From Candidatus Moraniibacteriota bacterium (lineage in GTDB: Bacteria > Patescibacteriota > Minisyncoccia > Moranbacterales > UBA1568), in contig JBPOHW010000002.1 of the NCBI GenBank assembly GCA_052035095.1, positions 11,405-75,404 on the forward strand: a stretch of 64,000 nt of DNA. Reading direction: 5' to 3'. The position numbers and the translations under genes were made by a program. Shown here piece by piece: positions 1 through 64,000 of the stretch (position 1 is the stretch's first letter; each line of letters begins with the position of its first letter). Below the pieces are notes generated by a model. It was given only the letters and a program-made list of their open reading frames with translations. It was not told where the DNA came from and did not search any database.

Positions 1-435
1 CATATCGCCCATCACCTCCCGGTATTTCGGTTGGTGCACCTGAATAAATGACTCTTCCAAATCGCGCGATCCGATAACCACGTCATTTCCCGCCTGAAGC
101 GCCGGCAGAAATGTTTCGAGATGGGTAATCGCTGTCGAGCCGTCGGCATCCATAAAAAGTCGGTATTTCCCCTTCGCCTCAAGAAGCCCTTGGCGCACCA
201 CATATCCCTTGCCGTGATTTTGCGGATTATCAATGACCCGAATGTGATCCATCTGAAGCGCGTAGTTGCGCGCCACCTCCGCCGTATTGTCGGGCGATCC
301 GTCCACGACGACGAGGATTTCATAACTCATATCCTTCTGTTTGAAATACTTCCCGATATCAAGAAGCGTCGTCCCAATACGTTCTCCTTCTTTGTATGAA
401 GGAATAATAACCGAAATAAATGGTTGTGTTTCCAT
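1..435 (-). CDS. glycosyltransferase family 2 (dolichyl-phosphate sugar transferase-like); 5' portion only, C-terminus lies beyond window start
   Basis: Minus-strand frame missing from ORF track because it runs off the edge; ATG at 435-433 then METQPFISVIIPSYKEGERIGTTLLDI...VVVDGSPDNT...FMDADGST (GT2 fold with DXD-type motif). Confidence 0.75.
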   Translation of the reverse strand, partial: METQPFISVIIPSYKEGERIGTTLLDIGKYFKQKDMSYEILVVVDGSPDNTAEVARNYALQMDHIRVIDNPQNHGKGYVVRQGLLEAKGKYRLFMDADGSTAITHLETFLPALQAGNDVVIGSRDLEESFIQVHQPKYREVMGDM

Positions 436-479
436 AGAAAACAAGATGAAGAGAAATTAATCTTCGCAAGTTCATTGTA

Positions 480-896
480 TCACAATCTCCCCTGTCCCGC
501 GAGAAAACTCTCGAGGATAATACGCGCCGCCTCGCGATCGTCCATATCATCGAGACGACCGCGAATACCGCGTTCGATAAGTCCCGCGCGCGCCATTTTG
601 GTGGTGAACATTTCATTTTCGTAGTGAACGGGTATACGAAAACGCTCGGCGAGAATATTGCCAAGTCTTTCTCCGCCGTATTCGACGCGCTCGCGATTGA
701 TATGAGACGGGATGCCGATCACGATTTCGCGCACGTTCCGCTCGGCGATAATCCCGGCAAGCGCCTCAAGAAGCCGCGCGTCATGGGGAAGTGTCGTCAC
801 CGAAAACGCCATTCTCGTTTCCGAGTCCGCAATCGCCACTCCGATTTTTTTCTCCCCCCAATCAATGCCCAGATATGAAAAAACCTCTTGTGTCAT
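480..896 (-). CDS. ruvX: Holliday junction resolvase-like RuvX/YqgF
   Basis: 138 aa; N-terminal LGIDWGEKKIGVAIAD signature of YqgF/RuvX RNase H-like fold; stop overlaps map. Confidence 0.85.
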   Translation of the reverse strand: MTQEVFSYLGIDWGEKKIGVAIADSETRMAFSVTTLPHDARLLEALAGIIAERNVREIVIGIPSHINRERVEYGGERLGNILAERFRIPVHYENEMFTTKMARAGLIERGIRGRLDDMDDREAARIILESFLAGQGRL

Positions 897-1669
897 ACGG
901 TTGATCGCGTCACATTTTCGATGCCGCGTTCAGTAAGAATCACCGTGTCTTCGAAGTGCGCGCTCAGCCTTCCATCTTCGGTCGTAAACACCCAACCGTC
1001 CTTGCCGAGGCAAATCGCGTACTTGCCCGCGTTTACCATTGGCTCAAGCGCGACCGCCATACCGGCACGAAACTCAATATCTTTCATACCGGAAAAAATA
1101 TAGTTTGGAATTTGCGGAGGCTCGTGAAGCTCAAACCCAACCCCGTGTCCCACGAGATCTCGCACCACCGAAAAGCCGTTTGTCTCAACATATCGTTGCA
1201 CCGCCCTTCCGTAATCCGAGAGTTTTGCGCCGACTCGAATGGCGGAAATGCCGCAAAGAAGCGCCTCCTCGGTCACCCGCAGAAGCCGCTTCGCCGCATC
1301 CGACACCTCGCCAACCGCAAAGGTTCGCGCCATATCCGTGACCATCCCGCGAAAGCGAAGTCCCATATCTATTTTTACCAAGTCGCCCTCTCGAATAAGG
1401 CGCGTCTTTTTCGGAATACCGTGTACCACCTCATCGTTTATCGAAACGCAAATCGCCGCCGGAAATCCGCTCCCATATTCTTTGCCGTATCCCTTAAAAA
1501 CCGTCTCACTCCCCGACGCGAGTATCGCCCGCTCCGCCGCTTCGTCAAGCGAGAGCGTGGAAACTCCCGGACGAATCGCCGCTTCAACCGCGCGCATCAC
1601 GCCCGCAAGTCGCTTCCCGCTCTCCCGCAACGCCTCGAATTGTTCCGCGTTTTTGAGCCGAATATTCAT
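893..1669 (-). CDS. map: methionine aminopeptidase type I
   Basis: 258 aa; pita-bread fold motifs (DLVKIDMG, GHGVGFELHEPP), typical position after adk. Confidence 0.93.
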   Translation of the reverse strand: MNIRLKNAEQFEALRESGKRLAGVMRAVEAAIRPGVSTLSLDEAAERAILASGSETVFKGYGKEYGSGFPAAICVSINDEVVHGIPKKTRLIREGDLVKIDMGLRFRGMVTDMARTFAVGEVSDAAKRLLRVTEEALLCGISAIRVGAKLSDYGRAVQRYVETNGFSVVRDLVGHGVGFELHEPPQIPNYIFSGMKDIEFRAGMAVALEPMVNAGKYAICLGKDGWVFTTEDGRLSAHFEDTVILTERGIENVTRSTV

Positions 1670-1875
1670 AGTATCTTTAGAACGTGTCTAAAAAGCTTCA
1701 CAAGACTGAAAATTTGAACGTTTTTCTGGGAAAAATTGTTTTTTTGCGGCTTTCGAACGAAGTGGAAGACAAGCAAAAAAATAATTTTTTCCAGAAAAGC
1801 GTGCTTCTTAGAAACGCTCTTACAAAAAAACTCCAAAGTCCGGTGGACGTATCCTATCAAAGGAAACAAAAAGAT

Positions 1876-1902
1876 TCAACAAAAGACGGGGTTTCCCCCG
1901 TC
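1876..1902 (-). terminator. rho-independent terminator downstream of adk
   Basis: GACGGGG-tttc-CCCCGTC hairpin 1885-1902; on minus strand followed by TTTTGTTG. Confidence 0.5.
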
Positions 1903-1921
1903 ATCCACCCCTCAAAAAATC

Positions 1922-2584
1922 CTACACCCGCTCCAGTACTCTCCGGATATCTTCAAATATGGCAGCGGGATCTTTGGCGCCATCCACCTCGAGGAGCGCG
2001 CCCTTCTTTCGATAGTGTTCGACAACCGGCAATGTATCGGCGACGAAAATCTGATAACGTTTTTGGACTCCCTCCTCGGTATCATCTTTTCGTCGAGACA
2101 GCGTCGTTCCGCAAGCAGGGCAAATTTCCTCGCCCTTTCGAAAATCCACACCGGCGACAAATGGACGATTACATCGCGGACACATCCATCGGCAAGAAAT
2201 GCGCCGGATGGATTCTTCTTCCGAAAGCGCTACGTATATCGCGACATCCACTTCCCGCTCGAACGTCGCAAGCACTGCTTCCACAATGTCAATCTGCGTT
2301 TCTCTCCGAGGAGCGCCATCCAGAATGACCGAGGTGTCGGGTTGAATGGAGGCAAGCGCGCCCGAAAGCACTTCTTCCACGATATCATCCGGCACCAACC
2401 CCATGCGCGTGTTCATAATTTCGGAGATCTTCTCGCCAAGCGGCGTCTTCATTTCGGACGTCTTTCGAAGCGCGAGTCCCACATCGATATGCACCGCATT
2501 CATTTCGCGCACCAAGAAATCCGCCTGCGTGCTTTTCCCACTTCCCGGCGGTCCCAAGAGAATGGCGGTGAGCAGTCGAGTCAT
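1922..2584 (-). CDS. adk: adenylate kinase (zinc-lid type)
   Basis: LLGPPGSGKSTQ P-loop; CPRC...CPAC zinc lid; start trimmed to MTRLLTAILLG (ATG 2584) rather than upstream M of ORF. Confidence 0.93.
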   Translation of the reverse strand: MTRLLTAILLGPPGSGKSTQADFLVREMNAVHIDVGLALRKTSEMKTPLGEKISEIMNTRMGLVPDDIVEEVLSGALASIQPDTSVILDGAPRRETQIDIVEAVLATFEREVDVAIYVALSEEESIRRISCRWMCPRCNRPFVAGVDFRKGEEICPACGTTLSRRKDDTEEGVQKRYQIFVADTLPVVEHYRKKGALLEVDGAKDPAAIFEDIRRVLERV

Positions 2585-2676
2585 ATGAAGAAAAAATAAA
2601 GTTTCAAAAACCAAAGAGGTCACTATCAGAATACCGTATTTTCCAAGAAGAAAAAAGCTATCCGACCAAATTTCTC

Positions 2677-3957
2677 TCAGAATCCTTCGTAGCTCCGCAT
2701 CGCGAGCTGACTTTGAATATGTTTCACCATTTCAAGAACTACCGAAACAACGATCAGAATACTGATGCCGCCAATCGTGAGAGACTGCACGCCAGTCAAA
2801 CCCTGAACGACAATCGGGAGAACCGCGACCGTCCCCAAAAACACCGCCCCGACGAGTGTCACGTGACCGAGTACCTTGGAAAGGTACTCAACCGTAGGCG
2901 TTCCCGGTCGAATGCCGGGCACGTACCCTCCCTGCTTCTGCAGATTATCGGCGATCTTGGTGGGATCGAAAATAACCGCGGTGTAAAAGTAGGTAAAGAG
3001 CACAACGAGCGCGAAGTAAAAAATTCCGTAAAACCACTGGTTCTGAAAGAGGTAGTACGCTTTGGAAGCGACGGAAACAATGGTCGGGTTGGTCGCCGTT
3101 TGCATCACGTAGCCCGCAACGACATTGGGAAGAATGATAAGCGACACGGCGAAAATAATCGGGATAACCCCTGCCTGATTGACCCGAAGCGGAAGATGGG
3201 TCGACGTCCCGGCCGCGGCAATACCGCCACGGATGCGCTTGGCGTAGGAAATCGGAATCGTTCGCTGCGCTTCGTTTACAAACACGATACCGGCAACCAT
3301 AAGAAGCGCCACCGCGGCAAACACGAGATTGTTGAAAAAATCATCGGGATTTTGTCCAATCGTGTCAAAAAATCGTATGACGATCGCGGGAATTCCCGCC
3401 ATAATGCCCGCAAAAATCATAATCGAGACACCGTTCCCGAGACCCTTTTCGGTAATGAGTTCGCCAAACCACATCAGGAGTATCGTTCCCGCCGTCGCAA
3501 TCACGACCATCGCCGCCGTGTCAAAGGCCGTGATATCTCCCAAAACATTCTGCGAACGAAGAAGCGCGATCATGCTAAAGGTCTGCAGAACGGCAAGCGG
3601 AATCGTGAGCCACCGCGTAATCATATTGAATTTCTGCCGACCCGCTTCCCCTTCTTCCTTGTACATTTGCTCGACGCGAGGCACAACCGTCGTCATAAGT
3701 TGCATAATGATGGAAGCGGTGATATAGGGGGCAACGCCGAGAAGGACAATCGACACGTTTGAAAGTCCACCGCCCGAAAAAACATTGAGGAGTCCCAAGA
3801 ACTGATTCTCATCAAAAAAACGTTGAAGTCTCGAGACGTCAACGCCGGGAAGCGGCACAACCGCCGCAATACGATATGCCACGAGCGCGCCAAAGATAAA
3901 GAGGAGTTTCCCGCGTAGCTCCTTTTCCGAAAAAATACGAACCAGTGTCGCGTACAT
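2677..3957 (-). CDS. secY: preprotein translocase subunit SecY
   Basis: 426 aa polytopic membrane protein; conserved SecY blocks; position between rplO and adk. Confidence 0.95.
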   Translation of the reverse strand: MYATLVRIFSEKELRGKLLFIFGALVAYRIAAVVPLPGVDVSRLQRFFDENQFLGLLNVFSGGGLSNVSIVLLGVAPYITASIIMQLMTTVVPRVEQMYKEEGEAGRQKFNMITRWLTIPLAVLQTFSMIALLRSQNVLGDITAFDTAAMVVIATAGTILLMWFGELITEKGLGNGVSIMIFAGIMAGIPAIVIRFFDTIGQNPDDFFNNLVFAAVALLMVAGIVFVNEAQRTIPISYAKRIRGGIAAAGTSTHLPLRVNQAGVIPIIFAVSLIILPNVVAGYVMQTATNPTIVSVASKAYYLFQNQWFYGIFYFALVVLFTYFYTAVIFDPTKIADNLQKQGGYVPGIRPGTPTVEYLSKVLGHVTLVGAVFLGTVAVLPIVVQGLTGVQSLTIGGISILIVVSVVLEMVKHIQSQLAMRSYEGF

Positions 3958-4019
3958 AGGGGTAAGCTACCAACTGACAACGAACAAGGAAAGCTGAACA
4001 GTAAAAACCAGTACAAACG

Positions 4020-4457
4020 TCAGCGATTGAGAGTCGAGCCTTGACCCTCGATTATTTTCCGGACGCCCTCCGACAAAGAGAGGGTCGCGTCAAACAAGAG
4101 TCCTTTCGGAATCGTTCCCGTTCCGATTATTTTGACTCCGCTTTTCAAAATATCTTTCGAAGCCAGCTTTTTCGCGAGAAGCGTTTCCGGAGAGACGGTC
4201 TCTCCCGCCGAAAAAGCGCGAGCGATATCGGAGAGTTTGACGAAAGGCTTCTTGGCGTGAGGTGACTTGAAACCGCGTACTTTCTTCAAACGTTCAACCA
4301 ATGAACATCGTCCACCCTCAAAGAGCGGATTCACATGCGCGCCCGAACGAGCCTTCTGACCCTTATTGCCGCGACCGGAATACGTACCGCGTTTGCCGCC
4401 CCGCCCGATTCGCTTTCGGCCCTTTTTTTTCCCGACGGAAAGTTCATGAATTTGCAT
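4020..4457 (-). CDS. rplO: 50S ribosomal protein L15
   Basis: MQIHELSVGKKKGRKRIGRGGKRGTYSGRGNKGQKARSG matches L15 N-terminus; start trimmed from ORF 4020..4601; directly follows rpsE with no L30 gene between. Confidence 0.9.
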   Translation of the reverse strand: MQIHELSVGKKKGRKRIGRGGKRGTYSGRGNKGQKARSGAHVNPLFEGGRCSLVERLKKVRGFKSPHAKKPFVKLSDIARAFSAGETVSPETLLAKKLASKDILKSGVKIIGTGTIPKGLLFDATLSLSEGVRKIIEGQGSTLNR

Positions 4458-4476
4458 AGAGGATACACAGAAGAAT

Positions 4477-5067
4477 TTACACGGTCGGCTTTTCAGCCCC
4501 CGGTGTTTCAATTTCAATTTCCTTTCCCGTTTTCGAGACAGCCTTCGACTCCGAAGAAACAGGCAATTCAATAGCAGTATCTTTCCCTTCCTCGCGCGCA
4601 TTCTTCACTCGAAATCGAGACAATGCCAAAACGGTCGCGCGCGCGACATTCAGGGGATTGGAAGCGCCAAGCGACTTCGAAACGATATCTTTTATGCCGG
4701 CCAAATCCATCACCGCCCGTACCGCGCCTCCGGCGATAATCCCTTGACCGGGAATGCCGGGCTTGAGAAGTATCGTCGCGCTCCCGAGTTTTTCACGCAC
4801 ATCATGCGGTATGGTCGAACCGGCAAGTGCAACCGAAACCAAGTTTCGTTTCGCGTCATTGAAAGATTTTTGAATCGCGTCCGATACGTCGGAACCTTTG
4901 GCAACCCCGACACCAACCTTTCCCTTTCGATTGCCAATGACAAGCGTCGCTCGAAAACGAAAACGCCGACCGCCTTTTACGACACGCGTCACTCGGGCAA
5001 GGTTGAGGAGCTTCTGATCATATTCCGGCTTCTCCCGCCGCTTCGGTTTTCTCATTTGCTTGGACAT
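4477..5067 (-). CDS. rpsE: 30S ribosomal protein S5 (with C-terminal extension)
   Basis: 196 aa; S5 dsRBD and C-terminal domain blocks (RVTRVVKGGRRFRF..., GIIAGGAVRAV...) plus ~40-aa acidic/lysine tail. Confidence 0.93.
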   Translation of the reverse strand: MSKQMRKPKRREKPEYDQKLLNLARVTRVVKGGRRFRFRATLVIGNRKGKVGVGVAKGSDVSDAIQKSFNDAKRNLVSVALAGSTIPHDVREKLGSATILLKPGIPGQGIIAGGAVRAVMDLAGIKDIVSKSLGASNPLNVARATVLALSRFRVKNAREEGKDTAIELPVSSESKAVSKTGKEIEIETPGAEKPTV

Positions 5068-5155
5068 AGATTCATCGGAAAATTACAAATTTCAAATATC
5101 AAATGGTAAAATAATTTTCGAATTTCAAAATTTGAAACGTATCACTTGAAATTAT

Positions 5156-5515
5156 TTAGAGCGTCAATCCTCCCTCTCTCGCGCCCTCTGCAAGCGCCTT
5201 CACCCGACCGTGGTACCGGTAGCCGTTTCGATCGAAAACAGCGCGCTGTATTCCGGAATCGAGGCACTTCTTCGCCAATAGCTTCCCAACCTCTCTCGCT
5301 CCCGCAACCGTATTGGCTTTTTTTCCTTTTGGCAACTCCCGAAGATACGCCGAACACAGCGTCTTCCCTGACACATCATCAATCGCCTGTGCGGAAATGC
5401 CGCGAAGACTTCGAAAGACCGACAGCCTCGGGCATTCCGGCGCGCCGGAAACGCGCGCTCGAACCCGATTCTTTCGGAAAAACCGTCCGATATTTTTGGT
5501 ATGCGACCCTGTCAT
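5156..5515 (-). CDS. rplR: 50S ribosomal protein L18
   Basis: 119 aa; L18 family (RLSVFRS...HIYAQ-like core, DRNGYRYHGRVKALAEGAREGGL). Confidence 0.9.
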   Translation of the reverse strand: MTGSHTKNIGRFFRKNRVRARVSGAPECPRLSVFRSLRGISAQAIDDVSGKTLCSAYLRELPKGKKANTVAGAREVGKLLAKKCLDSGIQRAVFDRNGYRYHGRVKALAEGAREGGLTL

Positions 5516-5527
5516 ACATTTCGGAAA

Positions 5528-6064
5528 TTATGCGGCTGATTTCTTCCCTTCCTTCCTTAACACCACTTCTCCAACATAGCGGAACCCCTTGCCTTTGTAC
5601 GGCTCAACCGGTTTCAACTTCTTGATTTCCGCGGCAAATTGCCCGACCGATTGTTTGTCAATTCCGGAAAGCGTGAGGACATTGTTTTCTATTTTTGCAA
5701 GAATCCCCTCGGGAACAGTCACTTCAACGGGATGCGAAAAGCCAAGCGCAAACACAAGTTTTTTTCCCTGAAGCGCCATTCGGAAACCGACGCCGTTCAA
5801 CTCCAATTGCTTTGAAAATCCTTCCGTCACGCCCGTCACCATATTGCGAATCAAGCGAGCCGTCGTCCCCCAGAGCGCCGGCGCCATTTTTGACTTCCCC
5901 GTCTTCTCAACTCGCGCCTCATTGTTTTCAATGTGAACCGAAACTTCATAATGGTGCGCCAAAGAAAGCGTTCCTTTGGGACCCTTTACCGTCACCATAT
6001 TCCCCGAAAGCGATGCTTCGACTCCCGCCGGAATACCTATGGATTGTTTGCCGATTCTACTCAT
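5528..6064 (-). CDS. rplF: 50S ribosomal protein L6
   Basis: 178 aa; two L6 repeats; MSRIGKQSIGIPAGVEASL N-terminus. Confidence 0.95.
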   Translation of the reverse strand: MSRIGKQSIGIPAGVEASLSGNMVTVKGPKGTLSLAHHYEVSVHIENNEARVEKTGKSKMAPALWGTTARLIRNMVTGVTEGFSKQLELNGVGFRMALQGKKLVFALGFSHPVEVTVPEGILAKIENNVLTLSGIDKQSVGQFAAEIKKLKPVEPYKGKGFRYVGEVVLRKEGKKSAA

Positions 6065-6126
6065 AAAAAATATTTGAAGTCGAGAGTTGTCAGTTGATAG
6101 TTATTCGTTGAAGGTTAGCAGTTATA

Positions 6127-6534
6127 TTACCATACCTCGCAAATGTACTCTCCGCCCAATCCGGAATGATACGCCTCCGTTCCCGTCATTACCCCCTTCG
6201 ATGTTGAGACGATGGCGCAACCGAAACCGTTTTTCACCTTGCGAATTTCCTCGCGCTTCACATATCGCCTCTGCCCCCCGCGACTCACACGGCGAAGACC
6301 TCGGATAGCCGGATCGAGTTGCGTCGGGGAAACACGGTGATACCGAAGTACGACAAAGAGACGTTTTCCATGTCCCCCCTCAGCATCTTCCTCCGTCACC
6401 TGCTCCACAAAACCTCGACGCTCGAGGATGCGAGCAATCGAAAGTTTCACCTTTGACGAAGGAAATGTAACCGAGGTATGCCCGGCCATCTGCGCGTTTC
6501 GGATTTTTGTCAACATGTTTGCGATATGATCCAT
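6127..6534 (-). CDS. rpsH: 30S ribosomal protein S8
   Basis: MDHIANMLTKIRNAQMAGH... S8 family; start trimmed (ATG 6534-6532) from longer ORF 6127..6780. Confidence 0.9.
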   Translation of the reverse strand: MDHIANMLTKIRNAQMAGHTSVTFPSSKVKLSIARILERRGFVEQVTEEDAEGGHGKRLFVVLRYHRVSPTQLDPAIRGLRRVSRGGQRRYVKREEIRKVKNGFGCAIVSTSKGVMTGTEAYHSGLGGEYICEVW

Positions 6535-6538
6535 AGAA

Positions 6539-6724
6539 TTACCATGAAGATTTTCGAACACCCGGAACCTCTCCCCGACTCGCCAGCTCTCGAAAACAAA
6601 TACGACAGAGATCGAATTTTCGAAGATAGCCATGCTTCCTCCCACACCGCCAGCATCGGCGCACGATTCGAGTGGAAAATTTCGGTTGTTTTCGGGCTCG
6701 CGCCGCAGTGGATGTCTTTGCCAT
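6539..6724 (-). CDS. rpsZ: 30S ribosomal protein S14 type Z (zinc-binding, 61 aa)
   Basis: 61 aa with CWRCGRKHG...CRIC zinc ribbon; between rplE and rpsH. Confidence 0.9.
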
Positions 6725-6733
6725 AGATGTTTT

Positions 6734-7303
6734 TTACGCGTCCATACCTTCGCGAATCGGAAATCCGAGAGATTGCGCAAGTACCAAGCCTTCTTTGCGA
6801 GTTTTCGCCGTAGTCACGACATTCACCTGAAACCCAAAGGGCGTTTGAACTTTCTCCGGGACAATTTCGGGAAATACGCTGTGTTCACGAATACCGACAT
6901 TGATATTGCCGCAGGCGTCAACCGTCGAAGGCGATATCCCTTGAAAATCGCGCACACGCGGAAAGGCTGTCTTTATCAAGCGATCCAAGAAATCCCACAT
7001 TCGATTCCCTCGAAGCGTCACGCGTACGCCAACCGCAAGACCCTCTCGGATTTTGAATCCGGCAATCGCTTTCTTCGCCTGCGTCAAAACCGGCTTCTGT
7101 CCGGCGATATCCGTCATTGATCGGAGAATCTCCTCAACGCGAGCCTCTTCCTTGATAAATTTCCCAATACCAGCATTGAGCACCACCTTCTCAATACGAG
7201 CAACCGAAAACGGATTCGAACGCCCGGAAGCGACCAAAAGCGCCGGGAGTGAAACAGTCCGGTACACCGTCTTCAGAGGAATTTTTACATCAACTCGTTG
7301 CAT
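6734..7303 (-). CDS. rplE: 50S ribosomal protein L5
   Basis: 189 aa; L5 family blocks; position. Confidence 0.95.
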   Translation of the reverse strand: MQRVDVKIPLKTVYRTVSLPALLVASGRSNPFSVARIEKVVLNAGIGKFIKEEARVEEILRSMTDIAGQKPVLTQAKKAIAGFKIREGLAVGVRVTLRGNRMWDFLDRLIKTAFPRVRDFQGISPSTVDACGNINVGIREHSVFPEIVPEKVQTPFGFQVNVVTTAKTRKEGLVLAQSLGFPIREGMDA

Positions 7304-7354
7304 ACATGAAATGAAAAGTGAGTAGTGAGGAGTAAGAAAGTGATCAATTATCAG

Positions 7355-7410
7355 TTGTCTGTTGTCTGTTGTCTGTTGTCTGTTGTCTGTTGTCTGTTGT
7401 CTGTTGTCAG
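7355..7410. repeat. heptanucleotide tandem repeat (TTGTCTG)x8 on plus = (GACAACA)x8 in gene orientation, in rplX-rplE spacer
   Basis: Direct reading: 8 perfect/near-perfect 7-nt units between rplX stop and rplE start. Confidence 0.95.
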
Positions 7411-7421
7411 TTGAAAGCTTT

Positions 7422-7730
7422 TTACGCTATCGGCTTCTTGGCTTGCTTACTCATGCGAACTTTCTCGCCCGCCTCCATTTTGTATCCAATCCTCGTCAGC
7501 TTCCCCGTATGGGGACACACGAGCATTGCTTTACTTGCCGCAAATGGCGTTGTCACTTCTATTCGCTCGCCCTTTTTCCCTTCTTTTCGGGACTTTATAT
7601 GCTTTTTGCGAATATTCACCCCTTCAACCACAATCCGTCCAAGCGCGGGAAGCGTACGGAGTATGGAACCCCGCTTTCCTTTGTCCTTTCCGGTTATAAT
7701 TTCGACTTCATCGCCTTTCTTGAACTTCAT
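7422..7730 (-). CDS. rplX: 50S ribosomal protein L24
   Basis: MKFKKGDEVEIITGKDKGKRG KOW motif; start trimmed (ATG 7730) from ORF 7422..7787. Confidence 0.9.
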   Translation of the reverse strand: MKFKKGDEVEIITGKDKGKRGSILRTLPALGRIVVEGVNIRKKHIKSRKEGKKGERIEVTTPFAASKAMLVCPHTGKLTRIGYKMEAGEKVRMSKQAKKPIA

Positions 7731-7899
7731 AGGAAAAAAGTGTTGTAATTCAAATCTCTGCTTTCGTAGGAGATGCCTCGATCCCAAAAAACAATTTTTC
7801 TCACATACTCCTCTCTATCGGAGCAAACTTTCGAAAAATTATTTTTTGCGATCTCGGCATACGAAATAAAACTGGGGGAACTTTACAGTATTACGTTTG

Positions 7900-8265
7900 T
7901 CAGACCACCTCCGGCGCCAGTGAAACAATTTTTGCAAAACCGCGATCACGAACCTCCCGAGCAATAGGACCGAATACCCGTGATCCCTTTGGATCCGTCC
8001 CTTCGAGAATCACGGCGGCATTCTCATCAAAACGAATAAAGGAATTGTCGCGACGACGATATGCTTCCTTTTGTCGGACGATAACCGCTTTCACCTTATC
8101 GCCCTTTTTCACCAACCCCCTCGGCTGAGAGGACTTAACCGACGCAACAATGATATCTCCGAGCGCCGCGTAGCGCCGACGCGTCCCGCCAAGCACCTTG
8201 AAACACTCGATCACGATCGCTCCGGTATTATCCGCCACTCTGAGTTTTGTCTCCGCTTGAATCAT
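7900..8265 (-). CDS. rplN: 50S ribosomal protein L14
   Basis: [16 protein letters not shown]... invariant L14 N-terminus. Confidence 0.95.
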
Positions 8266-8285
8266 AATACGCGCTTCAATATTCG

Positions 8286-8564
8286 CTATTTTTTTGAAAC
8301 AATAACCTCGTGCCGCTTATGACGACTCACCGGCGGACACTCCCGAAACTCCACTATCTCGCCAACCGTATGTCGATTTTCCGGATCATGCACCTGAAAA
8401 CGCCTCGTTGAACGGTATTTCTTCCGATACTTCGGATGCGTCTTCAGTGTTTCCACGGAAACAACGATAGTCTTCTCCATCGCGTCACTCACCACCACGC
8501 CTCGAAAAATCGGCGCTCTGGAAAGCTGTCGCGTTTCAGATTTTGGTTCCAATTCTTTTTCCAT
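8286..8564 (-). CDS. rpsQ: 30S ribosomal protein S17
   Basis: S17 OB-fold ([19 protein letters not shown]...); start trimmed to MEKELEP (ATG 8564). Confidence 0.88.
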
Positions 8565-8581
8565 ACCCAAAAACAAGCATA

Positions 8582-8767
8582 TTATACTCGCTCGCACAGC
8601 ACCGTAAGCATTCGCGCGATATCTCGGCGAAGCCGTCGGTGTTCCTGGTGATTTTTCGCTTCGCGCTCGGCGATTTGAAATCGAACCACCCGAAGTGCCT
8701 CACGATTCTCTCGAATCGCCGCTTCCAAATCTTCTCGACTTTTTTCTCTGATTTCAGTCATTTTCAT
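8582..8767 (-). CDS. rpmC: 50S ribosomal protein L29
   Basis: 61 aa helical protein, SREDLEAAIRENREALRVVRFQ... L29 pattern; position between rplP and rpsQ. Confidence 0.85.
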   Translation of the reverse strand: MKMTEIREKSREDLEAAIRENREALRVVRFQIAEREAKNHQEHRRLRRDIARMLTVLCERV

Positions 8768-8810
8768 AGGAAGTGTTCAGTCTATACCCTTTTCCGCAAA
8801 AAATCAACTC

Positions 8811-9221
8811 CTACTCGGAAACCACAAATTTTGTTTTGACCGATAACTTGTACGCCGCGAGTTTCATCGCTTTTTGGGCGACGTCCCGAGAGACACCATC
8901 CATTTCAAACAACACCCGACCGGCAAACACTTTGGCGACAAAATGATCTACCGATCCCTTTCCCTTTCCCATCGGCGTTTCATCTCCCTTTTTTGTCATT
9001 GGTTTATCGGGAAAGATTCGGATCCACACCTTGCCACCGCGCTGAACGGAGCGCGTCATAGCGCGACGCGCCGCTTCAATTTGTCGCGCGGACACCAATC
9101 CGGCCTCCGTCGCTTTGAGTCCGAAACCTCCGAAGCTTACCCGATTACCGGAATACGAAATTCCCTCGACCTTTCCGCCGCGATGAATCTTCCGGTGTTT
9201 GACTTTTTTCGGCATCAACAT
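8811..9221 (-). CDS. rplP: 50S ribosomal protein L16
   Basis: [16 protein letters not shown]... L16 N-terminus; start trimmed (ATG 9221). Confidence 0.93.
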
Positions 9222-9269
9222 AAGAGTACGCTCACATCCAAAGATCAACCTCTAACAATCAACATTCGA

Positions 9270-9911
9270 TTAATTAAACTTCTCTCCGCGATACAGCCAT
9301 ACCTTGACTCCGATCGCCCCATAGGTCGTCCGCGCCGTCGCCTTTGAAAAATCGATATCCGCGCGAAGCGTATGGAGCGGGAGCGTCCCTCGAGAAAGCC
9401 ATTCTCGTCTCGACATTTCCGCGCCGCCCAATCGCCCGGATACTTCAATCTTCACTCCGCGAATCGAGCGATTCTTTTCCACTTGATCAAGCGTCCCTTT
9501 CAAAACCCGGCGAAACGGAAGTCGACGTTCAAGTTGTTCCGCAACTTGCTCCGCCACGAGATGTGCGTTCTCTTCGAAATGCTTCACTTCCTGCACATCC
9601 ACTTTGAGATCGACTCGACGACCGGCAAAAAATCGCCGCTTTATAACGCGCGTCAAATCTTCGATTCCGGTTCCGCCGCGACCGATAAGAACGCCGGGTC
9701 GAGACGTACCAATCACGAGGCGAACCGCTCCCGACGACCGCTCGATTTCAACCCCGGCTATTCCCGCGGCCTTCCATGTTTCCATAACAAACTCGCGAAT
9801 CGCAATATCTTCGCGAAGGTGTTTCTGGTACAACTTCCCGCCAAACCACCGCGACTTCCACAGCGCCGTGATACCGATTCGCATGCCGATTGGATTTGCT
9901 TTATGACCCAT
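9270..9911 (-). CDS. rpsC: 30S ribosomal protein S3
   Basis: MGHKANPIGMRIGI... KH domain + S3 C-terminal domain. Confidence 0.95.
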   Translation of the reverse strand: MGHKANPIGMRIGITALWKSRWFGGKLYQKHLREDIAIREFVMETWKAAGIAGVEIERSSGAVRLVIGTSRPGVLIGRGGTGIEDLTRVIKRRFFAGRRVDLKVDVQEVKHFEENAHLVAEQVAEQLERRLPFRRVLKGTLDQVEKNRSIRGVKIEVSGRLGGAEMSRREWLSRGTLPLHTLRADIDFSKATARTTYGAIGVKVWLYRGEKFN

Positions 9912-9961
9912 AAGAAACGTGTGCTAGATACCGTACAAAAATTGCATCCGAATATGAAAAC

Positions 9962-10474
9962 TTAGACTGACTTCCGATGAAAGAGCGACCGGGTCGAATG
10001 AGCGCCGGACGGCTTCCCGACTTTCCCCGACGGAGCAACACCCGAAAATCCCACCGACTTCGCCGTTTTTTCATTTTTTTCATGATGTGTTGAGTCCTTT
10101 TTGACACGCTTTTTCTTTGATGCTTTCGCGCGAAGACTCGGGTCCACTTCATTGAGCACGATGCGAATACGCGACATTCGTTTCCAAATGGGAGTCGCTC
10201 GACCCTGCGCGCGCGGCATCCACCGTTTGAGCTTCCTCCCCTCGCCAACCACGACGCGCATCACCACCAAATTTTCCGGAATCGCCCGAAAGTTATGCTC
10301 GGCATTGGCGACAGCACTCGCAAGGAGCTTCCGTATCGGAAGCGCGGCACGCTTCAACTCGCGATCGAGCTGAATCTCCGCCTCTCGAACCGAAAGTCCC
10401 GCAAGCATTTTTGAAACAACCGATACTTTTCGGGGAGAAATTCGTATATTGTTGAGACTGGCTTCTATGTTCAT
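9962..10474 (-). CDS. rplV: 50S ribosomal protein L22 (with basic C-terminal extension)
   Basis: L22 core (ISPRKVSVVSKMLAGLSVREAE...) followed by ~50-aa K/S-rich tail. Confidence 0.9.
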   Translation of the reverse strand: MNIEASLNNIRISPRKVSVVSKMLAGLSVREAEIQLDRELKRAALPIRKLLASAVANAEHNFRAIPENLVVMRVVVGEGRKLKRWMPRAQGRATPIWKRMSRIRIVLNEVDPSLRAKASKKKRVKKDSTHHEKNEKTAKSVGFSGVAPSGKVGKPSGAHSTRSLFHRKSV

Positions 10475-10492
10475 AGGTCGGCAATTCTTTCG

Positions 10493-10840
10493 TTATTTCT
10501 TCTTCCCACCGGCGGGAGCGGCCTTGGCTGCCTTGGACACTTCCACCTCTTTTTGCTTGGCGGCCGTCTCGATTTCTTTCTGCATCTTTCCTCCGTGACG
10601 AGTAAACTTCCGTGTCGGAGAAAATTCGCCCAGTCGATGTCCTACCATATCCTCGGTCACATAGACGGAAATAAAATCCTTTCCGTTGTGCACCGCGAAG
10701 GTAACTCCGATCATTTCGGGCGTAATCACGCAGGCGCGAGACCACGTCTTGATAGCGCTTCGATCAGTCGGTTTGCGATTTCTCACTTTCGCGAGAACCC
10801 GCTCATCGATATAGGGACCTTTTTTGAGACTTCGAGACAT
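10493..10840 (-). CDS. rpsS: 30S ribosomal protein S19 (with Lys/Ala tail)
   Basis: [19 protein letters not shown]...[24 protein letters not shown]19 signature. Confidence 0.95.
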
Positions 10841-10857
10841 AAAAACTCTTTTCCAAA

Positions 10858-11703
10858 TTATTTCCTCGTCTTCTTAAAGCGACGCTTGATGATGTATTGA
10901 TTCGTCGGATTCTTTCTTCGCCGCGTCTTCTTGCCGAGCGCCGGCTTTCCCCACGGGGTCTTGGGATGCATACCGAGCGGTTGCCGCCCTTCGCCTCCTC
11001 CGTGCGGATGATCCACGGGATTCATTGCCGTTCCTCGAACCGCGGGTCGTCGCCCCTTCCATCGGCTTCGTCCCGCCTTTCCAATCCGTTCCACGCCGTG
11101 TTCGAAATTGCTCACTCCGCCCACGGTAGCATAGCATTCGACATTCACCAAGCGAATCTCTCCAGAAGAAAGCCGCACCTGAGCCTTTTCCCCCTCAACG
11201 GAAAGCAGGGTCGCGCTCGATCCGGCACTCCGAGCAATCTTTCCCCCTTTTTCGGGAAAAAACTCTACGTTTGAGATGGTCGTCCCAGCTGGAATGTTCT
11301 TGATCGGGAGGCGATTCCCGGGAGAAACAGGTGCGTGTGGTCCCGCTATGACCTCTTGCCCCGCGGAGACTCCTGCGGCGGCAAGGACATACGCTCTTGC
11401 GCCGTTTGCATACTGGAGACGTGCAATCAACCCCGATCGATTCGGATCCTTTTCAATTGAGAGCACGGTAGCCGGAACATCCGCGTGCGTTGTTTCAAAG
11501 AAATCAACGACTCGATATCGACGCTTATGTCCGCCTCCTCGATGACGAATGGAAATTTTCCCATGCGAGCGTCCGGACTTCTTGGAAAGCGGCGCCGTAA
11601 GAGATCGTTCCGGGCGCGTTATGTCGCGACTCACTGCATCGGGCTTTACCACCGACATATTCCGCCGACCCGCCGTATTTTTTCGATAAATATGAATTGC
11701 CAT
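10858..11703 (-). CDS. rplB: 50S ribosomal protein L2
   Basis: 281 aa; L2 signature [10 protein letters not shown]... HGGGEGR. Confidence 0.95.
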
Positions 11704-11721
11704 ACGTAAGGAGTTTTGAAG

Positions 11722-12042
11722 CTAGACGCCCTTAAAGAGTTCAATGCTCTCGCCCTTTTTGAGGGTCACTATCGCTTTTTTGAGGGCAACCTTCCAACCA
11801 ACCTTTTGTCCAAACACTCGTCGTTTTTTCGGTATCCGCACCATATTGACATGCGTCACCGAAACTCCATACACACGCTCGACTGCCAATCGCACCTGTT
11901 GTTTCGTAGCGGAAGGTATCACCTGAAAGACATATTTCCCAACCGACAGCGAGAGATGCGCCTTCTCGGTCATCCGAGGACGAAGGAGTACCTGCGAATC
12001 TTTTTCGGTGGGAGACGATTTTTTGGATATTTCCTTGGTCAT
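11722..12042 (-). CDS. rplW: 50S ribosomal protein L23
   Basis: 106 aa; LRPRMTEKA...KYVFQV... L23 pattern; position between rplD and rplB. Confidence 0.9.
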   Translation of the reverse strand: MTKEISKKSSPTEKDSQVLLRPRMTEKAHLSLSVGKYVFQVIPSATKQQVRLAVERVYGVSVTHVNMVRIPKKRRVFGQKVGWKVALKKAIVTLKKGESIELFKGV

Positions 12043-12695
12043 ACGGTTTTCGTGGACGGTATTTCATGGAGACAACGCTTTTCTATATCCCCGATCGACG
12101 CCTCGCTCACCAAGAAAAATCGGCAACCGAGGAGCTCCTTGGCATTCACGGTGTGCGCTGAAATGGGTGAAACTCCCGGGATATTCCGGCTCGCTCGACC
12201 GATACCACTCTCCCCGGGCGTAAAGGCGAGAAGCGTGCTTTTACCGGACATATCGAGGGCACGAAGTGAACGCGCGACGACCGTCGTCTTCCATTCCGGC
12301 AAAACGAAGGATTCGACAACTCGAATCGTCTTGTTTCGAACCTTTTCGCTCAAGGCGAGCATCATCGCTTTTCGTCGAGCTTTTTGATTGATTTTTTTTG
12401 AAAAATTTCGATCGGATTTCGGACCGAAAACGACGCCGCCCTTTCGCCAAAGAGGACTCCGGACACTGCCGGCGCGAGCGCGACCCGTATGCTTTTGCTT
12501 CCACGGCTTCTTTCCGGAACCCGCTCGCTCTCCGCGACCCTTGGTATGCGCGAACACCCCCCGTTCATTCGCCGAGAGCGACACATACACCTCATGAAGC
12601 AAGGTATCGTTCTTTGGAAGCGCAAAAACTCGATCGTCAAGCGTTATCGATCGAATTTCTTTTCCCGCAAGATTGTAGACCGGAAGTACCGCCAT
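12039..12695 (-). CDS. rplD: 50S ribosomal protein L4
   Basis: 218 aa; L4 family (HTKGRGERAGSGKKPWKQKHTGRAR); stop overlaps rplW start. Confidence 0.9.
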   Translation of the reverse strand: MAVLPVYNLAGKEIRSITLDDRVFALPKNDTLLHEVYVSLSANERGVFAHTKGRGERAGSGKKPWKQKHTGRARAGSVRSPLWRKGGVVFGPKSDRNFSKKINQKARRKAMMLALSEKVRNKTIRVVESFVLPEWKTTVVARSLRALDMSGKSTLLAFTPGESGIGRASRNIPGVSPISAHTVNAKELLGCRFFLVSEASIGDIEKRCLHEIPSTKTV

Positions 12696-12701
12696 ACTGT
12701 T

Positions 12702-13298
12702 TTACTTTGTTGATCGTATTTCCACCACACTCCCGACAATGCCGGGTACGGCGCCGCGAACTCCAATTAACTTTCGTTTCGGATCAATATATGAAATAGA
12801 AAGATTTTTCGTCGTCGCCCGCACCCCCCCCATACGTCCCGCCATGCGCATACCCTTGATAACATGCTGAGGGAAAGTCGCCCCGATTGAACCGGGCGCG
12901 CGAAGGTCGTGTTTGTGTCCATGAGTTTTCGGCGCGCCTTTGAACCCGTGTCGTTTGACAACCCCTTGGAATCCTTTTGCCTTTGAAATGCCGGAAACGG
13001 AAACGCGCTCTCCGACGGAAAAATTTTCAACAGACACTGTCGCCTCAATCGGAAGCGCCTCAAGTATAGCGGAAACCTCCGATTCGGACACTTTCGTATC
13101 AAGTCGAAATTCACGCCGAACGTTTTTTCGAACCGTTTTCGGCATCTCGAACTGTACCGCCGAATAGCCATCGCGCTCCGGGGTTCGAACAAGCGTCACC
13201 CGATTGATATCGCATTCGAGCAACGTCACATTCCTCGCCCCCTTCTCCGGGTCGTGAATCGTCGTCATGCCAAGTTTTTTTCCCAAAAGAAATTTCAT
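12702..13298 (-). CDS. rplC: 50S ribosomal protein L3
   Basis: MKFLLGKKLGMTTIHD... L3 N-terminus. Confidence 0.95.
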   Translation of the reverse strand: MKFLLGKKLGMTTIHDPEKGARNVTLLECDINRVTLVRTPERDGYSAVQFEMPKTVRKNVRREFRLDTKVSESEVSAILEALPIEATVSVENFSVGERVSVSGISKAKGFQGVVKRHGFKGAPKTHGHKHDLRAPGSIGATFPQHVIKGMRMAGRMGGVRATTKNLSISYIDPKRKLIGVRGAVPGIVGSVVEIRSTK

Positions 13299-13560
13299 AG
13301 AAACAAAAAAACCGGTCTACGCCAGTCCCATAAAATAAGCACGCAAATGCCTCTTGTGGTCCCGCTATAGTATCCGCACTCTCCACCCTTTCTCCTCGCA
13401 TCCCGAGAGTCGGACTTTTACACGAGTTGTCATTTTCTGAAGGCTTTCAAATTTGAGTACAGTTCAAGGAAGATGTGAAGCACGGGGTAAGCCGTATGTA
13501 GACATACGGTGTCGAGTACTGGAACATCTGACGCGGAAATGTGCCAAATTTGAAAGTCTT

Positions 13561-13890
13561 CTACATTTTAATCTCGATGTCTACTCCCGCCGGCAGATCC
13601 AAATTCGTAAGATGATCCACGGTCTTTGCGGTCGGGTTCACAATATCCACCACGCGCTTATGCACTCGCATTTCATACTGATCGCGCGCGTTTTTGTGCA
13701 CAAACGAAGAACGGTTCACGGTCACTCGATGCGTCTCGGTCGGCAATGGCACAGGCCCGACGACACCGGCACCGGTCCGTTCGGCCGTCTCCACAATCTT
13801 CCTCGCCGTCTGATCGATAACCTTGTGATCGTACGCCTTAATCTTGATGCGCACCCGATTGAGCGCTCCCGCCGGTTCCGTCTTCTTCAT
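13561..13890 (-). CDS. rpsJ: 30S ribosomal protein S10
   Basis: [30 protein letters not shown]10 signature. Confidence 0.95.
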
Positions 13891-14015
13891 GGAGGTGTTC
13901 TCTCGAAATAAAACGATCCGTTCCGCGAAAATCCCAGATAGAAACTTCGATACCTGCCTTTTTCGGGGAACAGTGGCGAGCCGAAGACTGTTTCGACTCG
14001 CTCTTTTCCTCGAAA

Positions 14016-15206
<1,191 letters not shown>

Positions 15207-15354
15207 AGGTGTGGCCCGAGAAGTCCAAACTTCCTTCAAGAAGAAGTTTCGGAAACCTCCTCGCGTAACGCTTAACGATTTATATATTTCATACTACACG
15301 ATTTCCCCCTCGCTACGAAAGAGAAACACTCGGCGAAATCCGAGCACTTGTGCG

Positions 15355-15383
15355 AGTTTAGCAACCATCAACTTCTTTGTCAA
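15355..15383 (-). promoter_or_regulatory. sigma70-like promoter candidate upstream of tuf (TTGACA-17 nt-TAAACT on minus strand)
   Basis: Read directly on the reverse complement; ~150 nt upstream of tuf ATG. Confidence 0.3.
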
Positions 15384-15447
15384 GGACGTGTATGCGTCCA
15401 CCCATTTTCGCACCCTATCTATCGACTCGAATCCCACCTCGTAGGGC

Positions 15448-15480
15448 AATACAACAATCCCGCTGAGCGGGATTGTTTTC
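15448..15480 (+). terminator. terminator-like hairpin CAATCCCGC-tgag-GCGGGATTG followed by TTTTCTT (plus orientation; could act bidirectionally)
   Basis: Perfect 9-bp stem and T-run seen in sequence; sits in ORF-poor region upstream of tuf. Confidence 0.45.
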
Positions 15481-16135
15481 TTGACTCCCTCTTGACAGAA
15501 GTGCTTATGGGTCTAAGCAGTACGCGCTGTATAACTTACGAAAAAAGAAAAGGCGTCTCACTCTATAGAGAAGAAACGCCTCATTTGCATTCAGCGAATA
15601 CATTGAATCCGCCGAGGAATTAAGAGTCCTGGATACCTCCGGGGAGCTTTACAGCCCATCTTCATAGGCGTACCAGGAGCTCATCTGCCACCAGCCATTA
15701 TCACGCTACATACCCTCGTTGCCAAGAGGTGTACGCGTGGGCGGTCCAAAGCTTCGGTGTCAACTCCGAACGGAGTGACTTCTCTTGATTAAAAGAACCT
15801 TAGCTATTGGTCTGGGTTTGAACTGCCCTTCCCTAAGTCGTTCCCCCTCGCAGCCCTCCTTTTCCAGGAGAGCTATACATGATGAGCACCTGCAATATAG
15901 CATAGCTTCACAACTGACACAATAGTTTAACCTAAAGAATCGATTCAAACATTCATTCTGGGGGAAAGAGCTTCAGAAAAGTCTTTATTTTAAGGTATCG
16001 ACTGACAGAGCGTCTTTCGAAATCTGAGAGTGTGGATACGAAAGGGAAAAAACAGGGGCAGAAAAAAAGCCAATCACCCCTTTTCATGATCATAGAGTTT
16101 CACTCCGAGAAATGCAGAGACTTCTAATGCTGGTT

Positions 16136-16172
16136 TAAAAAAGAAAAGGCCACTGGGCGATACCATGTGGCA
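16136..16172 (-). terminator. rho-independent terminator of 16221..16808 gene; loop ATGGTATCGCCCA shared with terminator at 27484..27518
   Basis: GCCAC-ATGGTATCGCCCA-GTGGC + CTTTTCTTTTTT on minus strand. Confidence 0.5.
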
Positions 16173-16220
16173 TAAGACAACTTCGTCTGGAGGGCAAACA
16201 AAATTAGCCGTTCGAATTGA

Positions 16221-16808
16221 TCACATACTTTTGATGGTTGACTCGTAGAGAAGGCGGCCATCGCAACCAACACCGCCCCCGAAGCATTTCTGTTTCATAC
16301 ATTCCCGTTCTTGGAACTCTGATTCGGAAAGTGCGGTCTTGCCACCTATCGCAAGATTTATGGTCGGTAAGTTGTACTTCCTGACAATCCGCGCGAGAAG
16401 TTCGGGTTTCACCACCTTGTAGTGACAACCTCTGTGAGTCTCGTAGACATCGAACTGACTCGGGTTACAACACTCGCCCTCCGACAAGATACCGAGATGC
16501 CGCAACGCGAGGGCTACACTGAAGTCGCCTCCGTTATGGGATTGCCACTGCCAGTAGCCGCCGAGACCATTCACCACCATGCGCCACGCATACACCCGAA
16601 GAGAATAATCCGACAGGAAGAATGCTCCGATCGCAAACTGTGCGTTGTAGTAGGAGGGGTGCCCTCGTTCCCACTCGCCAATAAGCGCGAGAGCAGCTGT
16701 GATTGCCTCACAATTCCCTTCAATCTCTTGCGTCGCCAGAGCACGGGTGACGACGTCCACTGCGTATTCTTGCCACCTTGAAAAGTCTTTCACAAACTTC
16801 TCCTCCAA
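16221..16808 (-). CDS. hypothetical protein (Cys/Trp/Gly-rich, repeated GG.W motifs)
   Basis: 195-aa ORF with own terminator; no family recognised by eye. Confidence 0.5.
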   Translation of the reverse strand: MEEKFVKDFSRWQEYAVDVVTRALATQEIEGNCEAITAALALIGEWERGHPSYYNAQFAIGAFFLSDYSLRVYAWRMVVNGLGGYWQWQSHNGGDFSVALALRHLGILSEGECCNPSQFDVYETHRGCHYKVVKPELLARIVRKYNLPTINLAIGGKTALSESEFQERECMKQKCFGGGVGCDGRLLYESTIKSM

Positions 16809-16989
16809 GAGGTCGCCACAGAATACCGTGGCCGCAGAACTACAAAAGAACTTCGGAAACCAGCTTCTCAGAATTTGGTTCGATAGTCAATGCTCCATTC
16901 TCTGAGCTCTACCTCCATTACCTCTTTTTTAAAAAAGCTAAAAGGGTTCAGGCGCTCTTAGTGAACACAGCGCAATTGTAAGAGTCTCT

Positions 16990-17322
16990 TCACTGCTTTT
17001 TGTAAAAAGCAAAAAGAAGATAATGAAGCGCCAAGGCAAGGATTGACCAGTAGAGAGCAAACACGACGGCAACGAACGGAGGTGGCGGATCATCGTGAAA
17101 TATTTTGATAAAGGCAAAAGGTCCTATCAAGACAACTTTGATGGGATATGAAATATGATATCCGACACTCTTCCAAGCTATTGGTGAATCCGTTCCCAAG
17201 AAAGACTCTTCGTTCCAGGGGAAGACCCTGGCTTCTAGTCCAAAAAGCGCATTCGAGAGAAACATAAAGGCGAACGCGGAAACGAGGAAAAGAATAACAA
17301 ATTTTGTCCTTGAAATATTCAT
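16990..17322 (-). CDS. hypothetical small membrane protein
   Basis: 110 aa, two hydrophobic helices. Confidence 0.4.
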   Translation of the reverse strand: MNISRTKFVILFLVSAFAFMFLSNALFGLEARVFPWNEESFLGTDSPIAWKSVGYHISYPIKVVLIGPFAFIKIFHDDPPPPFVAVVFALYWSILALALHYLLFAFYKKQ

Positions 17323-17521
17323 AATAGTCCAATCATATCGCGCACCGAATCCCTTGTGCTGGCCCCTCTCACCAGATTCAGGCTTTCACCTCAATCTTAT
17401 CACAAATTCACCTTGCAAGAGCAGGTTATAACCACTCCCCATATCCGCACAACCAAAACAAAAAACCACAAGACAAACCGGTGACAGTCTATATTTGTGG
17501 TTTTTGTTCCTGCTCAGTTTT

Positions 17522-17902
17522 CTATCCTTCTACTTCAACTTGAAAACCGCCGTAAGCCATTCGCTTCATATCAAAAGGCATCACCATATCTTTAAATTCT
17601 TCCGCCTTCTTTCCCATCTCTTCCATCACTTTCGCATTGACCTCATCTCGATGTTCTCTGGATTTAAAGACGATGAAGGAAAACCACACCGCATCTTCAC
17701 CCGTCGCCCCGGTCATCTCGGGAAATGCCCGCGCTCTTTCGCCGCCCATTTCCTGCGGAACCAGATCGTCGCCTCGACATTCATAATATTCAAGCGCGCC
17801 ATACTTCATCCACATATCGCGGCCATCTTCTGCCATTTTCTTGTACTCTTCAACCTTGCCCTTTGGAACGACAAGTACAAATCCGTCTACATATTTTGCC
17901 AT
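17522..17902 (-). CDS. DUF1428-like protein
   Basis: MAKYVDGFVLVVPKGKVEEYKKMAE... resembles DUF1428/YbaA-type N-terminus; 126 aa. Confidence 0.5.
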   Translation of the reverse strand: MAKYVDGFVLVVPKGKVEEYKKMAEDGRDMWMKYGALEYYECRGDDLVPQEMGGERARAFPEMTGATGEDAVWFSFIVFKSREHRDEVNAKVMEEMGKKAEEFKDMVMPFDMKRMAYGGFQVEVEG

Positions 17903-17988
17903 ACTGTATTCACCGCCTTTCTAAGAGAGAGTTAAAAAAGTCTCTTTCATAAAAGCCTCCCCCGCCCTGCTATTCACTTTATACCTCC

Positions 17989-18654
17989 TCAAACCAACTG
18001 TTTCAACTTTCCCACAAAATCATCGGGACTGAAAATTTGCAGAATATCGAAACCTCGTCTTTGATAAGAGTCAACTTCATACGCGCAATCGTCTATAAGC
18101 GCCACTTCTTCACATCTCAAAGCATTCTCTTTCAAATACTTGTCAAAAAACGGGATTCGATCGGGATTTCGTTCGTCCACATCCTGCTTGAGTACTTTCA
18201 ACTCGAAAGAATTCAACACATCGTCAAAATATTTCTCAAGCCCCAAAGCCGGCACCGTAAACCGCGTGAACGTGTCCATATTATCCGTTGCGATGACGCA
18301 TTTCGTTCCACTGTCTCTCAGCTTTTTGACAAGCGGAAGAATGTCCTCGGAAACCAAACGCATTGACTCGCAACTCTCTTTGAGATCCTGAAAGATGGTG
18401 TCTCGAGAATATCCGAAACGATCGGCGAGCATCGTAGAGATTTCTTCCGCGTTCATTTTTCCTCGCATCCACTCCATCACCACCGGCATATTCTCGCCAA
18501 GCAGATATCGAAAAAGGGGAGCATACCACTCATGCCGCGGATGCTCGGGATTTTCCCACTGATCCCAAAACAAGGACGTCGACAGCGTATTGTGCCAATC
18601 GAAGAAGACAGTTTTGTATTTCTTACACGTCTTCACAAGGAGTTCTTTGTCCAC
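17989..18654 (-). CDS. HAD-superfamily hydrolase-like protein
   Basis: 221 aa; motif I-like VFFDWHNTL near N-terminus, C-terminal IDD (motif IV-like); its 5' end and upstream region are duplicated at 27.3-27.5 kb. Confidence 0.5.
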   Translation of the reverse strand: MDKELLVKTCKKYKTVFFDWHNTLSTSLFWDQWENPEHPRHEWYAPLFRYLLGENMPVVMEWMRGKMNAEEISTMLADRFGYSRDTIFQDLKESCESMRLVSEDILPLVKKLRDSGTKCVIATDNMDTFTRFTVPALGLEKYFDDVLNSFELKVLKQDVDERNPDRIPFFDKYLKENALRCEEVALIDDCAYEVDSYQRRGFDILQIFSPDDFVGKLKQLV

Positions 18655-18745
18655 ATAATTACGCCCGTATTATTTCCGGCTGAAAAAACTGCTCCTGAAG
18701 ATTCGTCCCTTTCCCATAGAAAGAGAGTAGCACAAAATTCACCAT

Positions 18746-18779
18746 GAAAAAAAGCCCTGACAATTTGACTGTCAGGGCT
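18746..18779 (-). terminator. terminator of 18804..19580 gene
   Basis: AGCCCTGACA...TGTCAGGGCT hairpin preceded by A-run on plus (T-run on minus). Confidence 0.5.
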
Positions 18780-18803
18780 ATGTAAACGCACTAAATTCTG
18801 ATT

Positions 18804-19580
18804 CTAATGTGTCTGATGTGCGGCAATGGTTGAGAGGTATGGACCAAGTTGCGGAAGGTGCTCCAGCAAATACCGTTCCGCTCCCGGAAATCCAAGGCGA
18901 TCATCCAATAAACCACCCGACGCAGAGAACACTTGCAATGCCCGATCCGCGGACACAATGCCGAGCTCATACTGGAGGAGACTCTCCGTCGTCATACGCG
19001 AGACGAGGACTTGTCCATCAACATTTCCAGCTCGTCCCATTGATACAAACGCAAAGCCCCCCTTCACAACACCAACTGAATCATCTCGCACCGGAAACAC
19101 CAAGTACAGCTTGTGATTTCGGTTAGATGACTCAACCAACAACATCGCCTTCAGAGGCAACGTTCCATACGGTCCGAAAACCTCCGCCCCATCCAGTTGA
19201 GTACAACAGCGTCCCGCGTGTTGCGGCAAGCTGTAGACCACAACCACCAAGACAGTATCGGAATCAAAGTAAATAGGAAAAGGAGGTATCTCACTTCCAT
19301 ACTTGATCACCGAAGAATATACATCGGTTTTTTCAACAAGACCTCGCATGCCAACAGCAATAGGCTCAATGGCATCCGAAAACTCACGCAAGCCTCTGCG
19401 CCGGATAACATCATCGAGGAGTTTTTCCGCGGATTCACGCCCCCTCTCACGAAGCTCTCGATGATAGAAAGAGCTTGGACTCACCCTTAAAGAGTCTTCA
19501 TATTGGTCGACGGTCGACTTCAGCTCGCCACTTCCAATAAGACGATCAAGAATTTCCAAAACACTGTGTGCCTGCGCCAT
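18804..19580 (-). CDS. hypothetical protein
   Basis: 258-aa ORF; no family recognised. Confidence 0.5.
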   Translation of the reverse strand: MAQAHSVLEILDRLIGSGELKSTVDQYEDSLRVSPSSFYHRELRERGRESAEKLLDDVIRRRGLREFSDAIEPIAVGMRGLVEKTDVYSSVIKYGSEIPPFPIYFDSDTVLVVVVYSLPQHAGRCCTQLDGAEVFGPYGTLPLKAMLLVESSNRNHKLYLVFPVRDDSVGVVKGGFAFVSMGRAGNVDGQVLVSRMTTESLLQYELGIVSADRALQVFSASGGLLDDRLGFPGAERYLLEHLPQLGPYLSTIAAHQTH

Positions 19581-19698
19581 TTTGTCACCTCACATTCGCC
19601 TTAAGGAACCACAAAAACCACGGTGTCCATTTGGACTCCACACATTATCATATACTTCCAACTTTGTCCAGACACCGTTATAAATAAAAAGGAGAAGA

Positions 19699-19808
19699 CA
19701 AAAGGAGTCAGTCGCCCTTTTTAGCTTCTTTACCTTTCCTCCTCCGCACTCTACCCCAAAACCCCAAGAAAAAACACGCCCTCTCGAATGCGCTTTTCGT
19801 TTGGCTCC
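19699..19808. repeat. ~110-bp upstream element, copy 1 (near-identical to 21473..21588)
   Basis: Long identical runs e.g. AAACCCCAAGAAAAAACAC, CTCTCGAATG.GCTTTTC.TTTGGCTCC shared by both copies. Confidence 0.7.
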
Positions 19809-19971
19809 AAGCACTATAAATGAAGTTCGAACCTGATTTGGAAAACATCCTTATCAAATTTGAGTCGTATAAATACAAAAACCCCGAGACACATCCAGCG
19901 AATCGGGGTTGGTATAATTTACGGAACATCCTCACTCCGTAGTTAGTTAGAGAGTATTCCAGAGCTAGATA

Positions 19972-20640
19972 TTAGTCATCACTACCTTGACTTTCTGCCA
20001 GAATCTTCAAAATCTGGAGGAACAGGTTAATGATATCCAGGTAGAGGCTAATGGCAACGTCAACCGCATTGTCTAGGGTCGCCGGTATCGTGCTAGCCCG
20101 ATACATGTCGAAACCGATGTACAGTGCAAAAATGCCGGCGGCGATGTAGTGGATGATCGTGAAGTGCTGAAGAGCTGGAATAAACAGACTCAGCAACGAC
20201 ACGATCACCAGGCAACTCAAGGCTCCAAACAACGCACCGCCAATACTTTTGTAGAAACTCGGAAACATCAGACCCGTAACGGCCATAATACCAGTAACGG
20301 CGGCCGTCAGAGATGCGGCATCGACAACAAGACCTGGATAGGCCAGGTTATACTTGGCGAGGACCGGGCCGAGAATAGCACCGAGCGGTATGACGACACA
20401 GTTGAAGCCAATGAACGACACAAACGCATTGCTCGAAATTGACAGGAGGATACCGACGATCGGCACCGCCAGACCCCAGCCAAGGATTTCCCATAGACTC
20501 GGTTGCCAACCGGAAGTAGACTCGGCGACAATGTATGTCGCGACGAAGCCCCAGGTCAAAACGCAGCCGAGGACAAGGTAAAAGGCACCACGAGTCATTA
20601 CATCGTTGCCAGTACGGTCGAATACGTCGGATTTGGGCAT
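19972..20640 (-). CDS. Bax inhibitor-1/YccA family membrane protein
   Basis: 7-TM protein; C-terminal FDMYRA...LDNAVDVAISLYLDIINLFLQIL typical of BI-1/YccA; start trimmed to MPKSD (RBS GGAGA upstream). Confidence 0.7.
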   Translation of the reverse strand: MPKSDVFDRTGNDVMTRGAFYLVLGCVLTWGFVATYIVAESTSGWQPSLWEILGWGLAVPIVGILLSISSNAFVSFIGFNCVVIPLGAILGPVLAKYNLAYPGLVVDAASLTAAVTGIMAVTGLMFPSFYKSIGGALFGALSCLVIVSLLSLFIPALQHFTIIHYIAAGIFALYIGFDMYRASTIPATLDNAVDVAISLYLDIINLFLQILKILAESQGSDD

Positions 20641-20965
20641 GAGTATTTCTCCAGATCTCCAGATGTGTATGAGGTTATTTGCCGCGATCGGCGTTTTGAC
20701 AATATGTTCTTCCATTACATACAGCCAAAACGCCGACGGATGACAAATAATCTCCATTCCGTTTTTCTTTAAGGTACTCTTATCGTGCTTTTTCAGCATG
20801 ACGCTCTATATCTATCATACATTTTTACGCCTGTCAATACTTGTACCCTTGCACTGCTAACAAATTTCAGTTTCAAATTCCATTTTAGGCAACAAAAAAC
20901 AGGACTTGCTACAGCCTCGTTTTCTTAGCTCCGCGGACTGGACACTCTAATTCGAACCTCCTTGC

Positions 20966-21003
20966 AAAGAAAAAACCCACCGAAGTAGTTTTCTACTGGT
21001 GGG
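20966..21003 (-). terminator. terminator of 21031..21399 gene
   Basis: CCCACC...GGTGGG hairpin with A-run on plus side. Confidence 0.5.
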
Positions 21004-21030
21004 ATTTCATTGTCGAAAAACCGTGATTGT

Positions 21031-21399
21031 CTAGCTAATCCTTTTACCCACAGCAATAAGGAGGGCGCCGACATTCCCGCTTCCGAATTGGATACCTATC
21101 CATATGCACGCTGCAAAACCAGTGTAAAGAGCATAAGAAAAAAAACGATACTCATTCCAGTGATTCCCGAACCCCCACCTGCCAACGAGTTCATTTGCGG
21201 CAAGAATCCCCAAAAGAGCAAGAAAGCTCCATATTGATGCAAATATTGGGCTAAGAAGTCCCAAAATTATTCCAACCAATAATCCAGCGATGTACCTGGG
21301 AAAGAACGTGCTCATGACAAATCCTCCACAAGAACTCAAAACCACGATAACAACTTCGTCCCACAGTGTCAAAAATTTCCCCGCATATACCACGCGCAA
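21031..21399 (-). CDS. hypothetical membrane protein
   Basis: 122 aa, 3-4 TM helices; preceded by copy 2 of the 110-bp upstream element. Confidence 0.45.
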   Translation of the reverse strand: MRVVYAGKFLTLWDEVVIVVLSSCGGFVMSTFFPRYIAGLLVGIILGLLSPIFASIWSFLALLGILAANELVGRWGFGNHWNEYRFFSYALYTGFAACIWIGIQFGSGNVGALLIAVGKRIS

Positions 21400-21472
21400 A
21401 AACAGAAAAGCGGAAAAGGGGTCAGGTACCTTTTTCTAATCTTCCTTGTTTTTTAACATTACGAGAAAACAG

Positions 21473-21588
21473 AAAAGGGATCAGCTACTCCTTTTGGTTT
21501 CTTTCCCCTTTCTCTTCCACGTGCTACTCCAAACCCCAAGAAAAAACACACTCTCTCGAATGTGCTTTTCATTTGGCTCCGCCTGGTA
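21473..21588. repeat. ~110-bp upstream element, copy 2 (plus degenerate partial tandem copy at ~21395-21440)
   Basis: See copy 1. Confidence 0.7.
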
Positions 21589-21631
21589 GATAACATTGGA
21601 ACTTATCTCACACACCCAACATCCTCTCCCC

Positions 21632-21859
21632 TCAACCGAAAGTAAAAGCGTAGAACTCAACATTTTCATCCAAGAACTCAAGCCTCAGCGTGTGCTGTCC
21701 CGGCGTAGGGAGATTAACCAGCTTATAAAGTCGGTCGACATCAACTATCACCTTGCCTGACTGAACGCTTTCCCCAAAGTACTGCCCCTCTCCATCAACC
21801 GAAACTCTGACTTGCGCCACTCCTGTCTTGGGACGAATGACAAGAAGGACTTCCCTCAT
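21632..21859 (-). CDS. small hypothetical protein translationally coupled to CcdA-TlpA gene
   Basis: ATGA start/stop overlap at 21856-21859; 75 aa beta-rich. Confidence 0.4.
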   Translation of the reverse strand: MREVLLVIRPKTGVAQVRVSVDGEGQYFGESVQSGKVIVDVDRLYKLVNLPTPGQHTLRLEFLDENVEFYAFTFG

Positions 21860-23121
21860 CTCAAATCAGCCACCCCCGCTTCTTCGAGCAGTATCTGAAT
21901 TACTTCCTCACTCTCGTCGTAAGCGCCTTCGCCAAAATGGCTATGACGGATGTTGCCATCTTTGTCGATAAAGTACTTGGCCGGCCAGTACCGATTGTTG
22001 TAATTGCGCCACGTAGCAAAGCTGTTGTCCTGCACGATGGGATACATGAGTCCGAAATCCTGCGCCGCTTTGCGCACATTCTTCTCTGCCTTTTCGAATT
22101 CAAACTCCGGTGAGTGCACCCCGATGATTACCAGTCCTTTGTCGGCATACTTCTCATGCCACTTTTTGAGGTATGGGAGCGTCCGCTGACAGTTGATACA
22201 GGAGTAGGTCCAAAAGTCGATCAAGACCACCTTGCCCCGCAGTTCCTGGAGCGAAAGCGGGCTACTGTTCATCCATACGCCACCGGGAATGATCTCGGGG
22301 GCTAGTATTCCTTTGGACAAAAGAATGTCTGGCGATGACTTCTCAGGATTCTTGGCATCCGTCCGGTTATTCAATTGATCCAATTCCTCTCGGAGGAAAG
22401 CCTTGTCTTCAAGCTTCGTCAGACCTGCGCCATACTGCGGGAATGTGGTAATGATATAGGTCTGAAACTTGCGATCGAAATTGGTGTAGATAGCAATGGC
22501 TGTCAATATCATCAGCACTCCGAACGCCTTTTGGATATTGCCCGTATTGCGCATAAGCCACGGCACCCGCATAAGAAGCTCCCGTCCTCCCCTCATGATA
22601 AGGAGCATAGGGAGCGCCGTCCCAAGCGCGTAAGCCAAGGTGATGAAAAAGGCCGCCCAGGTCACACTCCCCGAGAGCGCCAGCGAAATAACCGACGCGA
22701 GGATCGGCCCCACACACGGCGTCCACAAAAGTCCGAGAGAAAATCCGACAAGAAGCCCTGAGCCAAAACCCTTACGTTTCGTTTGTTTCGGGACAAGACC
22801 TGTGAGACGCGAAAAGAGATTCTCCAATAAGACCTGGAAACGAGGGATGAGGAACGATACACCAAGGAAAGCAATCACTCCTACCGAAACAAGACGCAGT
22901 GTGTCAGCGGGAATGCCCGTGAAGCTCACCAGCGTTGAAAGGAAAAGCGTGAACAATGTGAAGCTCGCCACGAAGCCAGTGATCACCCCAAGCGGCCGCG
23001 CTTTCCCGATATGCTCTCCACCGAGGCTCGAGGAGAGAATTAGCGGCAGGATAGGCAAGATGCAAGGTGAGAGCACGGTGACTAATCCGGCAATGAAAGC
23101 AAAGACGATGAGAAGAATCAT
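21856..23121 (-). CDS. CcdA/DsbD-type transmembrane electron carrier fused to TlpA/ResA-like thioredoxin domain
   Basis: TM-embedded LSPCILP and WTPCVGPIL (CcdA motifs); C-terminal WTYSCINCQ (CxxC) thioredoxin fold. Confidence 0.85.
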   Translation of the reverse strand: MILLIVFAFIAGLVTVLSPCILPILPLILSSSLGGEHIGKARPLGVITGFVASFTLFTLFLSTLVSFTGIPADTLRLVSVGVIAFLGVSFLIPRFQVLLENLFSRLTGLVPKQTKRKGFGSGLLVGFSLGLLWTPCVGPILASVISLALSGSVTWAAFFITLAYALGTALPMLLIMRGGRELLMRVPWLMRNTGNIQKAFGVLMILTAIAIYTNFDRKFQTYIITTFPQYGAGLTKLEDKAFLREELDQLNNRTDAKNPEKSSPDILLSKGILAPEIIPGGVWMNSSPLSLQELRGKVVLIDFWTYSCINCQRTLPYLKKWHEKYADKGLVIIGVHSPEFEFEKAEKNVRKAAQDFGLMYPIVQDNSFATWRNYNNRYWPAKYFIDKDGNIRHSHFGEGAYDESEEVIQILLEEAGVADLR

Positions 23122-23124
23122 AGC

Positions 23125-23718
23125 TTACTTGATGTTCTTCAAGAGTTCGGCCACTTTGCCGCCATTCCATTTGGTCACAGCCTGACCATCTTGGTCGATC
23201 TGCACAAAGGTATGCTGATAGGTCACGCCATACTGCCGGGCAAGATCCTTTTCCTCCTGATCGGTATCCGGATCATTGTAATTCACTCGAACCACTGTGA
23301 CATCACTTGGAATCTCACTCATCTTCTCCCTAAATTCGGCATCGGCCAGCTTGCAATTCGGGCACCAGCTCGCGTAGAAGAAAAGAACGCGCCGGGAATC
23401 TTTGGCTTGTTCCAAACTCTCCTTGGAATACGTCAGGTACCGTTCACTCTTCGCCATCATCATCGCCTCAGGATTCATCATGCTTTCCTCTTTTGTTTCC
23501 ATGCTCGGTTTTTCCATCATGGCATCACTCTCTTCCTCCATCATGCCTGCATCCTCCATCTTGGTATCACTCTCCATCATTTTTTCCTCGGTTGGTTTCA
23601 TCATCGATTCTCCTTCCATCATCTGCTTATTGTCCCCTGATGACTGAGTATTCATCCACCACCACGCACCCCCTGCCACGACCACGAGACCGATTATGAG
23701 CACCAGTACTTTTGCCAT
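23125..23718 (-). CDS. membrane-anchored thioredoxin-like protein with Met/Glu-rich linker
   Basis: N-terminal TM, ~90-aa low-complexity MMEx repeats, C-terminal FFYASWCPNCK thioredoxin domain; start trimmed to MAKVLVL (ATG 23718). Confidence 0.7.
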   Translation of the reverse strand: MAKVLVLIIGLVVVAGGAWWWMNTQSSGDNKQMMEGESMMKPTEEKMMESDTKMEDAGMMEEESDAMMEKPSMETKEESMMNPEAMMMAKSERYLTYSKESLEQAKDSRRVLFFYASWCPNCKLADAEFREKMSEIPSDVTVVRVNYNDPDTDQEEKDLARQYGVTYQHTFVQIDQDGQAVTKWNGGKVAELLKNIK

Positions 23719-23761
23719 ATGTTTTCTCCTTTCGGAGCAGTTAAAAAAATTACCGTTTAAA

Positions 23762-24133
23762 CTAATACAGTTTGCGGGCATAAACGCGACCGAGTATCTT
23801 GGCAAATACCATTCCGGCGAGCGCGGCCGGAAGCCACGGATCGATCGCATGAGCCATAGCCTGAAGTACCGTTCCCACAAGCAAGATCATACCTCCTGCC
23901 GTATAGGCAAGACGAGCGGCGATGAATCGATGCAGCTGCTCGCGTTCATCCGAGACCGATTCCCTCCAAATAAACATGGCGAAGATCGCAAAAAAAGCCG
24001 CAACCAGTCCGAGGAGTGTCATATGTACCGCATCCGTCATCCACCAATCAAGCGGATTGATAAAACACACCAGCAATACGATGAGCACCAAGGCGACCGC
24101 AGTCTCTCCAAAAAGTTGGTTCAAAAATTTCAT
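23762..24133 (-). CDS. hypothetical membrane protein
   Basis: 123 aa, 3 TM; stop overlaps XRE gene start. Confidence 0.45.
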
Positions 24134-24336
24134 AGCTTTATTTTAAAAAGTTTTTCAAGTGGTTCGTCAAAAAATCGCGCGATTTTGAGGGCGAGTAACA
24201 CCGAAGGAACGTAGTTTCCTTTCTCGAGCGCGATGATCGTCTGGCGCGTGACCCCTACCGCCGTCGCGAGCGCCTCCTGCGTCACCTCTCTCTGCCGACG
24301 CATCGCTTCAATTTTGTTCTCTATGGTTTCTGCCAT
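24130..24336 (-). CDS. XRE-family helix-turn-helix transcriptional regulator
   Basis: 68 aa; [26 protein letters not shown] Cro/C1-type HTH. Confidence 0.8.
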
Positions 24337-24341
24337 ACGTA

Positions 24342-24359
24342 TGTAAAGTATGCTTTACA
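24342..24359. promoter_or_regulatory. palindromic operator candidate TGTAAAG-tatg-CTTTACA immediately upstream of XRE gene
   Basis: Perfect 7-bp inverted repeat 6 nt from the XRE ATG. Confidence 0.4.
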
Positions 24360-24671
24360 TGTTCATTATACGATTCCCATTTTCTCTGTCAAGTTGACTT
24401 TACATACCGAAACTCAGCTCTGTTCCAAGATTCCAAGCGAGTGGCTCAATCCCGTACGCAATCTGGTTCACATTCCAATAGCTACGCAACCAATGAAAAA
24501 AGCCCTCGTATGAGGACTTTCATTTATGCTCGCCAGTCCGGTCTAGAACCTATACGGGCCGTTGAGGGATCCTTTAGGGGTACTTTCGACAGGCCTAAAT
24601 GAGACAAATGAGACACTGGAAGTGTACATGTCTCATTTCGGAAAACTTGACTTCTAAGGCTTACTATAGCC

Positions 24672-25379
24672 TTATTTCTTCACCATCGATACATACTCCT
24701 GAATCAGGGCTTCGGCGTAGATATAACCATGCTTTTCGATGATATTCCTCGCAAACAGGAGAAATATTCCATAAAAAACCACCGCGATTATCGAGAAGGC
24801 AAAAGCCACGCGATCTCTATCCATAAAGAAAAACGATACATCAAAGACAGACATAGGAAGCGCAAGAACGGATCCACCAACAATATTTCTGAAAAATCCA
24901 TATTCGATGTTTCGAGACAACACCAAGCTTCCGTTACCAACAATCATCCTTACGGCGCCAACTGCCTCAACGATCTTTTTTCTGGCCCCATTCTCATCAT
25001 CTCTCTCATCTCTCGCATTTGCCAGATCCAACGAAAAATCCTTGCGTATCTTTTCATATATCTTTCCCTTGAATTCGGAAGAGTAGTTCTCATTCGAATG
25101 CAGAAGTAATTCCGTACTTGGCATAGCAAGTCCATTTTTGAAGTATCTATTTTCGAAGAATTCCACCGAAAAGAATCTTCCCACAAGCGAAAGAAAGAAG
25201 ATAGAGACAAAGAAAATAGAAATATCTCCGAATATCTTCGCGGTCATCAAACTCTCAGTAAAACCTGGAAGTATTTCGTCAAGATAGAAGTGACCAAAAA
25301 CTAAAAACGGTACCGCACATATAATAGCTGGATAAATCCTTGCCTTTAAGCCATATTCGGTCATCCAAAACATTTTCAT
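24672..25379 (-). CDS. hypothetical membrane protein
   Basis: 235 aa, N- and C-terminal TM segments; stop overlaps MBL gene. Confidence 0.45.
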   Translation of the reverse strand: MKMFWMTEYGLKARIYPAIICAVPFLVFGHFYLDEILPGFTESLMTAKIFGDISIFFVSIFFLSLVGRFFSVEFFENRYFKNGLAMPSTELLLHSNENYSSEFKGKIYEKIRKDFSLDLANARDERDDENGARKKIVEAVGAVRMIVGNGSLVLSRNIEYGFFRNIVGGSVLALPMSVFDVSFFFMDRDRVAFAFSIIAVVFYGIFLLFARNIIEKHGYIYAEALIQEYVSMVKK

Positions 25380-26236
25380 ACGCCTTTGTACGTTCGAGAG
25401 CCATCCCGTTCGACCCTGATTACTATATGTCCATCACTCCTTGTCGTAAGAACCTTTCTTGGGTTTTGAAAATCACCATTCAGGCATACTCCATTTCCTA
25501 GGACGCGTTCCCCATACGCTTGGCTCATACCCTCCTGCGTGCCATGAACCACCTTTTTATCCGATATTATCACGCACTCAGGAAAACAATATTCAAACAT
25601 TTCTTCTGCGTATCCGTTCTCTCTTCCATGATGCGCTGCAACCAACACATCGGTTTTCGATAACCAATCCCTGAAGTCTTCTTTTTTCAACATGAGTTCC
25701 CATCCTGCCTCTTCAAGATCGCCGGAGATGCAAACTGTTGTTCCAAGATATTCGACGAATACTACCTGGCTCAGGTTATTGGTGTTTATCTCCTGATCCT
25801 CGGGAAAATGATGCTGCTCCAAGTAGAATGTCTTCACGACATACGGCGGCTTATGATGCGCAGCGCTACCGGTATACGCGCGCTTATAGTGACATACGGA
25901 ATCAAGAGCTTCGGTTTTCTCTGGCTTGATGTCGTATAACTCTTCCACGGAAATATTTTTCGGAAATCGGATCGTATCGATATGAACCTTTTTAGAAAGG
26001 TACGCCATCCCCGAAAAATGGTCATGATCGTAATTGGTAAGCGTCAGATTGCTGAGCACATGCCTCCGCCCATCATGATGCATGTATTCGCTTGAAATCA
26101 AAGTATCAATCGGATCAAAATCTGGCGTATTCCCACAGTCAACAAGCATCCCATATTCCGGATTATTGTGCGGATAAAAAAAGATGCTTTGCCCCATTTC
26201 AACATTGAATACAACTACGTCCATCATAATATTCAA
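25376..26236 (-). CDS. metallo-beta-lactamase-fold metallo-hydrolase
   Basis: NYDHDHFSG (HxHxDH) plus downstream His residues (AAHHG); start overlaps LexA-like stop. Confidence 0.75.
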   Translation of the reverse strand: MNIMMDVVVFNVEMGQSIFFYPHNNPEYGMLVDCGNTPDFDPIDTLISSEYMHHDGRRHVLSNLTLTNYDHDHFSGMAYLSKKVHIDTIRFPKNISVEELYDIKPEKTEALDSVCHYKRAYTGSAAHHKPPYVVKTFYLEQHHFPEDQEINTNNLSQVVFVEYLGTTVCISGDLEEAGWELMLKKEDFRDWLSKTDVLVAAHHGRENGYAEEMFEYCFPECVIISDKKVVHGTQEGMSQAYGERVLGNGVCLNGDFQNPRKVLTTRSDGHIVIRVERDGSRTYKGV

Positions 26237-26877
26237 ATCTTCACATTCTTGATAACCTCCACGACTTTCCCACTCAGGACATACTGACCTATTTCACTTT
26301 CACCAATGACAATCGGCGGATAGTCTTTGGTCGATTCGGACACAAGCATCACCTGTTGGTGTTCCTCGTCGAGATAAAACTTCTTTATATTCGCCAAACC
26401 ATCAATCACGGAAAGTACGTATTCCCCTTTCTCCGGAACCGTGACATCGCCGTCGACTATCACGTAGTCTCCCGGCTCGATACTTCTTTTCGCTTTCCCT
26501 ACCTTTGCCTTATTCATCGAGAACCCGTCCGCCTGTACGGCGAACAATCCTTTCTTGTACGGGACAAGAGAACTCGAAACTCGAATATAGCTCTGAACGT
26601 AGTTCTCGGCAAATCGGGTCGCTGGACCGCAATCGGCAGACCCATATACTGGAATTGCCACCAATCCGGACATCCTGGAAACGCCCTCTTTAATACGTTC
26701 TACCACACCACCCTCCCGATCCATCTTGATCAAGCCCTTCTTCTGCAACTGAGAGAGGTGATGCTTCACCGTTTGGGCATTTTTAATCCCGGCAAGCTCA
26801 GCAATGTCTCGGTAAGTCATTTTCCCGAGATTATATTTCCTTGAAAGTTCGAGAAGTTTTTCCTGATTCTTATGCAT
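26233..26877 (-). CDS. lexA: LexA-family repressor (winged HTH + S24 peptidase)
   Basis: N-terminal wHTH; VYGSADCGP cleavage-site-like region; Ser in QADGFSMNKA and Lys in ANIKKFY spaced as in the LexA Ser/Lys dyad. Confidence 0.65.
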   Translation of the reverse strand: MHKNQEKLLELSRKYNLGKMTYRDIAELAGIKNAQTVKHHLSQLQKKGLIKMDREGGVVERIKEGVSRMSGLVAIPVYGSADCGPATRFAENYVQSYIRVSSSLVPYKKGLFAVQADGFSMNKAKVGKAKRSIEPGDYVIVDGDVTVPEKGEYVLSVIDGLANIKKFYLDEEHQQVMLVSESTKDYPPIVIGESEIGQYVLSGKVVEVIKNVKI

Positions 26878-27299
26878 AAGTTTTTGGCTAGCTCTTTTCC
26901 CGTAGCATATCAGACCAGTATAATCATGTCAATACTAATTGTTTACTTATTTACAAGTTTTACAGTTGGAGAAAAAGAAAACTGGAACTTCTTGCTCCAG
27001 ACTTCAATAATGCTGGCTTACGGAAACCACACAATCCCCTTCCAGCTACTTATAATACCTCTTCGCACCTGATGGGAAAGTTGTGGGGCAGGTGCCGGTT
27101 TGGGAGAAGACGACATCGAGCTCGGTGGCAGAAATGACTTTGAAATAAGCCCAGCCACTCCGCTCTCCCGGAGAGAAGCCGTCAAAGCGAAAGAACACGC
27201 CTGTCAGGCATATTCTTTGATGGCTCCAGCTATTGGATGAGATTCGAACCTGTTTTTGAAAAAAGAAAAAAGCACCGTACCCGCCAGTCGTGTACTTGT

Positions 27300-27408
27300 T
27301 CATCAAAAGACGGCCACCATAAAAGTGTATCGTGCCAATCGAAAAAGATGGTTTTGTATTTCTTGCGCGTTTTCACAATAAATTCTTTGTCCACATAATT
27401 ACGCTCGT
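27300..27408 (-). pseudogene. decayed duplicate of the 5' end of the HAD-like gene (frameshifted fragment)
   Basis: ~85% identical to 18587..18737; encodes VDKEFIVKTRKKYKTIFFDWHDTLL in a frame disrupted relative to its ATG. Confidence 0.5.
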
Positions 27409-27483
27409 ATTATTTCCGAATGAAAAAACTGCTCCCGAAAATTCGCTCATTTCCCATAGGGAAAGAGTAGCACAAGACTCGCA

Positions 27484-27518
27484 AGAAAAACAAAGCCGCT
27501 GGGCGATACCATGCGGCT
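27484..27518 (-). terminator. rho-independent terminator at left edge of AT-rich element; loop identical to 16136..16172
   Basis: GCCGC-ATGGTATCGCCCA-GCGGC + TTTGTTTTTCTT on minus strand. Confidence 0.5.
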
Positions 27519-27572
27519 TCTTAGTTTTATTAAAACATTAACGGGATTACTATCTCACTTTTTTCCTTATCG

Positions 27573-27761
27573 TTAGTCGTCTTCCTTGATTTCGACCTCG
27601 ATGCCAAATCGATCTGAACATTGTAACATCAGAGCGCCAAACGCCTCATTGACACTTTGACCATCACCCAAATCTCGCTGGTCTTCTCCTGCGATGTAGG
27701 AGCGATAGCGTTTGCCTCGCCTCTCTATAATGATCGTTGTCGCTATTGCACAGTCTGTCAT
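27573..27761 (-). CDS. small HicB/DUF1902-like protein (possible antitoxin-like)
   Basis: 62 aa; YRSYIAGE...GDGQSVNEAFGAL resembles HicB-N/UPF0150 fold pattern. Confidence 0.35.
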   Translation of the reverse strand: MTDCAIATTIIIERRGKRYRSYIAGEDQRDLGDGQSVNEAFGALMLQCSDRFGIEVEIKEDD

Positions 27762-27889
27762 TGCTATTACTCCTTATGTAAAGCCAAGAGAAAGATAATC
27801 GTCAGCAATCTCACGATACCAATTATAATACATGCATAAAATCATTTGTCAATTCAAGTTGCTGTTTAGAAATTAGAGAAGAGGTTATA

Positions 27890-28420
27890 TTAAAGTTTTT
27901 TACTATAGTATTCGTAACATTTCTTATACCACTCGGAAATACTTTTATCGCTATTTATTTCATTTTCAAAAAATTTTACTAAAAGTTGTCTCGGCTTATC
28001 ACTAAAAGGGATATGGTAAATTTTTGGCCATATTTCCCCATACCACGCTCCAAGGTTATTGGATTTGATGTCGCAAGCACCGCCTATGCCATCTTTCTGT
28101 ATAAAAAATATTTGATCTACGCGGTTCATTATCGAAGCGCCAAGACACTGAATGCATGGCTCAAGAGTTGTATAAAGTTTAATTATTTTGTTTTCCTTAT
28201 GTGCTTGCTTAATATTTATATCATTTCTAATTAGCAAAGAATTCTCTGCGTGAGTTACCCACGATTCTTTATTTCTTTCATTACCAGAGGTATCAAAAAT
28301 TTTATCATCAATAACTAAAACCGCGCCAACGGGAAAATCACCTGCTTCATATGACTTATTTGCCATATCAATAGCCAGTGTGAAACATTTCTTATCAAGT
28401 TCATTTAGGACATCTCCCAT
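27890..28420 (-). CDS. CDA-fold zinc deaminase (TadA-like nucleoside/nucleotide deaminase) with novel C-terminal tail
   Basis: FPVGAVLV...THAENSLL...LEPCIQCLGA (H-A-E and PCxxC zinc motifs); ~60-aa C-terminal extension not typical of TadA. Confidence 0.8.
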   Translation of the reverse strand: MGDVLNELDKKCFTLAIDMANKSYEAGDFPVGAVLVIDDKIFDTSGNERNKESWVTHAENSLLIRNDINIKQAHKENKIIKLYTTLEPCIQCLGASIMNRVDQIFFIQKDGIGGACDIKSNNLGAWYGEIWPKIYHIPFSDKPRQLLVKFFENEINSDKSISEWYKKCYEYYSKKL

Positions 28421-28546
28421 ATAAAAGAGAAAAGTACTCCGCGAGCAAGTATTATTTGCACGCTTTTTCTGCTCCCACTACTAGATAAACTTAGAACTTT
28501 AGATTGGGAGACCCTACGGAGCACTTTACAACACTTACAAGCGTCT

Positions 28547-31500
28547 TTACTGATCCAATCCTTTAAACATAAGGTCTAACAAGACCGAAAAATGTAACAA
28601 CCGTTCAGGGCGCATATTTGATTGCAAGTTAATCAAAATACTTTCCTTAACCTCTTGCAGATCGTGATTTTCCCCAATTACTCTAAATACTTCTGCCATT
28701 GCTTTCCCTTTACTTTTTTCTGGGGCTGCAGGATCTTTTGCGAGCAACATAAAGAGGCTGGCAAGAACAAGTCCTAATGACTGGACCGATGTTTCTCTTC
28801 TCCCTACTGCCCTAATCAAATCAAAAACTTTTTTTACATCATATTCCTCCTTTTTGAGATGATAGAATATTACGCCGGCACTTACGGGTACGTACTCATA
28901 GTGAAGATTGATAATTTTTCTAATTACTTCGTAAGCTTCTTCAGAAGTTAGTACACCTCTCTTTTCAGCTTCAACAACAAGAGAGTATGTCGAAAATGAG
29001 TTAAGCTGATTCTCGCGACGAATAATCGCCCTTAACATTCGATCATCACAGTAAAAAGACAGCCTCTTCTCTTGCGCCAGAATGAGACTATCTCGCGTGC
29101 TATCCTCTAGGGCGTTTACTAGATTCTTCTCATCGAAGTTATGCTCTGTTTCTAGACCAGTAACTTCAAACGTCTCATTTGATATAATGAATCCCTTCAC
29201 TCTTTCCAAAAACTCAATGGTTTTCTGTACTTGCTCTGGTGGTATCTCAGACATTTGATGTCTACCCTCTATCTTCCCGATATAGGTAATGCCTTTTCTT
29301 GCAGATACTTTTCTTTCTTCAATAGTATGAGTTAGTTCATCTAGAACCGACTGGTGTATATATATTTTTTCAAACATTTCTGGCAGAATCTCAAGTTTGC
29401 CTAGATGCCCTAACAAAAACAAAGTATAAATATCCGGCACCATACCCCTTCGAGTATCTTCTATCGCCAAAAACTCCTCCTTGGCTTCTTCTGGTGTGCC
29501 AAAGGCTATTTTCACTCCCAGTTCAGGGGTCTCAATAAAAGCTGCCCAGATATCAAATGGCTTTCTCCCGGCGATATGTGGTATAGCCGCAAGTGGCGCT
29601 GAAGATTCCTTATACAGCTTCACGGCTTTGCTCGTAATTTCCGCAGTAAAATCAACTTTTTTAAAAATTTCACTTAGATCCCCGTCCTTTATTTCTATGC
29701 TTTCCAGTGCCCTCTCTTCAGGAAACCTCTTTGTAAATTCTCCTATGGATTTTTGGAACTTCTTAATGTATTTCTCATCTATTTCATCCCCGCTCTCCTG
29801 TTCACGCTTTAAGAAAGTAAAAATATAGGCCAAATGAGTCTTTGGGTTGTTGTCGTCCGCCTCTAGTGCCTGGTAATTTATCTCCAGTGCTACATCGCGC
29901 TGTCCAATTAGCTCATAGCAGGTCGCCAATATAAGCAGGTTTTCAGTGTCTTTTGTGATGCCACGAATCTGATCAAAAGTTCGTGCCGCTTCATTCTCCT
30001 TCCCTAATCTAAACAAGCACGATCCGTAGTACACTATGTATCTGAGTGTCGAAGGATCTTGTTGATAAAGTTGCTTGAATAAAATAGACGCCCTCTCTAA
30101 ATTGTTCAAATAAAGATTAGAGTAAGCTTCTAGCTGCCTAACTACTGCGTTTGATTTTATAACCTCCACTTGCCGATCTACCCATCGTAAAAGTTCCCCA
30201 TATTGTCCAGAATTATACAGACACTCTGCAAATCTCTGATTCGCAAAATGTGCCCGCCCTGTATTTACATATCTGGTAAATATTGCCTGCGCCTCAATGT
30301 ACTTTCCCGATTGAAACAAGTAATTTGCTAGTTCCATTTCAGAAAGTTCCTTGTCGAATGGAGTTGTTGCTACTTCCCCGGATTTTCTAAGTAGTTCTTC
30401 AACTGCTAAAGACCCTTTTTTCTGTAATTGCAATGCCCTCACTCTTAGGGCTGTTGAATCATCAGGGAGCTCACTTTCCAACCTTTCAAGAAGCTTGTCC
30501 ACCTTTTCTACTTCAAGTTTTCTCGAATACAATTCAAGGGCTAGTTGAGCGACATCAGGATCAATATTAGTGGTCTGAGCAAGAAGTAGGGATAGTGATT
30601 TTTCGGCTCTTTCCAAGTTTCCACTCTTAAGCGCACAGTATGCTATATGTCTCTCTGGATCAGTACTCCCGCCACCAAGAATCTGATATCTATCAAAACT
30701 TCTAATTGCTTCAATGTACTTACCTAAACGCAACAAAGAAACTCCCTTATTTAGGAATGGCATCGCTGATTTCGGATCAATTGCAGAGGCTTTCTCAGCA
30801 GCATCTATAGATTTTTCATACTCCCCAAGAATTGAGTAACAAGCAGATAAGTTCGTGTAAGCATTTTCCCGTGCTTCGTTGGCATCTTTACCACCTAAAA
30901 TACCAAGGGCTTTTTCTAAGGATTGTGTTGCCTTCTGAAAACTTTTGGAAAGTTCTTTCGGAAGCCTATCAGGCGGGTAGTCCTTAACCTTATCCTGATT
31001 ACCCACTAAGATACTTTGTGCAAGTCGAAAGTGAGCCTCGATATTTTCCGAATTAATGGCTAGAACCTTTTCAAATGTGACAACTGCTTGGTCATACTGC
31101 TTAAGATCTATATTTTCCAATCCTTCGTAGGTATACCTCAACTCCGTATCCTTTTGGCTTTTAAGAAAATTACGCAGATCCTGGTATCTCCTCAGCACAT
31201 AAAGAATATTTGCCTTTATCGAAATCAGGTGCTCATCACCAGAATTATCTTTAAGCAAGTTATCAACAATCTGCAAAGCCCCTTCTGAATCCCCCTTATA
31301 ATGTTTTGCGAGAGCAAGGTTTCCCCTTGCCTTGGAATCCTTAGGATTGGCCGCATAGCCCTTCTCAAAGAATTCGCCTGCCTGAGTAAGATTTCCAAGA
31401 TTCATCTCACAGACCCCTAGGTTGTTATAAACCCGAAATAGCAAATGCGAATCGACTTTTTCAGTTTCTAAGAGGAGGTCCTGAAGGATCAACTCATATT

Positions 31501-32098
31501 CCTTCTTGGCTGCCTCATTTTTTCCTGCATCTACTGTCTTCTTGGCATTTTCAATTCTTCGCTGGTAATCTTTCTCGATCTTCGTTTTATACTCCCTCTT
31601 TACTTCGTCTATCTCACTAAGGGTATTTTTAATACCCTTAATTTCCGTTTCGATGTCCGAAAAAATAAGAGACGGGAATTGACTTCTTAGGTGAGTGTGT
31701 TTAGCCAACAACTCAGTAAGCTTCACACCAGACCACGATATTCCTTCAAACCCCCGAACTTTTGACTCTTTTCTTAGAAAAGTAAGTGTGGGCTCCGGTA
31801 AATCACGGGGCGTAATAAACACCCATTTTTTAATGACATAATTTCCACTTTTTACCAATTTTTCAGCTTTTTCTAAATCCTCTCGTATCTTTCTCTTATA
31901 TCTTGTGTCATTAGCTTTTTCTGGTTTCTCAGGACAATACATCTGAAAAAGAATGCTTTGAGACGAGGAATAACCGTCATTGCCTGCATCACCCCCACTA
32001 TCGTCTACGGCCTCAAAATCCTCGTATTCCGCAGCAAGAAGAGCCTTGCAGAGGCTTGTATGAAGATCTGGTGAGGTATTTTGGCTTATTAAATCCAT
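28547..32098 (-). CDS. large TPR-repeat protein with uncharacterised N-terminal (Mrr-like motif?) and C-terminal domains
   Basis: 1183 aa from ATG 32098 (AGAGGA RBS); many TPR-like units in the central ~530 aa; N-terminal DDSGGDAGNDGY...ILFQMYCPEKPEK; no Walker A. Confidence 0.75.
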   Translation of the reverse strand: MDLISQNTSPDLHTSLCKALLAAEYEDFEAVDDSGGDAGNDGYSSSQSILFQMYCPEKPEKANDTRYKRKIREDLEKAEKLVKSGNYVIKKWVFITPRDLPEPTLTFLRKESKVRGFEGISWSGVKLTELLAKHTHLRSQFPSLIFSDIETEIKGIKNTLSEIDEVKREYKTKIEKDYQRRIENAKKTVDAGKNEAAKKEYELILQDLLLETEKVDSHLLFRVYNNLGVCEMNLGNLTQAGEFFEKGYAANPKDSKARGNLALAKHYKGDSEGALQIVDNLLKDNSGDEHLISIKANILYVLRRYQDLRNFLKSQKDTELRYTYEGLENIDLKQYDQAVVTFEKVLAINSENIEAHFRLAQSILVGNQDKVKDYPPDRLPKELSKSFQKATQSLEKALGILGGKDANEARENAYTNLSACYSILGEYEKSIDAAEKASAIDPKSAMPFLNKGVSLLRLGKYIEAIRSFDRYQILGGGSTDPERHIAYCALKSGNLERAEKSLSLLLAQTTNIDPDVAQLALELYSRKLEVEKVDKLLERLESELPDDSTALRVRALQLQKKGSLAVEELLRKSGEVATTPFDKELSEMELANYLFQSGKYIEAQAIFTRYVNTGRAHFANQRFAECLYNSGQYGELLRWVDRQVEVIKSNAVVRQLEAYSNLYLNNLERASILFKQLYQQDPSTLRYIVYYGSCLFRLGKENEAARTFDQIRGITKDTENLLILATCYELIGQRDVALEINYQALEADDNNPKTHLAYIFTFLKREQESGDEIDEKYIKKFQKSIGEFTKRFPEERALESIEIKDGDLSEIFKKVDFTAEITSKAVKLYKESSAPLAAIPHIAGRKPFDIWAAFIETPELGVKIAFGTPEEAKEEFLAIEDTRRGMVPDIYTLFLLGHLGKLEILPEMFEKIYIHQSVLDELTHTIEERKVSARKGITYIGKIEGRHQMSEIPPEQVQKTIEFLERVKGFIISNETFEVTGLETEHNFDEKNLVNALEDSTRDSLILAQEKRLSFYCDDRMLRAIIRRENQLNSFSTYSLVVEAEKRGVLTSEEAYEVIRKIINLHYEYVPVSAGVIFYHLKKEEYDVKKVFDLIRAVGRRETSVQSLGLVLASLFMLLAKDPAAPEKSKGKAMAEVFRVIGENHDLQEVKESILINLQSNMRPERLLHFSVLLDLMFKGLDQ

Positions 32099-32532
32099 AG
32101 AAATATCCTCTAGTATAGGAGCAAAAGAAGAATAAAGGGAGGGGCATAGAGCAGAGATACACAACTTTTTAGTTTAATTCATTACTAAACTAACCCATTA
32201 ATTAGCCGAATGAATCCTCAAAAATGTCGAAAATACCGTTGATCCAAAAAGCCCAATGAACTTATAATTTCTCCTGAAGTACTTACTCGAAGAACTATTG
32301 ACTTCGCGTCATTTTGAAGCCATAATACAGGCACAATTTGTCCTAACCCCCGAGAGCAATCTCGGGGTATGGCGTAATAAACCCTAAGGAATAAAGATGG
32401 TCATCTGACCAGCACTTATTCCTTAGGTTGGATTCTCGAAAGGGTTTCCAGGCAGTCTCGAAAGGGATTGTCGCTGTGTTGGGTGACCTTTTTTGTATCC
32501 AACTTTTAATCACTTACATCCCACATAAAGTT

Positions 32533-33486
32533 ATGAAAAAGTGTCCCCTCTGTTCTGAAGACATTCAGGATGATGCAAGCAAGTGTCGTTTTTGTGGTGA
32601 ATGGATTAATAAGGGATCATCGAATCGGCAGAACGAACAGCCACAGGTAAAGGATAATCGGAAAGTACTAAAAATTATTGGTTGGGTTTTCGCTATCATT
32701 TTAGGGATCACATTCTGGTACATTTCGATCCCCCTCTTGGCACCATTCCTCATCTACAAAAAAACAAGCCTGCCGAAAAAGACAAGGCTCGTCGTTTCTG
32801 GAGTTGTATTTCTGGTATTATCAGCGATTGGCGCAAGCTTCCTTTATTCGGCTAATAAAACCCCGATTCTTAGTATCAGCGAGCCAGAGAATGGGGTTAT
32901 TATTCAAGCTAAAAAGGTTTCTATTAAAGGAAAAGTGGAGCCGAAGGGAGCGGAGGTAAAAGTTGGAGATCAGACTATACCAACAAGTAATGGTGAATTT
33001 TCTTACGAAGCTCGGTTGAATAATGAAAAAAATACCTATGTATTTACCGCTAGAAATGGCTCTCATAGCACTCAATCGAGCATTGCAATAAACAGGCTTT
33101 TCACTGAAGAGGAGAAGACGGAGATCGAGAAACAAAAAATAGAGATGGAAGCGAAACAAAAAGCCGCAGAAGATGAGGAAAAGAAACAGGAGGAGGCTCA
33201 AAGACAACAGCAAATAGCCGAGCAAAAAGCTTGGGAAAGTACACGCGCAGGACAGCTCTGCAAGAAGCATCCTAAATGGAGCAGGGAAGATTGCCTTAAG
33301 GTTGCTGACAAAAAGATCTGGATAGGAATGCATTATGAGATGTTGGTTGAACTATTCGGAAAACCAAATCACGCCAACCCTTCAAACTATGGTGGTGGCA
33401 CCCAATGGCAATGGTGCTGGAATAATTACAATCCGTCTTGCTTCTACGATAATGACGATGATGGGATCGTAGACAGTTACAACTGA
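32533..33486 (+). CDS. zinc-ribbon membrane protein with coiled-coil and Trp-rich C-terminal domain
   Basis: MKKCPLCSEDIQDDASKCRFCGEW zinc ribbon, two TM helices, E/K-rich coiled coil; start trimmed to ATG 32533. Confidence 0.5.
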   Translation: MKKCPLCSEDIQDDASKCRFCGEWINKGSSNRQNEQPQVKDNRKVLKIIGWVFAIILGITFWYISIPLLAPFLIYKKTSLPKKTRLVVSGVVFLVLSAIGASFLYSANKTPILSISEPENGVIIQAKKVSIKGKVEPKGAEVKVGDQTIPTSNGEFSYEARLNNEKNTYVFTARNGSHSTQSSIAINRLFTEEEKTEIEKQKIEMEAKQKAAEDEEKKQEEAQRQQQIAEQKAWESTRAGQLCKKHPKWSREDCLKVADKKIWIGMHYEMLVELFGKPNHANPSNYGGGTQWQWCWNNYNPSCFYDNDDDGIVDSYN

Positions 33487-33588
33487 GACTCGATAGTAAA
33501 ATCACCGGCCAGAAGCCGGTGATTTTTGTTTTGCATTCTTGCTACATCATAAAAACAGTGCTTATGTAAAGAATAGTAATGAACTGGT

Positions 33589-34299
33589 ATGGAATCACTC
33601 AACAAAATCGCTCAACAAGAGCAGGGCTTACGCAAGGCTATTTGGTGGCTCATCAAAGAACTTCGACAAGAAAGCGAGGCCACTGACTCAGAAAAAGTGG
33701 TCTTTGTTATTAGGGAAAATAGCCACTTTTCACCAGCAGAACAAAGACGATCAATAACTTTTCTGGAAAAAGAAGGGTTATTAGAAATACTGGAAGCTAG
33801 GCTTGCTGAAAATCTGGACCGACACAAAATACTAGAAATACAGGGATTTTTTGACAAATACACTCCCCAACCTATTCGATTCACTTTGAAACTCAATATA
33901 GGGGCTTTTAAGAGTCTCTACGGGGCTTATAAAGCATTCTTTAAGGAAGAAGAGGGAGCTGTGGCACTCTCTTTTGATGAAATTTCTGGAATCCTTCACT
34001 TTAATGACAAGTCAATCCGTTTTCATCCCCAGAGTAATTCTTTCTCTATTCTGAAAGCCCTATTAAGTAGCAAGAGGTCTTCCCTGTATGAAATAGGTGA
34101 TCCGATGAGCTTCGATGAAATCAATAACGAGATTTGTTTCGATCATTCGATAGAACCAATTGCGAAAAAGGCTTTTTACAGTGCCCAAAAACACATAAAT
34201 AAAAAGGCGGCTCAGTACCTCAGTGCGCCTGAATTTACTATATTGAAAGATTCAAATCTCAGTATAAATAGAAAGTATGTTTTGTCAGAAAACTGGTAG
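33589..34299 (+). CDS. hypothetical protein
   Basis: 236-aa ORF in AT-rich element. Confidence 0.45.
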   Translation: MESLNKIAQQEQGLRKAIWWLIKELRQESEATDSEKVVFVIRENSHFSPAEQRRSITFLEKEGLLEILEARLAENLDRHKILEIQGFFDKYTPQPIRFTLKLNIGAFKSLYGAYKAFFKEEEGAVALSFDEISGILHFNDKSIRFHPQSNSFSILKALLSSKRSSLYEIGDPMSFDEINNEICFDHSIEPIAKKAFYSAQKHINKKAAQYLSAPEFTILKDSNLSINRKYVLSENW

Positions 34300-34564
34300 A
34301 AAATTGGTAGAATTTTGGTAGAAAGCGCAAGACAATCTCCCTTTAACCTGATAGCAAAACTATCAGGTTTTATGTTTGAAAGGATGAACAACGGGCATAA
34401 ATCAGAGAGCGTATGCCTAAAAAAGGAGAGGGAAAGCCTAGTGAACGCTCGAGTTAGTCAAGCGAACCTTATGGATAGCCAAGAGAACCTCATCGGATTT
34501 TTTGATCTTTTACTCAAAATTGATATGCGTATCAATCCAAGTCTTTATTCTTCAAAAGATCACT

Positions 34565-35695
34565 ATGATTGACACGGTAATACTCTCTATACCTAGGCAG
34601 AATTTCCAACCATTTTCCAATACTCTTTCCTCAAAGTGGGATCTTTACAGTAAGAGCAATGGTTTCGAGAAATATGTAAAAAATAAAACCGACCAACAAA
34701 AGCACGACGGGATCTATAGGCCAAGAATTTCGGTTATCAAACGTGGAGGTCTCAGCTTCCTTAGGGTTGAGTTTTCCATACCAAAACTCATCTTCGGAAA
34801 CAATGTAGACGAAGTCGCTGAAAGTGACTTTGGAAACATTATCAAAATACTCCAAACCCACCTCAAAGACTTTGGGATATGTATTCACACCAAAGCCTTA
34901 GAAGAATCCCCTGTTTCTTCTTTTCACCCGTCAAAAAACATCCTTTTGAGTGAAGGGTACACGGCAAGCGGGGTGATCCGAGAACTCAAAAAAGTAAATT
35001 TGAGCACCAGGATGGACCTTAACAAAGACAGTTATCGAAACGATGGGCAGTCACTCCAATGTTACACAGGATCACATTCGCTAGTCATCTATGACAAAAT
35101 AAAAGATTTGAAGAAGCGGAAAAAGCGGGCTTTAGATAAAGATCAAACTCCTATACAGTCACCGATTTCTCATACTCTGATCTCGTCAAATAGACATATC
35201 GAAATCCTAAGGATAGAAGTCAGACTATCAAAAAAGACAAAAATGAACGCTGTGCTCGTAAAGAATAGATTCAGTTGCAACCCTGTATTCAAGGACATTT
35301 TCCGAGAGTCTGTATGTCAAAGAATAATCTTGCAGTATTGGAACGATCTTGTAACAGACAAAAACATCTTTCTTTATTCTCTCGAGTCAAACCCAAAGCG
35401 TATTCTAGAAAGAATCTTAAGAAGGAAGGGGCTTATCAAGACGAAAGAGGCCATCTACCTAACAGGTCTTCACCAGCTCTGTAAAGATGCAGGCGGTATC
35501 AGAGAACTACGGGCGTTACTAAGCCAATGCACAACCGATAGAACGTGGTATCGAATTTCTAGTGATATTAAAAAGCTTGATGCCTTGCAAGATCCCCTGC
35601 TTTGCCACCAATGGCTGGCACAAGCGCGCTCGCAACTTCAATCCTACAAACCATTGAAGATCAAAGACTTGATATGTCCAGTATCGAAACTATAA
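34565..35695 (+). CDS. possible replication initiation factor (Rep_trans-like)
   Basis: MIDTVILSIP..., LRVEFSIPKL, SLVIYDK blocks weakly resemble rolling-circle Rep_trans proteins of integrative elements; start trimmed to ATG 34565. Confidence 0.3.
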   Translation: MIDTVILSIPRQNFQPFSNTLSSKWDLYSKSNGFEKYVKNKTDQQKHDGIYRPRISVIKRGGLSFLRVEFSIPKLIFGNNVDEVAESDFGNIIKILQTHLKDFGICIHTKALEESPVSSFHPSKNILLSEGYTASGVIRELKKVNLSTRMDLNKDSYRNDGQSLQCYTGSHSLVIYDKIKDLKKRKKRALDKDQTPIQSPISHTLISSNRHIEILRIEVRLSKKTKMNAVLVKNRFSCNPVFKDIFRESVCQRIILQYWNDLVTDKNIFLYSLESNPKRILERILRRKGLIKTKEAIYLTGLHQLCKDAGGIRELRALLSQCTTDRTWYRISSDIKKLDALQDPLLCHQWLAQARSQLQSYKPLKIKDLICPVSKL

Positions 35696-35714
35696 TTTTA
35701 CTAACTCAACCCAT

Positions 35715-35897
35715 ATGGAAGAACAGGATAAAGAATTCTTCAAAGCAAGCGAGATAGCTGGGAGATTATCCGTTAGTGTGATGACAATTTATCGTTACAT
35801 TAAGTCGGGTAAATTAAGGGCGTACAAAATTGGTAAAGAGTTTCGTATTGAACAGATTGAGTTTGAAAGATTTCTTGAAAGCGTCAAAACCAAATAG
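35715..35897 (+). CDS. excisionase-type helix-turn-helix DNA-binding protein (HTH_17-like)
   Basis: 60 aa; FFKASEIAGRLSVSVMTIYRYIKSGKLRAYKIG; immediately upstream of recombinase. Confidence 0.7.
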   Translation: MEEQDKEFFKASEIAGRLSVSVMTIYRYIKSGKLRAYKIGKEFRIEQIEFERFLESVKTK

Positions 35898-35900
35898 TTT

Positions 35901-37403
35901 ATGAAAGCCGTTATCCTAGCAAGAGTCTCTACGGAAGAACAAAAAGATGCTGGCAATTCACTGCCTGCTCAAATTCATCGTTTGCAAGAATACTGTAAGC
36001 GGAAAGGGTTTGTTGCAGTAGAGACTTTCAGTTTTGATGAAAGCGCCTACAAAACTAAGCGGGACGAATTCGATAAAACACTGGAATACCTCGAAAGTAC
36101 AAAAGAAAAAATTGCCGTCTGTTTTGATAAAGTGGATAGACTTTCCCGTAATGTCTTTGATAAAAGGGTCTCCCTATTGTATGAGAAAGCCGTAGCCGAT
36201 GTTATAGAACTTCATTTCGCTTCAGATGGGCAAGTGATCAGTTCTTCAATGTCAGCCGTCGAAAAATTCCAATTCGGAATGAGTCTTGGTCTGGCGAAGT
36301 ACTATTCCGATGCGATTAGCGACAATGTGCGGCGTGCTTTTGAACAGAAACTCAGGAATGGTGAATGGATCGGGCAAGCAAGGATTGGGTACATAAACAC
36401 CCAAGATGGGGGTAAAAATGACCTCGCGCTCGACGAAGAAAAGGCTCCACTAGTCCGAAAAATGTTCGAGTTATACGCTACTGGAAACTATTCGATCAAA
36501 ACGCTCCAAAAGGAGATGGGAAAGCTCGGCCTCAAGAGCAGGAACACCAAGATCATAAGTCCCAGTATGATCCATAAAACCCTCAAGGATAAGTTTTACA
36601 TAGGCATAATGACCTCTAGGGGCAAGGAGTACCCCCATAAATACCCCATAATCGTACCGAAGATCACTTTTGATAGGGTTCAGAAAGTACTATCCAGCTA
36701 CGACAAAAAGACCATAAAATATGCCTCAAAGCCCTTTGCCCTGCGAGGGCTCATTCGTTGCAATAGGTGTAGTGGAACAATCACTGCTGAAATTGTTAAG
36801 GGGAAATACACCTACTACAGTTGTTCAAATTTTAAGGGTCTTTGCAAACGAATTTATGTCAGAGAAGAAGACTTGCTCGCACCCATTCGTGAATTGCTCC
36901 AGGCTATCCATCTTCCTCAAGATCGGGTTGATGAAGTTGTTCAAGCCCTTAAGGCTTCTAATGAAAATAAGAACCATTTCCACAAGAAGGCTTTACGACA
37001 GCTTCAACTGGAATATGAGAAGATCCAAACAAATCTTGATCGTCTCCTTGACCTCAGGATCGAAGAAAGTATTACTCAGGAGATCTATGACAAGAAATTC
37101 AAATCCTACAAAGAGCGACAATATGAGATTGCTCTAAAGCTAGAGGAGTACACTTACGCTGATGAAAGTTACCATATTGGCGTAGAAATGGTACTTTCTC
37201 TGGCTAGCCGAGCCCTTGAAATATTCAATGGTTCTGAACCAGACGAAAAACGGCAGCTTCTGAATCTTGTACTTCAGAACTGCCGCCTTTCAGGGAAAAA
37301 CCTCACATTTGAGCTCCGTTCTCCCTTTGATGCCATCCTAGAGACGGCACATCATCCTACAGTGCTCCGGCGGCAGGATTCGAACCTGCGACCAAGTGAT
37401 TAA
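35901..37403 (+). CDS. large serine recombinase
   Basis: MKAVILARVSTEEQ catalytic Ser motif, recombinase domain, CNRCSG...YYSCSNFKGLC zinc ribbon, C-terminal coiled coil; last ~13 codons lie inside tRNA-Asn. Confidence 0.9.
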   Translation: MKAVILARVSTEEQKDAGNSLPAQIHRLQEYCKRKGFVAVETFSFDESAYKTKRDEFDKTLEYLESTKEKIAVCFDKVDRLSRNVFDKRVSLLYEKAVADVIELHFASDGQVISSSMSAVEKFQFGMSLGLAKYYSDAISDNVRRAFEQKLRNGEWIGQARIGYINTQDGGKNDLALDEEKAPLVRKMFELYATGNYSIKTLQKEMGKLGLKSRNTKIISPSMIHKTLKDKFYIGIMTSRGKEYPHKYPIIVPKITFDRVQKVLSSYDKKTIKYASKPFALRGLIRCNRCSGTITAEIVKGKYTYYSCSNFKGLCKRIYVREEDLLAPIRELLQAIHLPQDRVDEVVQALKASNENKNHFHKKALRQLQLEYEKIQTNLDRLLDLRIEESITQEIYDKKFKSYKERQYEIALKLEEYTYADESYHIGVEMVLSLASRALEIFNGSEPDEKRQLLNLVLQNCRLSGKNLTFELRSPFDAILETAHHPTVLRRQDSNLRPSD

Positions 37404-37436
37404 CAGTCACCTGCGCTACCGCTGCGCCACGCCGGA
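37365..37436 (-). tRNA. tRNA-Asn (anticodon GTT)
   Basis: Cloverleaf read by eye: acceptor TCCGGCG/CGCCGGA, D-arm GCGC-AGCGGTA-GCGC, anticodon loop CTGTTAA, T-arm GCAGG-TTCGAAT-CCTGC, G discriminator, no encoded CCA. Confidence 0.85.
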
Positions 37437-37545
37437 ATATTCTCCCAAAACAAACGTCGTTTTTGGCGACAGTTGCAGTATAGGAAAGGAATCTGTTTTT
37501 GGCAAGAAATAACCCCTCTCCAAAAACAGAAAGGGGCAGAAGTCG

Positions 37546-37830
37546 TCAGTGAACCAAGGCACTTTCTCCCGGAACTTTGCACTGAACTTGAGGCTGAATA
37601 CTTGGCAGTCCCTCATTGAGGGTTTCTGCCATTTCTTTCAGAGTCTCTCGCGCTTTCTCGGGATCAATCTTTTGTAGTGCAAATCCTGCATGAACGATAA
37701 CATAGTCTCCTATTATCACCACATCATCAAGGAGCGCGATTGAAACTGGTTTTCGTACGCCACCAACATTAACGGTGGCCCAGTCATCATCAATCAATTC
37801 GACAACCTCAGCCGGAACACCAAGACACAT
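37546..37830 (-). CDS. hypC: HypC/HupF-family hydrogenase maturation factor
   Basis: MCLGVPAEVVEL...VNVGGVRKPVSIALLDDVVIIGDYVIVHAGFALQKIDPE; start trimmed to the MCL motif. Confidence 0.7.
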   Translation of the reverse strand: MCLGVPAEVVELIDDDWATVNVGGVRKPVSIALLDDVVIIGDYVIVHAGFALQKIDPEKARETLKEMAETLNEGLPSIQPQVQCKVPGESALVH

Positions 37831-37884
37831 ACCTACCTCCTCCGAGAACGCCGGTTCTCGTCGTTTAAGGAACAAAAAACATCA

Positions 37885-39330
37885 CTAGTAATCCTTGAGC
37901 TTCTTCACAATGGAGTGCTCGCGGATTTTCTCGAGCGCTTTCGCTTCAATTTGTCGAATGCGTTCGCGCGTCACGCCGAATTCCTGTCCCACCTCTTCGA
38001 GTGTATGGACGATGCCATCCTCGAGTCCGAAGCGGATTTTCAAGATTTTTTGCTCGCGCGGCGAGAGCTCTTCCAAGACCTCGGCAATGTGTCCCGAGAG
38101 GAGTTTCCTCGCCGCGGATTGATGCGGCATAATTGTCTCGGTGTCTTCGATGAAGTCGCCGAGAACACTCTCATCATCCGAATCGCCGACACTCGTCTCG
38201 AGCGAAACGGTCTCCTGTGAGATCTTCTGAATATGTCGAATTTTCTCCACCTCAACGCCCATCTCAACGGCGATCTCCTCCGGCAGAGGCTCCCGACCAA
38301 GCTCCTGCACGAGGCGACGCGTCACTTGGGAATATTTATTGATCGTCTCCACCATATGAACAGGGATGCGAATCGTCCGCGATTGGTCCGCCAAAGCACG
38401 CGTAATCGCCTGTCGGATCCACCACGTCGCGTAGGTGGAAAATTTGAAGCCTTTGCGAAAATCGAATTTCTCCACAGCGCGAAAGAGTCCGATATTCCCC
38501 TCCTGCACGAGATCGAGGAGCGAAAGGTTGTGCGAACGACCGACATACTTCTTGGCAATCGAAACCACCAATCGCAAATTCGCCTCCGTCAAACGCTGTT
38601 TGGCCGAGGCATCGCCCGCTTCGATTTGCTTGGCAAGACGCACCTCCTCTTGTCCGGAAATGAGCGACACGCGACCGATCTCCCGCAAATACATTTGCAC
38701 CAAGTCCGACGAGTCGCCCCCTTCTTCTTCCGCACGCTCCGGTCCGCCCAAAATCGAAGACTCTTTCTTCTTTGGCGGCTTCTTCCCCTTTCCGGTGAAT
38801 TCCTCTCCGATCTTGTCGGTTTCGAGCTTCAGCATATCGCTCGAATCCACCACTTTGACGCCACTCGTCTCAAACTTTTCATACAGATTCTCGAGACTCT
38901 CGAGATCCTGTTCGATATCCGGCAAAATATGAATAATTTCGTCTTCCGTCACAAACCCACGCTGTCGTCCGCGAAAAAGAAGCTCATCAAAGGCGCTCGC
39001 GCGTTTGGTTTCTTTTTCCTGCTTCTTCACCTCTCGTTCCGCTTTCGTAAGCGGAGTTTTCTTCTCGAGATGTATCGACTTTTTGGGCGCCGATCCCTTC
39101 TTCGGTGTCGGTTTTTTGGCTAACTGACGATTGGATCCGGATTTTTTCAGCGGCTTTTTCTTAACCGTAGGCGCTTTCTTTGTATTCTTGGAGTGCTTCA
39201 TGGGAGTTTTCGATTTCTTGGATACGGACCGAACGTGTTTCTTCGCCGGCTTTGCGGGCGATTTCTTCTTGGAGAGCAATTTCGCCTTCTTCTTGGACGA
39301 AGCAGAGCGAGAAGCGGGTATGCGCGCCAT
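37885..39330 (-). CDS. rpoD: RNA polymerase sigma-70 factor RpoD with ~120-aa lysine-rich N-terminal extension
   Basis: Regions 1.2-4 ([54 protein letters not shown]). Confidence 0.9.
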
Positions 39331-39633
39331 AAAAAAGAGAAGAGAAAAGAGACAATCTTACCCGATTGTCTTTCGCCTCTTGTATTAACCACTTTCATCC
39401 TACACGAGAGCGGAGAGAGAGTCAAAAAATTCGCACCAAAAAGTTCTCAAAAATACAACGGGGCGATCATACATTTATGTCGCCCCGTAAACAACTCTTC
39501 ACAAGAAACACAAAGCTCCGACAAACGCGAAGAAAACAAAAAGACGAAGACTGATCTGCGAAGAAGTCACGTCCATTCGCAGTATCTCCCGCCCGCGTTT
39601 ACGACCGTTCATACGACACCTCCCGCCATCAAG

Positions 39634-39798
39634 TTAAAACAGAAATTGCGGGTCGTTGGACACCGCTCTCAATACCCACTCCGGAATCGAATCCTCCGGT
39701 TCGGCAACTCGGTTCCTTCGATTTCCCGAAAATAGACCCCACACGATAATAATGCAAAGAAGAATCAGCCATAAAAGAGGAAACCATTTCGAACTCAT
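39634..39798 (-). CDS. small hypothetical membrane peptide (54 aa)
   Basis: GGAGG RBS 8 nt upstream of ATG; MSSKWFPLLWLILLCIIIVWGLFSG TM helix; below ORF-track size cutoff. Confidence 0.3.
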   Translation of the reverse strand: MSSKWFPLLWLILLCIIIVWGLFSGNRRNRVAEPEDSIPEWVLRAVSNDPQFLF

Positions 39799-39801
39799 AG
39801 G

Positions 39802-40461
39802 CTATACCTCCTTTCGATCAGACAAATGTGATGTGTCATTCCAACGAAGTTTTTCCAGTGTTTTTGGAAATCCGTCCCGCCACCCGACAAGAATTTCCGT
39901 GATGGAGCAGTTGTCAAAGCCGCCCCCGCCCCACGAAAGGTACGTTGCCAGATCTTTCGGGAAAACATTTTCAAGCACCATCAGGAAACACTTGGAAACC
40001 GTCCCGTGACCAACGATGAGAATCCGTTGGTCGAAAAATTCCGGCAAAAGGAGGCCGCGAACACTTCCTCTCACCCGTTCCCATGTATCCCTCAGAGACT
40101 CGCCGCGATTGGGTCGGAACGAAACCGGATCAGGCGACTCATTATGCTGTCGCCTCGCCTCCTCATTCGAAGATCCTACAAGATCTCCATAGTTTCTTTC
40201 ACGAAGCCATTTCAGATATCGTCTCGGTACATGATCGTGAAATCCCACAAGCGCGATATCAGCCGTTTCTTTCGCGCGATCGGAATCCGCAACGACAATT
40301 TGAGAAAAACTACTTTCTCGAAGTGCGCTCCGCGCCAGTTCAGCCTCACGCCGCCCTCGTTCGCTCAACCGACCAAAAAACGAGTGTTGGATACAGCCCG
40401 CCTCAAGCATATCCGTTGATCCGTGCCGAAGGAAAGTAATGTGGAGATGCCCTTTATTCAT
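39802..40461 (-). CDS. histidine phosphatase family protein (phosphoglycerate mutase-like)
   Basis: LRHGST (RHG motif), later VGHG; 219 aa. Confidence 0.7.
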   Translation of the reverse strand: MNKGHLHITFLRHGSTDMLEAGCIQHSFFGRLSERGRREAELARSALRESSFSQIVVADSDRAKETADIALVGFHDHVPRRYLKWLRERNYGDLVGSSNEEARRQHNESPDPVSFRPNRGESLRDTWERVRGSVRGLLLPEFFDQRILIVGHGTVSKCFLMVLENVFPKDLATYLSWGGGGFDNCSITEILVGWRDGFPKTLEKLRWNDTSHLSDRKEV

Positions 40462-40641
40462 AGCTTTCTTCCCCTTGTAAAAGTACTGCTCAAGACGCGT
40501 CGGGTCGCGTCCACCCTCCTCCGGAGAGGAGTATCCATTTTGTACCGTACAAATCTCATACAGTCAATGAACGCAGACTATCTTGACACACACCCACTCT
40601 ACACGGTACACTCTAATTCGGACTGAAAGAGTCCGTTTTCT

Positions 40642-41109
40642 ATGAAAGTATCACAAAAAGCTTCCTACGGACTTCGGGCACTCACGGCGCTCGTTCAATA
40701 CCCAAACGGGTGTTCGGCGCGTATACTCGCCCAGGCGGAACACATTCCCGAGGATTATCTCGAGAAAATCCTCCAGCACCTGAAACGAGGCGGCTTTGTG
40801 ATATCCGAAAAAGGCGTCCGGGGCGGTTATATGCTTGCCAAAACACCGGAAATGATCACGTCGTGGGAAGTGATCGAGGCGCTCGATGGCGGATTCCGAG
40901 AAGCAACTCGTCCCGCTTTCGCCGGCACGCTTGCCCCCTGCCCCATTCTCTCTCACTGTCACACTAAAAACGTCTGGGAACAACTCGAAGGCATCATCAA
41001 AAACACCCTCTCCAAAGTCACCCTCGCCGATTTGGTGCCGAAGGAAACACACCGCAAAAATTTTCAATTATCAATTCACAATTTTCAGAAAGCACCGTCT
41101 GGAAATTAA
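40642..41109 (+). CDS. Rrf2-family transcriptional regulator (IscR/SufR-like) heading the SUF cluster
   Basis: MKVSQKASYGLRALTALVQYP... wHTH. Confidence 0.85.
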   Translation: MKVSQKASYGLRALTALVQYPNGCSARILAQAEHIPEDYLEKILQHLKRGGFVISEKGVRGGYMLAKTPEMITSWEVIEALDGGFREATRPAFAGTLAPCPILSHCHTKNVWEQLEGIIKNTLSKVTLADLVPKETHRKNFQLSIHNFQKAPSGN

Positions 41110-41158
41110 AACATTGAAAGTTCATTTGAAAATTGATCATTGGTGTTTGAAAATTTCT

Positions 41159-41875
41159 ATGCTTCAACTCAAAAATCTCACCGCCTCGATCGAAGGCAAA
41201 ACCATCCTCAATGATATTTCTTTTTCGCTTGAAACGGGAAAGACCTATGCGCTTCTGGGACCCAACGGCTCCGGCAAGTCAACGCTCGCCGGCGCGATAC
41301 TCGGTCGTCCCGATATCGTCACTGGCGAAAAATCCGACATTCTCTGGGAGGAAGAGTCTCTCCTCCCGCTCTCTCCCGACCGACGCGCGCGGCTCGGCAT
41401 TTTCGGCTCTTTCCAATCGCCGCCCGCGCTCCCGGGCGTTTCGATCTTTTCTCTCCTTCGTTTCGCTCTCCCGGAAAGTTCCGCCCTCGACACGCGCCGC
41501 CTCGTTGAGACCTATGCTAAAGAACTCGCTATTCCCCCGTCCCTCCTCCACCGCGGTCTCCACGACGGCTTCTCGGGTGGCGAAAAGAAAAAATTCGAAG
41601 CGCTTCTCTGGGCACTGCTTGCGCCAAAAATTTCGTTCTTCGACGAACTCGACACCGGCGTCGATGTCGACGCGCAAAAAATCATCGGGAACTTTTTGAA
41701 AACCCACCGTACGCCCAATCAAACTTTTATCCTCATCACTCACTCAACCGCCTTCCTTGACCTGCTTCCGCCGGACGAAACACTCGTCATGAGAGAAGGA
41801 AAACTCGTAAAAACCGGAGGCGGCTCGCTCGCGAGACGAATTATCGAGAAGGAAGGATTTGAAAGGCAAGAATGA
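41159..41875 (+). CDS. sufC: Fe-S cluster assembly ATPase SufC
   Basis: GPNGSGKSTL Walker A, LSGGEKKKFE signature; start trimmed to MLQLKNL (ATG 41159). Confidence 0.9.
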   Translation: MLQLKNLTASIEGKTILNDISFSLETGKTYALLGPNGSGKSTLAGAILGRPDIVTGEKSDILWEEESLLPLSPDRRARLGIFGSFQSPPALPGVSIFSLLRFALPESSALDTRRLVETYAKELAIPPSLLHRGLHDGFSGGEKKKFEALLWALLAPKISFFDELDTGVDVDAQKIIGNFLKTHRTPNQTFILITHSTAFLDLLPPDETLVMREGKLVKTGGGSLARRIIEKEGFERQE

Positions 41876-41891
41876 GGAATGAGGAATGAGG
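41871..41891. repeat. heptanucleotide tandem repeat (AATGAGG)x3 overlapping sufC stop
   Basis: Direct reading; TGA occurs in all three frames. Confidence 0.85.
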
Positions 41892-41903
41892 AATGAGGCA
41901 AAA

Positions 41904-42052
41904 GAAAAAGGATTTGTGTATTTGTCAAAGAGAAAGAAATTAACGGAGGGGCGAACACGCTAAAAAAAATTAACCATGAGAATTTCCGTGTGAAAACTCC
42001 CCCTTCAAGCTATTCATACTCCCCGGAGCATTTCTTGAACGTGACAAATACA
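41904..42052. repeat. MITE-like element copy 1 with 19-bp terminal inverted repeats (GATTTGTGTATTTGTCA.../...TGACAAATACACAAATC) in sufC-sufB spacer
   Basis: TIRs read directly; internal sequence ~90% identical to 44217..44346. Confidence 0.65.
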
Positions 42053-42070
42053 CAAATCCTGACGCTAACT

Positions 42071-43474
42071 ATGCAACACCCTAAGGAAGACACGCTCGAT
42101 TTCGACACTCGCTTCGGCTTTTCTATGCCGGAGGTTTCGTCGCGCAAAATACAGCCGGGACTCACGAAAAAAACCGTCGAGGAAATTTCTCGCATCAAGA
42201 ACGAGCCCGCGTGGATGCGAGATTTCCGAGTGAAGAGCTACGAAATTTTCAAGAAGAAAAAAATGCCCGCGTGGGGACCGAATCTCTCGGATATAGATTT
42301 CAAAAACATCACCTACTATCTCCAGGCGACCGAAGACCGCTCGACATCGTGGGATGAGTTGCCGGATGAAATCAAAGAAACCTATGACAAAATCGGCGTT
42401 CCCGAAGCGGAGAAAAAATATCTCGCGGGCGTCTCGGCGCAATACGAATCCGAAGTCGTCTACGAAAGTATGAACCGAGAACTCGAACGACAGGGCGTTA
42501 TCTTTTGCGATATGGACACGGCGGTCAAGAAATATCCCGAGCTCGTGCAAAAATATTTTGGCACGCTCATCCCGCCACAAGACAACAAATTCGCCGCGCT
42601 CAATTCCGCCGTCTGGTCGGGTGGCTCATTCGTCTATATGCCAAAGGGTGTCAAAGTCGCGCTTCCGCTTCAGGCATACTTCCGCATCAACAGCGAACGC
42701 TTCGGACAATTCGAACGCACACTCATCATCGCGGACGAAGAAAGTAGCGTCCACTACACCGAAGGATGCACCGCCCCCACCTACTCAACCAACTCGCTCC
42801 ACGCGGCGGTCGTCGAAGTCTTTGTGGGGAAAAACGCACGCGTCCGTTACACAACGGTGCAAAACTGGAGCAACAATATCTACAACCTCGTCACCAAGCG
42901 CGCCCGCGCCGAAGAAAACGCAATTATGGAATGGGTCGACTGCAACATCGGAAGCAAAGTGACAATGAAATATCCGTCCGTCTACCTCACGGGGAGAGGC
43001 GCGCATGGCGATATGCTCTCGATCGCTTTGGCCGGAGCGGGACAAATTCAGGACGCGGGAAGTAAAATGTTTCATCTCGCCCCCCATACCACCTCGCGCA
43101 TTCTCTCCAAATCCATTTCCAAAAATGGCGGACAAGCCTCCTATCGCGGACTCGTCCATATCGGCAAAAACGCGAAAAACGCGAGAACCTCCGTCACCTG
43201 CGACGCAATGATGCTTGACGCGGCAAGTCGGAGCGACACCTATCCGAAGATGATGATTGAGCGCGGCGACGCCCACGTTGAACACGAGGCAACCGTCGAG
43301 CGTCTCGGCGAAGAAAAACTCTTTTTCCTTGAGTCCCGCGGTATCACCCGAGAGGATGCCGAAAGCCTCCTCGTGAACGGCTTCATCGAACCCGTTTCCA
43401 AAGAAATTCCCCTGGAATATTCCATCGAGCTCAATCGTTTAATCCATTATGAAATGAGCAAAAAAATCGGGTAA
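42071..43474 (+). CDS. sufB: Fe-S cluster assembly protein SufB
   Basis: 467 aa; SufB/SufD beta-helix family with conserved C-terminal region; start set after the MITE-like element. Confidence 0.88.
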
Positions 43475-43606
43475 CACCGAAAAATTTTCAATGAACAATG
43501 ATCAATTTTCAATGAACACCCCGTCAATCCAAATTTTTCGCTCTGCAAAAAAATAGTTCCGAATTGAAAATTGAAAATTGATCATTGGAAATTGTTTGTA
43601 TTCCCT

Positions 43607-44260
43607 ATGAAACTCTTCAACCTCGCTGATACCGACGCTGAAAAAATCGTGCTCCGCCTCGAGCCGCGTGTCTTTTTTCTGTGGAATCGATCAGGAAATT
43701 TCGAGTTTTCTTTCGAAAAATCCGGATCGGAAGCGCGTATCTTCGCGCTCTTCATCGGGAAAAAAGATGAAGAATTTTCACTCTCCATCGTTCAGCGCCA
43801 CCATATGCCGGACACAAAGTCACATCTCACCGTTTTAAGCATCCTCGACGAACACGCGCGACTTTCCTTTGACGGACTCATTCGAATAGAAAAAAACGCG
43901 TCTCGAAGCGATACCTCCCAACAAAACAAAAATTTTCTCCTCTCCGAAAGCGCGCGCGCCGTCTCAAAACCAACCATGGAAATTCTCGCGCATGATGTCT
44001 CCGCGCGCCACGCCTCGGCAACCGGGACAATAGACAGCGAGGCGATTCTTTTCGCCGAGACGCACGGCATCGCGCACCGTGATGCAAAAAAACTCCTCGC
44101 CGAAGGCGCCGTCAGAAATTTTTTTGACGAAATGCGGAAGTACACCGATAACCCGACAGTGGGAAAATTTGAAAAAGAAGCGATACAAATGTTATTCTCG
44201 CACAGAGAGCGTGCGTCTTTGACAAAGAGAAAGAAATTAACGGAGGGGCGAACGCGCTGA
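43607..44260 (+). CDS. sufD: SufD-like protein (short; C-terminal 14 codons and stop supplied by MITE-like element copy 2)
   Basis: SufB/D C-terminal-like region; follows sufB. Confidence 0.65.
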   Translation: MKLFNLADTDAEKIVLRLEPRVFFLWNRSGNFEFSFEKSGSEARIFALFIGKKDEEFSLSIVQRHHMPDTKSHLTVLSILDEHARLSFDGLIRIEKNASRSDTSQQNKNFLLSESARAVSKPTMEILAHDVSARHASATGTIDSEAILFAETHGIAHRDAKKLLAEGAVRNFFDEMRKYTDNPTVGKFEKEAIQMLFSHRERASLTKRKKLTEGRTR

Positions 44261-44346
44261 AAAAAATTAACCATGAGAATTTCCGTGTGAAAACTCTCCC
44301 TTCAAATCACTCATAATCCCCGGAGCATTTCTTGAACGTGTCAAAG
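44217..44346. repeat. MITE-like element copy 2 (degenerate TIRs TTTGACAAAG/CTTTGACACG) spanning sufD 3' end and sufD-sufS spacer
   Basis: See copy 1. Confidence 0.65.
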
Positions 44347-44386
44347 GCGCACGCTCGGTTTGAATACATACTTATAGATATCATCT

Positions 44387-45610
44387 ATGTTGAATTCTGA
44401 AAAAATCCGCGAAGACTTCCCCGTCTTTGCTCATCATCCCGATCTCGTCTATCTCGATTCGGCGGCAACGACTTTGAAGGTACGTTCCGTGATCGAAAAG
44501 GAACGCGAGTATATGGAAGAATACCCGGCGAATATCTCGCGCGGGCTCTATCCGCTTTCGGAAAAAGCAACCGAGGAATACGAAAAAACACGAGACGCGG
44601 TCGCGGAGTGGATCGGCGCCTCGCGCGAGGAAGTTATCTTCACCAAAGGCACGACCGAGAGTTTAAACCTCCTTTCCTACGCGTTTGAAAAAAACATTTC
44701 CAGCGAGAACAACATCGTCGTGACCGCGATGGATCACCACGCAAACTTCCTCCCCTGGCAAGCGCTCGCCACACGCGCCGGCGCGGAATTTCGCGTCGTT
44801 CCCGTTTCGAAATCAGGAGAGATAGACCCGAACGCACTCGAGAATTTCATTGATCGAAACACCAAAATTTTCGCCTTCCCGCATATTTCCAATGTCCTCA
44901 GCACCATCGTCCCCGTTCAAGCTATTGCGAAAAAAATTCGAGAGCTTGCGCCGGAAGCGAAAATCATCCTCGATGCCGCTCAAGCGGCGGCGCATATGAC
45001 GCTCGACGTGAAAATGCTCGATGTCGATTTCCTCGCCTTTTCCGCGCACAAATGTTTCGGCCCGACCGGCGTCGGCATCCTCTGGGGAGAGTACGCGCTT
45101 CTTGAAGCGCTCCCGCCCTTCCAGTACGGCGGCGATATGGTGGAGAACGCGAGAACCGAAGGTTCAACCTTCAAAAAGCCTCCCCACCGTTTCGAGGCCG
45201 GAACGCCAAACATTTCCGGCGTCATCGCCTTCCGCGCGGCGATTGAGTACATGCAGGCGCTCGGTATGGAACATATTCGCGAACACGAGTTCCTCCTCAC
45301 CGAATACACCCTCGCGAAACTTCGCGAACACTTTCCGGACATCTCCATCCTCGGTTCGGATGAAACACAAAAACGTGGTAGCCTCATTTCATTCACGCTC
45401 CCGGATATTCATCCGCATGATCTCGCCGAAATTTTGGGACAAGAAAACGTCTGCCTTCGCGCCGGCACCCACTGCGCCCATCCCCTCCATAGCGCTCTCG
45501 GCATTCCCGCGACGGCGCGTATGAGTTTCTCGATCTATTCTTCAATAGAAGACATTGACAGGGCAATAAAGTACATGAGAGAAGCATATGAAATATTCTC
45601 AAAAAAATAA
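44387..45610 (+). CDS. sufS: cysteine desulfurase SufS (class V aminotransferase)
   Basis: 407 aa; PLP-lysine region SAHKCFGPTGVG, RAGTHCA active-site Cys. Confidence 0.9.
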   Translation: MLNSEKIREDFPVFAHHPDLVYLDSAATTLKVRSVIEKEREYMEEYPANISRGLYPLSEKATEEYEKTRDAVAEWIGASREEVIFTKGTTESLNLLSYAFEKNISSENNIVVTAMDHHANFLPWQALATRAGAEFRVVPVSKSGEIDPNALENFIDRNTKIFAFPHISNVLSTIVPVQAIAKKIRELAPEAKIILDAAQAAAHMTLDVKMLDVDFLAFSAHKCFGPTGVGILWGEYALLEALPPFQYGGDMVENARTEGSTFKKPPHRFEAGTPNISGVIAFRAAIEYMQALGMEHIREHEFLLTEYTLAKLREHFPDISILGSDETQKRGSLISFTLPDIHPHDLAEILGQENVCLRAGTHCAHPLHSALGIPATARMSFSIYSSIEDIDRAIKYMREAYEIFSKK

Positions 45611-45746
45611 TACCCACCCATATCTTTCTGGACTAAAATTTCCAATTCCGAGTTTCGAATTTCGATTCAAAGTTTAAAGGATTCAATTTCAAAAATCCGT
45701 CATTTGAAAATTGATTCAAAATTCATCACTTGAAATTTAAAATTCT

Positions 45747-46115
45747 ATGAACCCAAGCGATCTCATCCTCGATCACTATCATCATCCGAAAAACTTCGGA
45801 TTGCTTCCCGGCGCGACCCATCACGCCAAAACGGAAAATCTCTCTTGCGGGGATTCGCTCACAGTGGACATCGAGATAAAAGATGATAAAATAGAACGTA
45901 TCGGATGGATCGGTAGCGGGTGTGCCCTCTCACAAGCGAGCGCCTCACTCCTCTCGGAATCCGTGAAGGGAAAGTGCGTCAGTGAAATGAAAAATCTTTC
46001 AAAAGAAACTGTTTTTTCCTTACTCGGAACAAACGAACTTTCTCCCACTCGCGCACGGTGCGCATTCCTCTCGTTGGAAACACTCCGGAAAGCACTCGAA
46101 AACAATAATCAATAA
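45747..46115 (+). CDS. sufU: SufU/IscU-like Fe-S scaffold (NifU family)
   Basis: ILDHYHHPKNFG, LSCGDSL, GSGCALSQAS motifs. Confidence 0.85.
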   Translation: MNPSDLILDHYHHPKNFGLLPGATHHAKTENLSCGDSLTVDIEIKDDKIERIGWIGSGCALSQASASLLSESVKGKCVSEMKNLSKETVFSLLGTNELSPTRARCAFLSLETLRKALENNNQ

Positions 46116-46119
46116 GGAA

Positions 46120-46398
46120 ATGCATATGTCGAATGTGAAAGACGCGGCAAAGCCGCACGGTCCGATTGTACTCTCGAATGGCTGGACGGTTGAAGTGGAC
46201 GCGAATGTCTGTATCGGCGCCGGTCCCTGTGTCGGTGTCGCGCCCAAAACGTTTGAACTCAATGATCAAGCGAAGGCGGTTATCTTGGAAGGTTGTAACG
46301 AAGACGACATTGAAACCATTTTGAACGCCGCTCGCTCCTGTCCCGTCTCCGCTATCACGGTGAAGAACGAAAAGGGCGAGGTGGTGTTCCCGAACTGA
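46120..46398 (+). CDS. small ferredoxin-like protein (single 4Fe-4S cluster type)
   Basis: 92 aa; CIGAGPC...C Cys pattern. Confidence 0.55.
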   Translation: MHMSNVKDAAKPHGPIVLSNGWTVEVDANVCIGAGPCVGVAPKTFELNDQAKAVILEGCNEDDIETILNAARSCPVSAITVKNEKGEVVFPN

Positions 46399-46402
46399 AA
46401 GA

Positions 46403-46714
46403 ATGAAGCCGGAGAAACCCACGAAAGCCACCGTCACAAAAGCACTTGAAACCGTTCTCGATCCCGAGCTCGGAGTTTCGATTGTGGACTTGGGACTCGT
46501 CTATGATGTCACCATCAAAAAAGGCGCTGTAAAAATAACGATGACTCTGACCACGATTGGGTGTCCGCTCTTTCAGACGATCGAGAATGAAGTGAAAGAA
46601 AAAGTATCGGCGATTCCCGGCGTCACAACGGTCGAAGTCGAACTTACCTTCAATCCCCCGTGGGACCCCTCTCGCCTCTCCGAAAAAGCCAAAGCGGAAT
46701 TAGGGATGGAATAG
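46403..46714 (+). CDS. sufT: SufT/DUF59 (MIP18-family) Fe-S assembly protein
   Basis: VLDPELGVSIVDLGLVYDV...TLTTIGCP DUF59 signature. Confidence 0.8.
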   Translation: MKPEKPTKATVTKALETVLDPELGVSIVDLGLVYDVTIKKGAVKITMTLTTIGCPLFQTIENEVKEKVSAIPGVTTVEVELTFNPPWDPSRLSEKAKAELGME

Positions 46715-46760
46715 AGAGAATTTTCAGTGATTCGTTTTCAATTTTCAAAGCGTACGTTCT

Positions 46761-46973
46761 ATGGATGATGAAATACGCGCACGGTTCGATGCGCAAGAGG
46801 CGAAGCTTTCCGCCATCCAAGTTTCGGTTGAGAAAATCCGGAAACAACTCTTCTGGAAGTCCGTATTCAGTACACTGCTTTTTCTCCTCCCCCTGATCGG
46901 TCTCGCCGCTCTCATCCCGTGGCTTTTCAACACGCTTTCAGATTCACTTTCGTCATTGTCCACTATCCAATGA
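46761..46973 (+). CDS. small hypothetical membrane protein
   Basis: 70 aa with one TM helix; low support. Confidence 0.3.
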   Translation: MDDEIRARFDAQEAKLSAIQVSVEKIRKQLFWKSVFSTLLFLLPLIGLAALIPWLFNTLSDSLSSLSTIQ

Positions 46974-48493
46974 ATCGAATCCTCTCGTCGCTTCGGAAGC
47001 GCCGCCTCGAATGGACGGGTGTTTTGGCGTTCACTACGGTCGGCGCCTTTCTGCGATTTTTCGGGCTCAACGAACAGTCCCTCTGGATCGATGAGGGATT
47101 TACACTCATGCAAGCAAGGGCTATCGCCGAGCACGGGTATCCCTTGCTCGATTCCGGACTCGTTGAAAAAAAGGATGCACTCCTTCCATTCCTCCTTGCA
47201 CCCTTCACCGCGTCATTTGACGCGTTCCAACCGTCCCTTTCGCGAAGCTGTGTCGCGATATTCGGATCGCTCTCCATTCCCCTCGCGTTCCTCATCGGAA
47301 AAACCCTCCGCGAAAAACCGCTCGGCTTCCTCTTTGCTTTCCTCTTGACTTTTTCGTATTCGCATATCGCGTGGAGTCGGCAAATTCGAGGATACGAGGT
47401 AGCGGTGTTTTTTACTTTACTTTCCATACTCTTTCTCGCGCAATCGATACGAAACAAAATCGGAACACGCTTTTTTCTTGCCGCGGGATCAAGTATACTC
47501 GCGACACTCTCCAAAAGTTTCGGAGTATTCCTCCTTCCGGCAATTCTTTTTCTCGGTTATCGGTTTCAGCTTCCAAAACAGCGCGCCCTTTTCGTAGCAC
47601 TCGGAATAATCGGGGTCATGATGATCATTCTCTTCTTTCCGGCATTCATCGGCTCGCTTCATCTCGATCATCCGGCGTATCTTCCGCATTACCTTCTCGG
47701 AACGCTCTGGGGATCATTCGGCATACTCTTGCCGATCGCGCTTCTTGGCTACGCGGAAAGTTTGCGAGAAACATCCGAGCGAGCGTTCCACCTTTCTCTC
47801 GGCATATTTTTCGCCGGCACACTTCTCTTCTTCAGCTTTTTCGTTTCGGTTCAGGAAGATCGATACCTCCTTCTCATCACGCCCCTCCTGTTCCTCTACG
47901 CGAGTCTCTTCATATATTCCATTTCCACCCATCTCCCTCTCCGGAAAATATTCGGAATTCCCCTTTTGCTGGCTCTCATGGTGGGAATTGATATGTTCAC
48001 GGTTCGATCATTCCTTTTTTTCCCGCAACGCTTTTTCGCGCTCGAACGCGGAACACCCCAACCGCCGTTTCGAGACGCGTATGAGTTCCTTCGGCACACT
48101 CTCAAGCCAAACGACACCATCATCTCTCCCTATCCCTTTATGGACATACTCTACCTCAATCAACCCGGGTACGCGCTCCCGATCTCATATACCGGTCGCG
48201 CCGGCGATTCAAATATCACGCGAAACAAAGAGTACTACTCCGGCACGAGAAATCTCTTTGCAAACGGCATTGAGTCAGGGAAGCGAAAAATAGCGTCCCT
48301 GCGAGAAAATGGCGATGTCTACCTCATACTTGATTCGCTCGCGCTGAAGCGAATCGACTCGGAAATCCTCACCGCCACTCAAACATTCACCGATCCCCGC
48401 TTCACCCGGTCATTTTCCTCTCGCGACAATCAAGAAATCGTCGTGTACCGAATTCCCAAAATGACAGATACCCCGCAAGAATACACTCCTTGA
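46970..48493 (+). CDS. GT39/ArnT-like membrane glycosyltransferase (PMT_2 family)
   Basis: ~507 aa, ~11 TM helices, N-terminal loop with DEGF-type motif (IDEGFTLMQARAI); start trimmed to MNRIL. Confidence 0.7.
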   Translation: MNRILSSLRKRRLEWTGVLAFTTVGAFLRFFGLNEQSLWIDEGFTLMQARAIAEHGYPLLDSGLVEKKDALLPFLLAPFTASFDAFQPSLSRSCVAIFGSLSIPLAFLIGKTLREKPLGFLFAFLLTFSYSHIAWSRQIRGYEVAVFFTLLSILFLAQSIRNKIGTRFFLAAGSSILATLSKSFGVFLLPAILFLGYRFQLPKQRALFVALGIIGVMMIILFFPAFIGSLHLDHPAYLPHYLLGTLWGSFGILLPIALLGYAESLRETSERAFHLSLGIFFAGTLLFFSFFVSVQEDRYLLLITPLLFLYASLFIYSISTHLPLRKIFGIPLLLALMVGIDMFTVRSFLFFPQRFFALERGTPQPPFRDAYEFLRHTLKPNDTIISPYPFMDILYLNQPGYALPISYTGRAGDSNITRNKEYYSGTRNLFANGIESGKRKIASLRENGDVYLILDSLALKRIDSEILTATQTFTDPRFTRSFSSRDNQEIVVYRIPKMTDTPQEYTP

Positions 48494-48572
48494 AAAATCT
48501 ATCTCACTTGACAAAAAGAGTACTTTGCGCTACAATACCCAGTTCGTTTAATTCGTAAGAGACGAAACGGGT

Positions 48573-49043
48573 ATGAAGAAGTGCGTGTTTCAGGGAGCGA
48601 GCATAGCCGCTCTGTCAGTCGTTTTCATTGCGGGATCGCTCGTAATGAAGCCGGGAATGGCGTTTGGATACGGATACGGTCACGAGACTCCGTCTGATGA
48701 GCCAAAGGAAACCGTAACGCCGACCGATAACTCGACGAAAAACGTCGACAAGGACGAGAAGCGAGACGGAAAGAAGTATCGAAGCTACCGCGAATATCGC
48801 GAGAAGTATAAGTCAGGACGACTGGTGTATCTCAAGTTGCGGTCATACAAGAGAAGTTCCGATCCGGAGCTCGTTCGACAGTTCACAGAGAGACAGGCGA
48901 TTTACCAAATGTATGCCGGTCAATCGGTTGCCAAACTGCAAAGCGCCCAGATCGATAATGCGACCCTACTCAAGTATCTCGAGTACAAACAGTACCGAGG
49001 CTACAAGAAATACAAGGAGTTGAAGAACGATCTCGGTATATAA
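48573..49043 (+). CDS. secreted hypothetical protein (signal peptide, Lys/Tyr-rich)
   Basis: 156 aa with N-terminal signal-peptide-like segment. Confidence 0.5.
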   Translation: MKKCVFQGASIAALSVVFIAGSLVMKPGMAFGYGYGHETPSDEPKETVTPTDNSTKNVDKDEKRDGKKYRSYREYREKYKSGRLVYLKLRSYKRSSDPELVRQFTERQAIYQMYAGQSVAKLQSAQIDNATLLKYLEYKQYRGYKKYKELKNDLGI

Positions 49044-49060
49044 ACTAGTCACACGCCATA

Positions 49061-49095
49061 TTGAAAAACACCCCGTCATCTGATGGGGTGTTTTG
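49061..49095. terminator. bidirectional terminator between convergent genes
   Basis: CACCCCGTCATC-tga-GATGGGGTG hairpin flanked by A-run and T-run. Confidence 0.55.
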
Positions 49096-49127
49096 TATCA
49101 ATCAAGAAAAGTCACGCGCATCATGGT

Positions 49128-49982
49128 TCAGACCTTCTCCCGCGTCATCTCCGCAAATACCTCCCGATTCACTCGGTGCTTATAGAGCGGCAGGGCATGA
49201 TTGCCGAGCTGGCTTTCGAAATTCGTTCGGTCGGGATTTTCATAAAAAACACCGAGCGGCAACTTTTCACTTTCAATCGCGCGACGGAACGCTTCGGCGC
49301 GATTTTTTGTGTCATAGGTTTCTTCGAGATAATACACTTTTTCTTTGAACCATGGGTAGGTATTTTGTTTGTTAAAGACGGGACAGGGCTGGAAAATATC
49401 GACGAGCGAAAAGCCTTGATGCGTGATCGCTTTTTTGATGATTTCTTTCGTTTGCGCCACATCGCCTACGAAGGCGCGCGCGACAAAGGAGCAATCGAGC
49501 GCGATCGCCGAAGCAATCGGATTGAACGGCTCCAAAACGACACCAAGAACCTGCACCGGCGTTTTCATTCCAACCTCGCTCGTGGGTGACGCCTGCCCTT
49601 TGGTGAGTCCATAGACCATATTGTTATGGACGAGCGCGGTGATATTGGGATTCCGACGAATCGTATGCGTGAAGTGATTGCCGCCCTCGCCATAGAGATC
49701 GCCGTCGCCACTCTCAACAACCACGGTAAGCTCGGGATTCGCCATCTTGATTCCCGTCGCCGCGGAAAGCGCCCGCCCATGGAGCCCGTTAAATACGTGG
49801 GTACGATAATAGTGCGGCGCCTTGCCGGCTTGCCCGATACCGGAAACCGAGACAAGTTTCTCCGGCACGATATCAAGCTCCAGAAGCGCCATCTTCACAA
49901 TGGTGAGGAGCGGAAAATTCCCGCACCCCGGGCACCACGCGATATCAGTCTCCTTCGGCATATCGAAATTTTTTGAATCCAT
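49128..49982 (-). CDS. korB: 2-oxoacid:ferredoxin oxidoreductase beta subunit (TPP-binding)
   Basis: WCPGCGN N-terminal motif, GDG TPP-binding region. Confidence 0.88.
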
Positions 49983-49988
49983 ACTCCT

Positions 49989-51686
49989 TTATAAAGAGAC
50001 GATCTGTTTCACGAGTTCCTCAACATCAAACGGTTCACCCGTATATTTCAAAATTCGCTTTGAAACCTTCGCACCGTGTTTCTCCAAAAGATTCGCGAAT
50101 TGCCCCGCATAATTATTTTCCACAACAACAATATTCCGCGCGCCCTCAAACCACGATTCAATTCCCACGGGAAACGGATAAACTTGCTTAAAGTGAAGAT
50201 AGGCGATATCTTTTCGTCCGGACTTTTCGAGCGCCTCGGCGATCGCGCCGTGAGTCGAGCCCCAGCCAACCAACACCGTCTCCGCTTTCTCGGCGCCGAG
50301 ACGAACGGGCGGGAGCGCATCAGTTGCCAGTCCCTCAAGTTTCTTCATCCGTTTGTCCATCATCCGGACACGCGTATCGAGATCCTCGGTCAGGTGTCCA
50401 TCTTCGGTATGTTCGTCGCTGTCGGAAACGACGAGTCCTTCGCCATATCCCGGCACACCACGCGGCGAGATGCCGTTCTCGGCGTATTCATAGCGGCGAT
50501 AGTCTTTGGTTGTTTCGATGATGCCTCGTACTTCCGGAAGTATGGTAAAGGCGTCATTTGAAACTGTCGCCACCGTATCGAGAAAGTACTGATCCGAGAG
50601 AAGGAAAACCGGCGACTGCCACTTCTCCGCCATATTGAATGCCCGTTGCGTGACTTCCAGCACCTCTTCGTGGTCCCCTGGCGCGAATATCGCCCGCGGA
50701 AATTCTCCGTGTCCCGAATAGAGCGCGAGCTCCAGATCGCCCTGCTCGGTCCGCGTCGGGAGCCCTGTCGCGGGACCCGGCCTCTCCGCGATGTGAATCA
50801 CAATCGGCAGTTCCATCATTCCCGAGAGACTCACGCCTTCACACATGAGCGCGAAGCCGCCACCGGAGGTCGTAACGAGTGGACGCGCGCCGGCAAAGCT
50901 CGCGCCGAGCCCCATATTGATCGACGCGATTTCATCTTCCGCCTGTTCGACCGCGATACCGAACCGCTCGGATTCTTTGGCGAGAAACTGGAGGACACCG
51001 GTCGACGGCGACATCGGGTACGAGGCAATAAAGTTACATCCGCCGGCAACCGCTCCCATCGCGATCGCCTCCGTCCCATCAATCATCGCCTCGCCCTTGA
51101 CCGATTCTTGTTTCGAGAGTTTGATTTCAAGATTTTCGGCATAGGCGAGATGCTCACCGATTTTGTATCCCTGCCGTCCCGCCTCAATATTTCCCTCGAT
51201 GATTTTGTCCCCCTTCGCCGCAAAACGCTTCCGGAGAAAGTCTTCGAGTCCGGAAATATCCGCTCCGAGAATACCGAGAACCACGCCCGCCGCGACCGTA
51301 TTCTCAAAGAGCGAATTTCCAAGTTCGGTCGCAATTGAGGAAATCGGCGCGTGTATTATCTTGTAGTCCATGCCACTTACCACAATCCGTTCGTCGGCAA
51401 TAATAATCGTCTCGGAAGAAATGCGAGGCTTCAAATGCTCAAACGCCGCTTTGCCAAACGGAAAACAAATATCCATCGCACGCACATACGCACGAGGTTT
51501 CTTGGACGCGACGCGGATCTCGGTCGAGTTGGAGCCTCCTCGCACCCGCGACATATATTCCTTGGACGCAAACACGGCATACCCCTCACTCTTCAATACC
51601 GAGAGGAGTATCCCCTCCACCGTCTGTACCCCCTTCCCCGCCGCCCCCCCAAGGACAATCGAGATTTCATCGCGAACACTTTTCAT
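49989..51686 (-). CDS. korA: 2-oxoacid:ferredoxin oxidoreductase alpha subunit (with N-terminal gamma-like domain)
   Basis: 565 aa; POR catalytic-domain and N-terminal domain blocks; adjacent to korB. Confidence 0.88.
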   Translation of the reverse strand: MKSVRDEISIVLGGAAGKGVQTVEGILLSVLKSEGYAVFASKEYMSRVRGGSNSTEIRVASKKPRAYVRAMDICFPFGKAAFEHLKPRISSETIIIADERIVVSGMDYKIIHAPISSIATELGNSLFENTVAAGVVLGILGADISGLEDFLRKRFAAKGDKIIEGNIEAGRQGYKIGEHLAYAENLEIKLSKQESVKGEAMIDGTEAIAMGAVAGGCNFIASYPMSPSTGVLQFLAKESERFGIAVEQAEDEIASINMGLGASFAGARPLVTTSGGGFALMCEGVSLSGMMELPIVIHIAERPGPATGLPTRTEQGDLELALYSGHGEFPRAIFAPGDHEEVLEVTQRAFNMAEKWQSPVFLLSDQYFLDTVATVSNDAFTILPEVRGIIETTKDYRRYEYAENGISPRGVPGYGEGLVVSDSDEHTEDGHLTEDLDTRVRMMDKRMKKLEGLATDALPPVRLGAEKAETVLVGWGSTHGAIAEALEKSGRKDIAYLHFKQVYPFPVGIESWFEGARNIVVVENNYAGQFANLLEKHGAKVSKRILKYTGEPFDVEELVKQIVSL

Positions 51687-51851
51687 ATTTTTTTCAAAAT
51701 TTCACTTCCCTAGTATATCACAAAAACAAAATGACCTCGACATACCGAGGCCATTGTTTTACGGAACGGATATCAATAGTCCATTTGTAATTTTCACAGA
51801 GAAACCCTACACAAAGAAAGGAGGTAATAAGCCCACCTTCATGCAAGAGCT

Positions 51852-52469
51852 TTAATCCGCAATGCAGATACAGATTGAATTGCCAGAAAATTCTCCAGAT
51901 AATCCGCAAAGGGAGTTACTATCTTGTGCGGCGCTACAGAGAGCGCTCGCCGCCGGTCCTGCAACACAGCCAACGCCCCATCTCTCGGATATAGTTGTGC
52001 CACTCATTCGGCACCCCCCCGTTATCCCGCTACCACCGCCCGCCGCCACTGCCACCTGTACCGCACGCGTCGTATTGCCGTAGGAACCGACTGACTTGAT
52101 AGACCAGACATCAGCTACATCATCATTGCATCGCAATGGACTTCCATCTTCACCCTGAAAGGTGATCCGATATCCACCACCGAGAAAGCCGGAGGGGACA
52201 TCTATTGCCGCTTCTTGCCCGCCGGGGCAATTGCCAATCATACCACTCAGTTTATCTTCCATTGTATCTCTCAACATCTTCACCGCAATCTGTGATCCCG
52301 AATCGGCGATTTGGAAAGCGCTTGAGGATTGATCATTTGAAGAGACGGAACGGAAGTTAGTGATGGAAGCAGAGAACATCCCGATCGACGCGACGAGCAC
52401 GATGCCGAGCAAGATGAGCGTATACGCGAGAATGGATCCTTGGGAGAGGGAGCGAAATACCTGCTTCAT
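51852..52469 (-). CDS. hypothetical Gly/Ser-rich protein with N-terminal TM anchor (pilin-like?)
   Basis: 205 aa; N-terminal hydrophobic helix, Cys-rich C-terminal half; lacks canonical GFTLIE prepilin motif. Confidence 0.4.
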   Translation of the reverse strand: MKQVFRSLSQGSILAYTLILLGIVLVASIGMFSASITNFRSVSSNDQSSSAFQIADSGSQIAVKMLRDTMEDKLSGMIGNCPGGQEAAIDVPSGFLGGGYRITFQGEDGSPLRCNDDVADVWSIKSVGSYGNTTRAVQVAVAAGGGSGITGGCRMSGTTISERWGVGCVAGPAASALCSAAQDSNSLCGLSGEFSGNSICICIAD

Positions 52470-52527
52470 ACGTTTGTGTTTTATGAATAAAAATCTCTAC
52501 GAACTTGTAAGCAGTATACCATACAAT

Positions 52528-52734
52528 TTATCGGTCGACTATCTTTTTCACTTCGTCGAAGCGATTTTCGATTTCACCGAGGCGCTTCCGACTCGCCGAA
52601 AGGAGCAGGGCGGCTTCTTCCACCTTTTTGAGTCCCTCCTCGAGCTTCGGTTCGTTTTGTTCTTCGAACCACGCGGCTATTCCCTCGAGCTTTTTCAATG
52701 CTTCATCGATATTCATCGTATTTGCTTTCTTCAT
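52528..52734 (-). CDS. xseB: exodeoxyribonuclease VII small subunit
   Basis: 68-aa helical protein immediately downstream of and overlapping xseA. Confidence 0.8.
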   Translation of the reverse strand: MKKANTMNIDEALKKLEGIAAWFEEQNEPKLEEGLKKVEEAALLLSASRKRLGEIENRFDEVKKIVDR

Positions 52735-53996
52735 ATCGTTTTTTTCAAAGATGAATATATACCTATCGCTCTCGCCGAAATATGCCCGTCGACAAGCACG
52801 CCTTCCAGCATATCCCCTTCGACAATATCCGACACGCCCCGAACGACACGTTTGTTTTTGAGGAGCACGCTGTACCCGCGAGCGAGGAGTCGCGTCGGAC
52901 TCCTCGAGTCAATCATCGACGCGATCGCTGCTATCCTTCGACGCGTCGATACCGGATCAAATGATCGAAAGATCGTCCGAGACAAGTGGGTCGCTCGCAG
53001 ATGACCCTGCTCGCACCAGCCAAGAAACTTCGACTGCAATCGGATGACGAGCTGTTCGAACGCGCGAAGGGCGGTGAGGCGCTCTTCCTTTGCCAACCGA
53101 ATCGCTTCCGAACCGGCACGGAGCCGTTCCTCGGCGTCAAAGAGCGCGTTCCGAAAGTGTTCAAGTATCGTCCGTTCATTTGCAAGAATTCGCTCCCGCG
53201 CGCCCTCCCACGAGACTCCCAGTCTTTCCGCAACCGCAGTCGGCGTGGAAACCATACTATCGGCGGCGAGCGCCGAGAGAGAAACATCCTTCTCGTGCCC
53301 GATGCCGGCAAGCGTCGGAATCTTCGACGCGGCAATTGCGCGAACGAGCGCTTCGCTATTAAACGCTTCGAGACTCTCAAGGCTTCCGCCGCCACGAATG
53401 ATGACCAATACATCCCACTCCTTTGGACGAGCATTGAAATATCGAATGCCCGCAAGAAGCTCGGCGACGGCGCGCTTCCCCTCAACCTGCGCGTCAAAGA
53501 GTGTCACCGAAAACCCGTGCCGACCGATATTCGTCATAAAGTCCCCGATCGCCGCGCCCTCCCTCGAAGTAATGAGTGCAATCCGTCGGGGAAAAGAAGG
53601 AAGTGGTCGCTTCCGTTCGAGCGAGAACATTCCCTCGTGCTCGAGCTTCTGCGAGAGTTCGTCATAAGCCTTCTTGAGCGCACCCTCGCCCGCGAGACGA
53701 ACGACCGACACGCGAAACGACAATCGCCCGCGCGGCCTCCAGACATTGGGCGACCCTTCGACAATCACTTCCTGCCCGTTTTCGAGTCGAATGCCTTGCC
53801 GAAAAGAATCACTTCGAAAGATAAGACACGAGAGCATTCCTTCTTCCTCGGTATCTTTGAGGGAAAAATACGTCACGCCGCGCCGTTCCTCGACGCCCGA
53901 CACCTCACCCAGAATCGCGACATGCATACCGGCAAAGCTCTCATTAAGTATATCGAGAAACGCCCCGACTCGAAGAGGCTCGTTTTCTGTTTCCAT
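52731..53996 (-). CDS. xseA: exodeoxyribonuclease VII large subunit
   Basis: N-terminal OB-fold, central catalytic region, C-terminal coiled coil. Confidence 0.88.
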   Translation of the reverse strand: METENEPLRVGAFLDILNESFAGMHVAILGEVSGVEERRGVTYFSLKDTEEEGMLSCLIFRSDSFRQGIRLENGQEVIVEGSPNVWRPRGRLSFRVSVVRLAGEGALKKAYDELSQKLEHEGMFSLERKRPLPSFPRRIALITSREGAAIGDFMTNIGRHGFSVTLFDAQVEGKRAVAELLAGIRYFNARPKEWDVLVIIRGGGSLESLEAFNSEALVRAIAASKIPTLAGIGHEKDVSLSALAADSMVSTPTAVAERLGVSWEGARERILANERTILEHFRNALFDAEERLRAGSEAIRLAKEERLTALRAFEQLVIRLQSKFLGWCEQGHLRATHLSRTIFRSFDPVSTRRRIAAIASMIDSRSPTRLLARGYSVLLKNKRVVRGVSDIVEGDMLEGVLVDGHISARAIGIYSSLKKTI

Positions 53997-54030
53997 ATCA
54001 AGGAATCGAGATAATCAAGAAAATCATGGT

Positions 54031-55290
54031 CTACTTCAACTGGCTAACTACTTCCGGATGAACGATGAGAAGATATCCGAGAAGGATCATAAGCATGCCG
54101 CCAACCAACGCCGACCAGCGGGAATATTTTTCGGTCAGATGAAGCTTTTCAAAACCCCAGAGCGCGAGCGCGAACACGAGCATATCGTCAAACATATAGA
54201 ACAGAATATATATCGCCATCAACCCCTCTGTCGAAAGCCACCCAAGGTCATTCAGTTCGATAATCTTCGTAAACGCCTGCGGAATCCCGATCGAACAGGC
54301 GAACTCAATCACATTCACGGTAAAGGCAAGTCCGATTACTCCAAGCGCCGCGAGCCATGTAAATTCTCCCGAAACAAACGCCTTGATCCTCTGAAGAATC
54401 TTCGAGCGACGTTCCACATCAACAATGCGGCAAGCCATCTCCGTGCCAAGCGACGTGTACCACTCGTACAAAAAGAAGAGTCCGCCGCCAATCGCGACCA
54501 TACCGACAATCGGCGTCACGATTCGATCGAGTCCGACGAAATCCCAGGTCGTAAACCAGACATTCAAAATGAGATAGTACATCACGGCTTCCGCGACAAG
54601 GAAGAGTCCCGCCACTTGAAGCAATCGTTTTCGCGACTTGGTCTGAGAGAGTATCAAGAGAAATGTCACGAGCACCCACATAGCGCACGGGTTGAACCCG
54701 TCAATAAACCCGAGCACAACGGCGAGCGTCGGCAAAGAATACTCCGAAACATCCACCATCTTCTCGGTAAAAGGGAGTCGAAATACCGCCTTCTCTGACG
54801 AAGGAAGCGGACACACCCCTCCATCTTCACAGGTCGCGCCGGCGATACGTTCCGTCCTTGATCCGGCATCTGCCGTTCCCGAGAGGTACTGTTCGAATGT
54901 CACCGACTTCTTACCGCGACTCGCCTCAAGAAGCGCCTCAAAGCGCTTTCCGGTCGTCTCCGGCGCGTCAAATCCCTGTATAATGCTCCCGCCCACAATG
55001 GTAATCGGCGTCGCTTTCGCAAGCCCTTCTCTCGCCGTTATTCTCTTGAAAATATCTTGCCCTTCCGCCGTATCGATATCAAAAAAACGAACGGACACAT
55101 CGCTTCGCCTCCGGAGCATATCCGAAAGAAACGCGCGCTCCGTTTGACAGTGTCCGCAATCTTTCCGCTCGAGCACCTCGATGATATGCAGATCTTCGGC
55201 AAAAGCCACGTCCCCGAAAAAAGTCGCCGAAAAAATCCCGAGAGCCGCCACCATCAATAAGCTCCATCGTAATGCGAGTACCCCTTTCAT
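54031..55290 (-). CDS. thioredoxin-fold (CGHC) domain fused to polytopic membrane domain with two intramembrane Cys (CcdA/DsbD-like?)
   Basis: Signal peptide, KDCGHCQ, then TM segments containing NPCAMW and FACSIG. Confidence 0.5.
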   Translation of the reverse strand: MKGVLALRWSLLMVAALGIFSATFFGDVAFAEDLHIIEVLERKDCGHCQTERAFLSDMLRRRSDVSVRFFDIDTAEGQDIFKRITAREGLAKATPITIVGGSIIQGFDAPETTGKRFEALLEASRGKKSVTFEQYLSGTADAGSRTERIAGATCEDGGVCPLPSSEKAVFRLPFTEKMVDVSEYSLPTLAVVLGFIDGFNPCAMWVLVTFLLILSQTKSRKRLLQVAGLFLVAEAVMYYLILNVWFTTWDFVGLDRIVTPIVGMVAIGGGLFFLYEWYTSLGTEMACRIVDVERRSKILQRIKAFVSGEFTWLAALGVIGLAFTVNVIEFACSIGIPQAFTKIIELNDLGWLSTEGLMAIYILFYMFDDMLVFALALWGFEKLHLTEKYSRWSALVGGMLMILLGYLLIVHPEVVSQLK

Positions 55291-55300
55291 AGAAAATCAT

Positions 55301-55843
55301 TTACATTCCCCGAATAAAAAGCGCGAGGAGCAATCCCGAGAATATGAGAATCGCGAGAATGAGGAAAATTTTCAGCCCATATTTCTCAATCCATCCTTCC
55401 CATTGCGTCCGGTCAAGAAAAATGGGATCCGCGCCCCACGAATGGTTGCGGCTTTTCTTTTTGGTAAGCGCGGTAATGAGGTCGATCACGTTCTTCGGCG
55501 CCGAGAAACCCCGCACAAAGAACCCGTCCACCCCAAACTCAACCGCCCTTTTTCGGTCTTCCGGACGATCATTGTGACTGTTTACGATAAATGCCGGCTG
55601 GGGAAGATCACTCTCGCGAATATCCGTAATGAGCGAAAACCCGTCCGATCCGGGTAAATCGATACCGGTAAACACCACCTTCGGAAGATACTTTTTGAAC
55701 TTCACAAGCGCGTCATTACCGTCCGCCGACTCGATAATCGAGAAGCCGGCGAGACTCAACAAATCGCGGTACACTTCCCGCGTCGACTGATCATCATCCA
55801 CGATAAGCACTTGTGTGTCTATTTTTTTCATACGACGAGACAA
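55301..55843 (-). CDS. single-domain response regulator (CheY-like receiver) with C-terminal TM anchor
   Basis: QVLIVDDD...phospho-acceptor region FTGIDLPG; C-terminal hydrophobic helix. Confidence 0.75.
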   Translation of the reverse strand: MSRRMKKIDTQVLIVDDDQSTREVYRDLLSLAGFSIIESADGNDALVKFKKYLPKVVFTGIDLPGSDGFSLITDIRESDLPQPAFIVNSHNDRPEDRKRAVEFGVDGFFVRGFSAPKNVIDLITALTKKKSRNHSWGADPIFLDRTQWEGWIEKYGLKIFLILAILIFSGLLLALFIRGM

Positions 55844-55931
55844 TAGTTATGGAATCCCCGCTTCAGTATACCACCGCCAAAAAAAGAAGAAAGGGTGGTA
55901 TAATGAACTGTAGCCGTTTCATTGAAAGACT

Positions 55932-57239
55932 ATGTCCGAACCCATCATCGCTATCAGTCGTCTCCGCGTCATCTACAATCAGGGAAAGTCAAATGAAGTG
56001 CGCGCGCTCGAGGAAACCAACCTGGATATTTATCCGGAAGAGTATGTCATCATATACGGTCCCTCCGGATGCGGAAAATCAACGCTTCTCTATTCGATCG
56101 CCGGACTCCAACGGCCGACATATGGCGATGTCGCCGTCAAGAAAAAACCCCTTTCCAAAATGACACGACGCGAAGAAGTCGAGTTTCACCAAACCTGGAT
56201 CGGAATGATCTTCCAGGCCTTTTATCTCATTCCCTCGCTCAATATCGTTGAGAATGTCTGCCTCCCCAAAACGTTTCGCGGTGAAAACGTCACAAGTCGC
56301 CGCAAGGACGGCATCAAACTCCTGCGGCGCTTCGGCATCGCCGAACAAATGGACAAATTCCCGAGCGAGCTCTCCGGCGGACAAAAACAACGCGTCGCGA
56401 TCGCCCGATCGCTCGTCAACAATCCCGATATTATTCTCGCGGACGAACCCGTGGGAAACCTCGACAGCGAATCCGCCCAAAACGTGCTCGATATTTTGAA
56501 GGAGCTCAATGAAGTCGACCGGAAAACCGTTATCATGGTGACGCACAATGCCGAGCACCTCCCCTACGCCGACCGCATCATCTATATGAAGGATGGTCGC
56601 ATCGAGCGGGAAGTTGTCCAAAAAGACAAACGGAAGATAGAGCCGAAAAAGCCGGACGCGGAAATCGTCGAGGACAACCTCCCGCCGGAACTCAAGATGC
56701 TGATGGGTTCCTTCCGCTCTCTCTCGTCGCAACAAATGAACGTCCTCCTCATACCGTTCAAGGCCAAGCAACTTATGGCGCACGTTCTTTCCAATCTCAC
56801 GGAGGAGCAACTCTCCATGGCGGAAAGTTTCCTCAAAGAATACCTCTTCAACAATATCGATCGCGAACAATTCTCCGGAAAACTCGATATGGATCCGGAA
56901 AAGGGCGGTGGCGGCTGGAACAAAAAGCAGGCGAGAAACTTCACCGCGAGGATCGATGCGCTCGTCGCGCAGTCAAAAATCGTCTCGGGCAATCCCGATC
57001 GAGCGCATATCGCGCTCGCCGAATATTTGTCGGAACAATTCGGCGTCAAACTTTCCGGTGTCGCCCTCGACCGCTTCCGCGCCTGCCTCAAACTCCGCAT
57101 CGAAAATCGCATCAATCGCGCCGAACTCGAGAAGCGCCTCGACGTGCCAAAAACTCTCGGTGGCGTCGGCCTCTACAGCAATACCGCCGATCGCATCGTC
57201 CGCGAAGTCGAAGTTATCATGCTCCTCAAATACTCGTGA
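55932..57239 (+). CDS. ABC transporter ATP-binding protein (MacB/LolD-type) with ~200-aa C-terminal extension
   Basis: GPSGCGKSTL, LSGGQKQRVAIARSL, ILADEP. Confidence 0.85.
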   Translation: MSEPIIAISRLRVIYNQGKSNEVRALEETNLDIYPEEYVIIYGPSGCGKSTLLYSIAGLQRPTYGDVAVKKKPLSKMTRREEVEFHQTWIGMIFQAFYLIPSLNIVENVCLPKTFRGENVTSRRKDGIKLLRRFGIAEQMDKFPSELSGGQKQRVAIARSLVNNPDIILADEPVGNLDSESAQNVLDILKELNEVDRKTVIMVTHNAEHLPYADRIIYMKDGRIEREVVQKDKRKIEPKKPDAEIVEDNLPPELKMLMGSFRSLSSQQMNVLLIPFKAKQLMAHVLSNLTEEQLSMAESFLKEYLFNNIDREQFSGKLDMDPEKGGGGWNKKQARNFTARIDALVAQSKIVSGNPDRAHIALAEYLSEQFGVKLSGVALDRFRACLKLRIENRINRAELEKRLDVPKTLGGVGLYSNTADRIVREVEVIMLLKYS

Positions 57240-57244
57240 AAAAA

Positions 57245-57392
57245 GCGCCAAATTCAAAATTACAAGTTCCAAATAAATTTTTAAATTCCAATTTTCAAAA
57301 CAAAGTGAAAAAATCTCGCTTACAACATTGTGATTTGGCGCTTACCTGCCTTGCCGGTAGGCAGGTTTGGAACTTGTAATTTTGAATTTTGA
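57245..57392. repeat. nested inverted-repeat element between ABC ATPase and permease genes
   Basis: GCGCCAAATTCAAAATTACAAGTTCCAAA (57245-57273) pairs with TTTGGAACTTGTAATTTTGAATTT (57366-57389); inner hairpin ACCTGCC-ttgccggt-AGGCAGGT. Confidence 0.6.
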
Positions 57393-57406
57393 ATTTTTGA
57401 ATTTTT

Positions 57407-58591
57407 ATGCATTTCACCGATATCTTGAAACTCGCGCTTCGGATGTTTCGCGCCCGTACCATGCGGACACTCCTTACCATTCTCGGTATGTCGATCGGCA
57501 TCGCCGCCATTTTGTTCCTCGTCTCCTTGGGATACGGTCTCCAGCAAACGCTCCTCCAGAGAATCACCACCTCCGACGCTTTGGCGACGCTCGACATTAC
57601 CGAAGATCGCGGAAAAGGCGCGCTTATCGACTCCGCGTCTATGGAAACCATCCGCAATATCCCCGGCGTCACGGCGACCATTCCGGCCGTCCGCGTAAGA
57701 GGACAGGGGAAATTCGAAGCGATCACGCTCGACCTCGACACACTCGGTTCATCGGCAACCTTCCTCAAACTCGAAAATATGAAGGTCATCGCCGGCACAC
57801 TCCTCTCCACTGAGACAAAATCCATCGTCATCACCTCCGGCATCGCGAAGACCTTCGGGAGAACTCCCGAGGCGATGATCGGGCAAGAATTCGCACTCAC
57901 ACTTTTCCTCCCCATCGAAGGAAAAGAAGGTCAGACGGAAGCGAAGGGACCCGAAATCTTCCGCGTCGTCGGCGTCACTGAAAGCGATGAAAACGTCGCG
58001 TCTTTCGCGCTCGACGACTTCCCGGGCGCCAATACCGGACGGTTCCAGGCGCTCAAAGTCAAAGCGGAAACCGCCGAACGGACGACGCCGCTGCGCGATG
58101 AAATCTTGAAACTCGGCTTCGCCGTCTCCTCCATTTCCGATACCATCAGCCAGGCCAACAAAGTCTTTCGCGCCGTACAAATCATCCTGATGATTTTCGG
58201 TCTGGTCGCCCTCGTCGTTTCGGCAATCGGTATGTTCAACACGATGACGATCGCCCTCCTTGAGCGCACCGAGGAAATCGGCATTATGAAGTCGATCGGC
58301 GCCTCGCGTATGAGTATCTCGCTCATGTTCATCGTCGAAGCAACCATGATGGGATTTCTCGGAAGCTTGGTCGGGGTCGTCTTGGGATGGCTCGGCGGTG
58401 AAATTTCCAATTATCTCCTAAACCTCATCGCGACTCGCTTCGGCGGCACGAGCGTCGATCTCTTCTCCATTCCCGCCTGGTTCATCGCGCTCATCATCGC
58501 CTTCGGATCTACCGTCGGCCTCTTCACCGGCCTCTTCCCCGCCCGCCAAGCAAGTCGCATCGACCCCTTGGATGCCTTGAGATACAAGTAG
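57407..58591 (+). CDS. ABC transporter permease (FtsX/MacB family)
   Basis: N-terminal TM, large periplasmic loop, C-terminal 3-TM FtsX-like domain. Confidence 0.8.
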   Translation: MHFTDILKLALRMFRARTMRTLLTILGMSIGIAAILFLVSLGYGLQQTLLQRITTSDALATLDITEDRGKGALIDSASMETIRNIPGVTATIPAVRVRGQGKFEAITLDLDTLGSSATFLKLENMKVIAGTLLSTETKSIVITSGIAKTFGRTPEAMIGQEFALTLFLPIEGKEGQTEAKGPEIFRVVGVTESDENVASFALDDFPGANTGRFQALKVKAETAERTTPLRDEILKLGFAVSSISDTISQANKVFRAVQIILMIFGLVALVVSAIGMFNTMTIALLERTEEIGIMKSIGASRMSISLMFIVEATMMGFLGSLVGVVLGWLGGEISNYLLNLIATRFGGTSVDLFSIPAWFIALIIAFGSTVGLFTGLFPARQASRIDPLDALRYK

Positions 58592-58690
58592 GGCGATTCT
58601 GTGTAATCGCCCAGTATCCGTATCCGTATACAAAAACGGATACGGAAAATAGGGAAAACAAAAAACAAGGGCGATTACACAGAATCGCCC
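58591..58690. terminator. convergent bidirectional terminator: 22-bp perfect inverted repeat arms with nested inner hairpin
   Basis: GGGCGATTCTGTGTAATCGCCC ... GGGCGATTACACAGAATCGCCC; inner TCCGTATCCGTATAC-aaaaac-GGATACGGA; both genes' stop codons lie inside the arms. Confidence 0.6.
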
Positions 58691-59991
58691 CTACGCAAAA
58701 TTTCTTCTATCACCCTTCGGTCGTTCCACGGAATTCTTGTGTCGCCAATCGCCATCGTTTCTTCGGCGCCTTTGCCGGAAACGACGACGATATCGCCGGG
58801 CATCGCGAGGCGAAGCGCTTTCGCGATCGCTTTCCGTCGATCCATAATGGTAAAGAGATTTTCGCGCGGCGTTTTATTGACGATGCCTTTTTTGATTTCC
58901 CGTACGATCCGATCGGGATTTTCGGTATACGGATCCTCATTGGTGAGGATAATTGTGTCGACGAAGGACGAAACGATTTCACCCATAATCGGTCGCTTCC
59001 CTCGATCGCGATCACCGCACGCGCCAAAAACAGCGATGATCTTTGATTCCGTGTTCGGTCGCATTTTTGAAACCAAGCCATAGAGCTGTTCAAGCGCGTT
59101 CGGCGTCACCGCATAGTCGATGAGGATGGTAATACCTCGATCGTTGGTCACGCGCTCCATCCGCCCCGGGACGCTCTTGATTTTTTCAAGCGCACGCGAA
59201 GCAATTTCAAATGAAATATTGAAAGGAACGACCGCTGCAAGTGCCGCAAGCGCGTTTTCGATATTGAAAAGTCCGGGAAGCGCGAGGTGAAATTTCGTTT
59301 CACCGACATGGAAAGTGGAACCGTCAAGCGTTGCCTCGACCCCCTCCGCGAGCACGTCTGCCGACGTATCGAGACGACTATAGGTGATTTTCTTGGGGGG
59401 CGGCGTCTTGAGAAATTCGCCCGGGTCTTCCATATCAAGGTTCACCACGCCGACCCGCGCGTTCCGAAACAGCCGTCGCTTCGCCTCGCGATAGTCTTTC
59501 ATCGTTGTGTGATAATCGAGATGTTCGCGCGTCACATTGGTAATGACCGCCACTTCGAAGGGAACGCCAAAAACCCGCCCCTGATCGAGCGCGTGCGATG
59601 AGACTTCGAGGATGGCAACTTCGCATCCTTCGCGAACCGCCTCTCGCAAAAATTGCTGTACCTTCCATCCCGAAAGCGTCGTGTACTTCGACGAATTCAC
59701 CCACTCGCGCTCATTGATGCGAAAATTGATCGTCGAAGCAACCGCCGCTCTTTTCCCCGCCTCGCAAAGAATGGCCGCGATGCATTGTACCGTCGTCGTC
59801 TTCCCGTCCGTCCCCGTCACGCCAATAATGCGGAGCTTCCTCCCCGGAAATCCGAACACAATACCCGCCAAGACGGACACAAAACGATGGTAGCCATTCT
59901 TGAGAAATTGCGGGACACATTGCCTAAAAAGAGTCGGTATCATACTTGAAAGTATAGCACAATTCAGCCACAAATTCCCTCCCCTTGACAA
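58675..59991 (-). CDS. Mur ligase family protein (MurE-like UDP-MurNAc-tripeptide synthetase)
   Basis: GVTGTDGKTTT ATP-binding loop, Mur ligase middle and C-terminal domains. Confidence 0.75.
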   Translation of the reverse strand: MSRGGNLWLNCAILSSMIPTLFRQCVPQFLKNGYHRFVSVLAGIVFGFPGRKLRIIGVTGTDGKTTTVQCIAAILCEAGKRAAVASTINFRINEREWVNSSKYTTLSGWKVQQFLREAVREGCEVAILEVSSHALDQGRVFGVPFEVAVITNVTREHLDYHTTMKDYREAKRRLFRNARVGVVNLDMEDPGEFLKTPPPKKITYSRLDTSADVLAEGVEATLDGSTFHVGETKFHLALPGLFNIENALAALAAVVPFNISFEIASRALEKIKSVPGRMERVTNDRGITILIDYAVTPNALEQLYGLVSKMRPNTESKIIAVFGACGDRDRGKRPIMGEIVSSFVDTIILTNEDPYTENPDRIVREIKKGIVNKTPRENLFTIMDRRKAIAKALRLAMPGDIVVVSGKGAEETMAIGDTRIPWNDRRVIEEILRRGDSV

Positions 59992-60235
59992 AGTCTGAAA
60001 ATGTGCTAGCTTCAGATTAGAAATGGACGGCAGTGAAGTTTGACATGGAATAGAGTTGTTCTTTTAACCCCCGAGGTTCGTGTGCGCACACGCAACCGAA
60101 GGAGACTCCGATGAAGGAGAAATGTGATGGTCACCTAAAAACCCCCAAGGCTTCGACTCTGTCGAAGCCTCAATTATTTTCAGTAAAAATCACCCGAATT
60201 TCTCGAGTGATTTTTATTTTTTCGAAAAAAGTAAG

Positions 60236-61027
60236 CTATTTTGCTTGTTTATCTCGATTCACCCACTTCCATGCCAATTCAAATATAGTGCGAAAAGATT
60301 GAGCGATTTCCTTGTCTTCTATCACTACTCCCATAAGCCTATCTTTGAATGAGGCGATGCGCACCTTGTCTTCGTAAAAAGCGATATCGCAACTCACAGG
60401 AAAATCTTTAGCAGGAAGACGAATCATTTCAGCGTTTTCAACACCTTCCAAATCTCCCTTTTCTCGAGTATAAATCGTTTTCGTTGTAATCTTATTTCCC
60501 AACCTTTCCTTTCTAATGTGAATAAGGTCATCTGGAGTTATTGCCTGCTCAATAACATCACGTGAAAAAACATTGAAGAGTTGCTGATTCTTGCTTGATT
60601 TCATGTGCTCCAGTGTCATCGTTAATATCCCATCTTTCCCTTCGTAGTACTTCACTACCGGCTTGTCTTTGTTGCGGTTGTTGATGGATTGGAGCTCGGG
60701 AAGGAGACGCTTGAATTGTTCTTCGCGAAGTTCCAGTTCCTTACGTTCCTTGGCGATAAGGTCGAGGATGCGCTCCGGCATTTCCGCCATAAAGAACTGC
60801 TTCTTCCCTTGGTAGTAGCTCGACATCAAACCACGCTCCATCAGCCCTTCGATAATAAAATACGTCGTCGGGCGCTTGATGCCCGCCTTCGCCGAAATCT
60901 TCTGCACCGTCGCCTGTCCCAGTTCGAGTGAGGCGAGGTACACCTTTGCCTCTTTCTCATTGAGACCGAGTGACTGGATATCTTTCTGGATCATAGACAT
61001 AGAATTAAAGTGAGTCCGCTCCTCCAC
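60236..61027 (-). CDS. TrmB-family transcriptional regulator
   Basis: N-terminal GLNEKEAKVYLASLELGQATVQKISAKAGIKRPTTY wHTH typical of TrmB. Confidence 0.7.
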   Translation of the reverse strand: MEERTHFNSMSMIQKDIQSLGLNEKEAKVYLASLELGQATVQKISAKAGIKRPTTYFIIEGLMERGLMSSYYQGKKQFFMAEMPERILDLIAKERKELELREEQFKRLLPELQSINNRNKDKPVVKYYEGKDGILTMTLEHMKSSKNQQLFNVFSRDVIEQAITPDDLIHIRKERLGNKITTKTIYTREKGDLEGVENAEMIRLPAKDFPVSCDIAFYEDKVRIASFKDRLMGVVIEDKEIAQSFRTIFELAWKWVNRDKQAK

Positions 61028-61048
61028 CGGACGTGCAATTATCGCAAA

Positions 61049-62092
61049 TTAGTATCGTTTTGTCAAGTGTCGAATGGCTTTTATGACAAACATTTTTGAC
61101 AGAGCAATAATCCTATAGGCGTAAAATCGGCTCGGTATAAGCACTCTATCATAACTTCCCGGATACTGAACAGTCTTGACACTTTCCGCAAATCCCCGCT
61201 TAAATCGCGTGACGCCCGCAAGCGTCGGACGCGTTCCTGTCGTGTCGACACCTCCCATATCATATCGGGTACACCCGCGCCGCCGCGCCTCCTGTATCGC
61301 CCGAAATTGAAGCAAAAACGGCGCCATACACCCGCGATCATCGTTTGACGAGGCGCCATGGAGATACGTCGCCGTATCGCCGAAAAACGAAACAAGAATC
61401 GCCGCAAGCGCCTTCCCCTTATGCCGCGCCACCAAGAGCTCCAGCGACTCCCGCGGAAACGTTTCAAAAAAAGTACGGTAGTGTTTCTCGGAATGCGCCG
61501 CAATGCCGTTTCGCTTCGCCGTCTCTTGAATCATCCGAAGTAATTCCCGAATCGCCGCCTCATCACGCTCAAGCGACACCGAGACACCGCGTTTCTCGGC
61601 AAGGCGCACATTGTAGCGCGTTTTCGCCTTCATACCCGCCAAAATTTCCTCTTCACTTTTTGAAATATCCACCACCAAAATTTCCCGCGGTTGCATATCA
61701 TGAAGCGCTCGACGCACTCCATGCAGCTTCGACCACTCCCGAATCACTGCGAGTTCCCCCTCATCCTTCGGCTCCACACGCACCCACCCTACCCCCTGCT
61801 TCTTCGCCTCTTGAAGCATCTCCTCCCAAACATTTTTTGCCGACCGCTGACCGCTGACTGCTGACTGCTGATTGCTGATTGCTGACTGCTGAAGTATCGG
61901 CCCCCTCGGCACATACCAGTATTTCCCGATAATCGGAAGCCGGCGTTCAATCACATTTGCCCACAATCCCTCGCCCTCGAAGTGCGCTGTATAAGATCCC
62001 TCCCGCTCCTCGAGCGCGCGCCACTCCTCCGATTGGAGAAATCCCCCGTCGGGACAGTTTCTATTGAGCCATGAAATGCGTTCCTGATTCAT
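61049..62092 (-). CDS. FemAB-family aminoacyltransferase (peptidoglycan interpeptide bridge formation)
   Basis: ~347 aa; acyl-CoA N-acyltransferase-like tandem domains; start set to MNQERISW because the upstream M lies within a heptamer repeat. Confidence 0.65.
   Translation of the reverse strand: MNQERISWLNRNCPDGGFLQSEEWRALEEREGSYTAHFEGEGLWANVIERRLPIIGKYWYVPRGPILQQSAISNQQSAVSGQRSAKNVWEEMLQEAKKQGVGWVRVEPKDEGELAVIREWSKLHGVRRALHDMQPREILVVDISKSEEEILAGMKAKTRYNVRLAEKRGVSVSLERDEAAIRELLRMIQETAKRNGIAAHSEKHYRTFFETFPRESLELLVARHKGKALAAILVSFFGDTATYLHGASSNDDRGCMAPFLLQFRAIQEARRRGCTRYDMGGVDTTGTRPTLAGVTRFKRGFAESVKTVQYPGSYDRVLIPSRFYAYRIIALSKMFVIKAIRHLTKRY
61842..61890. repeat. heptanucleotide tandem repeat (CAGCRRT)x7 (gene orientation) inside FemAB-family CDS
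   Basis: Direct reading; encodes QQSAISNQQSAVSGQRS. Confidence 0.9.
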
Positions 62093-62095
62093 GTG

Positions 62096-62130
62096 CCTTA
62101 TTCCTAATTCTTCATTCCTCATTCTTCATT
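62096..62130. repeat. heptanucleotide tandem repeat (AATRARG)x5 (gene orientation) in ruvA-FemAB spacer
   Basis: Direct reading; same unit family as 41871..41891. Confidence 0.85.
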
Positions 62131-62136
62131 CTATCC

Positions 62137-62712
62137 CTATCGTTTCTTCCCCAACACCTTGAGAAGCGCACCAATCTTCTCCTCAACGCGAGAGAGTCCC
62201 GGCGGCAAAAGCTTCATCGCCTCGCGCACCTCGCTTGGCGCATAGCCCATCGACGAAAGCGCCTCGATTGTTTCACTCTCTTCTGTCGCACCTTTGATAC
62301 CGGCTTCCGTAAGCGTCCCCACTTTGTTCTCGAGATCGAGAATGATGCGCTCGGCGGTTCGCTTCCCCACTCCCGAGATGCGCGTGAGAATAGACGTGTC
62401 TTTTCCGACAACCGCGGCACGAATGGAAGCGGGCTCCGCGACCGAGAGAATGCCGAGCGCCATCTTGGGACCGACGCCATTCACGGAGATGAGGAGCTCA
62501 AACATCGAGAGTTCCCCCTCATCAAGGAAGCCATAGAGCGTGATCGCGTCTTCGCGCACGTTTGTAAATATATGAAAACGCACCGAAGACGCTCCGGCGA
62601 TTTTCCCGAGCGTATAGGGCGTGAGATGTACTTTGTATCCGACGCCACCCGCCATCACCACCGCCGATTCATGACGGATCGCCGCAATCGGACCTTCAAG
62701 GAGAGCGATCAT
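62137..62712 (-). CDS. ruvA: Holliday junction DNA helicase subunit RuvA
   Basis: MIALLEGPIAAI..., HhH motifs (VNGVGPKMALGIL, ISGVGKRTAERI), C-terminal domain III; start trimmed. Confidence 0.85.
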   Translation of the reverse strand: MIALLEGPIAAIRHESAVVMAGGVGYKVHLTPYTLGKIAGASSVRFHIFTNVREDAITLYGFLDEGELSMFELLISVNGVGPKMALGILSVAEPASIRAAVVGKDTSILTRISGVGKRTAERIILDLENKVGTLTEAGIKGATEESETIEALSSMGYAPSEVREAMKLLPPGLSRVEEKIGALLKVLGKKR

Positions 62713-62859
62713 AGGAGAATTCATTCGCTGTTGTAGAGACGCAAAATTTTTCGTCTCTACTGTATCACGGAAGCCTTCCCCTTGCCAAAAAGCAAACCGC
62801 ATGATACAAGAAATATGGTAACAATTTTCTTCTTTAACAACCGAGGAAGAGGTGTTTCA

Positions 62860-63444
62860 ATGACCAACCTTATAGTCTCGCGCCATCCATTCGGATGGGA
62901 CGTTCTTCAATTTTTTCCTCACCTCAATAGGGATGATATTTTTCAGGCAACTGTCCAAAACGGAGAAGGTGTAGAACAACTTGTGCAGTACATGGATGCA
63001 TCGCAATCGGGGCTACTTGAAACATGGGCAAAGCGATACATCTCCCAAGGGGTGACACCGCTTCTTGCTACCGCGATCCCTCTCGACAATCACTGGGCGT
63101 GGAACATGCTGAGCGATCCCTATGCTTACTTCGGCGAAAGAGATGGCGATTGTGTTAGAGAACAAGTAGTACAAAAATTGTGGAAGTATGTACACTACTA
63201 TTCACCACCATACGTCAAGCGAGCCATGATCGCACACATCGAGCTTGGGTGTAGAAATTATCCCGAGGCTACTAGGGCGGCGGATTTTTCCTTGTGCGAG
63301 TGGCAAATACCTGATTTTGGCACTCTTTTCATGAATAACCGTGAAAAAGCACTTCCAACACTCCTTGAAACTGCGCGCCAAAAAGCACAACTCCTCGTAT
63401 CCATTTTGGAGGAACACAAGAAGCAACAAAGCACTGCCAACTGA
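62860..63444 (+). CDS. hypothetical protein
   Basis: 194 aa from ATG 62860 (GGAAGAGG RBS). Confidence 0.45.
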   Translation: MTNLIVSRHPFGWDVLQFFPHLNRDDIFQATVQNGEGVEQLVQYMDASQSGLLETWAKRYISQGVTPLLATAIPLDNHWAWNMLSDPYAYFGERDGDCVREQVVQKLWKYVHYYSPPYVKRAMIAHIELGCRNYPEATRAADFSLCEWQIPDFGTLFMNNREKALPTLLETARQKAQLLVSILEEHKKQQSTAN

Positions 63445-63550
63445 CTCTTCAGTCCGTTTGTGCAATGGGGGGTCCCTGATAGACTCCCTTTTTCTTGCTA
63501 TTTTTTCAATATATTGCTATAAGGAAGAGTATTCATTTAATTCGCATCTT

Positions 63551-63823
63551 ATGCCTATCAAGAATTCCGCCAAGAAATATATGCGCGTCACCGCGCGAAA
63601 GACCGAGCGAAACAGAGCCGCGAAAGGAGTCGTCAAAGGCGCCATCAAGAAAACACGCGAAGCCGTGAAGAGCAATGACCTCACCACCGCTCAGACGGAG
63701 CTCAAGCTCGCTATCAAGAGTCTCGACAAGGCGGTTGAGAAGAACATCATCAAGAAAAACACCGCCGCCCGCAAAAAGTCGCGCCTCAACGCCCTCGTCA
63801 AGAAGGCAGTCCTTGGGAAGTAG
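63551..63823 (+). CDS. rpsT: 30S ribosomal protein S20
   Basis: MPIKNSAKKYMRVTARKTERNRAAK... all-helical basic 90 aa; start trimmed from longer ORF. Confidence 0.9.
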   Translation: MPIKNSAKKYMRVTARKTERNRAAKGVVKGAIKKTREAVKSNDLTTAQTELKLAIKSLDKAVEKNIIKKNTAARKKSRLNALVKKAVLGK

Positions 63824-63850
63824 ACACCATTCGTTTCGATTTCACCGACA

Positions 63851-63890
63851 AGAAAAATCCCCAGCCAACCGGTCGGGGATTTCGTGTGTT
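63851..63890 (+). terminator. terminator after rpsT
   Basis: ATCCCC...GGGGAT hairpin with palindromic CCAACCGG core followed by TTTCGTGTGTT. Confidence 0.45.
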
Positions 63891-63902
63891 CTCGAACAAT
63901 AT

Positions 63903-64000
63903 TTATCGCGCTTCAACAAGGTACTTTCGCATGGTTAGCACCGCGATGAAAACAACTCCCATCGCCGCGATCGGAAGATAAAAGAACCGTTCAATATCGG
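63903..64000 (-). CDS. 3' end of an unknown membrane-protein gene continuing beyond window end
   Basis: Open frame ...DIERFFYLPIAAMGVVFIAVLTMRKYLVEAR* on minus strand. Confidence 0.3.
   Translation of the reverse strand, partial: DIERFFYLPIAAMGVVFIAVLTMRKYLVEAR

Follow-up and report, generated by a model that had tools for sequence, protein, structure and literature searches.

At positions 27223–37368 of the window (the 64,000-nucleotide stretch analysed here), a block of low GC content ends in a tRNA-Asn(GTT) gene, placed by ARAGORN and Rfam at 37364/5–37436 on the minus strand. The preliminary description had a large serine recombinase (LSR) running 13 codons into this tRNA, and tRNA prediction and a domain search bear this out (Table 1): the final 13 codons of the LSR, which ends in ...TVLRRQDSNLRPSD*, lie inside the 3′ half of tRNA-Asn, and its TAA stop codon is supplied by the strand opposite the anticodon loop. 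In this full-length LSR both the catalytic motif ARVSTEEQ (S10) and the zinc-ribbon residues are intact. GC content is 0.37–0.41 over 27–36 kb, against about 0.50–0.53 outside, confirming the AT-rich block that had been reported, and is also low (0.42–0.45) at 24–27 kb.

Table 1. Features of the tRNA-Asn locus and its left flank (window coordinates).
Feature	Position	Strand	Evidence or remark
Older attL-like site; left arm ends TGGCTCC, then frameshifted P′ (N17)	19804–19833	+	Composite pattern
Older attL-like site; N18, one extra codon (+3 spacing)	20928–20958	+	In frame reads LRGLDTLIRTSL
Older degenerate attL-like site; N15, TTGGAAC	21576–21602	+	Reads LRLVDNIGTYL, Gly replacing Arg
attL left (B-type) arm, tRNA-trailer/terminator-like	27150–27222		Ends ...TTTGATG before core; layout comparison
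attL core GCTCC	27223–27227	+	Sole sequence common to attL and attR; predicted crossover TC 27225–27226
P′ arm	27228–27259	+	GATTCGAAC at 27241–27249 (half-site positions 16–24)
Truncated paralogue of HAD-hydrolase gene 5′ end and upstream region	27230–27493	−	170 nt, 83% identical to 18584–18753; parent gene 17989–18654
62-aa ORF, cargo	27573–27761	−	No family match; called as gene in Logan contig L083
Cytidine/deoxycytidylate (TadA-like) deaminase, 176 aa, cargo	27890–28420	−	Pfam PF00383, 2.8e-15
1205-aa protein, cargo	28547–32164	−	LmuA-like N-terminus, TPR repeats, PIN domain of TPR-GreAB-C-PIN type
LOOT RNA (RF03000), divergent intergenic region	32340–32472	+	58.7 bits (gathering score 46.4), E 6.9e-9
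336-aa protein, N-terminal zinc ribbon (TcaA-like start)	32476–33486	+	Homologues in 2 of 80 related loci
236-aa ORF	33589–34299	+	No function assigned by domain/family searches
85-aa ORF, conserved backbone gene	34315–34572	+	tblastn matches in 16 of 80 related loci, each time shortly before the Rep homologue
G2P/Phage_CRI-like rolling-circle replication initiator (Rep), 376 aa	34565–35695	+	Homologues in 38 of 80 related loci; 819 overall
HTH_17 (excisionase-type) protein, 60 aa	35715–35897	+	PF12728, 3.4e-12; PHROG excisionase families; in 47 of 80 related loci
LSR, 500 aa	35901–37403	+	Resolvase, Recombinase, Zn_ribbon_recom domains
attR core GCTCC	37364–37368	+	Complement of tRNA positions 70–74 (GGAG plus C); predicted crossover TC 37366–37367
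tRNA-Asn(GTT), B′ arm	37364–37436	−	GATTCGAAC at 37377–37385 (half-site positions 11–19)

Backbone and cargo genes

Comparison with 80 related loci showed that Rep, the HTH_17 protein and the 85-aa gene are conserved alongside the LSR, whereas the cargo lacks such conservation. The HTH_17 gene directly precedes the recombinase gene, as had been reported, and its product is a candidate directionality factor or regulator. The gene before it had been called Rep_trans-like; a replication gene does lie there, and it is assigned instead to the G2P/Phage_CRI type. Rep itself has no Pfam match; 8 of 50 aligned homologues match Phage_CRI/G2P (PF05144, best 4.8e-7), and the AlphaFold model of Rep (pLDDT 90.4) matches BFVD models, inovirus G2P among them (E 4e-9 to 9e-6 over all these matches), and gave no match among solved structures.

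The deaminase also matches NCBIfam TadA at 3.5e-13, which is under that family's cut-off. The 1205-aa protein, a candidate conflict or defence gene from its matches to Pfam PF20698 (2e-18), TPR families and PADLOC LmuA (2.8e-9) and PDC-S70, was not found among the 80 related loci, and nor was the deaminase. The LOOT RNA also occurs in two related elements (L160 and L145).

Attachment sites and the integrase tail

The left and right junctions have in common only GCTCC, the 3′ end of the tRNA. The site flagged earlier at the left edge corresponds to attL, and the expected ~10-kb element at the 3′ end of tRNA-Asn measures 10,141 bp from core to core. The left arm of attL is laid out as an A-run, a hairpin, a T-run, ~10 nt and GCTCC, an arrangement shared with the tRNA-Asn flank of two relatives (L165 and L167) and with the left arms of the older sites. 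At the right, the P arm of attP lies within the final codons of the LSR (~37339–37363). Read off the sequences, the P and P′ arms agree at positions 5, 6, 8 and 10–15, so that P is quasi-palindromic with P′, GGATGA being common at positions 10–15; the B arm bears a poor likeness to B′ (4 of 9 motif positions).

The 12-mer GATTCGAACCTG to which attention had been drawn is real and has its copy in tRNA-Asn at 37377–37388; its left position is 27241–27252 and not 27236–27247. When TC is taken as the central dinucleotide, GATTCGAAC falls at positions 16–24 in P′ and at positions 11–19 in the tRNA. For the LI serine integrase, the zinc-ribbon-domain motif occupies positions 16–24 in attP and 11–19 in attB (PMC3783163). 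The +5 bp offset of the 12-mer is thus the attP-versus-attB offset expected for this motif, and, judged on sequence, the 12-mer comes from the element, where it forms part of the P′ arm and mimics the tRNA T-arm 5 bp farther from the crossover. We infer the TC crossover solely from symmetry and the motif positions.

Shorter copies of the T-arm segment do occur farther left, as reported (TTCGAACC at 19826 and 20951). The 8-mer alone is found 8 times as against 4.75 expected, which is insignificant; the composite GCTCC-N(8–20)-TTCGAAC is found four times, always on the plus strand (19804, 20928, 27223 and 37364), against 0.26 expected, and at least four matches were obtained in 0 of 100 shuffles. 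The suggestion of older, degraded insertions to the left is supported by three recombinase-less attL-like sites (19804, 20928 and 21576), the left arm of the last being 92% identical to that of the first. All three have B-like left arms, which simple attP × attB chemistry leaves unexplained.

Joining the element ends in silico changes the integrase tail from ...VLRRQDSNLRPSD to ...VLQLLDEIRTCF. In the integrase frame, the P′ arm encodes the alternative tail (L)QLLDEIRTCF, with a TGA stop at 27257–27259. This tail fits the pattern L-x-x-[LV]-[DNE]-x-[ILVF]-R-T. Of the 120 best homologues 13 have a P′-type tail, as do 6–9 of the 80 metagenome loci, these loci all showing the +5 spacing. Unrelated family members with P′ arms of different sequence show the same offset and coding register. 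In 55 of 81 loci (the 80 metagenome relatives and the window) the conserved L489 codon marks a tRNA-type junction, mostly at tRNA-Asn and in a few cases at tRNA-Gln, -His or -Trp; the tails encoded by the tRNAs are freely variable, many of them ending 1–2 codons past L489. The LSR has 1951 homologues, of which those with a named source are mostly from CPR bacteria. By these comparisons the overlap of integrase gene and tRNA is not peculiar to the window; members of a very large family, mainly from CPR bacteria, repeat it, and more than 1,000 related integrases from CPR bacteria appear to share this construction, with the attachment site in their own last codons.

In the mechanism we propose, the LSR would have recombined a circular attP with an attB formed by the tRNA-Asn 3′ end, with crossover within GCTCC, most likely at the TC dinucleotide. 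The tRNA acceptor/T-arm would serve as the B′ half-site, the left end of the element as P′, and a stretch inside the integrase's own last codons as P; the predicted junction sequences are TTCTTTGATGGCTCCGGCGGCAGGATTCGAACC for attB and CATCCTACAGTGCTCCAGCTATTGGATGAGATTCGAACC for attP. Since the bases complementary to GCTCC are the end of the acceptor stem, the discriminator base and the C after it, the tRNA would stay whole and only its 3′ trailer would be altered. Because attP sits inside the integrase gene, the open reading frame would come to overlap the tRNA, and integration would swap the native tail for the tRNA-encoded one, an exchange that may have some regulatory meaning. Excision (attL × attR), in which the HTH_17 protein probably assists, would give the integrase back its native tail, and the excised circle could then be replicated by Rep.

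Relatives and alternative readings

The comparison with relatives that had been proposed yielded empty sites: L165 (complete genome CP064989.1) and L167, whose rpoD genes are 88–90% identical to that of the window, have rpoD, HypC and tRNA-Asn followed by a terminator, and no LSR. A sister element was present in two contexts (L146 and L159), with 99.1% identity over 7982 bp that ends at GCTCC on both sides; at its right end lies tRNA-Asn in one context, a P′ arm in the second. In a different sample, a Logan contig (L082) with identical HypC and tRNA stops exactly at ...GGAGC, although this could have another cause. The P–P′ junction of L159 is certainly part of a tandem array, and those of other loci may likewise be tandem arrays rather than circles.

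We put at about 80% the probability that 27223–37368 is an integrative element which the LSR inserted in this way next to tRNA-Asn in a Moranbacteria-like CPR bacterium. The preliminary description had taken the 12-mer for a duplicated tRNA target, as would be left by tyrosine-integrase-type insertion with direct-repeat attL and attR, and the 12-nt identity, its tRNA orientation and its place where the AT-rich block begins on the left agree with that. Such an origin is very improbable. Duplication belongs to the tyrosine-integrase model and so is the wrong logic for an LSR; Pfam and PHROG searches found no tyrosine recombinase in the element; the bases flanking the 12-mer on both sides differ from the tRNA, and the copy is shifted by +5 bp relative to the common GCTCC, as it is in unrelated members with different P′ arms. 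It is also improbable that the locus is a fixed, immobile remnant in which the overlap is a frozen accident without functional consequence. No circular contig or empty-site contig of the exact same strain was recovered, and the free variation of the tails, many ending so soon after L489, would suit a remnant; an intact LSR, exact attL motif and spacing, the near-identical sister element in two contexts, related genomes without the element and the contig breaking at the core all argue for mobility.

The extent and nature of the integrative element can also be read differently. A mobile unit of more than 10 kb, a composite starting at 21576, 20928 or 19804 with 27223 as an internal junction, would account for the low GC from ~24 kb and the four attL-like sites in one orientation, and relatives L146, L159 and L134 do carry tandem composites. 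We regard this as unlikely, since all backbone genes lie to the right of 27223, where the site has an exact N15 spacing and an intact motif, and the older P′ arms are degraded (a frameshift at 19804, TTGGAAC with Gly for Arg at 21576, +3 spacing at 20928). Nor do we favour an integrated virus, such as an inovirus-like ssDNA phage, over a plasmid-like integrative element. Rep resembles Inoviridae G2P, and excisionase-type and integrase PHROG families are matched; these two, however, are the only PHROG matches of known function, the remainder being to families of unknown function, and the searches turned up neither a morphogenesis (Zot-like) protein nor a structural one. IMG/VR contains almost nothing of the family (four weak loci), 50,697 phage records contain no Rep homologue, and the closest match among phage integrases reaches 33% identity, which makes a virus improbable.

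Comparison with known systems

We found no description in the searchable literature of an attP within the last codons of an LSR at a tRNA. Like the phage serine integrases (Listeria A118/LI, Bxb1, phiC31), the LSR has catalytic, recombinase and zinc-ribbon domains and short att sites without a long repeat, with the 9-bp motif at the same positions. It differs from them in that the element targets the 3′ end of a tRNA gene, that the attP core lies inside the last integrase codons, so that integration alters the C-terminus, and that it is found in a CPR bacterium, on a carrier not recognisable as a phage (identity to phage integrases ≤33%). Islands and prophages with P4-like tyrosine integrases likewise insert at tRNA 3′ ends, with the integrase gene adjoining the tRNA, and accrete at one tRNA; they copy 15–50 nt from the 3′ end of the tRNA into direct repeats, whereas here the two junctions share only 5 nt and the 12-mer is a shifted mimic.

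In SSV1-type integrases and in cluster G mycobacteriophages (integration-dependent immunity), attP lies inside a gene and integration changes an element gene product. Both use tyrosine integrases, SSV1 splitting int and the mycobacteriophages truncating the repressor, whereas here only the last 11–12 residues of a serine integrase would be exchanged. phiRv1 combines an LSR with a small excisionase-type Xis, and pSAM2 is an integrative rolling-circle plasmid. The present element resembles the former in the small HTH excisionase-like gene adjoining its LSR and the latter in pairing site-specific integration with a rolling-circle Rep; unlike them, it has no transfer genes and its Rep is G2P-like.

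SCCmec, inserted by CcrA/CcrB at rlmH (orfX), is likewise an LSR insertion at the extreme 3′ end of a housekeeping gene that is not inactivated, and its tandem and composite arrays, including recombinase-less cassettes, accumulate beside the target. The present element differs in having one recombinase rather than a pair, a tRNA target, an attP within the recombinase gene and a rolling-circle Rep. The best NCBIfam matches of the LSR are to CcrB (2e-21) and CcrA (3e-16), far under the Ccr cut-offs (76 bits as against 900).

Integrative element at the 3′ end of tRNA-Asn

ARAGORN, Rfam and domain matches agree that the gene for the large serine recombinase reads into tRNA-Asn(GTT), as the preliminary description had proposed. 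From the Leu codon CTC (37365-37367) onwards, the integrase reading frame runs along the opposite strand of the tRNA gene, through acceptor stem, T-arm and anticodon stem, and its TAA stop is complementary to the anticodon loop; the encoded C-terminus, up to the stop, is ...HHPTVLRRQDSNLRPSD. The HTH_17 gene noted earlier does lie upstream of the recombinase. The integrase has a resolvase catalytic domain (PF00239, 1.1e-20), a Recombinase domain (PF07508, 4.8e-14) and then a zinc ribbon (PF13408, 5.5e-8) with invariant C287, C290 and C308, after which a stretch of ~100 residues (about 330-440) is present. Loss of catalytic function had been named as a point that would speak against the element; judged by sequence only, the catalytic motif ARVSTEEQ is intact, with S10 and R8, which are invariant or nearly so among 54 homologues. 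Serine integrases catalyse attP × attB integration, while attL × attR excision needs a directionality factor, and a coiled-coil insertion of the zinc-ribbon domain controls directionality. By its domains and the logic of its att sites, the 500-aa protein is a serine integrase, with predicted recombination activity.

The element measures 10,141 bp from core to core, and relatives without it, whose comparison had been suggested, were found. In L167 and in L165 (the complete 1.09-Mb Moraniibacteriota genome CP064989.1), whose rpoD is 88-90% identical, the order is rpoD-HypC-tRNA-Asn, with a hairpin terminator directly after and no integrase. The best GTDB relative (L001, rpoD 73% identical) was rejected as an empty site because the locus is not syntenic and no tRNA-Asn follows rpoD. 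At a further related locus, L166, just a 3′ remnant of such an integrase is left at the tRNA.

A sister element is present in two related loci, L146 and L159, over 7982 bp at 99.1% identity, which starts at AATTTGGCTCC on the left side and ends at GCTCC(G) on the right. Its right neighbour is tRNA-Asn in L146 and, in L159, the P′ arm (left end) of another element with HTH, methylase, ResIII and OLD genes; the left neighbours of the two copies also differ. L159 was considered as an excised form and rejected, because it is a tandem array. The excised circles proposed as a check did not appear: terminal overlap was seen in 0 of 18 whole contigs, and no circular contig of this strain was found. 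Exact-protein look-ups with HypC, the LexA-like protein and the deaminase led back to L083/L164, which carry the same element, or to short contigs; none of these was an empty-site contig of this strain. In another sample, a Logan contig with identical HypC and tRNA ends exactly at ...CCGCCGGAGC; this is the point where occupied and empty alleles would diverge, which is suggestive, not proof.

The AT-rich block described earlier stands at 27-36 kb, where GC is 0.37-0.41 as compared with ~0.50-0.53 outside; GC is already 0.42-0.45 from 24 kb on. Insertion at a tRNA 3′ end, absence from L165 and L167 and deviant GC are all as in a tRNA-linked integrative element or genomic island. Unlike in such islands, no direct repeats derived from the tRNA 3′ end flank the element: its two ends have only a 5-nt core in common, and a 12-mer is displaced by 5 bp.

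Coordinates of the features in the window and in related loci (L-numbers)
Feature	Sequence	Position	Strand	Remark
Integrative element	window	27223-37368
attL core	window	27223-27227		GCTCC
attR core	window	37364-37368		GCTCC
tRNA-Asn(GTT)	window	37364/5-37436	-	ARAGORN and Rfam
Large serine recombinase, 500 aa	window	35901-37403	+	Resolvase, Recombinase, Zn_ribbon_recom domains
HTH_17 gene	window	35715-35897	+	domain match
376-aa gene	window	34565-35695	+	putative rolling-circle initiator
LOOT RNA	window	32340-32472	+	58.7 bits
LOOT RNA	L160	1212-1330	+	69.4 bits
LOOT RNA	L145	966-1091	-	80 bits
Older site	window	19804		in-frame LQAL, stop; frameshifted
Older site	window	20928		in-frame LRGLDTLIRTSL; one extra codon
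Older site	window	21576		in-frame LRLVDNIGTYL; degenerate
Recombinase-less attL-like array	L165 (CP064989.1)	11902-17502		five sites, downstream of tRNA-Asn
Recombinase-less attL-like array	L166	12547-17286		two sites, downstream of tRNA-Asn
Group I intron just beyond integrase end	L088	5243-5522	-
Group I intron just beyond integrase end	L139	11520-11820	-
Group I intron just beyond integrase end	L160	11549-11809	-
Inverted repeat, integrase 3′ end and P′ arm	L134	11475-11616 / 15983-16124
Inverted repeat, integrase 3′ end and P′ arm	L134	16117-16208 / 17645-17736
Inverted-repeat locus	L146	1553-1900	-
Inverted-repeat locus	L109	about 1255	-
Sequence encoding the ...LASPV tail	L084	11483-11520

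Attachment sites and the integrase C-terminus

A 12-nt copy of the tRNA near the left end had been taken as a remnant of a target duplicated as attL and attR. The copy, GATTCGAACCTG, exists, at 27241-27252 and thus five bases to the right of the position first assigned to it (27236-27247); its counterpart in the tRNA is at 37377-37388. Duplication is not borne out, because the bases on either side of the left copy do not match the tRNA and GCTCC is the only sequence common to both junctions. Serine integrases do not duplicate their target. GCTCC is the complement of the tRNA ...GGAG + C, that is, of the acceptor-stem end, the discriminator base and the next base. On its own TTCGAACC is unremarkable (8 matches vs 4.75 expected); the composite GCTCC-N(8-20)-TTCGAAC occurs four times vs 0.26 expected, at 19804, 20928, 27223 and 37364, all on the + strand.

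The 12-mer begins 13 nt past the G of GCTCC in the tRNA and 18 nt past it at the left end. In the att sites of LI integrase, the 9-bp motif for the zinc-ribbon domain (ZD) is found at half-site positions 16-24 of attP but at 11-19 of attB, 5 bp nearer to the centre (Rutherford et al., 2013; PMC3783163). When the TC of GC[TC]C is taken as the centre, GATTCGAAC occupies positions 16-24 in the P′ arm and 11-19 in the tRNA (B′), equal to those published for LI integrase (PMC3783163). This centre had first been inferred independently of the ZD-motif positions, from the symmetry between P′ and the P arm (the last codons of the integrase, read outwards as the complement): scored by reading the sequences by eye, the two agree at positions 5, 6, 8 and 10-15 (GGATGA), so that the reconstructed attP is a quasi-palindrome centred on TC. 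The junction of an empty attB would then read TTCTTTGATGGCTCCGGCGGCAGGATTCGAACC, and that of a circular attP CATCATCCTACAGTGCTCCAGCTATTGGATGAGATTCGAACC.

An in-silico junction of 37368 with 27228 reads ...ACA GTG CTC CAG CTA TTG GAT GAG ATT CGA ACC TGT TTT TGA, which translates to ...TVLQLLDEIRTCF and a stop, a reconstructed native tail that fits the L-x-x-[LV]-[DNE]-x-[ILVF]-R-T... class of homologues. With this tail the protein would have 499 aa, against 500 aa with the tRNA-encoded one. As reconstructed, the attP core is in the integrase's own last codons, so that the C-terminus would be exchanged on integration. The Arg codon of the P′ arms is either CGA or AGA, and their conservation reaches past the 25-bp half-site (for example RTFFSENPNAEF, RTxDWxxI), a sign that the native tail may be both translated and subject to selection.

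Compared with described serine integrases, the target here is a tRNA 3′ end, the attP core lies in the integrase's own last codons with exchange of the C-terminus on integration, and the lineage is huge and mainly found in CPR bacteria. A search of the open-access literature for serine integrases or recombinases of CPR/Patescibacteria and for large serine recombinases with a tRNA attB yielded nothing relevant, nor was anything found there on integrating elements of CPR/Patescibacteria; since its coverage is incomplete, the claim of novelty is provisional. CPR/Patescibacteria have small genomes, and we know of no genetic tools for them. The attB of this family is predictable as the tRNA-Asn 3′ end, minimal versions of attP and attB can be deduced from sequence, and the family could provide integration tools for CPR bacteria. 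It is, moreover, a natural experiment on how much of serine-integrase specificity a single half-site can carry. A tRNA T-arm is here mimicked at the 5-bp offset that separates attP from attB. Should activity depend on which tail is present, integrase function would be coupled to integration state in a new way.

Integrase homologues and gene content of the elements

At least 1951 integrase homologues were found at E ≤ 1e-10; where the source is named, most are from CPR bacteria (Moranbacteria, Paceibacteria, Zambryskibacteria and others) and one is from Omnitrophica. Among the best 120 of these, the tail is tRNA-encoded (xDSNxRP...) in 38, while 53 terminate one or two codons past the conserved L489, six read through into other tRNA types and 13 have L-x-x-[LV]-[DNE]-x-[ILVF]-R-T... 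tails. In 81 loci (80 metagenome relatives and the window), the spacing at the L489 codon is of the tRNA type (N10) in 55, mostly at an opposite-strand tRNA-Asn and in a few cases at Gln, His or Trp, while N15 spacing with an R-T tail is seen in 6-9.

Three loci with odd tails (L088, L139 and L160) have a group I intron where the remaining tRNA gene would lie. Such an intron would hide the tRNA from ARAGORN, which finds none there; group I introns apparently interrupt tRNA genes targeted by related integrases. Tails like ...DSNLEPIDYTYPKVS occur without an ARAGORN tRNA, and similar ones are found at L103, L093, L118, L130, L116 and L123. A third class of tail, ...LASPV before the stop, is encoded by GCTCGCCAGTCCGGTCTAGAACC at one locus and seen in homologues P0004, P0013 and P0015; it has tRNA-type N10 spacing with no tRNA detected, and the site may be a pseudo-attB or tRNA-like. 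At some loci a second integrase gene beside a tRNA-type site lies between inverted repeats of the integrase 3′ end and P′ arm, which are perfect (142 nt, 100%) or nearly so (92 nt, 98.9%). Inversion between them would flip this gene from a tRNA-joined tail to a native one and back. No comparable inverted repeats are present in the window.

The backbone, by tblastn against 80 related loci, comprises the 376-aa protein (38/80), HTH_17 (47/80) and an 85-aa ORF (16/80) in addition to the integrase. The same search gave no homologues of the cargo, namely a deaminase (27890-28420), a 1205-aa TPR-PIN protein and 62-aa and 236-aa ORFs. By itself the 376-aa protein matches no family, but 8 of 50 homologues match Phage_CRI/G2P (PF05144; best 4.8e-7). 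Its AlphaFold model (pLDDT 90.4) matches BFVD entries, inovirus G2P among them, at E 4e-9 to 9e-6 and TM 0.42-0.54; no PDB match was found. It is most likely a rolling-circle initiator, judging by these homologue and model matches, and the preliminary guess of a Rep_trans-like gene was broadly right. The TPR-PIN protein has PF20698 at residues 911-1048 (2e-18), TPR families over 210-790 and an LmuA-like N-terminus. It shares the PIN-TPR fusion with the TPR-GreAB-C-PIN conflict system, but no GreA/B component was detected: neither this protein nor the other element genes scanned match the GreA/B C-terminal domain (PF01272).

No virion genes were detected in the element, no close relatives were found in IMG/VR or INPHARED, and IMG/VR and phage records have hardly any members of the family. 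This argues for an integrative, plasmid-like element that probably replicates by the rolling-circle mode and has candidate defence cargo, and not for a recognizable prophage. LOOT RNA (RF03000) scores above its gathering threshold of 46.4 bits in the window, over model positions 1-121, and lies inside 3 of the 26 elements scanned, the others being two related integrase elements. These results tie a probable rolling-circle Rep, candidate defence cargo and an orphan RNA to one type of mobile element. LOOT is an orphan metagenomic RNA motif, here upstream of a 336-aa gene.

Older insertion sites at the tRNA-Asn locus

Older, degraded insertions further to the left had been suspected, and three sites there are built like attL, with a terminator-like left arm, (T)GGCTCC and a P′-like arm. 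Decayed integrase 3′ ends were considered as the origin of their left arms and rejected, because these look like terminators and are similar to the intact tRNA flank of L165; tblastn and a family HMM on six-frame fragments found no recombinase pseudogene remnants to the left of the sites. Downstream of tRNA-Asn in CP064989.1 are five attL-like sites, all N15, and an integrase is lacking. A hairpin terminator and GCTCC come before each site, and LRALEEVRT and LPLVDELRT are among their tails. Taken with the older sites, this array makes repeated insertion at the tRNA-Asn locus a well-supported reading of the sequences compared.

Recombinase-less units of left arm, GCTCC and P′ arm thus number three in the window and five in CP064989.1, and simple attP × attB exchange does not explain the B-like left arm on every unit. 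Incoming circles with a tRNA-trailer-like left arm might regenerate a usable attB. SCC elements build comparable composite arrays at rlmH. We give roughly one chance in four to the proposal that the tRNA-Asn locus of these CPR bacteria is a cassette platform for serine recombinases, with the tail exchange an inherent switch that alters activity or directionality once the element is integrated. Circles with X-GCTCC-P′ sites would insert next to the tRNA; where the X arm resembles the tRNA trailer and terminator, the tRNA-proximal site would stay a usable attB, and recombinase-less, putatively mobile cassettes would pile up. Recognition would be mainly through the right-hand half-sites, that is, the tRNA T-arm and its +5 mimic, and replacement of the conserved native integrase tail by tRNA-encoded residues would provide the switch. 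An integron platform has a resident integrase, a fixed primary site and an array of promoterless cassettes that each carry a recombination site; the arrays here are of recombinase-less units, putative cassettes, whereas the integrase is itself on a mobile unit.

The arrays of L165 and L166 carry Fic, GreA/B-domain, CYTH, radical SAM and thymidylate-kinase genes and short-chain dehydrogenase fragments. Just outside each terminator-like left arm in these loci lies an oppositely oriented fragment resembling the tRNA T-arm and acceptor 3′ end, for example GTTCGAATCCCGTCCTGGGCA. In the window, a 17-18-nt stretch of the B-like arm (CTCTCGAATGCGCTTTT) is found at 19781-19797 and 21552-21569 and, inverted, at 17243-17260, within a 110-aa ORF close to where the low-GC region begins on the left. 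Between 21576 and attL are genes for DsbD/thioredoxin (21856-23880, -), a small HTH protein (24130-24336, -) and a LexA-like S24 peptidase repressor (26233-26877, -), which may have arrived as cargo with an earlier insertion and not belong to the core genes of the host. A 170-nt repeat, 83% identical, joins 27324-27493 to 18584-18753: the left end of the element contains, in truncated form, the upstream region and first ~24 codons of a HAD-hydrolase gene (17989-18654; VDKEFIVKTRKKYKTIFFDWHDTL vs VDKELLVKTCKKYKTVFFDWHNTL).
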